Assembly (NCBI GenBank): GCA_964598245.1
Contig: CAZRAX010000003.1
Span: 1 to 33,731, forward strand
Origin: an uncultured Candidatus Saccharibacteria bacterium
Lineage (GTDB): Bacteria; Patescibacteriota; Minisyncoccia; Phycocordibacterales; JAACPR01
DNA length: 33,731 nucleotides
Reading direction: 5' to 3'
Position 1 is the stretch's first letter, and each line of letters opens with the position of its first letter. The notes beneath the pieces were generated by a model. It did not search any database. It was not told where the DNA came from and worked only from the letters and a program-made list of their open reading frames with translations. Positions 1 through 33,731 of this stretch are shown here, piece by piece. The translations under genes and the position numbers were made by a program.

Positions 1-60
1 TATCAAACTGAACCAGAACAAGTTCCATTGATTGAGGATTTCAAGAGGAGAATTAAATAA
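1..60 (+). CDS. 3' end of an upstream gene (partial), ...YQTEPEQVPLIEDFKRRIK*
   Basis: Frame +1 is open from base 1 to TAA at 58-60; too short to assign a product. Confidence 0.55.
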   Translation, partial: YQTEPEQVPLIEDFKRRIK

Positions 61-65
61 TTTTA

Positions 66-74
66 TGATAAAAT
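66..74 (+). promoter_or_regulatory. Extended -10 promoter element (TGnTAAAAT) 8 nt before ATG 83
   Basis: TGATAAAAT at 66-74; the same architecture recurs before many operon-first genes in this window. Confidence 0.55.
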
Positions 75-82
75 AAATACGT

Positions 83-832
83 ATGGCTCTTAGTGAAAAT
101 ATTTGGTTAGATATTAAAAAAAGTGATCAATATCGTGCGGTTAACGATTTGATTTTAGAAAGTCAACCGAACAGTAATTATTATACTTTGTTGATATTAT
201 CTTCGATTATTATTGCTTCGGGGTTACTTTTAACAAATTCAGCAATTTTGATTGGTGGAATGCTTGTAACCCCACTTTTAACACCAATTTTGTTGGTTTC
301 TTTAGGAGTTACTCTAGGTAGGCCCTTTTTGATTCATAAAACATCTTTAATAATTCTAAAATCTGTGGTGGTTATTTTTGCAGTGTCTTTTATGTTTGGG
401 CTTATCTTTGTTGAGCCAAATGATAAAGAATTTTTTAGTGCTGTTTTATTAAATAATCAAGCCAGTTCAGCATTTCTTTATTTTTTGGTTGCTTTTGTTT
501 CTGGCATAGCTGCAACTTTTGCTTGGGTTCGTAAAAAAGTAACAAATATGTTACCTGGAATTTCAATTGCTGTTTCTTTGGTACCACCAGTTTCAATGAT
601 GGCTATTTTGTTAGCTCAAAATAATATAGAAGTTTCAAAATTCTTTTTAATGGTCTTTTTGTTTAATATGGTTGGTCTTGTGATGGGAAGTATGATTGTT
701 TTTTCAATGTTGAAATTTTACAGAGTGGGTGATCATATCGATGCCAATATAAATAATCTAAAAAAAGAAGAAGCTGAAAAAAAACAATTTAAAGAAAAAG
801 AAAAATATGAAAACACTGAAAAAATTAAGTAA
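83..832 (+). CDS. DUF389 (TIGR00341-like) multi-pass membrane protein
   Basis: Hydrophobic helices with NSAILIGGMLVTPLLTPI and LPGISIAVSLVPP, matching DUF389 signature segments. Confidence 0.85.
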   Translation: MALSENIWLDIKKSDQYRAVNDLILESQPNSNYYTLLILSSIIIASGLLLTNSAILIGGMLVTPLLTPILLVSLGVTLGRPFLIHKTSLIILKSVVVIFAVSFMFGLIFVEPNDKEFFSAVLLNNQASSAFLYFLVAFVSGIAATFAWVRKKVTNMLPGISIAVSLVPPVSMMAILLAQNNIEVSKFFLMVFLFNMVGLVMGSMIVFSMLKFYRVGDHIDANINNLKKEEAEKKQFKEKEKYENTEKIK

Positions 833-1466
833 AAAGAAAATTACTTACATTGTTATTATCCTAATTGTATTTTTAGGAATTTTTTTCTTTTATAACGAAA
901 CTCACAAACAAGATATTAAAAGTGAAGTGGTGAAATCTGAATCAGGTCAATGGACTACTTATTTTAACTATGAATACGGTTTTTCAATTGATTTTCCAGA
1001 GGGGTGGGAAATTAACGAAGATTATAAAAATGTTAGTCCGACCATTAATATTTTTATGCCAAATAAAAAAGTAATTCCACCATTTGATCATTTTGCTGAC
1101 ATTAATAATGTTTCTATTTATCCAAAAGGATTACCAACAGAAGCAGTTATTGGCCAATCAAAAACAACAGATATAGATCTTGATTATAAATTTGATAAAT
1201 CAATCGATTATATTTTAGAAGACGGAAGTGCTTGGGCAACTTATATTAATTTTGAAAAAGTTTCTGATCCTTGGAAACCGTGGGGTTTTCTTTGGGCCAA
1301 AACAGTTGTTAATGATATTGAATATAAATGTTTGCGTTCGGGTAAAGAAATTGAATTAGATAATTGTAATCCTTTTGAGGATGACGAATTTGTTAGAATG
1401 GGGGTTGTTGATTCGGACATTAGAGAAATTCAAGAAAAAATAATAAGATCTTTTAAATTTATTTAA
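807..1466 (+). CDS. Membrane-anchored surface protein with PsbP-like domain, hypothetical
   Basis: N-terminal basic + hydrophobic anchor, then WTTYFNYEYGFSIDFPEGW (WxxYxNxxxGFSxxYPxxW motif typical of PsbP-like domains); one Cys pair late in the protein. Confidence 0.7.
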   Translation: MKTLKKLSKKKITYIVIILIVFLGIFFFYNETHKQDIKSEVVKSESGQWTTYFNYEYGFSIDFPEGWEINEDYKNVSPTINIFMPNKKVIPPFDHFADINNVSIYPKGLPTEAVIGQSKTTDIDLDYKFDKSIDYILEDGSAWATYINFEKVSDPWKPWGFLWAKTVVNDIEYKCLRSGKEIELDNCNPFEDDEFVRMGVVDSDIREIQEKIIRSFKFI

Positions 1467-1468
1467 TT

Positions 1469-4147
1469 ATGCAAAGAGAGTGGTATCGAGAAGATATAAA
1501 AAAAATTTTTGAACACTTTAAAACCTCTGAAAGAGGTTTAACTTCTGAGAGTGTTGAAAAAAACTTAAAAAAATTTGGTGCAAATGTTCTTTCTGAAGAA
1601 AAAAAGAGAACAATTTGGAATATGCTGTATTCTCAAATTCATAATCCGTTTATTTACACTTTAATAGTCGCTAACATAATTATCTTCTTATTGGGTCATT
1701 ATATAGATGGATTTGTCATTCTATTTATTATTCTATTGAATACTATAATTGGTACTGTTCAAGAAGGAAAAGCACAAAATACTCTAGCTGCTTTAAAAAA
1801 GATAGTTAAAACATATGCAAATGTTATTCGTAATGGTGAAGAAATCCGAATTGAGGATTATGAAATAGTCGCTGGGGATATTCTTATTTTAAGAGACGGT
1901 GATCCTATTGCTGCTGATTGTCGAATAATAGAAAATAATAATTTAAAAGTTAACGAAGCTTCATTAACTGGGGAATCAGAGGTTATTTTAAAAACTTCTA
2001 ATAGATTATCTAATGTTTCTATTAAAACTGCTGATCAAAAAAACATGGTTTTTAAGGGAACTTATGTTACATCTGGTCAAGCAAAAGCTGTTGTGGTGAG
2101 GACTGGGCTGAATACTGTTATCGGTCAAATTTCTAAAAAGTTAGTTGATTTAAAAATGGATGTACCGCTCAAGAAAAATATTTTCAACTTATCAAAATTA
2201 ATAGTAATTGTAATAGGATTAGTTTCAGTAACTTTATTTTTTTATGGTCTTCATATTGGTTATGCGTTAGAAGAAATATTTTTAATAGTTGTTGCAATTG
2301 CAGTTTCTGCAATTCCTGAGGGCTTACCTGTCGTCGTTACACTTGTTTTGACAACTGGTGTGTGGAGGATGAGTAAAAGAAAAGTCTTGGTTAAAAGGTT
2401 ACAAGCTGTTGAAGCTTTGGGGCAAGCAAATATTATTGCTGTTGATAAAACCGGAACAATTACAAAAAACCAAATGATGATTAATCAAATCTACACTTTT
2501 GATCGTACAATATCAATAACAGGTGAAGGATATACACCAAAAGGATTTGCTAAAATAGGAAATAAAAAAATTGATATAAAAAAAGATAAAAATTTAGATG
2601 TTTTGGTTAAAGCTCTTGTTTTTACTGCCACTGCTGATGTTGATTATTCTGATGAAAATAATGATTGGCTTTTGAAATATGGTGATCCTACAGAAGCATC
2701 AATGATTGTTTTGGGTAAAAAATTTGGTTATGAAAAAGATGAAATTGAACAAGAACACAAAAAGATTGTAGAATTTCCTTTTGAGCTTGAAACTAAACAT
2801 CACTCTACTATAAATAAATTCAAAAATAAAAATATATTATCTGTGGTGGGTAGCCCGGAAGTCATTTTAAGAAAGATTGATAAAGTTTATACAAATGGTA
2901 TTTCAAAAAAAGCATCAAAAAAAGATTTAGATAAAATTCATCAAAAATTAGATTCTTTTTCTAAGGAAGGATATAGAGTTTTAGCTGTTGGAATAAATTC
3001 AAATCCAAGTTTGGAATTAGACCCCCACAATCTCCCTAATTTAACTTTTGTTGGATTTATCGCTATTTTAGATTCTATCAGAAACGAAGTTTATGATGCT
3101 GTTAATTCTGTAAAAAAGGCAGGAATGAGAGTTGTAATGATAACAGGAGACCACGTGGGAACAGCAAAAGCCATAGGTCAAAAGGTTGGTATTTATAATG
3201 ATGGCGATAGTGTAATAACTGGTAAAGATTTATCAGTTTTAAGTGATGAAGAACTTATAAAAAAATTAGATAATGCTACTATTTTTGCCAGAGTTACTCC
3301 AAAAGACAAGTTAAGAATCATTGAATTATATAAAAAGAAGGGTGACACGATTGCAATGACGGGTGACGGGATTAATGATGCACTTTCTTTAGTTTCTGCA
3401 GATTTAGGTATTGCCATGGGTAAAATTGGAACAGAAGTAGCAAAAGAGGCTTCAGACTTGATACTGCTTGATGATAATTTTGGAAATATTGTCGAGGCGG
3501 CAGAAGAAGGTAGAAATATTTATTGGAATATTAGAAAGTCCATACTTTTCCTGCTTTCTACAAATATAGGAGTTCTTCTTGTTATAAGTCTCTCTATGTT
3601 TGCTGGCCTGCCTTTGCCCTTAACAGCTGCTCAAATTATATGGTTAAATCTTGTCACGGATACTTTTCTTGTGATTGCCCTTTCTTTTGACCCTAAAGAA
3701 AAAGATTTGTTAAAAGAAAAATTTAAAAAACCTAGTAAATATCTTGTTGATTGGTTTATGGGCATTAGAATATTTTTACTAGGAAGTATTATGACGATCA
3801 CTACATTGATTGTTTTTGTTCATTATTTGAAAGATGATTTAATAAAAGCAACTACAATTTCTCTTGTTTTATTAGCTATATTACAATGGTTTAATATATT
3901 TAATGTTAGATCTAGAAAAGGTACGGTTTTTTCAAAAGATCTATTTAATAATAAATATCTAATAGGTTCTTTGATTTTAGTTTTTGTTCTGCAACTATTG
4001 GCAGTTTATCATCCTCTATTTCAAAATGTTCTTAAAACTACTTCTATATCATTATTAGAATGGTTTTATATGTTTGCCATAGGATTTTCTATTATTGTAG
4101 TGGAAGAAATTAGAAAATATATTTTTAGATCATTTTCGGTTTTTTGA
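1469..4147 (+). CDS. Cation-transporting P-type ATPase, type IIA (Ca2+-ATPase-like)
   Basis: TGES, PEGL, DKTGT (phospho-Asp), MITGD, TGDGIND and WLNLVTD motifs; about 10 TM helices. Confidence 0.93.
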   Translation: MQREWYREDIKKIFEHFKTSERGLTSESVEKNLKKFGANVLSEEKKRTIWNMLYSQIHNPFIYTLIVANIIIFLLGHYIDGFVILFIILLNTIIGTVQEGKAQNTLAALKKIVKTYANVIRNGEEIRIEDYEIVAGDILILRDGDPIAADCRIIENNNLKVNEASLTGESEVILKTSNRLSNVSIKTADQKNMVFKGTYVTSGQAKAVVVRTGLNTVIGQISKKLVDLKMDVPLKKNIFNLSKLIVIVIGLVSVTLFFYGLHIGYALEEIFLIVVAIAVSAIPEGLPVVVTLVLTTGVWRMSKRKVLVKRLQAVEALGQANIIAVDKTGTITKNQMMINQIYTFDRTISITGEGYTPKGFAKIGNKKIDIKKDKNLDVLVKALVFTATADVDYSDENNDWLLKYGDPTEASMIVLGKKFGYEKDEIEQEHKKIVEFPFELETKHHSTINKFKNKNILSVVGSPEVILRKIDKVYTNGISKKASKKDLDKIHQKLDSFSKEGYRVLAVGINSNPSLELDPHNLPNLTFVGFIAILDSIRNEVYDAVNSVKKAGMRVVMITGDHVGTAKAIGQKVGIYNDGDSVITGKDLSVLSDEELIKKLDNATIFARVTPKDKLRIIELYKKKGDTIAMTGDGINDALSLVSADLGIAMGKIGTEVAKEASDLILLDDNFGNIVEAAEEGRNIYWNIRKSILFLLSTNIGVLLVISLSMFAGLPLPLTAAQIIWLNLVTDTFLVIALSFDPKEKDLLKEKFKKPSKYLVDWFMGIRIFLLGSIMTITTLIVFVHYLKDDLIKATTISLVLLAILQWFNIFNVRSRKGTVFSKDLFNNKYLIGSLILVFVLQLLAVYHPLFQNVLKTTSISLLEWFYMFAIGFSIIVVEEIRKYIFRSFSVF

Positions 4148-4754
4148 TAACCTGGATAACTTTACCGTTAATCATAAAACTGTCGTCCTCGTGGATATAA
4201 ATTGGGGGGATATCTTTTGTTGATTCTGAAGCCAAAACTATTTGATTATTTTTTTCATCCCAAACATATTTTTTTATATTGGCCATGTCATCAATGATAG
4301 ACAAAACAATGTCACCACTTGATGGGGAAGTATCACCACTATCAATTATTAAATAGTCACCATCTTCAATTGTATTTCCGTTGATAATTGATTTATTCAT
4401 AGAAAAGCCTTGAGCCCGAATCGCAAAAATATTCTTACATTTTTTCAAAAGGCTTTTTGAAATTTTAATATACCCCTCGATATTTTCATTGGCAAAAATT
4501 GTTGCGGGGCCACAATTTGCTGTACCAATTATTGGAACACTGATTATGCCCAAATTAGTATGGTAGTTTTTTTTGCTAATTATTTTATTTTTTTTATCTA
4601 TGGTAATAAAACCCTTTTTTTCTAACTGATCTAGATGGTGTTTGATTTTTTGAGGAAATTTTTCATCAACTAAATTAGCAATTTGGCGAAGGGTAAGTCC
4701 CTGAAGGTTTTTATTTTTGATAATATTTAATATTTTTTCTTGGATAATATGCAT
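4125..4754 (-). CDS. lexA: LexA-like repressor (winged HTH + S24 autopeptidase)
   Basis: HTH LTLRQIA...IKHHLDQLEKKGFI; PIIGTANCG cleavage loop; catalytic Ser (GFSM) and Lys (NIKKY). 3' end overlaps the ATPase 3' end by 23 bp. Confidence 0.82.
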   Translation of the reverse strand: MHIIQEKILNIIKNKNLQGLTLRQIANLVDEKFPQKIKHHLDQLEKKGFITIDKKNKIISKKNYHTNLGIISVPIIGTANCGPATIFANENIEGYIKISKSLLKKCKNIFAIRAQGFSMNKSIINGNTIEDGDYLIIDSGDTSPSSGDIVLSIIDDMANIKKYVWDEKNNQIVLASESTKDIPPIYIHEDDSFMINGKVIQVIKKPKMI

Positions 4755-4819
4755 GGTAGTTTTTGGTTATCTTTTAATGGACTTTTATTATTACATTTTT
4801 TCTAGATAAATTCAAGAAG

Positions 4820-4828
4820 TTATCCACA
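4820..4828 (+). promoter_or_regulatory. Perfect DnaA box (TTATCCACA) in the lexA/xfp divergent intergenic region
   Basis: Exact match to the DnaA box consensus; a few nt upstream of a minus-strand TTGAAT-N17-AATAAT candidate promoter for the LexA-like gene. Confidence 0.5.
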
Positions 4829-4888
4829 ACTATTTAAAACTAGAAAAGTTGACAAAGAACTTAAAAATTTGGTAATTTTTTTTAAAAT

Positions 4889-4897
4889 TGTTAAAAT
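4889..4897 (+). promoter_or_regulatory. Extended -10 element (TGTTAAAAT) 8 nt before xfp ATG 4906
   Basis: Motif and spacing seen directly. Confidence 0.55.
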
Positions 4898-4905
4898 ATT
4901 ACTAT

Positions 4906-7254
4906 ATGAATGAAATAGAGAACCTTAAAAAATATTTTAGAGCTGCTAATTATTTAAGTGCCGCTCAAATTTTCTTACAAGATAATTTTTTATTAGAAGA
5001 GCCACTAAAACCAGATCACATCAAGAAAAGATTACTTGGTCATTGGGGTACTTGTCCTGGAATTAACTTTGTTTACACTTTTTTGAACAAAATTGTTAAA
5101 GATCACGACGCCAGCATTATTTATGTTGTTGGTCCGGGGCACGGATATCCTGGTGTTCAATCAAATTTATTTTTGGAAGGGACTTTGGGAGAATATTATC
5201 CACAAGCAACTTTGGATAAAAATGGTATTGCCTACATTTCGCAACAATTTAGTTGGCCCTATGGTTTCCCAAGTCATTCTAGTCCACATACACCGGGAGT
5301 TATTTTAGAAGGGGGCGAACTTGGTTATGCTTTGTCTACTTCGTATGGTGCTGTTTTAGATAATCCAGATTTGATAGTTGCTTGTCTTATTGGTGATGGT
5401 GAAGCAGAAACTGGCCCAACCGCTACAGCTTGGCATGCTAATAAATTTATTAATCCAGAAACTGATGGAGCAGTTTTACCAATTCTTCATTTGAATGGTT
5501 ATAAAATTTCTGGACCAACTATTTTTGGGCGAATGGATGATGAAGAGTTAAGAAAACTTTTTGAAGGCTATGGGTATAATCCACATTTTGTAGATGCTGA
5601 AGAAGACGGTGATAAAGGTGATCCATTTGTTCAAATGAATATAACTATAGAAAATGCTTATAAAGAAATCAGATTGGTACAAGAAAAAGCTAAAAATGGT
5701 GAAGAAATTGATAAACCAAAATGGCCAATGATCATTTTGAGAACACCAAAAGGTTGGACTGGAATTAAAGAAGTTGCTGGTAAAAAAGTTGAGGGAAATC
5801 ATTACTCTCATCAGGTTGTTACCAAGGACGCTAGAACCAAAGACGAAGAACTTAAGGCTTTGGAGAATTGGTTTAGGTCTTATAAATTTGAAGAACTTTT
5901 TGATAAAGATTCAGGTTTTATACAAGAAATTTTAGATTCTATTCCCGAAGGGGATAAAAGAATTGGTAAAAACAAGCATGCTTTTGGTGGACCACAAGTT
6001 TATAAAGAGCTTAAATTACCAAACCCTCGTGATTTTGAAGAAGATTGTTCAAAACCAGGAAGTCAGGTTTCAAGCTCAATGCGAAGAGCTGGAGAATATT
6101 TAAATCAGGTTATGGCAAAAAATGATAATTTTAGATTTTTCTCACCAGATGAAACTTATTCAAACAAATTAGATAAAATGTTTGAAACAACCAAAAGAGC
6201 TTTTCAGTGGCCATTGAAAGATTGGGATGAAGATTTAGCAAAAAAAGGAAAGGTTATTGAAATGTTGTCAGAACACACACTACAAGGAATGGCCCAAGGT
6301 TATATTTTAACCGGGAGACATGGAATCTTTGCTTCGTACGAGGCTTTTATTCAGATTGTTGTTAGTATGGCCGATCAATATGCTAAATTTTTGAAACAAG
6401 CAAAAGAGGTTGGGTGGCGTGGTCAAATTCCATCATTTAATTATATTTTAACTTCTTCTGGTTGGAGACAAGATCATAATGGTTTCTCTCATCAAAATCC
6501 TGGATTTATTGATAATATGCTTCAAAGACAGGGAGATTTTATAAATATTTATTTACCAGCAGACGGTAGCTCTACTTTGGCTGTTTTAGACAAGTGTATG
6601 AAATCTAGTTATGGTGTTAATGTTATTGTTGCTGGGAAACAAACAGAACCAAGGTGGATTAATGTAGACCAAGCCCAAGAACAACTAGAAGATGGTCTTG
6701 GAATTTGGAAATTTGCCAGTGATGATGACCCGGATATTGTTTTTTCAGGTGTAGGTGATTATGTAACTAAAGAATCACTTGCTGGTCTAAGTTTATTGAA
6801 AAAAGAATTACCAGAAATTAAAGTTCGATTTGTTAATATTGTAACTATTTCTCAGTCTGGATTTGGATGTGGAGGCAATGTTTTATCTAGAGAAGATTTT
6901 GAAAAATACTTTACTTCGGATAAACCTGTGATTATAAATTACCATGGTTATCCACAAACAATCAAACAAATATTGTTTGATTATTGTGAAAATCCTTCAA
7001 GATTTGAAATTAATGGATATGTTGAAAATGGTTCAACAACAACGCCATTTGATATGCAAGTTAGAAATCATACCAGTCGATTTCAGCTTGTCCAAGATGC
7101 CTGCAAGATGTTAATGAATAGTGGGAAAATTGATCAAAATAAATCTGCCGAAATTATAAAAAAATATGATCAAAAGATTTCTGAACATGTCGAATACATT
7201 AAAGAAAATGGTGTTGATATGGAGGAAATTGAAAACTGGAAATGGGATAATTAA
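4906..7254 (+). CDS. xfp: Xylulose-5-P/fructose-6-P phosphoketolase
   Basis: LLGHWGTCPG, GPGHG, EGGELGY, ThDP motif GDGEAETG...N, FSPDETYSN, LSEH, QDHNGFSHQ. ATG 4906 preferred over TTG 4888. Confidence 0.96.
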   Translation: MNEIENLKKYFRAANYLSAAQIFLQDNFLLEEPLKPDHIKKRLLGHWGTCPGINFVYTFLNKIVKDHDASIIYVVGPGHGYPGVQSNLFLEGTLGEYYPQATLDKNGIAYISQQFSWPYGFPSHSSPHTPGVILEGGELGYALSTSYGAVLDNPDLIVACLIGDGEAETGPTATAWHANKFINPETDGAVLPILHLNGYKISGPTIFGRMDDEELRKLFEGYGYNPHFVDAEEDGDKGDPFVQMNITIENAYKEIRLVQEKAKNGEEIDKPKWPMIILRTPKGWTGIKEVAGKKVEGNHYSHQVVTKDARTKDEELKALENWFRSYKFEELFDKDSGFIQEILDSIPEGDKRIGKNKHAFGGPQVYKELKLPNPRDFEEDCSKPGSQVSSSMRRAGEYLNQVMAKNDNFRFFSPDETYSNKLDKMFETTKRAFQWPLKDWDEDLAKKGKVIEMLSEHTLQGMAQGYILTGRHGIFASYEAFIQIVVSMADQYAKFLKQAKEVGWRGQIPSFNYILTSSGWRQDHNGFSHQNPGFIDNMLQRQGDFINIYLPADGSSTLAVLDKCMKSSYGVNVIVAGKQTEPRWINVDQAQEQLEDGLGIWKFASDDDPDIVFSGVGDYVTKESLAGLSLLKKELPEIKVRFVNIVTISQSGFGCGGNVLSREDFEKYFTSDKPVIINYHGYPQTIKQILFDYCENPSRFEINGYVENGSTTTPFDMQVRNHTSRFQLVQDACKMLMNSGKIDQNKSAEIIKKYDQKISEHVEYIKENGVDMEEIENWKWDN

Positions 7255-7257
7255 TTT

Positions 7258-8424
7258 ATGTTTAATTTAATTGTTAACAATGGAAGTGCTTCAAGAAAAT
7301 ATGCCTTGTATCGTGGCAAGGAGCCGCTCTACTGTGTTCATTATGAAATAGTAATCAATGAATTTTTAAAAACTAAAAAAGATTCTAAAAAAGAAACTGA
7401 AGAGAAAATCGATTCAGAGATTTTTAACGATGCTTTAGGTGATTTCATCAATGAATTGACTAAGAATAATATAATAAAGACTGTAGATGATATTAATAAA
7501 ATTGCTATAAGAATTGTTGCTCCTGGGGTTTTTTTCCAACAACATCATATTGTTGATGAAAAATTTTTAGAAATGTTAGATGATAAAAAACATTTATCAC
7601 CACTTCATATTGATCCAGTTCAAAGAGAGATTTCTGATTTAATGGACAAAATTCCAAATGTCCCAATTTATGCAGTTTCTGATAGTGTTTTTTATAAAGA
7701 TAAACCACAATGCTCAAGTATTTATGCTTATCCAAAAGAAGTTACAGAAAAACTAGAATTATACCGTTACGGGTATCATGGTATTTCTGTTTCCTCTGTT
7801 GTTAAAAAAGTTGAAAAACAACAAAAACTTCCTGAAAAAATGATAATTTGTCATTTGGGAGGCGGATCTAGTATAACGGCAATCAAAAACGGTAAACCTA
7901 TTGATAATACAATGGGGTACTCACCACTAGAAGGAATTCCGATGGCAACCAGAATTGGTAATGTTGATCCGAATTCTTTATTTGCAATTATGGAAGAATA
8001 CGATTATGAAATACCAGAATTACAAAATTTTTTGTATAAAGAATGTGGGTTCAAGGGAATTAGTAATTTGTCTGGTGATACAAGAGCAGTTTTAAAAGAA
8101 GCCCAACTTGGTAATAAAGACGCCAGTTTGGCTCTTGAATATTATGCTTATGAAATTAAAAAAATAATTGGTGGTTACCGAACAATTTTGGGCGGATTAG
8201 ATACTATTATTTTTACTGGTACTATTGGTAATAGATCTGCAGATATTAGAAAAAGAATTTGTCTAGGGCTTGAAGAAACAGGTATTATTTTAGATGATGC
8301 TAACAACAAAATAATGGTTAATTCTGAAGGTAAAATAAGTCTGGACAGTTCAGATACAGAAATTTTAACTATTGAAACAAATGAAAATGGGGAAATGAAT
8401 GAAATTTTAGAATCTATTTCTTGA
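7258..8424 (+). CDS. ackA: Acetate/propionate kinase
   Basis: NNGSAS-KY, PLH, RYGYHG, HLGGGSS, TMGYSPLEG, FTGTIG, TNE; 3 nt downstream of xfp. Confidence 0.92.
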   Translation: MFNLIVNNGSASRKYALYRGKEPLYCVHYEIVINEFLKTKKDSKKETEEKIDSEIFNDALGDFINELTKNNIIKTVDDINKIAIRIVAPGVFFQQHHIVDEKFLEMLDDKKHLSPLHIDPVQREISDLMDKIPNVPIYAVSDSVFYKDKPQCSSIYAYPKEVTEKLELYRYGYHGISVSSVVKKVEKQQKLPEKMIICHLGGGSSITAIKNGKPIDNTMGYSPLEGIPMATRIGNVDPNSLFAIMEEYDYEIPELQNFLYKECGFKGISNLSGDTRAVLKEAQLGNKDASLALEYYAYEIKKIIGGYRTILGGLDTIIFTGTIGNRSADIRKRICLGLEETGIILDDANNKIMVNSEGKISLDSSDTEILTIETNENGEMNEILESIS

Positions 8425-8462
8425 GAAAAGTTGAAAAGTTATTACATTAATTTTATATATAG

Positions 8463-8471
8463 TGGTATAAT
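8463..8471 (+). promoter_or_regulatory. Consensus extended -10 promoter TGGTATAAT
   Basis: Exact TGnTATAAT upstream of the DUF378 gene. Confidence 0.6.
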
Positions 8472-8473
8472 AT

Positions 8474-8503
8474 ACTTATGGCATTTGGGTGCCATAAGTT
8501 TTT
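8474..8503 (+). terminator. Hairpin + T-tract, probable intrinsic terminator of xfp-ackA (or leader structure)
   Basis: Perfect 10-bp inverted repeat ACTTATGGCA-tttggg-TGCCATAAGT followed by TTTT. Confidence 0.6.
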
Positions 8504-8529
8504 AAAAGCTTTAAATATTTAAACCAATT

Positions 8530-8772
8530 ATGAAATTAGTAAATAAAATTGCTTTCATTCTTCTAATTATTGGAGGTTTGAACTGGGGTCTTTTTGTATT
8601 CGATATGGATTTGGTAGCAATGTTACCAGGACCAATTGATACTATTGTCTATATTCTAGTCGCACTATCAGCCGTTCTAGTTATCTTTTCTGGATATAAA
8701 GGTAAAACTGAATCAGTTTCAGAAACAAGTGACGAGCCAGAACAACCTTCAATGGAGAACCCAACAATGTAA
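8530..8772 (+). CDS. DUF378 small membrane protein with acidic C-terminal tail
   Basis: LLIIGGLNWGL...DLV...IVYILVALSA is the DUF378 signature. Confidence 0.88.
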   Translation: MKLVNKIAFILLIIGGLNWGLFVFDMDLVAMLPGPIDTIVYILVALSAVLVIFSGYKGKTESVSETSDEPEQPSMENPTM

Positions 8773-8796
8773 TTTCAAAATAATATTTTGAAGATG

Positions 8797-8825
8797 AAGA
8801 CTGCTCGAAATGAGTAGTTTTTATT
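8797..8825 (+). terminator. Intrinsic terminator between convergent DUF378 and flavodoxin genes
   Basis: AAGACTGCTC-gaaat-GAGTAGTTTT stem (two G-U pairs) running into Ts; a second AT-rich 8-bp inverted repeat lies at 8774-8792. Confidence 0.65.
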
Positions 8826-9423
8826 TTGTAATTTTTTTTGCAAATTTCTGACCTCTTTTAAAACACTTTGTTAATATTTTTTTATTTTGATAAGTTTTTA
8901 TGTCGCCACTATAAAAAGAAAGAATCTTTTTATTACCATAGTAAAAGAAAACTGCTCTTAACCAAAAATCAGGATACATAAAAAAAAGAAAAAAATGTGT
9001 CCAATTTGGTGTACCCCCAGAAACTAAGAGAAATATTTTTTGTTTTTTCAGTTTCCCAACTGGTTGTCCAAGAAAATTTTTCTTTTCTAAATCAAGAGCA
9101 ATAAATCTAATTCTGTCTATAAAATTTTTTAATTTAGCAGGAACGGAAAAATTATAAGTTGGTGTTGCAATAATGATTCCATCACTTTCTTTGAATTTGT
9201 TTACTAATTCAGAAAAATCTTTTTCATTTTCCATTGCACCTAGACTGTTTTCATATTGGTAATTTTCAAATTCAATATCATTTAGATAAAATTTTTCAAC
9301 TTCTAGATTATTTTTAGATTTTTCTTTTAAACCTAAAATAAAATAATCCAACATTGTATCAGAATTTCTTTTTTTAGATGGAGAGGCAGAAATAGCTATT
9401 ATTTTATATTTTTTTTCAAACAT
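8821..9423 (-). CDS. Flavodoxin-family NAD(P)H-dependent FMN reductase-like protein
   Basis: IIAISASPSKKRNS FMN phosphate loop; DGIIIATPTYNFSVPAKLKNFIDR. Confidence 0.85.
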   Translation of the reverse strand: MFEKKYKIIAISASPSKKRNSDTMLDYFILGLKEKSKNNLEVEKFYLNDIEFENYQYENSLGAMENEKDFSELVNKFKESDGIIIATPTYNFSVPAKLKNFIDRIRFIALDLEKKNFLGQPVGKLKKQKIFLLVSGGTPNWTHFFLFFMYPDFWLRAVFFYYGNKKILSFYSGDIKTYQNKKILTKCFKRGQKFAKKITK

Positions 9424-9427
9424 AAAT

Positions 9428-10183
9428 TTATTTCAAAATTATTAAATTAGTTTTTGCTTTATATTTTTGATACTCAGGGTTATCTTTGAATTTTTCATTA
9501 TATTTTTTCTCAAGTAATGGAACACCAGAAACAAACATTAAAATAAAAATGATATAAATTGGACTTATAAGAGCAATTAGAGTCAGTAAATCAGTCTTGT
9601 TAACAATAGTAAACAAATAAATACCAACCCAGACTAAAATTTCTCCAAAATAATTAGGATGTCTTGATCTATTCCATAGCCCAACATTTGTCCAGTGCTC
9701 TTTATTTTCTGGCTTACTTTTGAAGACAAATTTTTGATAGTCAGCAACTGTTTCAATTAATAATCCAATGAACCAGATAGATAATCCTAAAATATGTAAA
9801 TTTGAAAATTCTAGATTGGGAATTGAGAAATAATTAATAGAAGCAAATAGAATGATCCACACACTTAAACCTTGTAGTAGCCAAAATTTTATAAAACGAG
9901 TAAAAGATTCTCTTATTCCATCAAAGCGCCTATCTCTTTTTGTTTTATTAATTCTAATAAACAAATAAACTCCAAGCCTAATTGACCAGATCAAGATCAT
10001 TAAAAGCAAGAGAAGATGAACTATATCTTGGCTTGAATTCCAATAAAGAAAAAATGCTAAAACAAAAAAAGTTAAAGAATAAGAAAGGTCTGTTAATTTG
10101 TCAGTTTTTAAAAAATAAGCTGGTACAAAAACTAACAGATTAAACCCAATTGAAAATATTAAACTTGTTATTATTAAATCCAT
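9428..10183 (-). CDS. DUF1295 membrane protein (steroid 5-alpha-reductase-like fold)
   Basis: DKLTDLSY, WSIRLG, DRRFD, ETVADYQK, GLWNRSRHPNYFGE, SGVPLLE. Confidence 0.9.
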   Translation of the reverse strand: MDLIITSLIFSIGFNLLVFVPAYFLKTDKLTDLSYSLTFFVLAFFLYWNSSQDIVHLLLLLMILIWSIRLGVYLFIRINKTKRDRRFDGIRESFTRFIKFWLLQGLSVWIILFASINYFSIPNLEFSNLHILGLSIWFIGLLIETVADYQKFVFKSKPENKEHWTNVGLWNRSRHPNYFGEILVWVGIYLFTIVNKTDLLTLIALISPIYIIFILMFVSGVPLLEKKYNEKFKDNPEYQKYKAKTNLIILK

Positions 10184-10259
10184 AATTTAGCTAGATTTTA
10201 GCATATAAATATTGTTTTTTAAAGATAATTATATTACAATTACGTGTAGTTATTAAAAA

Positions 10260-12170
10260 ATGAAAAAGTATAAAATCTATTTTTTTGATGTTGATGGCAC
10301 TCTTGCAAAGAGCAAGGGGATTATTTCACAAGAAATTGCTGAATTATTATCTGAATTATCTCAAAATAATAAAATAGCGATCATATCTGGTGAAACGTTT
10401 GACCAGATTATAAAGCAAGTTATTAATGAACTCCCTGGTAATGCAGTTATCAAGAATTTTATTTTATTACCTACCTCTGGGGCAGCTCTATATATTTGTA
10501 AAAATAATGATTGGCAAGAGATTTATAAAAATACCATTCCAGAATCACGAGTCGTTGATATAGAAAAAAAGATTTACCAATCTTTCAAAAAACATAAAAT
10601 TTCTATCCCTAAAAAAAATTATGGCCCAAGATTAGAGTATCGCGGGTCCCAGATTACATTCTCAGTTCTTGGCCAAGATGCTCCATTTGAAATAAAAAGT
10701 AAATGGGATCCTGATCATAAAAAAAGAAAAAAAATTGTTGATACCCTAGAACATCAAATTCCAAATCTAGATATTAAAATTGGTGGAACTAATTCCATTG
10801 ATATTACCTTAAAAGGAATCGATAAATCTTATGGAATAATTGAATTAACAAATTATTTAAAGGTATCACCAAAAGATTGTGTTTTTATTGGAGATGCTAT
10901 TTTTGTAGGCGGTAATGATTTTGAAGTTTTTGAAACTGGTATTAAAACTATTCCTACTTCTGGTCCTGATGAATCATCTGATATTTTAAGAGCTTTGATT
11001 AAAAATAGTGAATATCAAAAAAGTTTTATTGGAATTATAAAAAGATTTTTGAAAAAAGTGGGTGTTTTTCTAAGAAAATTTTTCTTGATTGATATTTTAT
11101 TTTTCAAGGTAAAAAAAATAGAATTAGAAGATGATGAATTATCTTCACCATATTTGACTCGTTCAAGTAAAAATCCAGTTTTATCTCCAACAAGTTATTC
11201 TTGGGAAGATGAGGGAGTTTTTAATCCAGCTGCTATTTACTTGGGCGGAAGAGTTCATCTTTTGTATCGTGCAATTGGTTCCAATGGAGTTTCAACTATT
11301 GGTTATGCCTCAAGTAAAGATGGGATTCATTTTGACGAAAGACTACCGTACCCTATCTACTATCCCAAATCTGATTTTGAATTAGATAGTAGTGAAAAAG
11401 TTGAGAAAAAATTTAATCCCAATAAATATAGTTCGGGAGGTAGCTGGTCTGGTTGTGAAGATCCAAAAATTTGTCAAATTGGAGATAGAATTTTCTTAAC
11501 CTATGTCGCATTTTCTGGTTGGGATTCTATTAGAATAGCCATGAGTTCTATAACTGTTGATGACTTCTTGAATAAAAGATGGCGGTGGACTATTCCGATT
11601 TTATGTACCAAAAAAGGAGTTATTTCTAAAAGTGGGGGGTTGTTTCCAGAAAAAGTTAATGGTAAGTATGTTTTTTTCCAAAGAATTTTTCCAAATATTT
11701 TAATTGATTATCTTGATGATCTTCATTTTAAAAATAGCAAATTTCCTGAAGGCGAACATGAAATACCACCACAAAAAGAAGGTTGGGATAGTAGAAAAAT
11801 TAGTTTTGGTGCTACACCAATTAAAACCAAATATGGTTGGCTAGTTGTTACTCATGGTGTGGATGATAAAAATGACCATCAATATCATATTGGAGTGATG
11901 CTTCTTGATTTAGATAATCCAGAAAAAATAATTTATCGTTCAAATCAACCAATTTTATCACCAGAATTATGGTATGAAAATGATTGGAAACCCGGAGTTG
12001 TTTATCCATGTGGAGCTGTTAATAAAGATGGAACACTTTTGATTTATTATGGTGGAGGAGATAAATATGTTTGTGTTGCTTCGGCACCATTTGAAGATTT
12101 TTTGGAATCTTTATTAAGAGGAGAAAAACCAAAATTAAAAAAAGACCGTTTAAAATTTAAAAAGCGATAA
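10260..12170 (+). CDS. Fusion: HAD-IIB (eukaryotic-type) phosphomannomutase-like domain + GH130 beta-mannoside phosphorylase-like domain
   Basis: aa 1-~250: FDVDGTL, EYRGSQITFS, GGTNSID, DKSYG, FIGDAIFVGGND. aa 298-636: NPVLSP, GVFNPAA, LLYRA, GCEDPK, LFPEK, VVYPCG, IYYGGGD. Confidence 0.88.
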   Translation: MKKYKIYFFDVDGTLAKSKGIISQEIAELLSELSQNNKIAIISGETFDQIIKQVINELPGNAVIKNFILLPTSGAALYICKNNDWQEIYKNTIPESRVVDIEKKIYQSFKKHKISIPKKNYGPRLEYRGSQITFSVLGQDAPFEIKSKWDPDHKKRKKIVDTLEHQIPNLDIKIGGTNSIDITLKGIDKSYGIIELTNYLKVSPKDCVFIGDAIFVGGNDFEVFETGIKTIPTSGPDESSDILRALIKNSEYQKSFIGIIKRFLKKVGVFLRKFFLIDILFFKVKKIELEDDELSSPYLTRSSKNPVLSPTSYSWEDEGVFNPAAIYLGGRVHLLYRAIGSNGVSTIGYASSKDGIHFDERLPYPIYYPKSDFELDSSEKVEKKFNPNKYSSGGSWSGCEDPKICQIGDRIFLTYVAFSGWDSIRIAMSSITVDDFLNKRWRWTIPILCTKKGVISKSGGLFPEKVNGKYVFFQRIFPNILIDYLDDLHFKNSKFPEGEHEIPPQKEGWDSRKISFGATPIKTKYGWLVVTHGVDDKNDHQYHIGVMLLDLDNPEKIIYRSNQPILSPELWYENDWKPGVVYPCGAVNKDGTLLIYYGGGDKYVCVASAPFEDFLESLLRGEKPKLKKDRLKFKKR

Positions 12171-12181
12171 TATAAAAAAAT

Positions 12182-14089
12182 ATGTTTAATGTTAATCAAA
12201 GTAAAAACAATCCTTTACTTCATCCTTACAAACGAAATAATTGGGAAGAAGTTTCTGCCTGTAATGGGTGCCCAATAAAATATCGAAATAAAATATATCT
12301 TTTATATCGAGCCATTGCTAATCCCGATCAAGTTAAGTCTCCAAAGTTGTTTGAATCAACTATTGGAATTGCTAAACAAAAAGGAAAGAATAAGTTTAAT
12401 GATAGAAAACAATTCATCATTCCGGAAAATGATTGGGAATATTACGGTTGTGAAGATCCTCGAATTACAAAAATTGATAAAAAATTCTATACTTTTTATA
12501 CTGCTCTATCAAGTGATAATTTAGGTCCTGATTCTATCAAAGTAGCTGTTGCTATTAGTGATGATTTAAAAAAAGTTAAAGAAAAACACTTAGTTACACC
12601 TTTTAATGCCAAAGCCATGTCACTTTTTCCAGAAAAAATTAATGGCAAATATACTGTAATTTTAACTGCTAATACTGATCAGCCACCTGCTAAAATTGCT
12701 ATTGCTCAATTTAATGAAATAAAAGATCTTTGGAATCATAAAAAATGGATGAAATGGTATGAAAATTTAGATAAAAATAGTATTAATTTAAATAGAAGTG
12801 AAAATGATTTAACGGAGGTTGGTGCACCACCAGTTAAAACCAAAGATGGTTGGTTATTGATTTATTCTCATATTCAAAATTATTTTTCTGAAGGGGAAAG
12901 AATTTTTGGTATAGAGGCTGTTTTATTAGATTTAAAAAATCCTAAAAAAATTATTGGTAGAACTAGATTCCCAATTATTATTGCTGATCAAATTTATACT
13001 AAATATGGTTTTGTCTCGGATGTTTCTTTTCCAACTGGGGCAATTATTAATGGTAAAAAATTAGATATTTATTATGGTGCTGCTGATACAACAACTTGTA
13101 TGGCAAGTTTAAATCTTGATTTGTTACTAAGAGAACTTAAAGAAGAAACAAAGGGGAATCTTTTTATTCGAGGCTCTAAAAATCCAATTTTAAAACCACA
13201 GAAGAAAAATGATTGGGAAAATAAAAATGTTTTTAATCCTGCAGCTATTGATATTAATAAAAAAATTAGGATTCTATATCGAGCACAGTCTGACAATGGA
13301 ACTTCTGTCGTTGGTTATGCCGAAAGTAAGGATGGACTAAATATTGATTACCGCCACCCCAAACCGTGTTATTATCCAAGACTTGATTTTGAACAAAAAA
13401 AAGCTGGACCAAATTCTTTTTCCGGTTGTGAAGATCCGAGGTTATCTATGATTGATGATAGAATTTATATGTGTTACACGGCTTATAATGGTATAGAATC
13501 ACCCAAGATTGCTATTTCTGACATTGCTAAAAAGGACTTGGACAAAAGAGATTTTAATTGGTCAGAGCCAGTTGTTATTTCACCAAGTGGTTACGATGAT
13601 AAAGATGCTTGTCTGTTACCAAAAAAATTAAAAAAAGGATATTTTTTAATTCATCGAATCGACTCTCATGTTACAGGTGATTATGTTAATGATTTAAATT
13701 TTACCAAAAATGAAATAGATACATCAATGGAAATATTAGAACCAAGAAAAGGTATGTGGGATGGTTTGAAGGTTGGATTATCTAGCACTCCACATTTGAC
13801 TAAATACGGATGGTTAATGTTTTATCATGGTGTATCTAAAGACAAATACTACCGTCTTGGTGCTGCACTTTTAGACAAAGATGATCCGACAATAGTTTTA
13901 GGGAGGTCAGCATTACCAATATTTGAACCAGAAGAATGGTATGAAAAAGAGGGCGATGTTCCCAATGTCGTTTTCCCTTGCGGATCTGTTATTAGAGGAA
14001 ACAGGGTTCTAATTTATTATGGTGGTGCCGATAGGTATGTTGGTGTTGCAGAAGCAAAACTGGATCAATTAATCAAAGGTCTTTTATAA
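12182..14089 (+). CDS. Tandem GH130::GH130 glycoside phosphorylase/hydrolase
   Basis: Two complete five-bladed-propeller repeats (about 12182-13141 and 13160-14089), each with NP, LYRA, GCEDPR, VxFP and YYG(A/G)AD motifs. Confidence 0.9.
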   Translation: MFNVNQSKNNPLLHPYKRNNWEEVSACNGCPIKYRNKIYLLYRAIANPDQVKSPKLFESTIGIAKQKGKNKFNDRKQFIIPENDWEYYGCEDPRITKIDKKFYTFYTALSSDNLGPDSIKVAVAISDDLKKVKEKHLVTPFNAKAMSLFPEKINGKYTVILTANTDQPPAKIAIAQFNEIKDLWNHKKWMKWYENLDKNSINLNRSENDLTEVGAPPVKTKDGWLLIYSHIQNYFSEGERIFGIEAVLLDLKNPKKIIGRTRFPIIIADQIYTKYGFVSDVSFPTGAIINGKKLDIYYGAADTTTCMASLNLDLLLRELKEETKGNLFIRGSKNPILKPQKKNDWENKNVFNPAAIDINKKIRILYRAQSDNGTSVVGYAESKDGLNIDYRHPKPCYYPRLDFEQKKAGPNSFSGCEDPRLSMIDDRIYMCYTAYNGIESPKIAISDIAKKDLDKRDFNWSEPVVISPSGYDDKDACLLPKKLKKGYFLIHRIDSHVTGDYVNDLNFTKNEIDTSMEILEPRKGMWDGLKVGLSSTPHLTKYGWLMFYHGVSKDKYYRLGAALLDKDDPTIVLGRSALPIFEPEEWYEKEGDVPNVVFPCGSVIRGNRVLIYYGGADRYVGVAEAKLDQLIKGLL

Positions 14090-14093
14090 AAAC

Positions 14094-14987
14094 TTAATCA
14101 AATAAATCAACTATGTATTTATCAATTTCTCTTTGTGATAAATCGTAGAAATGTTTATTATCATCACGTAGATCATCTGCTAATTTTTCTCCAACGAATC
14201 TCCAATGCCAAGGTTCGAATTGATAGTATTGATTATTTTCTGGATAAGATAGTGTAAAACCATATTTATGAGCATTATCTAATAACCATTTGTATTCTTG
14301 TGTTTGGGCAAATCCAGAATATGTATTAGCAACTTGTGAATTTGTGAAATCAACAGTTGTTCCTAATTGATGTTCAGAATATCCTTGGTCAGCAGAGAAT
14401 TGATTAGCACCAGAACCATAAGTAACTGTGTAGGCACCTTTTAATTGAGCCTGTTCTCCAAAAGATCGAAAAGCAGAGATAATTTTTAAGTCCAAGTCGT
14501 CGTCTTCTGCTTCTTCTAGCAAATCTTTTAAATATGGCCAAACTTCAGAATGAATTTCGTACTTTCTATTTTGATCCCATGTATATTTACTAGAAATTAC
14601 TTTCAAATCTGTCGGTACATAATGTTCATTTAAGAAAAATACTTTTGAATATTTTTGAAGTAATTCTGGGTCAGTCTTTGTGATTTTTTCTAATTCGTCA
14701 ACATTATCATTAACTTTATCAAATTGTCTTTCTAGGTCTTCTGATTTTTCTCTGGCTTCTTTCAGCGCTTCTTCAAGAGTTGTATTCTTTTCTTCATTTG
14801 ATAACAAAATAGTTTCAATGTCATTTACTTTTTGGTTTGTCTGGTTAAGCATTTCTTCAAAAGTTATTTTTGTTTGATTTATTTTTTGATTTGCTTGATT
14901 TTGTACATAGAAAATAGCTAACACGATTAAAATAACTATAACTAGACCAGATATTATTAATTGACTTACTTTTGATATTTTTTTCAT
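14094..14987 (-). CDS. M15B (VanY/LdcB-like) D-Ala-D-Ala carboxypeptidase with TM anchor and coiled-coil stalk
   Basis: SAFRS, SEHQLGTTVD (SxHxxGxxxD), AHKYGF, EPWHWRFVG; N-terminal TM and heptad-like E/K-rich region. Confidence 0.9.
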   Translation of the reverse strand: MKKISKVSQLIISGLVIVILIVLAIFYVQNQANQKINQTKITFEEMLNQTNQKVNDIETILLSNEEKNTTLEEALKEAREKSEDLERQFDKVNDNVDELEKITKTDPELLQKYSKVFFLNEHYVPTDLKVISSKYTWDQNRKYEIHSEVWPYLKDLLEEAEDDDLDLKIISAFRSFGEQAQLKGAYTVTYGSGANQFSADQGYSEHQLGTTVDFTNSQVANTYSGFAQTQEYKWLLDNAHKYGFTLSYPENNQYYQFEPWHWRFVGEKLADDLRDDNKHFYDLSQREIDKYIVDLFD

Positions 14988-15041
14988 AATTAAGGGTTAT
15001 TTTAACAAATTTTTTATAAAAATACACACTTTTTTATTTTC

Positions 15042-15050
15042 TGCTATGAT
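15042..15050 (+). promoter_or_regulatory. Extended -10 element (TGCTATGAT) 6 nt before ATG 15057; divergent partner TGTTAAAAT on minus strand at 14999-15007
   Basis: Motifs and spacing seen directly. Confidence 0.55.
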
Positions 15051-15056
15051 AATACT

Positions 15057-15485
15057 ATGTCAAGAATAGAAGATAAAATAATTATTGGACGTTTAGAAAA
15101 GGTTAATATACCAGAATTAGAACTTCAAAATGTTATTGCAAAAATCGATACTGGGGCTTATCGAGGTTCTATTCACGCTACTGAAATCAGAGAAATTGAA
15201 AAAAAAGGTAAAAAATATGTTGAATTCAAGATTTTAGATTCAGATCATCCTGAATATTCTGATAAGGTTTATTCTTTTTCAAATTATAAAATAAAAAAAT
15301 TCCGTAACAGTGGTACTGATCCTCATGAAAGATATGTTATTTTTGTAACTTTAGAAATTTCTGATCAAAAATTACCAATAGAAATAAGTCTTTCCAATCG
15401 AGCAGATTTAAGATACCCCATATTGATTGGCCGCCGATTTCTTAAGGAAAAATTTCTAATTGATGCTTCTAAAAAAAATATATAG
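15057..15485 (+). CDS. RimK-associated retropepsin-like protease (RimB-like)
   Basis: IIGRLE, AKIDTGA, ISLSNR...YPILIGRRFL; immediately upstream of rimK. Confidence 0.87.
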   Translation: MSRIEDKIIIGRLEKVNIPELELQNVIAKIDTGAYRGSIHATEIREIEKKGKKYVEFKILDSDHPEYSDKVYSFSNYKIKKFRNSGTDPHERYVIFVTLEISDQKLPIEISLSNRADLRYPILIGRRFLKEKFLIDASKKNI

Positions 15486-15551
15486 ATTATAAAATAACTT
15501 GTATAGACTAAATAAAAATTAGATGTATAATATCCTAATTAAAATATTAAT

Positions 15552-16526
15552 ATGAAAATAGCTATTCTTTCTAAAGATCCAGAGCTTTACTCAACCAAAA
15601 GATTGATTGAAGCGGGTCAAAAAAGGGGACATGAGGTTGTTGTAATTGATTATTCTAAATGCCACTTAATAATGGAAAAAGGGAAACCCAGCATTTCAAT
15701 AATGGGAGATAAAATTATTGATGTTGATGTGATTATTCCTAGAATTGGTGCGTCTCTAACTCAGTTTGGAGCTGCGGTTATACAACATTTTGATATAAAA
15801 GGTGTCCCTTCTTTAATTAGTTCCATTGCTTTAATTCGTTCAAGGGATAAATTGCGGTCGCTTCAATTTTTGTCAAAATCAGGAATTGGTATACCAAAAA
15901 CAGTTTTTGCCAGACACCCAAAAGCAGAAAATGTTAAACAATTAATAAATGAAATTGGAGCTACACCTGTTATTTTAAAATTATTAGAAAGCACACATGG
16001 TAATGGAGTCATCAAAGCCGATTCCGTGGCTTCAGCCAAGTCCGCTTTAGAAGCATTTTCTGGTATTAAAGAAGACATTATTATTCAAGAGTTTATTGAA
16101 GAGGCTGGGGGTAAAGATTTACGAGTTTTTGTTGTTGGTGATGAGGTTGTTGGTGCAATGCAGAGATCAGGTGCAGAAGGTGAATTTCGTTCTAATCTTC
16201 ACAAGGGGGGTTCTGCTCAAAAGGTTCAGTTAGATAAAAAAACTGAAACTGCAGCTATTGAATCAGCCAAATTACTTGGTCTAACTGTGGCAGGAGTTGA
16301 TCTTTTGGAATCAGTGAGGGGCCCATTAGTTATCGAGGTTAATTCTTCTCCAGGGTTACAAGGAATTGAAAAAGCCACCGGAATTAATGTTGCCGGTAAA
16401 ATTATTGAAGCTGCAGAGAAAAAATATCAAAGAAAGGCAAAACTAAAAGAAAAAAGTAAAGCCAAAAAGAAAAAGAAAAAAATTAAAAATGATATTAAAA
16501 AACAGATTCAGAGATTAATGCTTTAA
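15552..16526 (+). CDS. rimK: RimK alpha-L-glutamate ligase (ATP-grasp) with Lys-rich C-terminal extension
   Basis: MKIAILS..LYSTKRL, IIPRIGAS, RSRDKLRSLQ, QEFIEEAGGKDLR, FRSNLH, GVDLL, EVNSSPGL. Confidence 0.94.
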   Translation: MKIAILSKDPELYSTKRLIEAGQKRGHEVVVIDYSKCHLIMEKGKPSISIMGDKIIDVDVIIPRIGASLTQFGAAVIQHFDIKGVPSLISSIALIRSRDKLRSLQFLSKSGIGIPKTVFARHPKAENVKQLINEIGATPVILKLLESTHGNGVIKADSVASAKSALEAFSGIKEDIIIQEFIEEAGGKDLRVFVVGDEVVGAMQRSGAEGEFRSNLHKGGSAQKVQLDKKTETAAIESAKLLGLTVAGVDLLESVRGPLVIEVNSSPGLQGIEKATGINVAGKIIEAAEKKYQRKAKLKEKSKAKKKKKKIKNDIKKQIQRLML

Positions 16527-16543
16527 TTCTTGCCACCATTTTG

Positions 16544-16552
16544 TGGTATAAT
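16544..16552 (+). promoter_or_regulatory. Consensus extended -10 TGGTATAAT 7 nt before ATG 16560
   Basis: Motif and spacing seen directly. Confidence 0.65.
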
Positions 16553-16559
16553 ATTAGAG

Positions 16560-18011
16560 ATGAATACTAAAAAAATAGCTATTATATTAGTAATTGTTGT
16601 CATTGTTTTATCTGGTATTTTATTTTTTGTTAAAAAAAATGGTAATTATGAGATTTATACTGTTGAAAGAGAAGATTTTATCGAAAAGGTTGAGTTTTCA
16701 GGTAGAGTTTCCCCATCTCAAGAAATTGATTTGTCATTTGAATTAGTTGGTAAAGCTTCAGGAGTTTATGTTGATACTGGTGATTTTGTTAAGCAAGGTG
16801 ATTTATTAGCTGAACTTAACACATCTGAAATTAATAGCGAAATCAATGAATTCAGATTAAATTTAGAAAAAGAAAAAGCTAAATTATTAGAAGTCTCTGG
16901 TGATTTTATTGGAAAAAATAGATTACAAAATGAATCTGAAACTCTTTTAAATAATCTAAAAAAATCATATGTTGTAAGTGATGATATTGTAAGAAATACA
17001 GTAGACGTGTTTTTTGATAATCCAGATCTTAGGTTTCCAGAATTTTCAAATGCTTTATCTAATTTTTTTCTTAGAAAAGAAATTAATAATCAAAGAAAAG
17101 AAATTGGAAATCTGCTAAAAGAATGGAATGAAATATTGAGTGGTATAAAGCCTCTGAATTTAACCAATAATGATGTAGAATATTCTATTAATAATTTAAA
17201 GCAGGTTGAAAAATTACTGTCTTTAATAAGTTCTGGAGTAGATGATTTTGATTCTAATTCTAATATTAGTCAATCTCAGATTAGTTCTTATATTTCTAGT
17301 ATTAGTAATGCTAGAAATTCAATTGCTAATTTAATAATTGACCTTAATAATGGTTACGATAACTATCGTGACGTTCAGGCAGAATTACCAGTTTTAGAAT
17401 TTTCAGTTGAGAATGCAGAAGCATCAGTTCAAACTTTGGCTGCTAGAAGAGAAAAATATATTCTCAGAGCTCCATTTGATGGAATTATTACAGATAAAGA
17501 TATTGAATTTGGTCAAGTCGTGTCTGCTGGTGAAAGTGTTATTTCAATGATTAGTGATAATTCTTTTGAAATAGAAGGTTTTATACCTGAAATTAATATT
17601 ATTGGTGTAGAAGTTGGTGATATCGCTAATGTTGTATTGGATGCTTTCGGCCCCGAATTTAATTTTGAAGCAATTGTTTCTCAAGTTGATCCAAGAGAAA
17701 CAATCAAGGATGGTATTACAACTTATCGAACAATTGTTGATTTTATTGATTTTAATCCAGAAATTAGATCTGGAATGACGACCGATGTTAAAATTCAAAA
17801 AGATTTTATTGAAAACCAGATTGTTATTCCAAAGTATTTGGTTTTAGAAGATGATCAGGGATCCTATGTCTATTTAAGTTCTGACGACGGCAAGAAAAAA
17901 AATCAACAAGAATTAAAAAAATATTTGAAATTAGGGAAAACAGATGGTAGTGGTGGGGTTATTGTCAGCGAAGGTCTTAAAGAAGGTGATAAAATTATTA
18001 TTCAAAAATAA
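16560..18011 (+). CDS. Membrane fusion protein / efflux adaptor subunit (MacA/HlyD-like)
   Basis: N-terminal TM; lipoyl halves VYVDTGDFVKQGDLLAEL and LRAPFDGII...GQVV; C-terminal EGLKEGDKI. ATG 16560 preferred over TTG 16530. Confidence 0.88.
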   Translation: MNTKKIAIILVIVVIVLSGILFFVKKNGNYEIYTVEREDFIEKVEFSGRVSPSQEIDLSFELVGKASGVYVDTGDFVKQGDLLAELNTSEINSEINEFRLNLEKEKAKLLEVSGDFIGKNRLQNESETLLNNLKKSYVVSDDIVRNTVDVFFDNPDLRFPEFSNALSNFFLRKEINNQRKEIGNLLKEWNEILSGIKPLNLTNNDVEYSINNLKQVEKLLSLISSGVDDFDSNSNISQSQISSYISSISNARNSIANLIIDLNNGYDNYRDVQAELPVLEFSVENAEASVQTLAARREKYILRAPFDGIITDKDIEFGQVVSAGESVISMISDNSFEIEGFIPEINIIGVEVGDIANVVLDAFGPEFNFEAIVSQVDPRETIKDGITTYRTIVDFIDFNPEIRSGMTTDVKIQKDFIENQIVIPKYLVLEDDQGSYVYLSSDDGKKKNQQELKKYLKLGKTDGSGGVIVSEGLKEGDKIIIQK

Positions 18012-18014
18012 ATT

Positions 18015-19271
18015 ATGATTGATTTAAAACCAATAAAAGTTGGTTGGTTTCTGGGATATCGGCAGCTAAAAAGGGCTTCACTTTGGTCTACTGTTTTGAT
18101 AATAACAATTATGGTTTTAACTTTTTTGAATCTGGTTGTTATTTCTGGAATTTTAATCGGTCTAATTGAGGGGGCTTCAGCAGCAGTTAAAGATCACTAT
18201 ATTGGAGACATTATTATCTCTAAACTACCGGAGAATTCATTTCTCGAAAATACACCAAGTATTATTTCAACAATTGAAAATACACCACAAATTGAATCTT
18301 ATACTGCTAGGTATTTAACTTCTGGAACAATTGAATCTAATTATAAAAATAGAACTAATTTTGATGAAAATCCCGAAAAGGTCTCAACTGTTTTTGCTGG
18401 TATTGATCCGGATCACGAGCATCAAGTAACTGATATTAAAAATCTTTTAGTAGAGGGAGATTTTTTAGAGAGAACAGACTTTGATAAAATTGTTTTAGGT
18501 GCTTTTCTTTTAGAAAAATATTTACAAATTGATTCCCCAGGGTTTTTGGTTTTACCAGATGTTGAAATTGGATCAAAAGTTAGGGTTACAATTAATGGGA
18601 ATAGTCGAGAAATGATAGTCAAAGGAATTGTAAAGAGCAAAACTGATGAAATTGATCGAAGAGCATTTATGATTGATTCTCAATTAAAATCAATGATGGG
18701 AAGAGATGACCAAAATGTTGGTGAAATTTCTATGAGAATTTCTCCAAATGAAGATCCAGATTTTGTTAAATCAATTTTGCTTAAAAATAATATTGACCGA
18801 TTTGCGAAAGTCCAAACATTTGAAGAGGGTAGACCAAAATTTTTAGATGATATAACTAATACTTTTAATTTGTTGGGGACCATTATCAGCTCTATTGGCC
18901 TGGCTGTTGCCGCCATTACTGTTTTTATAGTTATTTTTATTAATGCTATTACTCGCAGAAAGTATATCGGAATTATGAAAGCAATAGGCGTTACGGGTAA
19001 AACTCTTGAATTGTCTTATGTTTTTCAATCATTAGTATATGCAATTATTGGTTCAACTCTTGGTTTAATTATTGTTTATGCTGTCTTGATTCCATACATT
19101 GATCAAAACCCAATTAATTTTCCTTTTAGTGATGGAATTTTGGTTGCCCCACTTTTCTCTACAACAATTAGGGTTAGTATTTTAATTTTAGTGACTGCTT
19201 TTGCTGGATATCTCCCAGCTAGAATTATTGTTAAGAAAAATACACTTGATTCAATTTTAGGTAGAAATTAA
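18015..19271 (+). CDS. ABC transporter permease, MacB/FtsX/LolE family
   Basis: TM1 + large extracytoplasmic domain + three C-terminal TMs; RRKYIGIMKAIG; GYLPAR. Confidence 0.9.
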   Translation: MIDLKPIKVGWFLGYRQLKRASLWSTVLIITIMVLTFLNLVVISGILIGLIEGASAAVKDHYIGDIIISKLPENSFLENTPSIISTIENTPQIESYTARYLTSGTIESNYKNRTNFDENPEKVSTVFAGIDPDHEHQVTDIKNLLVEGDFLERTDFDKIVLGAFLLEKYLQIDSPGFLVLPDVEIGSKVRVTINGNSREMIVKGIVKSKTDEIDRRAFMIDSQLKSMMGRDDQNVGEISMRISPNEDPDFVKSILLKNNIDRFAKVQTFEEGRPKFLDDITNTFNLLGTIISSIGLAVAAITVFIVIFINAITRRKYIGIMKAIGVTGKTLELSYVFQSLVYAIIGSTLGLIIVYAVLIPYIDQNPINFPFSDGILVAPLFSTTIRVSILILVTAFAGYLPARIIVKKNTLDSILGRN

Positions 19272-19273
19272 TT

Positions 19274-19963
19274 ATGGAATATATTATTAATGCCAAAGGA
19301 ATAAAGAAAACATTTTATAGCGGTAAAATTGAAACACCGGTTTTAAAAGGAATTGATTTAAAAGTTAAAAAAGGAGAGTTTGTTTCGATTATGGGGAGAT
19401 CGGGTGCTGGAAAAAGTACCCTAATGTATCAGCTAAGCTTACTTGATGAACCAACATCTGGAGAAATTAATGTTTATGGTACTGACATTTTAAAACTAAC
19501 TAATAGAGAAAAAACTTTATTTCGGTTAGCCCATTTAGGGTATGTTTTTCAGGATTATGCTTTGGTGCCAGAATTAACCGCAACCGAAAATGTTTCACTC
19601 CCACTTTTAATGAGGGACATTTCTCTAAGAGAAGCCTTAAAAAAATCAGAAGAAGTTTTACATCGTCTTGGTTTAGAAAGGCAGGTTCACAATCTGCCGA
19701 GTCAATTATCCGGAGGTGAGCAACAAAGAGTTTCAGTTGCAAGAGCAATCATTAATGAACCAAAAATTTTATTCAGTGATGAGCCAACTGCAAATCTAGA
19801 CGCAGAATCTGCCAGGGTTGTTATTGATTTATTAAAAAATCTGAATAAAAGTGGCCAAACAATTGTCATGGTTACTCATGAAGAAGAGTATGGACAAGAA
19901 ACAGATAGAATAATCCGCCTATCAGATGGTGTTATTGAAAGGGAAGATATCATTAACCGCTAA
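19274..19963 (+). CDS. ABC transporter ATP-binding subunit, LolD/MacB-like
   Basis: Walker A GRSGAGKS, GYVFQ, LSGGEQQR, DEPTANLD, VTH. Confidence 0.95.
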   Translation: MEYIINAKGIKKTFYSGKIETPVLKGIDLKVKKGEFVSIMGRSGAGKSTLMYQLSLLDEPTSGEINVYGTDILKLTNREKTLFRLAHLGYVFQDYALVPELTATENVSLPLLMRDISLREALKKSEEVLHRLGLERQVHNLPSQLSGGEQQRVSVARAIINEPKILFSDEPTANLDAESARVVIDLLKNLNKSGQTIVMVTHEEEYGQETDRIIRLSDGVIEREDIINR

Positions 19964-19972
19964 TAAAATTTA

Positions 19973-19981
19973 TGATATAAT
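19973..19981 (+). promoter_or_regulatory. Consensus extended -10 TGATATAAT 7 nt before ATG 19989
   Basis: Motif and spacing seen directly. Confidence 0.65.
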
Positions 19982-19988
19982 TAAAAAT

Positions 19989-20360
19989 ATGGATAAAAAT
20001 AATAACAAAAAAGTTCTTATTATTGAAGATGATCAAGCGCTTCAAAAAGCTATTTCTGAAAAATTAAGACAGAATAGTATAAACTTTGAAGTAGCTAGTA
20101 ATGGTTCAGAGGGTGTAGAAAAATTTAAAGAATATAAACCAGATATTGTTATTCTTGATCTTTTAATGCCTCAAAAAAGCGGTGTAGAAACACTAAAAGA
20201 AATAAGGCAAATGGATTTAGTTGAAAAAACAAGAGTTATCGTACTTTCTAATATTGGTTCTTTTGAAACTGTATCAAAATGTCTTGAATATAATGCTGTT
20301 GAATATTTTATAAAATCTGATATTTCATTAGATAAGATAATAGAAATTATAAATCAATAA
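19989..20360 (+). CDS. Single-domain response regulator (receiver only)
   Basis: VLIIEDD, PDIVILDLLMP, VIVLSN, YFIKS. ATG 19989 preferred over 19926, which overlaps the ABC ATPase. Confidence 0.9.
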   Translation: MDKNNNKKVLIIEDDQALQKAISEKLRQNSINFEVASNGSEGVEKFKEYKPDIVILDLLMPQKSGVETLKEIRQMDLVEKTRVIVLSNIGSFETVSKCLEYNAVEYFIKSDISLDKIIEIINQ

Positions 20361-20361
20361 A

Positions 20362-21678
20362 ATGTTTTCAACTTTTTATACTAAAAACATAAAAAAAATT
20401 ATAATTTTTGGATTTCTAATATCAATTTTTATTTCCACTATTTTTTCCTATGAGGTTTATTTAAATACAGACATGTCTTTTTTTAGAATTATTTCCTATG
20501 AAATAGTTTTTATTTTATTTTTATTTTTAATGTTGTATCTTTTATATTTAGGAGCGGGAAAACAAGAAGATTCTGTTAATGAATTGGCTAAATTCAAAAT
20601 GGCCGTCGATCATGCTACTGATCAAATTATAATTACTGATCCAAAAGGAATAATTATTTACGCTAATAACGCTCTAAAAAAAACTAATGGTTTTACTCCA
20701 GAAGAATCGATTGGGAAAAAGGCTGGGGGATCTGATTTGTGGGGAGGGTTAATGCCCAAAGATTTTTATAAAGATATGTGGCAGACTATTAAAATAGATA
20801 AAAAAACTTTTAGTGGTGAAGTTGTTAATAGAAACAAAGAAGGAAAAGAATATTTTGCTAGTGCCTCTATCACACCTGTTTTAGATAAAAGAGGAGAGAT
20901 TATTTTTTTTGTCGGAATTGAACGTAACATAACAAAAGAAAAAGAAATTGATAAAGCCAAATCAGAATTCGTTTCCTTGGCTAGTCATCAATTAAGAACA
21001 CCCCTGTCTGCTATTCGTTGGTATTCTGAAATGTTGATTGGGGGGGATGCCGGTGAGATAACTAAAAAACAAAAAGATTATCTTAATGAAATAGATAATG
21101 CTAATCATAGGATGATTAGCATGGTTAATTCTCTTTTAAATGTTTCTAGGCTAGAATTGGGAACTTTTAAAATTGAACCTGTAGAATTAGATATTATTGA
21201 AGAAGCTAAAAAAATATTGGTAGAAATGAATATTTTAGCTAAAAATAATAAAGTTAAATTAAATACTAATTTTGATGGTGACTTACCAAAAATAAAAGCA
21301 GATCGAGATCTCTTAATTATTATTTTTCAAAATTTATTATCAAATGCAATAAAATATAGTTCAGATAAAAAAGATGGAGAAGTTTATTTTAATTTAAAAA
21401 AAGATCAAAATTTTATAATAATTGAAGTTCAAGATAACGGTTGCGGTATTCCAAATAATCAAAAAGATAAAATTTTTAGCAAGATGTTTAGGGCTAATAA
21501 TGTTGTAGGTACTAATGTTGGTGGAACGGGGCTTGGTCTTTATATAATTAAAGCAATTATTGATAAAACGGGTGGAGATATAAGTTTTGAATCAAAAGAG
21601 GGGGAAGGAACAAAATTTATAGTCAGAATTCCTTTAACGGGGATGATTGGACAGGATGCAAGCTCTAAGTTAATATAA
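20362..21678 (+). CDS. PAS-domain sensor histidine kinase (2 TM, PAS, HisKA, HATPase)
   Basis: ASHQLRTPL H-box, NLLSNAIKY, DNGCGI, GTGLGL; PAS segment IIITDPKGIIIYAN...ERNIT. Confidence 0.94.
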   Translation: MFSTFYTKNIKKIIIFGFLISIFISTIFSYEVYLNTDMSFFRIISYEIVFILFLFLMLYLLYLGAGKQEDSVNELAKFKMAVDHATDQIIITDPKGIIIYANNALKKTNGFTPEESIGKKAGGSDLWGGLMPKDFYKDMWQTIKIDKKTFSGEVVNRNKEGKEYFASASITPVLDKRGEIIFFVGIERNITKEKEIDKAKSEFVSLASHQLRTPLSAIRWYSEMLIGGDAGEITKKQKDYLNEIDNANHRMISMVNSLLNVSRLELGTFKIEPVELDIIEEAKKILVEMNILAKNNKVKLNTNFDGDLPKIKADRDLLIIIFQNLLSNAIKYSSDKKDGEVYFNLKKDQNFIIIEVQDNGCGIPNNQKDKIFSKMFRANNVVGTNVGGTGLGLYIIKAIIDKTGGDISFESKEGEGTKFIVRIPLTGMIGQDASSKLI

Positions 21679-21682
21679 TTAG

Positions 21683-22072
21683 ATGAGTAATAATGATAAA
21701 GTTATTTTAGTTGTAGAGGATGAAAAACCTCTGGCTGATATTATAAAAATAAAACTCGAAGATAATAATTTTTTTGTTGTTACAGCAAGAACTGTTAATC
21801 AAGCTATTGATTATTTAAAAGAATTAGAAAACATTGATGCTATTTGGCTAGATCACTATCTAATGGGTGGTGAAACTGGATTTGATATTTTGGAAGTTAT
21901 AAAATCAAAAGATTCAAGATGGAAAAATAAACCAGTTTTTTTGATTTCTAATACAGCTTCTGAGGATAAAATAAATAAATATATTACCTTTGGTGTTAGC
22001 AAGTATTATTTAAAAGCGAATAGATCACTTCAAGACATTATTGATGATATCATAAAAGGGGTTGAGGATTAG
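21683..22072 (+). CDS. Single-domain response regulator (receiver only)
   Basis: ILVVEDE, AIWLDHYL, VFLISN, YYLKAN. Confidence 0.88.
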   Translation: MSNNDKVILVVEDEKPLADIIKIKLEDNNFFVVTARTVNQAIDYLKELENIDAIWLDHYLMGGETGFDILEVIKSKDSRWKNKPVFLISNTASEDKINKYITFGVSKYYLKANRSLQDIIDDIIKGVED

Positions 22073-22078
22073 ATCTGT

Positions 22079-22747
22079 TTATTTTTTTTTGGGATAAAAT
22101 AATAAAAATATTATTAATAATATATATATTACGGTAAATAATATTACTAAATTAATTAAAAATGGATACTTTTGTGTGAAAAAATCTCCTAAAAATGTCT
22201 GAATAAAAATCATTGGGGTTAGGCCTATTGCAGTTGCGACTATGAATTTTGTTGATTTTATATTAGTAAGCCCCGACAAGTAACTTATCAAATCGGATGT
22301 TGTTAAGGGATTAATTCTTAAAATAATTATTGACAAAACTCCATATTTTTTAAAATATTTATCAAATTTTTCTTTAATTTTTTTATTAATATTTTTTTCA
22401 ACTCTATTTTTAAAAAATAATCTTGCAATAATAAATGCAATATAGGCTCCAATTAAATTACCAATTAAAACAATAATTCCTCCATAAAAACCACCATACA
22501 GACTTCCTGCGATTACATATAAAGTAATTGGGGGAATTGGTGCAAAAATAACTTCTAGTATTACAAATAAAATAAATACAAACCAAGATAAATAACCGAA
22601 TGAGTTTAAATAATTTATAATATAATCAGAATCATTTGATAATAAATGATAAATTATTCCATCATTAAAATAGGAATATACACTAGAAAAAAATAAAAAA
22701 ATTATTAAAGTTAAAATTATTTTAAGAATGAATGACTTGTTTTTCAT
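22079..22747 (-). CDS. TVP38/TMEM64 (VTT/DedA-superfamily) membrane protein
   Basis: APIPP..L...AGSLYG, GNLIGAYIAF, ILRINP, DLISYLSGLT, GLTP. Confidence 0.88.
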   Translation of the reverse strand: MKNKSFILKIILTLIIFLFFSSVYSYFNDGIIYHLLSNDSDYIINYLNSFGYLSWFVFILFVILEVIFAPIPPITLYVIAGSLYGGFYGGIIVLIGNLIGAYIAFIIARLFFKNRVEKNINKKIKEKFDKYFKKYGVLSIIILRINPLTTSDLISYLSGLTNIKSTKFIVATAIGLTPMIFIQTFLGDFFTQKYPFLINLVILFTVIYILLIIFLLFYPKKK

Positions 22748-23891
22748 TTAAGTTTTTCTTTTTCAATATTAATTGAGTAAAAAATGGTGAAATAATAGTT
22801 GTAACAAGACTTAAGACAACAAAAGCTGTTACAATTTCTGAACTTATTATATTTCTATTAAAGGCAGTATAAACAACAGCCAAAGTTGTTGCAAGTTGGG
22901 GGACACTTGTTACCGCTATTAGTAAACTATCATAATTATTAAATCTTTCATATTTTGCTACAGAATAACCGCTAATAAATTTTGATAATATTAATCCAAT
23001 TATAAGTACTAATGTAAAAATAAGAGTTGTATCTAATTTAAAAAAAGATGAAAAATCAGTATTAGATCCTACTAAAATAAAAAATATCGGTATAAAAATT
23101 CCATAAGCTGTTGTGTGGAGACTCATTTTAATTTTTCTGTGCTGTAATGATTCAGATAAAACAAATCCAGCAAAGAAACCAGCAATAATATGATGTAATC
23201 CAAGAAGAGAAAATAAAACTACAACCCCTATTAAAATGAATAAAATAAATTGAAATTCCTGATGGAAAGATCCTTCTGTTATAAACCATTTTTTAATCCA
23301 ACGAATAAATTTATAAAGAATAAAAATCAAAATAGTGACCATTATATAAAATAAAACTAATGGTATTTGTGTTGTTGGATCATTTATTTGTAAAAAGATT
23401 GAAATTAAAATTAAACTTGTAATATCTTGTAATATTGTAGATCCAATAATTGTATGACCTAATGGGCTATTTAAAATTTTTCTTTTGTCTAGAGTTGGAA
23501 TAACTACTGCAATAGAAGAAGATACGAACAAAATACCTATTAATATTGATGTTATTATATTTAACCCAAAGAAATATCCTATTAGAAGACCGACAGTCAA
23601 AGGAATTGCACCATTGAAAAAAGCGATAAGTCCTATTTGATGCGCAGTTTTTTTAAAAGAACTCATTGGAGTTTCTAGACCAGCCATAAACATTAAGAAA
23701 ACTGCACCAATTTCAGCCATAAAGTTTATTGTGTTATCTACTTCTATCCAGCCTAATAAATTAGGACCAAATAGAATACCACCGATAATTAATGCAACAG
23801 CCCAAGGCAAGTTTAACCTTTTAAAAAGAGCAGAAAAAAACACCGCAACAAGAAGTATTATAAAAAAAGCAACAAACTGAGTTTCAAGCAT
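22722..23891 (-). CDS. Cation:proton antiporter (CPA2/Kef-like), without obvious KTN domain
   Basis: GILFGP, AEIGAVFLMFMAGLE, SSSIAVV, ILQD, IIAGFFAG, FIPIFFILVG, SKF. Confidence 0.9.
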   Translation of the reverse strand: MLETQFVAFFIILLVAVFFSALFKRLNLPWAVALIIGGILFGPNLLGWIEVDNTINFMAEIGAVFLMFMAGLETPMSSFKKTAHQIGLIAFFNGAIPLTVGLLIGYFFGLNIITSILIGILFVSSSIAVVIPTLDKRKILNSPLGHTIIGSTILQDITSLILISIFLQINDPTTQIPLVLFYIMVTILIFILYKFIRWIKKWFITEGSFHQEFQFILFILIGVVVLFSLLGLHHIIAGFFAGFVLSESLQHRKIKMSLHTTAYGIFIPIFFILVGSNTDFSSFFKLDTTLIFTLVLIIGLILSKFISGYSVAKYERFNNYDSLLIAVTSVPQLATTLAVVYTAFNRNIISSEIVTAFVVLSLVTTIISPFFTQLILKKKNLNEKQVIHS

Positions 23892-23897
23892 TTTTTA

Positions 23898-23906
23898 ATT
23901 GTATCA
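23898..23906 (-). promoter_or_regulatory. Extended -10 element (TGATACAAT) 6 nt before antiporter ATG 23891
   Basis: Reverse complement reads TGATACAAT-taaaaa-ATG. Confidence 0.55.
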
Positions 23907-23924
23907 TAATTTAAAATATAAAAT

Positions 23925-23956
23925 AAAAACTGCACCTCAATTTGGGTGCAGCTTTT
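23925..23956 (-). terminator. Intrinsic terminator after the cold-shock gene (potentially bidirectional)
   Basis: AAAAA-CTGCACC-tcaatttg-GGTGCAG-CTTTT; 7-bp GC-rich stem flanked by A and T tracts. Confidence 0.8.
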
Positions 23957-23974
23957 ATAAAGAGATTTTAATTA

Positions 23975-24175
23975 TTAAACTCTCTTAACTTTTGTAGCGT
24001 TTGGACCTTTTGGACCTTCACCGATTTCAAATTCAACTTCGTCACCTTCTTTTAGATCGTTAAAGTCTCCATCAACCAATTCATTCATGTGAAAGAAAAG
24101 ATCTTTGTCACTACCTTCGTAAGTAATGAAACCAAAACCTTTGTCCATTACACGAGCAATTTTTCCTTTTTGCAT
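23975..24175 (-). CDS. Cold-shock domain protein
   Basis: RNP1 KGFGFI, RNP2 LFFH, LKEGDEVEF, GPKGPNA. Confidence 0.96.
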   Translation of the reverse strand: MQKGKIARVMDKGFGFITYEGSDKDLFFHMNELVDGDFNDLKEGDEVEFEIGEGPKGPNATKVKRV

Positions 24176-24248
24176 CTATTTAAATTAAACTAATAAAACC
24201 CAAATAAATACAAAAGACATAAACTCTAGTAATTATTTGATAACTGGA

Positions 24249-24277
24249 ATTATTTCATTAAATAGCTATTTTGTCAA
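24249..24277 (-). promoter_or_regulatory. Sigma70-type promoter for the cold-shock gene
   Basis: Minus strand TTGACA-N17-AATAAT with TG at the extended -10 position; implies a 5' UTR of about 65-70 nt. Confidence 0.55.
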
Positions 24278-24314
24278 ATGAAATTTCATAGTTATTTATG
24301 TTATTATTCTATAA

Positions 24315-24920
24315 ATGAAAAAGTTATTTATCATTTTATTTTTATTAGCTATTGTTATTATAGCTTTTATTAGCTTAAAAAGACCAGAATATATGGATAA
24401 TTTTAATAATAATGAACCCAAAAAGTCAGCAGAAACAACAAAAGCTCTATTAAAAACAAATTATGGAGATATAGAAATTGAATTATTTTCAGATGAAAGA
24501 GCTCCTAAAACAGTTGAAAACTTTATTAATTTAGCTAAAGACGGTTTTTATGATGGGACAAAATTTCATCGAGTAATTAGTGAATTTATGATTCAGGGAG
24601 GTGATCCATTAACTAAAGATGATAGCCAGAAAGATTTTTGGGGTACAGGTGGACCGGGATATCAATTTGAAGATGAACAAAATAATGTTGTTTTAGAAAG
24701 GGGAGTCATTGCAATGGCTAATTCAGGACCAAATACAAATGGTAGCCAATTTTTTATTATCACAGCACAAGCTACTCCATGGCTACAGGGCAAGCACACT
24801 GCTTTTGGTAAGGTAACAAAAGGGCTTGAATTTGTTATGGAAATTGAAAAGGTAGAGACAGAAGGACCAGATAGGCCAATTGAAAATGTTGTTTTGGAAA
24901 ATGTTGAAATTATTAATTAA
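24315..24920 (+). CDS. Cyclophilin-type peptidyl-prolyl isomerase with N-terminal TM/signal
   Basis: APKTVENF, FYDGTKFHRVI, FMIQGGDP, AMANSGPNTNGSQFFI, WLQGKHTAFG. TGTTATTAT at 24299-24307 lies 7 nt before the ATG. Confidence 0.95.
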   Translation: MKKLFIILFLLAIVIIAFISLKRPEYMDNFNNNEPKKSAETTKALLKTNYGDIEIELFSDERAPKTVENFINLAKDGFYDGTKFHRVISEFMIQGGDPLTKDDSQKDFWGTGGPGYQFEDEQNNVVLERGVIAMANSGPNTNGSQFFIITAQATPWLQGKHTAFGKVTKGLEFVMEIEKVETEGPDRPIENVVLENVEIIN

Positions 24921-24934
24921 TTAATAATTCTTAC

Positions 24935-24943
24935 TTATCCACA
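24935..24943 (+). promoter_or_regulatory. Perfect DnaA box (TTATCCACA) upstream of the arsR promoter
   Basis: Exact match, intergenic, 8 nt upstream of the -35 candidate. Confidence 0.5.
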
Positions 24944-24951
24944 GATATTAT

Positions 24952-25011
24952 TTGCATGGTATTTGTTTTCATATTAGAATTAAGATATTAATATATATTC
25001 ATATATTAATA
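24952..25011 (+). promoter_or_regulatory. Promoter (TTGCAT-N17-TAGAAT) with overlapping ArsR/SmtB-type operator
   Basis: -35 at 24952-24957, -10 at 24975-24980; 12-2-12 imperfect repeat AAGATATTAATA-ta-TATTCATATATT (24982-25007, 10/12) and an overlapping perfect 11-4-11 repeat (24986-25011). Confidence 0.6.
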
Positions 25012-25014
25012 ATT

Positions 25015-25299
25015 ATGAAAAACTCAAAACAATATTTAAAAATAACAAAAGCTGTTTGTAATGAAAAAAGGGCTGACATCATTATATTATTACACTCTTC
25101 TAATAAAGAAATGTGCGTTAATGAAATATCAAGCTCTGTTAAAATGTCACAATCCTTAACTTCTCATCAATTAAAATATTTAGAATCCAATAATATAATA
25201 GAGGGCCATAGGGTGGGTCAGACTATTTGTTACAAATTATGTGATAATCAGATCACAAAAAAAACTGTAAAAATTATCAAAACTTTAATCAATATTTAA
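25015..25299 (+). CDS. ArsR/SmtB-family transcriptional repressor
   Basis: KAVCNEKRADII, EMCVNEI, MSQSLTSHQLKYL, RVGQTICYKL. ATG 25015 preferred over TTG 24952. Confidence 0.88.
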   Translation: MKNSKQYLKITKAVCNEKRADIIILLHSSNKEMCVNEISSSVKMSQSLTSHQLKYLESNNIIEGHRVGQTICYKLCDNQITKKTVKIIKTLINI

Positions 25300-25308
25300 T
25301 AAAAAATT

Positions 25309-25800
25309 ATGAAAAATATATCAATTATTCTTGTGGTTATCTTACTTATAGGGTTTGGAATCTATGCCTTAAATCAAAATTCTGATTCAGATGAAAATCT
25401 TAATAATGAAATAAATTCACAAGATTCATCAAACAATGTTATTTCCGATTTGGATCCATTAGAAAATCCTGAAAATACAGATTTAGCGGTAGGAAGCTAC
25501 GAAGTATATTCTCCTGAGAAAGTACAAGAAAATAGTGATAAAAATGTAGTATTATTTTTTAAAGCTGACTGGTGTCCTTCTTGTAGAGCACTAGATGGTG
25601 ACATTAAAAATAATTTAAAAGAAATTCCTGAAGATTTGGTAATACTGGAATTAAATTATGATAAAGAAACTGAACTTAAGAAAAAATATGGTGTTACTAC
25701 TCAGCACACACTAGTATTGGTAGATAGTGAGGGGAATATGATAGATAAATGGTCAGGAGGAAATCGTCTGGTAAGCGTTGTAGAAAAAATTAATCAATAA
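25309..25800 (+). CDS. Membrane-anchored thioredoxin-fold protein (WCPSC)
   Basis: N-terminal TM, N/D/S-rich linker, VLFFKADWCPSCR, KKYGVTTQHT. Confidence 0.9.
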   Translation: MKNISIILVVILLIGFGIYALNQNSDSDENLNNEINSQDSSNNVISDLDPLENPENTDLAVGSYEVYSPEKVQENSDKNVVLFFKADWCPSCRALDGDIKNNLKEIPEDLVILELNYDKETELKKKYGVTTQHTLVLVDSEGNMIDKWSGGNRLVSVVEKINQ

Positions 25801-25806
25801 AATACT

Positions 25807-27498
25807 ATGTTTTTCTTTCTAGTATCATTTTTAGCTGGTGTACTGACTATTCTGGCACCCTGTATATTACCTTTGTTGCCAATAGTTATTGGATCATCTA
25901 ATACTAAACAAGATAAAAAAATATCTTTAAAATCCATTAGAATAATAGTTGCTTTATCAATTTCTGTTATATTATTTACACTCTTATTAAAAGCATCAAC
26001 TCTGTTAATTGACATTCCAAATTCTTTTTGGACGTGGTTCTCTGGAATTGTAATTATTATTTTGGGTTTGGTAATGATATTCCCAGAAATCTGGGTAAAA
26101 ATTCCATTAGTTAATAGAATAAAGAATTCTAGTAATCAGAAATTAGCTTCAGGTCACAGTAAGAAAAATTCTGTTGGTGATTATATTGTTGGTGTATCAC
26201 TTGGACCAGTATTTTCAACTTGTAGTCCAACATATCTATTTATAATTGCTACAGTATTGCCAGCTAGTTTTGTGGTAGGCTTCGTCTATTTATTGGGATT
26301 TACTCTTGGCTTGGCTTTATCTTTATTGTTGGTTGCTTATTTTGGTCAGTCTATTGTAAACAAAATTACAACTAACCATAAAAAAGCTGAAATAACTAAA
26401 AAAATATTTGGATTTGTAATTCTTGTTGTGGGATTATTAATTATAACTGGTCTAGATAAAAAATTTGAAGCATGGGTGTTAGATTCTGGGTATGGTGCTA
26501 CCATTAATTTTGAAGAAAAACTTATAGATAATTTTGGTAGAGATGATAATCAATTAAATATGTTGAATGAAAATAATATTAATAATCTGGATAATATCGA
26601 GGAAAGCTCAGCTGGTGTAAATGTGCCTCGTTATTTAAAAAGAGTATTCGATGATACAAATTGGAATAAAGTTGATTCATCTGTAGAAAAAGCATTATCT
26701 GGTGGTCCTGGAAAAGATGGGATACCTTCTATTGATAATCCTAAATTTATTCCCATTTCAGAATTTAAAAGAGATAAAGATATTCAAGCCATAGTTTTAA
26801 AAGATAAAAATGTCGTAAAGGTTTATCCTTATAATATCTTGACTTGGCATGAAATAGTAAATGATACAGTTGGTAATAAAAAAGTATCTGTTACTTTTTG
26901 TCCTTTGTGTGGTAGTGCGGTTGTATATAATAGAAAATTATCTGGTGGTGAAACAACTTTTGGTGTTAGTGGTTCTTTAATTGAAAGTAATATGGTTATG
27001 TATGATAGAGATACAGAAAGTCTCTGGCAACAAAGTACTGGAGAAGCAATCGCTGGAGATTATTTTGGTGAAAAATTAGATTTAATACAGTTTCAATTAC
27101 TGACAATTCAACAAGTATTAGAGAAACATCCGAATGCACTTATCTTAAGTGAAGATACTGGGTACTCAAGAAATTATGGAAGAAACCCTTATTCTGGTTA
27201 TGATGAAAGTGAACAGTTTATTTTTGCTCCTAGCCGAATAAATCAAACATATGGTTCTAAAGAAATCATGGTGGCTTTTGAGTATAAAAATATACCAGTT
27301 TCTATTCCTATGAAACAAATTAAAGAAGGACAAGAATATATTGAAAATATTTTAGCTGGTCAGATTAAAATTTATAAAAAAGACGGAGATATTGTGATTA
27401 ATGGTGTGGAAGGTGAATCAATACCTTTTTATTTTGAGATGTGGTTTAGCTGGGCAGTTCAAAACGAAGAGATCGGTGAAGTAATTGATTTGAGTTAA
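25807..27498 (+). CDS. Fusion: CcdA/DsbD-type transmembrane electron transporter + DUF3179 domain
   Basis: N-half: SFLAGVLTILAPCILP and GPVFSTCSP with six TMs. C-half: GGPGKDGIPSID, WHEIVND, TFCPLCGS, FGVSG, MYDRDTESLWQQ, MWFSW. Confidence 0.87.
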   Translation: MFFFLVSFLAGVLTILAPCILPLLPIVIGSSNTKQDKKISLKSIRIIVALSISVILFTLLLKASTLLIDIPNSFWTWFSGIVIIILGLVMIFPEIWVKIPLVNRIKNSSNQKLASGHSKKNSVGDYIVGVSLGPVFSTCSPTYLFIIATVLPASFVVGFVYLLGFTLGLALSLLLVAYFGQSIVNKITTNHKKAEITKKIFGFVILVVGLLIITGLDKKFEAWVLDSGYGATINFEEKLIDNFGRDDNQLNMLNENNINNLDNIEESSAGVNVPRYLKRVFDDTNWNKVDSSVEKALSGGPGKDGIPSIDNPKFIPISEFKRDKDIQAIVLKDKNVVKVYPYNILTWHEIVNDTVGNKKVSVTFCPLCGSAVVYNRKLSGGETTFGVSGSLIESNMVMYDRDTESLWQQSTGEAIAGDYFGEKLDLIQFQLLTIQQVLEKHPNALILSEDTGYSRNYGRNPYSGYDESEQFIFAPSRINQTYGSKEIMVAFEYKNIPVSIPMKQIKEGQEYIENILAGQIKIYKKDGDIVINGVEGESIPFYFEMWFSWAVQNEEIGEVIDLS

Positions 27499-27518
27499 TT
27501 AAATTATAAGATTAATAT

Positions 27519-28175
27519 ATGAATATATATCTTACAGCAGAACAGATGAAAGAGGTTGATGATATTGCCGTTAATAAATACGGAATAACTCTCGAAAGTA
27601 TGATGGAAAAAGCTGGTAAAACTTTGGCTGATTTTGTTTCCAGTTTAAATCCCGAAAATGTAATTATTGCATACGGTTCTGGTTATAATGGGGGCGGGGG
27701 GTTAGTAGCCGCAAGATACCTTTTTGAAAAATTCCCTGTATTTTTATTACCAGCATCTAGAAACTTAAAAGAAACTACTAAATTACAACTTCAAAAAACT
27801 TCAATTACAGAAATTAAATCAAAGGAATTAGATAATTTTAAGAATAAACAAAAAACTATTATTGTAGATACTTTATTAGGTTATTCGATTAATAGAAATC
27901 CAGAAGGTGCATATTCTGAAATTATTAATAAAATAAATGAAGAACACGGAAAAGGTGTAATAGTCGTTTCCCTAGATTTGCCAAGTGGACTTAATCCAAA
28001 TAATGGGGAAGTGTATGATCCTCATGTTGTAGCAGATTATACTTTGACACTAGCTTATCCAAAGATTGGACTTAAAAATAATTCAGATGTCACTGGCGAG
28101 ATTAAATTAATAGATATTGGTATTCCAGATAAGGTTTTAGATGATTTGAAATTAAAAGAAATTAATAATAATTAA
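27519..28175 (+). CDS. nnrE: NAD(P)H-hydrate epimerase (stand-alone YjeF N-terminal domain)
   Basis: QMKEVD, MMEKAG, GSGYNGGGG, IVDTLLG, SLDLPSG, TLTLAYPKIGL, IDIGIP. Confidence 0.85.
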   Translation: MNIYLTAEQMKEVDDIAVNKYGITLESMMEKAGKTLADFVSSLNPENVIIAYGSGYNGGGGLVAARYLFEKFPVFLLPASRNLKETTKLQLQKTSITEIKSKELDNFKNKQKTIIVDTLLGYSINRNPEGAYSEIINKINEEHGKGVIVVSLDLPSGLNPNNGEVYDPHVVADYTLTLAYPKIGLKNNSDVTGEIKLIDIGIPDKVLDDLKLKEINNN

Positions 28176-28183
28176 ATAAAAAT

Positions 28184-28384
28184 ATGGAAAATTTAGGATT
28201 AATATTTGACACATTAGGAACTATTTTAATAGGTATAATGGCACTAAGAGTTCATGATAAAGTTCTTCATGATAAGCATTTTGACAAAGATGTTTTTGAA
28301 GCCATGAGATCAGAACAACATACAGGTAAAGTGGGGATATTGTTTGTAATAATTGGTTTTGTTTTGCAAATATTCGGTTTTTAA
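28184..28384 (+). CDS. Small two-TM hypothetical protein with His/Asp-rich loop
   Basis: Two hydrophobic segments flanking VHDKVLHDKHFDKD; tight operon spacing. Confidence 0.75.
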   Translation: MENLGLIFDTLGTILIGIMALRVHDKVLHDKHFDKDVFEAMRSEQHTGKVGILFVIIGFVLQIFGF

Positions 28385-28452
28385 AAAAATAGTGAAAATT
28401 GACTTTTTATATTATTAATGTATGTTGTAGGAAATATTAGATACAAAAAAGC

Positions 28453-29967
28453 GTGCGAAAAATACTTAAATTTCTTAAAAAACGAAAATATATAGTTATA
28501 ATCACAGCATTAATTGTGGTTTATTTACTATTTTCGGTCTTTTTTTCAAAAGACAAAGGTGCTGAGATTCAAATAGAAGATAACTTAAAAAAGATTGAAG
28601 CATCATCGGTTAAAGATATTATTAGTGAAAACTCTAATTTAAATTTAGTTGGCCGTGTTGAATCTGAATCTGAATCAAAAATAAAAACTGAAAGCCAAGG
28701 TGAAATATCGGTTGTTTATAAAAAATTAGGTGACCAAGTTTTTGCGGGTGAAATAATTGCTGAGATAGAAAATTCAGTACAAAGAGCTGAAGTTTTAAAT
28801 GCTGAAGCTTCATTAGATATTGCAAAAGCTAATCTTGAAAAACTAAAAGATAGTTCTGGAGATAATGTTGTTTTAATAAAAAGCTCTATTAGACAATCTT
28901 TCACTACTACTGATGATGCGATAAGAAATAGAGTTGATCAGTTATTTGAAAATCCAGATGGTAGGTTTCCAAATTTACAAATTAACTTTGGGGATTATTT
29001 TAGAAAAAAAGATATAGAAGATTTAAAATATGAAATAGAATTAATTTTAGAAGACTGGAAAGAAGAAATAAATAATATAAGTAATTTAAATAATGTTTCA
29101 GAAATAGAAAAAATAATTAATTCTTCTCAAGATAGAATTAGAATTGTTGAAGGATTTTTAGATGAATTAGCTTTTGCTCTGAGTTTAACTAATCCAAATA
29201 CAAATGTTACTCAAAATGATATTGATAAATATAAAAATGATATATCAGTCGCAAGAAATTCTATTTCTAATTCACTTTCTTCTTTAATTAATTCATTCAA
29301 TAATTTAAATTCCTCTGTAGATTTTGGTGATAAAGGACAAGATATTATTATTTCAGAAGCTAATGTTGAACAGGCAAGAGCGAGACTTTTGATTACACAA
29401 TCTAATTTAGAAAAAACAATTATTAGATCTCCAATCACTGGAGAAATTAATTCGATTGATATCAAAAAAGGATCTTTTGTATCTTCTTTTCAAGATGTTG
29501 TAGAAGTAGTTGGGGGTAATAATGTAGTAATAAAAAGCTTTGTAACGGAAAATGAAATAAATAAGTTGAAGATCGGAACAGAAGTTATTATAGATAAAAA
29601 ATATAAAGGTAAAATATCTAGAATTGCACCTTCAGTAAATTCTGAAACACAAAAAATAGAAATCATAATAATCCCAACAGAAAGTGTTAAATTAAAAAAT
29701 GGTCAGTCGATAAATGTATCTATTGTTTTAGATGATAAAGATTTTACTGAGGATTTAATAATTATTCCAATTAAATCAATTAGAATAAATACTGATGGAA
29801 ATTTTGTATTGTCAGTTAATTCTAGTAATGAAATATATTTTAAACCAGTGAAAATAGGAGAAATAATAGGCGATTCTATAATTATTGAAGAAGGTCTTGA
29901 AAGTGAAGATATTATAATAATTGATGCTAGGGGTCTAAAAGAGGGTCAAGTCGTAAATCTTAATTAA
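28453..29967 (+). CDS. RND efflux membrane fusion (adaptor) protein
   Basis: GTG start; TM; KKLGDQVFAGEIIAEI and IRSPITGEI...KKGSFV lipoyl halves; EGL...LKEGQVV; 4 nt upstream of the RND permease. Confidence 0.88.
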   Translation: MRKILKFLKKRKYIVIITALIVVYLLFSVFFSKDKGAEIQIEDNLKKIEASSVKDIISENSNLNLVGRVESESESKIKTESQGEISVVYKKLGDQVFAGEIIAEIENSVQRAEVLNAEASLDIAKANLEKLKDSSGDNVVLIKSSIRQSFTTTDDAIRNRVDQLFENPDGRFPNLQINFGDYFRKKDIEDLKYEIELILEDWKEEINNISNLNNVSEIEKIINSSQDRIRIVEGFLDELAFALSLTNPNTNVTQNDIDKYKNDISVARNSISNSLSSLINSFNNLNSSVDFGDKGQDIIISEANVEQARARLLITQSNLEKTIIRSPITGEINSIDIKKGSFVSSFQDVVEVVGGNNVVIKSFVTENEINKLKIGTEVIIDKKYKGKISRIAPSVNSETQKIEIIIIPTESVKLKNGQSINVSIVLDDKDFTEDLIIIPIKSIRINTDGNFVLSVNSSNEIYFKPVKIGEIIGDSIIIEEGLESEDIIIIDARGLKEGQVVNLN

Positions 29968-29971
29968 AAAC

Positions 29972-32900
29972 ATGAAAGCATTTTGGAACTTTTTTTTAGA
30001 TAATAAAAACTTTACATATATTATACTATTCTCGTTGATTATTTTCGGAGTAATTTCTTTGATTTCTATTCCAAAAGAATCTGCACCAGAAGTTATTATT
30101 CCTGTGGCCGTAATTTCAACCAATTATCCTGGGGCCTCAGCCGTAGATATTGAAAGATTGATAACAAATAAAATTGAAGATCAGTTAGCTGGTAATTTAG
30201 AAAATTTAGATGATGTAACATCTATTTCTAGAGATAGTTTTTCATCTGTAGTTGTTGAATTTGATTCTGATGCTGATTTAGATAAGTCTATACAAGAAGT
30301 AAAAGATGAAGTAGACAAAATAAAAAATGAATTACCTAGTGATGCCAATGACCCTGTTGTTACAGAAGTTAATTTTGTCGATCAACCTATAATGAGTATC
30401 TCTATGGTTGGAGAAAAAACTGATGTTGAATGGAATCATTTAGTTGAAGAAATTGAATTAGAATTAAAAAAAATAAAAGGAATTTCTAAAATTTCTGTAT
30501 CAGGACTTCCTGAAAGACAGGTTCAAGTGATTGTTAGTAGGGAATCTTTATCACAATTTAATATTTCAATAAATGAAGTTGTTAATGCCATTAAACTTTC
30601 CAATGCTTCTTTACCTATCGGGAGTATAGAATTAAATGATATTGATTACCCAATTAATTTTGAAGGTTCAATTAAAGAAATTGAAAATATTAAAGATTTA
30701 GCAATACTTAGTTCTGGTAATGAACCAATATATATAAGAGATATTGCTGAAGTTTATGATGGAGTTGCAGAAAGAAATAGTATATCTAGAACAAGTATAA
30801 ATAGTTCTCCTTCCGAAAAGTCTATTTCAATTTCAGTATTTAAAAAAAGTGGAGGAGATATAACAAAAATTGCATCAGATATTAGAGAAAAATTATTAGA
30901 AATAAATAATACCTTGTTATCAGATGTTAATTACTTAATTACTTTTGATAGTGGAGAATCTGTTGAAAAAGATTTAAAAAATCTTTCTTTTAGTGCTATG
31001 CAGACTATCTTTTTGGTTTTTATCATTCTTTTTATAACACTTGGTTGGAGAGAGGCTATTGTCGCCGGACTAGCAATTCCTCTATCTTTTTTAGTTGCTT
31101 TTATAGGACTTGAATATTCAGGAAATACAATAAACTTTATCTCTTTATTTTCACTTATATTATCTGTTGGTATATTGGTTGATTCGGCTATTGTTATTAC
31201 AGAATCAATTCATTCAAACATGAAAAAGGGGGGTGATAAAACAGATGCTGCTAGACTAACTATCAAAGATTTTTATTATCCTTTAACTTCTGGAACTGCT
31301 ACTACCGTTGCTGTTTTTGCACCTTTATTTTTGTTATCAGGTGTAACTGGACAATTTATATCTAGTATCCCATTTACTATAATATTTGTTTTGTTGGCTT
31401 CTTTATTTGTCTCTTTGGGTTTTATACCTTTTATAGCATCAATTTTTCTAAAAAGAAGAAATCAAACAAAATTTGAACAAAAACAAGAAGATATAACTCA
31501 CATAATAGAGAAAAAATATTCTAATGCATTATCTAAAATAATTGGTAATAAAAAAATAGAAAAAATATTTATTAGAACTATAATAGTTTCTTTTATTGCC
31601 GTATTAACTTTTCCTTTTTTAGGTTTTGTAAAAGTTATATTTTTCCCACAAGAAAATGTTGATTTTTTATATGTTGAAATTGAAGAACCACAAGGAACAA
31701 CTTTGGAAAAAACTGATTTGGCTATAAGAGAAATAGAAGAAATTTTATATAAATATTCTGAAATAGAATCTTTCACCACAGAAGTAGGTCAAACTAGTCC
31801 TTTTTCAAATAGTGGTTCTAATGCAGACTCTAAATTTGCAAATATAACTATTTTACTTGATGAAAAAAGGGACTCTACTAGTTCAGAAATATTAAAAAGT
31901 ATTAGAAATGATTTTTCTAAAATAGATAATACTATTGTAAGAATTTTTGAACCAAATAATGGTCCACCAACAGGTTCTCCTGTTTATATAAAATTCTTTT
32001 CAAACGATTTAGATATTATTGATTCAGCTGTTAAAAGATCCGAGGATATATTGTCATCAATAGATGGAACTTCTGAAATAAACTCAAGCGCTAAAAATGA
32101 CATAAATGAATTCAGAATAATTATAGATAGATCAAAAGCTAGTCAGTTAGGTCTAAATGCTACTGATGTAGCTTCAAATCTAAGAACTTCAATTTTTGGT
32201 GTAGAAGCAACTACGATAAACACTGTTGATGGAGATATTGATATTTTTGTTAAGCTTAATTTAAATCAAAATAGTAATTTACCTGATCTCACATCAAATA
32301 CAACGATTGATTCTATTGAAAAAATATCTATTCCAACACCCGCGGGGCCAGTCCTTTTAGGATCTTTACTTGAGACAAGGCTTGATGTTGTCAATTCCGT
32401 TATTGAACATGAAGATCAAAAAAGAGTAGGTTTTGTTTCTTCTGAAATAAGTAATGATAGAACATCTAGAGATATAATAAGAGAATTTAAAGAAAAATTT
32501 GATAATTTAGAAAATACCGAAGATGTAGAAGTAGTTTTTGGGGGGGAGACAGAAGATATAAATGAAACATTTAAAGAAATGGGTTTGGCTTTGGTGTTAG
32601 GTATAATTTTAATTCTGTCTATATTAGTTTTACAATTTAATTCTTATAGACAGGCTTTTTATATAATATCTATAGTACCTCTTTCTTTAATTGGGGTATT
32701 TTTAGGACTTGCTATAACAGGTAAGGCATTATCTTTTCCTTCTATAATGGGATTTATAGCTTTATCTGGAATTGTGGTTAATAACTCTATAATATTGATT
32801 GATGTCATGAATAAAATAAGAAAACAAAATCCTGAAAAAGAAATAAAAGATGTTGTAATAGAAGGTGCTACGGCCAGATTAAGACCTATTTTATTAACTA

Positions 32901-33052
32901 CAATTACAACGGTTATTGGGGTTATACCTCTAACTTATGTTTCTGATTTATGGGGCCCTCTTGCTTATTCGATCATGTTCGGACTTATTTCTGCAGTATT
33001 TATAACTCTTCTTCTTATACCGATACTTTATAATAGGAATCCTGGGAAATAA
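29972..33052 (+). CDS. RND efflux transporter permease (AcrB/SwrC-like)
   Basis: NYPGASA..IERLITNKIE, AIPLS, INFISL, GILVDSAIVITE, GIVVNNSIILID, RLRPILLTT; 1026 aa with 12-TM RND topology. Confidence 0.95.
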   Translation: MKAFWNFFLDNKNFTYIILFSLIIFGVISLISIPKESAPEVIIPVAVISTNYPGASAVDIERLITNKIEDQLAGNLENLDDVTSISRDSFSSVVVEFDSDADLDKSIQEVKDEVDKIKNELPSDANDPVVTEVNFVDQPIMSISMVGEKTDVEWNHLVEEIELELKKIKGISKISVSGLPERQVQVIVSRESLSQFNISINEVVNAIKLSNASLPIGSIELNDIDYPINFEGSIKEIENIKDLAILSSGNEPIYIRDIAEVYDGVAERNSISRTSINSSPSEKSISISVFKKSGGDITKIASDIREKLLEINNTLLSDVNYLITFDSGESVEKDLKNLSFSAMQTIFLVFIILFITLGWREAIVAGLAIPLSFLVAFIGLEYSGNTINFISLFSLILSVGILVDSAIVITESIHSNMKKGGDKTDAARLTIKDFYYPLTSGTATTVAVFAPLFLLSGVTGQFISSIPFTIIFVLLASLFVSLGFIPFIASIFLKRRNQTKFEQKQEDITHIIEKKYSNALSKIIGNKKIEKIFIRTIIVSFIAVLTFPFLGFVKVIFFPQENVDFLYVEIEEPQGTTLEKTDLAIREIEEILYKYSEIESFTTEVGQTSPFSNSGSNADSKFANITILLDEKRDSTSSEILKSIRNDFSKIDNTIVRIFEPNNGPPTGSPVYIKFFSNDLDIIDSAVKRSEDILSSIDGTSEINSSAKNDINEFRIIIDRSKASQLGLNATDVASNLRTSIFGVEATTINTVDGDIDIFVKLNLNQNSNLPDLTSNTTIDSIEKISIPTPAGPVLLGSLLETRLDVVNSVIEHEDQKRVGFVSSEISNDRTSRDIIREFKEKFDNLENTEDVEVVFGGETEDINETFKEMGLALVLGIILILSILVLQFNSYRQAFYIISIVPLSLIGVFLGLAITGKALSFPSIMGFIALSGIVVNNSIILIDVMNKIRKQNPEKEIKDVVIEGATARLRPILLTTITTVIGVIPLTYVSDLWGPLAYSIMFGLISAVFITLLLIPILYNRNPGK

Positions 33053-33085
33053 AAAAAGCATCGTATTAATACACGGTGCTTTTGT
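33051..33085. terminator. Bidirectional intrinsic terminator between convergent RND and HTH genes
   Basis: AAAAGCATCGT-attaatac-ACGGTGCTTTT (one G-U pair), with A-tract on the left and T-tract on the right. Confidence 0.75.
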
Positions 33086-33099
33086 TGTGTTCCGGTGAG

Positions 33100-33306
33100 T
33101 TATTTACTGGTTTTTACTATTTTCCATTTGGTATAACCACGGTGGCCACCAAGACAAATTACAAAACCATTTGGTCCTAATGACTGTCCCATCGTTTGGG
33201 AAATACCATTATTGTTTAAGCCAGTTTTTTTACCGATTTCTCTAGTGGTTGCAGTTCCTCCCAAGTCTTTAAGAGCTTGTAGGATATCTTTCTGGCGTTT
33301 TTTCAT
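33100..33306 (-). CDS. Small winged-helix-like DNA-binding protein, hypothetical
   Basis: RQKDILQALKDLGGTATTREIGKKTGLNNNGISQT...TKWK; preceded by AAAGGAG-taatt-ATG. Confidence 0.72.
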   Translation of the reverse strand: MKKRQKDILQALKDLGGTATTREIGKKTGLNNNGISQTMGQSLGPNGFVICLGGHRGYTKWKIVKTSK

Positions 33307-33514
33307 AATTACTCCTTTCTTTTTTTGTGTTGTGCTGTTTATATTTTAGATTACAACTTTTTAATAAAAATACAAGTTTAAAACTTGAATTGTCATTAAA
33401 AATCATAAAAGTAATTTAAAAAGATTGTTTTTTCTGGTTCCGTCTACTGGAGGACGTTCGAACCTGTTTTATGAAATAAAAATAAATTTTCAAATATAGA
33501 AAAGGTTTTGCTTA

Positions 33515-33523
33515 TGTTAAAAT
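33515..33523 (+). promoter_or_regulatory. Extended -10 element (TGTTAAAAT) 7 nt before ATG 33531
   Basis: Motif and spacing seen directly. Confidence 0.55.
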
Positions 33524-33530
33524 AACAATT

Positions 33531-33731
33531 ATGAACAAAAAAGAAGTTGTAATATATCAAACTAAAACAGGCTCTATCGAGTTAAAAGGGGATTTAACGA
33601 AAGATACTCTTTGGGCGAATCAGTTACAAATTGCTGAGGCTTTTGAAGTCGATGTTCGAACTATAAATGAACATATTTTAAATATATATAAAACTAATGA
33701 ATTACCAAAAAATTCAACTATCCGGAATTTC
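33531..33731 (+). CDS. RhuM-like N-terminal domain protein (often fused to Fic/DOC), partial, runs off the window
   Basis: Not in the supplied ORF track. Translates MNKKEVVIYQTKTGSIELKGDLTKDTLWANQLQIAEAFEVDVRTINEHILNIYKTNELPKNSTIRNF; TxWxxQxQIAExF...INEHIxNIY...EL...TIRNF matches the RhuM-family start. Confidence 0.82.
   Translation, partial: MNKKEVVIYQTKTGSIELKGDLTKDTLWANQLQIAEAFEVDVRTINEHILNIYKTNELPKNSTIRNF

Follow-up and report, generated by a model that had tools for sequence, protein, structure and literature searches.

In gut and rumen anaerobes, a GH130 phosphorylase is followed by a phosphomannomutase (PMM), normally an α-D-phosphohexomutase, and by a mannose-6-phosphate isomerase (PMI). 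This order of enzymes is the textbook fate of α-mannose-1-phosphate (Man-1-P) made by GH130 enzymes (PMC4264767). The GH130_6 enzymes of X-514 (PDB 9fj8, 7fip) are cytoplasmic, with several paralogues side by side; they are single-domain proteins clustered with an ABC transporter, a GH5 enzyme and a Man-1-P guanylyltransferase (PMC4264767). The GH130_3 β-1,2-mannosidases BT3780 and BACOVA_03624 carry carboxylates in place of the basic phosphate-binding residues (PMC4599007). Among HAD-IIB mutases, PgmH of Lactococcus lactis (4bnd) and PMM1/PMM2 stand alone. The Leishmania mannogen enzymes (GT108, MTPs) share the five-bladed propeller fold family of GH130 and act on β-1,2-mannan, whereas the MTPs are eukaryotic, belong to another CAZy family and take GDP-Man as their donor. 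The literature yielded no description of a PMM::GH130 fusion, in agreement with the original prediction for the locus studied herein.

The window, a stretch of 33,731 nucleotides, carries two co-oriented plus-strand genes at 10260-12170 (gene 1, 636 aa) and 12182-14089 (gene 2, 635 aa), separated by an 11-nt spacer (12171-12181). The flanking genes, encoding a DUF1295 protein (9428-10183) and a VanY protein (14094-14987), both lie on the minus strand, so the pair forms a stand-alone unit. Pfam assigns Hydrolase_3 (aa 8-225, E 1.5e-16), PMM (aa 27-246, E 1.2e-15) and Glyco_hydro_130 (aa 318-616, E 9.8e-45) to gene 1 and two Glyco_hydro_130 stretches (E 3.7e-90) to gene 2, which, with the open reading frames, bears out the predicted four-domain arrangement. 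The predicted motifs are likewise present in the translations: FFDVDGT (aa 8-14) and GDAIFVGGND (aa 211-220) in gene 1, and one GCEDP in every GH130 domain. A six-frame search recovers exactly three GH130 matches in the genome, all at this locus (11211-12107, 12353-13132 and 13202-14077). A chance match is excluded by the size of the E-values together with the conservation, at full length, of both architectures in other assemblies. Gene 1 starts nine residues ahead of HAD motif I and gene 2 starts within its GH130 domain, the alignment beginning at residue 1; neither protein therefore has room for a leader peptide, as had been anticipated. In contrast to the X-514 enzymes, two of the GH130 domains form a tandem protein and the third is joined to a mutase; one of the three lacks the phosphate site, and neither a transporter nor a guanylyltransferase accompanies them.

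Gene 1 comprises an N-terminal HAD-IIB phosphohexomutase domain of the PgmH/PMM type (10260-11030, aa 1-257), a variable basic and hydrophobic linker of ~45 aa (11031-11153, aa about 258-298) and GH130 domain A (11154-12167). Eleven full-length homologues share 58-71% identity with it, and the fusion is confined to 12 clusters in 5.8 billion, drawn from lgn, jgi, ena and ncbi assemblies and all belonging to one clade. The fused HAD domains also form one clade (SH-aLRT 99); the fusion is thus rare and of single origin. The pair of fused gene 1 and tandem gene 2 is conserved in genome G405, where the spacer measures 4 nt. The spread over four sources, the single HAD clade and this conserved pair indicate that the fused architecture is genuine.

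The linker of gene 1 differs in length and sequence among the 12 fused proteins, has a maximum 19-residue Kyte-Doolittle mean of 0.3-2.2 with interspersed charges, is modelled by AlphaFold2 at a pLDDT of 26-45, and resembles the N-terminal leader of four unfused A-type GH130 proteins. Two separate genes could have been joined here by misassembly, or a frameshift hidden, since in the best-holding sequencing run one Logan contig ends at 11128 and the next begins at 11131, within the linker and at a depth of about 6, and no Logan contig from the sequencing runs spans the HAD/GH130 junction in this genome. Such an artefact is nevertheless exceedingly improbable. Eleven other clusters, drawn from four sources, have the two domains in frame in this arrangement, joined by a linker comparable in length and character; one of them lies on a 150-kb contig and another in G405. 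One homologue is 71% identical across 99% of the length, and the contigs on both sides of the break show no differing letters or indels.

The unfused counterpart of this module, in which a mutase gene adjoins GH130 A and a tandem B-C gene, is present in eight related genomes with the same A, B, C order, among 46 places examined that hold a homologous mutase gene. In four of the nine module genomes, a small PF01050 cupin mannose-6-phosphate isomerase separates the mutase from GH130 A or adjoins them, bringing the three enzyme types of the gut and rumen route to one locus. This recurrence, with the isomerase in four cases, links the mutase and GH130 functionally, and supports the original coupling of phosphorolysis to the mutase step. 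Across a sample of the phylum, however, GH130 and this mutase occur together in only 7 of 56 GH130 genomes, most of which have no such mutase, which argues against the link. Elsewhere, members of the mutase family are fused to GT35-like phosphorylases (five cases), PMI cupins (four cases) or a cytidylyltransferase-like nucleotidyltransferase domain (two cases), partners that produce or consume hexose-1-phosphates or Man-6-P, which also speaks for a functional link.

By sequence, the HAD domain sits in the mutase branch. Its best match in the PDB is 4bnd, the Lactococcus α-phosphoglucomutase (132.8 bits, E 1.6e-37; query 4-249 aligned to chain 3-250), with which, as with PMM1/PMM2, it shares the HAD-IIB fold, motifs I-IV and basic cap residues. 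Of 29 PDB sequences at E <= 0.01, the best 17 are two α-phosphoglucomutase chains and 15 PMMs (E 1.6e-37 to 1.2e-10), and the remaining 12 fall at E >= 0.0046. The description of this domain as PMM-like thus holds for its mutase type, but eukaryotic PMMs are not its nearest relatives, as full-length alignment scores 133 bits with 4bnd against about 62 with PMM2. The NCBIfam HAD-IIB model matches gene 1 at 72.3 bits against a cut-off of 41.8, the AlphaFold2 model has a pLDDT of 80-95 over the domain, and D10, D12, G13, T14, S43, G44, R128, K146, K185, D212, N219 and D220 are invariant in all 12 fused proteins.

HAD-IIB is mainly a phosphatase subfamily, mammalian PMM1 also has bisphosphatase activity, and Hydrolase_3 scores as highly as PMM (61.4 against 58.4 bits). 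A sugar-phosphate phosphatase joined to GH130 would result in net mannoside hydrolysis or in removal of Man-1-P or mannose-6-phosphate (Man-6-P). We consider this very unlikely: Cof-type and other NCBIfam phosphatase models score far under their cut-offs, every significant solved relative is a mutase, and R128 and K146, invariant residues of the cap, correspond in the alignment to Arg residues of PMM2. The partners of the family elsewhere (PMI, GT35, nucleotidyltransferase) also suit a mutase rather than a phosphatase, and dephosphorylation after phosphorolysis would waste the energy that the phosphorylase saves.

Because the nearest characterised relative is a PgmH-type α-phosphoglucomutase, we infer mannose over glucose specificity from genomic context only. 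Lactococcus PgmH acts on glucose phosphates, and a 2013 study by Nogly and co-workers is said to have found it strict for Glc-1-P, whereas the context here points to mannose phosphates. Against a Man-1-P substrate, the HAD tree interleaves GT35-linked and GH130-linked mutases with no distinct mannose or glucose clade. The domain could accordingly be the general α-phosphoglucomutase of the cell, converting Glc-1-P to Glc-6-P for a G6PD and phosphoketolase route, with the fusion serving co-regulation or a GH130 switched to a glucoside. The top solved relative and the GT35 glucan phosphorylase fusions fit such a role, as do the G6PD and 6PGD genes adjoining on contig C33, the phosphoketolase and acetate kinase genes inside the window, and the failure to find another phosphohexomutase in the genome. 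We regard it as unlikely, since searches of this genome for enzymes forming or using Glc-1-P (GT35, GT5, NTP_transferase) found none, PMI cupins occur as fusion partners or neighbours of the mutase family, and domain A keeps without exception the -1 and +1 subsite residues that mark β-1,2-mannoside enzymes. No glucoside-acting GH130 is described in PMC12814180 or PMC7660257.

All three GH130 domains retain the catalytic Asp and the β-1,2-mannoside subsite residues, and their top solved matches are the X-514 enzymes; the phosphate-binding Arg/His pair is retained only by domains A and C. Assessed against published signature criteria (PMC7660257, Table 2; PMC4599007; PMC12814180), the phosphorylase signature is complete for domain A in 12 of 12 fused proteins and for domain C in at least 114 of 115 tandem homologues. 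Domain A matches 7fip, a β-1,2-mannobiose phosphorylase, best (172.8 bits), with R337, E400, D401, K457, R475, R512/K513, H532, Y542 and D601 invariant across the fused set. Domain C (13148-14086, aa 323-635), of the canonical β-1,2-oligomannan phosphorylase type, matches 9fj8, Teth514_1788, best (168.3 bits); E417, D418, K474, R492, H549, Y557 and D617 are present in all 115 homologues, R367 in 114, and K530 is conserved in 109 and replaced by R in the other 6. Domains A and C, two of the three, therefore look like phosphorylases, sharing the D/R/H/R/E/K/D signature of the X-514 enzymes. NCBIfam GH130 equivalog scores of 213 and 398 bits lie under the 450-bit cut-off.

The original prediction treated all three GCEDP-bearing domains as phosphorylases, but the motif alone is insufficient, and domain B (12182-13147, aa 1-322 of gene 2) departs from the pattern. 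Aligned with 7fip and 9fj8, it keeps D92, E91 and K144 in 115 of 115 tandem homologues, while the phosphate-binding Arg, equivalent to R168, is S, T or A in every one. D166 and E212 are invariant; E245 occurs in 109 homologues and H230 in 106, and 111 have Phe (F242) in place of the Tyr. The universal loss of the Arg, with invariant acidic residues instead, indicates that domain B is probably not a phosphorylase; hydrolysis or transfer of β-1,2-mannosyl residues would be its most likely activity. Domain B shares the Asp and adjacent Glu and the Lys with the GH130_3 mannosidases, yet it shows no particular kinship with them: the BT3780 NCBIfam model fits domain C best, far under cut-off, and domain B mostly keeps its His (106/115) and has no signal peptide. 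Its D166, E212 and E245 are only putative counterparts of GH130_3 Glu227 and Glu268.

We read the locus, with a probability of roughly 0.6, as a cytoplasmic two-gene module that reversibly interconverts β-1,2-linked mannosides and mannose phosphates. Domains A and C would convert β-1,2-manno-oligosaccharides and phosphate to Man-1-P, or act in reverse, and the HAD-IIB domain would convert Man-1-P to Man-6-P via a hexose-bisphosphate intermediate. Through the fusion, the mutase would sit next to the enzyme producing or consuming its substrate. No α-D-phosphohexomutase family member, and none of the other sugar-1-phosphate enzymes sought, was found in this genome, leaving the fused GH130 as the only visible partner of the mutase. 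Enzyme activities, any channelling and the direction of flux are predicted in this scheme, and we lean slightly towards catabolism over a synthetic or reserve role. The reaction order would match that of the gut and rumen route, from which the locus differs in the apparent lack of an α-D-phosphohexomutase, in the fusion of the first two steps, and in a third step not found in the genome. A tiny-genome bacterium would thus carry a known pathway in a rare, fused form.

The expectation of a hexose-6-phosphate gained without ATP expenditure fared less well, as no way into glycolysis is visible for it here. In the 505-kb, 93%-complete assembly, searches for a Man-6-P exit (PMI types I and II, PF01050, the small cupin of relatives, Cupin_2) found none, nor were PGI of three types, SIS or transaldolase found. 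Type I PMI, PGI and cupin PGI were found in none of the nine module genomes, and PF01050 exceeds its cut-off in only the four noted above.

Candidate genes are present here for each step from mannose through Man-6-P and Man-1-P to a β-mannoside, in contrast to the PMI exit, and this fits a module that builds and turns over an internal β-1,2-mannan reserve in a mannogen-like cycle, an alternative that the original prediction had raised. Mannose would be phosphorylated by a ROK kinase (gene at C8:1335-2132), the fused mutase would form Man-1-P, and domains A and C would polymerise it by reverse phosphorolysis; in relatives, polymerisation might instead start from NDP-mannose. Phosphorolysis would later release the mannose again. 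Synthesis by reverse phosphorolysis, with weak use of GDP-Man, is common to all characterised β-1,2 GH130 phosphorylases (PMC12814180). Two module loci carry a cytidylyltransferase-like domain, either fused to the mutase or adjoining it, but neither NTP_transferase nor a close copy of that domain was found in this genome. In sister genomes this mutase neighbours a GT35-like phosphorylase and a GT5 glycogen synthase, which together make a reserve-polymer module. GT35-like and GH130 genes are never found together in the 61 relatives, which, with about 1.2 co-occurrences expected, provides no evidence. The in-operon PMI of relatives is equally compatible with catabolism, and a polymer would be of doubtful use without a feed into central metabolism. 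No polymer has been observed, and we know of no mannogen-like reserve polymer in bacteria. We hold the reserve cycle to be a tentative possibility.

No manno-oligosaccharide transporter adjoins the gene pair, and we know of no natural β-1,2-mannan source for such bacteria; both points weigh against the main reading and suit an internal polymer. Also in favour of such a polymer, tandem B-C proteins are very widespread across Patescibacteria: among 8000 candidates scored, 6461 clusters are related to gene 2 at E <= 1e-50, and more than 100 full-length clusters reach 50% identity or more. In a reserve cycle, domain B might act as a primer-forming transferase or a trimming hydrolase. The mannogen link is by analogy only; in Leishmania, MTP paralogue sets include members that have lost the phosphate-binding Arg and act as transferases only (PMC12814180).

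The two genes encode a new and rare architecture of two consecutive known enzymes, within a conserved, uncharacterised module of the Patescibacteria. Gene 1 (10260..12170, forward strand) encodes 636 residues, in which Pfam and NCBIfam place a HAD-IIB domain at residues 4-250 and one GH130 domain (domain A) at residues ~299-616. Gene 2 (12182..14089, forward strand) follows after 11 nt and encodes 635 residues with two GH130 domains in tandem (B and C); the neighbours on both sides lie on the opposite strand. The original prediction of two co-oriented genes 11 nt apart, carrying one HAD-IIB and three GH130 domains, was confirmed in every particular by the open reading frames, Pfam and NCBIfam. 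These three domains are the only GH130 matches in the whole source genome (G000; 505 kb in 40 contigs, marker-gene completeness 93.3%, the window being contig C3). The two-gene finding is real and beyond chance. In both proteins the catalytic domains begin within 10 residues of the N-terminus, which would leave no space for a leader. The window is AT-rich, and at its ~29% G+C scans for promoters (28 promoter-like sites against 25.1 expected) and terminators (2 against 1.9) were uninformative.

A full-length search of 5.8 billion protein clusters, answering the call for a domain-architecture search to measure its spread, returned 12 HAD::GH130 clusters including the window's own, with 58-71% identity and from four data sources; one truncated copy (P0013) lies beyond these 12. 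Searching with the HAD domain only, among longer proteins, gave 13 matches, ten of them from the same set and the others a HAD::GT35 fusion, a VTT::HAD fusion and one further protein. In a library of 50%-identity representatives the whole fusion clade is a single entry (P0005). Among 61 relatives the long fused form occurs in two genomes (G000 and G405), and among 401 phylum-sampled genomes in G000 alone, both sets being species representatives. A tree of 57 HAD domains, built by a quick search with no bootstrap and leaving out one short row (L101), gathers the 13 fused domains in one clade with an SH-aLRT value of 99. From the cluster counts, the genome counts and this single clade, we conclude that the fusion is real, arose once and is rare. 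A second HAD::GH130 protein (P0291), truncated, with a short linker and 40% identity, hints at an independent fusion event.

The runs that hold the window (X1 and X2) come from one study labelled as a microbial mat metagenome. Run X1 (share 0.96) has two Logan contigs over 10200-12300, one ending at 11128 and the next starting at 11131, and no Logan contig of this run, in which reads are represented by contigs alone, bridges that gap in the linker. Run X2 (share 0.20) has two short pieces and a third run, X3, has none among its Logan contigs. The original prediction knew of no characterised PMM::GH130 fusion, and none is described among the listed papers on GH130 and phosphomannomutase, judged by titles, abstracts and passages of PMC4264767. 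The passages seen of PMC7660257 mention GH130-GH130 proteins in CAZy and leave the HAD combination unmentioned. No literature pairing "Candidate Phyla Radiation" with "mannoside phosphorylase" was found, and one of the papers that name both GH130 and Patescibacteria just lists two GH130 genes without signal peptides.

The HAD domain is by sequence of the mutase type, PMM-like as a class and nearest to PgmH, the HAD-type alpha-phosphoglucomutase (alpha-PGM) of Lactococcus. Among all solved structures it matches 29 distinct PDB sequences at E <= 0.01. Two Lactococcus lactis alpha-PGM chains (4bnd) and 15 PMMs make up the top 17, with E values from 1.6e-37 to 1.2e-10, and the remaining 12 have E >= 0.0046. 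The match to 4bnd aligns end to end at 132.8 bits (E 1.6e-37), against ~62 down to 45 bits for the PMMs. The class assignment made at the outset therefore stands, since all 17 are alpha-PGMs or PMMs, but the nearest characterised relative is PgmH and not a eukaryotic PMM. The Pfam PMM match spans profile positions 2-218 of 221; in NCBIfam the generic HAD-IIB model alone passes its cut-off, and every phosphatase equivalog falls far under its own. Fused proteins carry HAD motifs I-IV (DxDGT, S/T, K and GDxxxxGGND), and none of the 12 departs from D10, D12, G13, T14, S43, G44, K185, G211, D212, G218, N219 or D220. Two cap residues, R128 and K146, are likewise invariant (12/12) and line up with Arg positions in human PMM2; both are putative distal-phosphate binders of the cap, a role known from the PMMs.

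Recurrent fusion and locus partners are the strongest evidence that this family is a predicted working phosphohexomutase. Seventeen longer proteins among the best 150 mutase-family representatives were scanned. The mutase is joined to a GT35-like phosphorylase in four of them (P0256, P0339, P0370 and P0121), to a PF01050 mannose-6-phosphate isomerase (PMI) cupin in four others (P0310, P0324, P0359 and P0373; 355-383 aa), and once each to a cytidylyltransferase-like domain (P0305), GH130 (P0291), a histidine phosphatase (P0354), an FAD oxidase (P0274) and a VTT domain (P0122); the remaining four have the HAD/PMM domain alone. The fusions to the PF01050 PMI hold two mannose-phosphate steps in a single chain.

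Loci tell a similar story. At 46 places with a homologous mutase, eight query domains were run by tblastn against ~8 kb on either side (less at contig ends). At eight of these (G405, G195, G284, G434, G447, G438, G420 and G437) the mutase adjoins GH130 A and the tandem B-C, always in the order A, B, C; orthologous types share 39-76% identity across genomes, against 24-45% between types. At four other places (G439, G426, G417 and G429) a GT35-like phosphorylase and a GT5 glycogen synthase stand instead of GH130. In G439 (L066:4775-9361) the mutase is fused to the GT35-like enzyme as an 800-aa protein followed by GT5, with a cupin-type glucose-6-phosphate isomerase (PGI) next door on the other strand; the other three have the unfused version. 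A cytidylyltransferase-like domain is fused to or lies beside the mutase at five places, two of them GH130 loci, where it directly adjoins the A/B-C set (G195, L068:6211-7458; G284, L079); this neighbour, as in P0305, may mark NDP-hexose formation. None of these partners occurs at 31 of the 46 places. Together, the partners show a mutase apparently recruited beside makers and users of hexose-1-phosphates, with a putative phosphomannomutase role in several lineages. A mutual exclusion of GT35-like enzymes and GH130 was considered and rejected: they occur in 6 and 12 of 61 relatives and never in the same one, where ~1.2 would be expected (P ~0.25). The link between mutase and GH130 is lineage-limited; in the 401-genome phylum sample GH130 is found in 56 genomes, the mutase in 34 and both in 7.

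To our knowledge, the biochemistry of HAD-type mutases has been studied in one Lactococcus glucose enzyme and in the eukaryotic PMMs only, and the fusion would assign the handling of mannose-1-phosphate (Man-1-P) to this family. The nearest structure, the PgmH-type alpha-PGM, works by its name on glucose phosphates, and its substrate specificity is said, after Nogly et al. in 2013, to be strict. Context favours mannose for the fused domain, given the fusion to GH130 and the PMI within the module: in four of the nine module genomes (G000 and eight relatives) the locus includes a cupin of 113-127 aa that scores above the cut-off of the PMI model PF01050 and neighbours the mutase or GH130 A.

The GH130 domains were judged by the criteria for phosphorylase versus hydrolase and for beta-1,2 versus beta-1,3 or beta-1,4 linkage in the parts consulted of PMC7660257 (Table 2), PMC4599007 and PMC12814180. 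Residues were placed by HMMER alignments to Teth514_1789 (7fip), Teth514_1788 (9fj8) and Lin0857, and by a MAFFT alignment of 27 GH130 domains from the nine genomes. The tandem protein was compared with 115 homologues (the 117 entries P0124-P0240 minus two outside 600-670 aa). The proton-donor Asp (D of GCEDP; D104 of Uhgb_MP, D142 of BT3780) is present in A, B and C, invariant in the 12 fused proteins for A and in all 115 homologues for both B and C. Also kept in all three are the four residues of the +1-subsite signature for beta-1,2 linkage (Arg, R59; Glu beside Asp; Lys, K199; Asp, D304), whose Arg and Asp are conserved residues of subsites +1 and -1, the sole exceptions being R43 and R367, each at 114/115. 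By the published criteria, Glu beside Asp marks beta-1,2 and beta-1,3 enzymes, where beta-1,4 enzymes carry Tyr, and the Lys marks beta-1,2.

The three domains part at the phosphate site. The phosphate-binding Arg/His pair (R168/H231) corresponds to R475 and H532 in domain A (12/12 fused proteins) and to R492 and H549 in domain C (115/115 homologues), and the full set of Arg, His, Lys/Arg and Tyr is kept in 12/12 for A and at least 114/115 for C. In domain B the Arg is found in 0/115 homologues, being replaced by S (66), T (44) or A (5); the His is one residue off its expected position in 106/115, the Lys/Arg binder is lost and Phe replaces Tyr in 111/115. Acidic residues exclusive to the B type appear (D166 and E212 in 115/115, E245 in 109/115). 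Parts of PMC4599007 describe GH130 phosphorylases becoming hydrolases through exchange of basic phosphate binders for carboxylates, and passages of PMC12814180 describe strict transferases of the related GT108 family that also lack the phosphate-binding Arg. Because of the lost Arg, the acidic residues and these precedents, we do not file domain B as a phosphorylase, which it probably is not. Of the three GH130 domains in the original prediction, A and C thus look like phosphorylases by their phosphate-site residues, and B probably is not one.

BT3780 of GH130_3 has carboxylate bases (Glu227/Glu268), to which D166, E212 and E245 of domain B are likened by residue type rather than by mapped position. 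By sequence, membership of B among the GH130_3 beta-1,2-mannosidases was rejected: the NCBIfam equivalog NF058598 scores 181.5 bits against a cut-off of 550, its best stretch falls on domain C (aa 340-623) and not on B, and B has no specific similarity to the BT3780 subfamily. Among the eight unfused module genomes, five have a domain A that has itself lost the Arg (to S, N or G), while unfused A-type proteins that keep it include P0015, P0018, P0019 and P0022. The tandem protein is very common, with 6461 clusters at E <= 1e-50 among 8000 candidates scored; its close homologues carry the source labels Patescibacteria, Candidatus Paceibacterota or Candidatus Nomurabacteria. It is auto-annotated as a phosphorylase throughout these thousands of clusters, yet one of its two halves no longer has a phosphate site. 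A-type GH130 domains are also found C-terminally in 628-663-aa proteins (L102:9166-11049 in G434, L106:3814-5802 in G437, and G455:C70), whose extra N-terminal ~300 residues give faint GH130 matches and may be a degenerate fourth GH130 domain. P0014 (1110 aa), P0016 (971), P0017 (978) and P0141 (996) are long enough for three GH130 domains and match both window proteins; they resemble another fused form in which A, B and C are combined.

The best-supported reading is that domains A and C would phosphorolyse beta-1,2-manno-oligosaccharides to alpha-Man-1-P, or catalyse the reverse, that the fused mutase would interconvert Man-1-P and mannose-6-phosphate (Man-6-P) next to domain A, and that domain B would hydrolyse or transfer. 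Fusion of consecutive enzymes is direct genomic evidence of joint working, and it suggests that ultra-small bacteria share a conserved mannoside module still to be characterised. Enzyme technology may also find in this natural phosphorylase-mutase fusion a ready-to-use component for the synthesis of beta-1,2-mannosides from hexose-6-phosphates. The original interpretation holds in outline: the predicted coupling of phosphorolysis to the mutase step is supported by the fusion and the module, but for the hexose-6-phosphate gained without ATP no downstream link to glycolysis was found in G000.

Chosen families were searched in G000, with protein-level scans on its contigs C8 and C33. Across its 505 kb no match was found to the alpha-D-phosphohexomutase family, NTP_transferase, type I PMI, PF01050, Cupin_2, PGI, SIS-type PGI/PMI, cupin PGI, SIS or transaldolase. 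With no match to the alpha-D-phosphohexomutase family, the fused domain is the sole phosphohexomutase seen in this genome. G000 also gave no close counterpart of the GT35, GT5, cytidylyltransferase-like domain or small PMI that its relatives have; its module locus has no PMI where relatives keep theirs, and tblastn for a divergent PMI with four relatives' small cupins and a weak G405 cupin gave noise or nothing. A PMI gene of ~120 codons could be unassembled here, given the 7% of markers missing and the 40 contigs, or an unconventional isomerase could have been missed by the chosen-family searches. Of the nine module genomes, for five of which completeness is estimated at 100%, none (0/9) gave a match to type I PMI, PGI or cupin PGI, whereas ROK was found in 3 and glucose-6-phosphate dehydrogenase (G6PD) and NTP_transferase in 5 each. 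G000 has no match to the families of GlmM (PGM_PMM_I), GlmS (SIS) and GlmU (NTP_transferase), and a UDP-GlcNAc route is not apparent; a VanY-type D-Ala-D-Ala carboxypeptidase is nevertheless present at 14094-14987.

What G000 does hold looks like a phosphoketolase-type fermentation fed by glucose-6-phosphate. A phosphoketolase (XFP; 4888-7254) adjoins an acetate kinase (7258-8424), the pair lying 2-5 kb upstream of gene 1, and G6PD adjoins 6PGD on contig C33 (L041:1086-3489). With these enzymes found, glucose-6-phosphate can thus be followed through the oxidative pentose-phosphate steps, phosphoketolase and acetate kinase as a route to ATP. A minus-strand cluster on contig C8 (L016:1323-5245), which unites the sole ROK sugar kinase with a GH1 glycosidase, a transporter of EamA type and a protein weakly resembling GH5/GH42, is likely a route from beta-glycosides to hexose-6-phosphate. 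For Man-6-P no exit is visible among the searched families.

All the reactions are reversible, so the direction of flux has to be read from the surroundings, and these point both ways. Catabolic scavenging of beta-1,2-mannosides stands slightly ahead of a reserve cycle. Man-1-P catabolism is, according to PMC4264767, the textbook role of GH130 phosphorylases, and the in-operon PMI of relatives fits it; yet the only complete candidate chain in G000 leads from mannose through the ROK kinase and the mutase to GH130, no transporter accompanies the two genes, two relatives have added a nucleotidyltransferase, and sister genomes employ the mutase in a glycogen module. We hold it rather unlikely, taken jointly with all that follows, that many Patescibacteria store beta-1,2-mannan inside the cell as a reserve, much as Leishmania does with mannogen. 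The fixed trio would then build and consume the polymer, with A, with B as a transferase or trimming hydrolase devoid of a phosphate site, and with phosphorylase C, and the HAD-type mutase and mini-cupin PMI would connect it to fructose-6-phosphate. Lineages without sugar-nucleotide synthesis, such as G000, would polymerise through phosphorolysis run backwards, mutase and phosphorylase being joined in one protein, and the whole would be a functional alternative to the mutase-GT35-glycogen synthase module of the sister genomes. If the substrate were such a mannan, bacteria would have a reserve polymer of a new kind, one whose synthesis needs no nucleotide sugars.

The interdomain linker of the fused proteins is 40-90 residues long and varies in sequence, always being rich in aromatic, aliphatic and basic residues. 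It looks like a retained leader of the downstream gene, because unfused A-type proteins carry at their N-termini a similar segment, a Lys-rich tail or a transmembrane-like helix. It may be an amphipathic helix that binds a membrane or polyanion, and the N-termini of the unfused A-type GH130 suggest tethering to one or the other. A transmembrane linker was rejected for the gene 1 protein, where hydropathy over 19 residues peaks at 1.42 and charged residues are spread along the whole segment; the usual threshold of ~1.6 is exceeded in two of 12 homologues (P0008, 1.96; P0012, 2.23). An AlphaFold2 model of the fused protein from a 12-row alignment (mean pLDDT 65, pTM 0.41) is confident in the HAD half alone, with the linker and much of the GH130 half at pLDDT < 50. 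The leaders before unfused GH130 A at L104, L105, L068, L079 and L103 are transmembrane-like or extremely Lys-rich, with a 19-residue hydropathy of 2.1 in G438 and G420 and Lys-rich tails of 60-80 residues.

Elsewhere in the window, a HlyD-type adaptor occurs together with a 1026-aa AcrB/RND transporter (28453-33052), an efflux-type set in a very small genome. A second HlyD, with an FtsX permease and an ABC ATPase (16530-19963), is likewise of efflux type. At 15057-16526 a putative ATP-dependent zinc protease domain protein adjoins a RimK-type ATP-grasp ligase.
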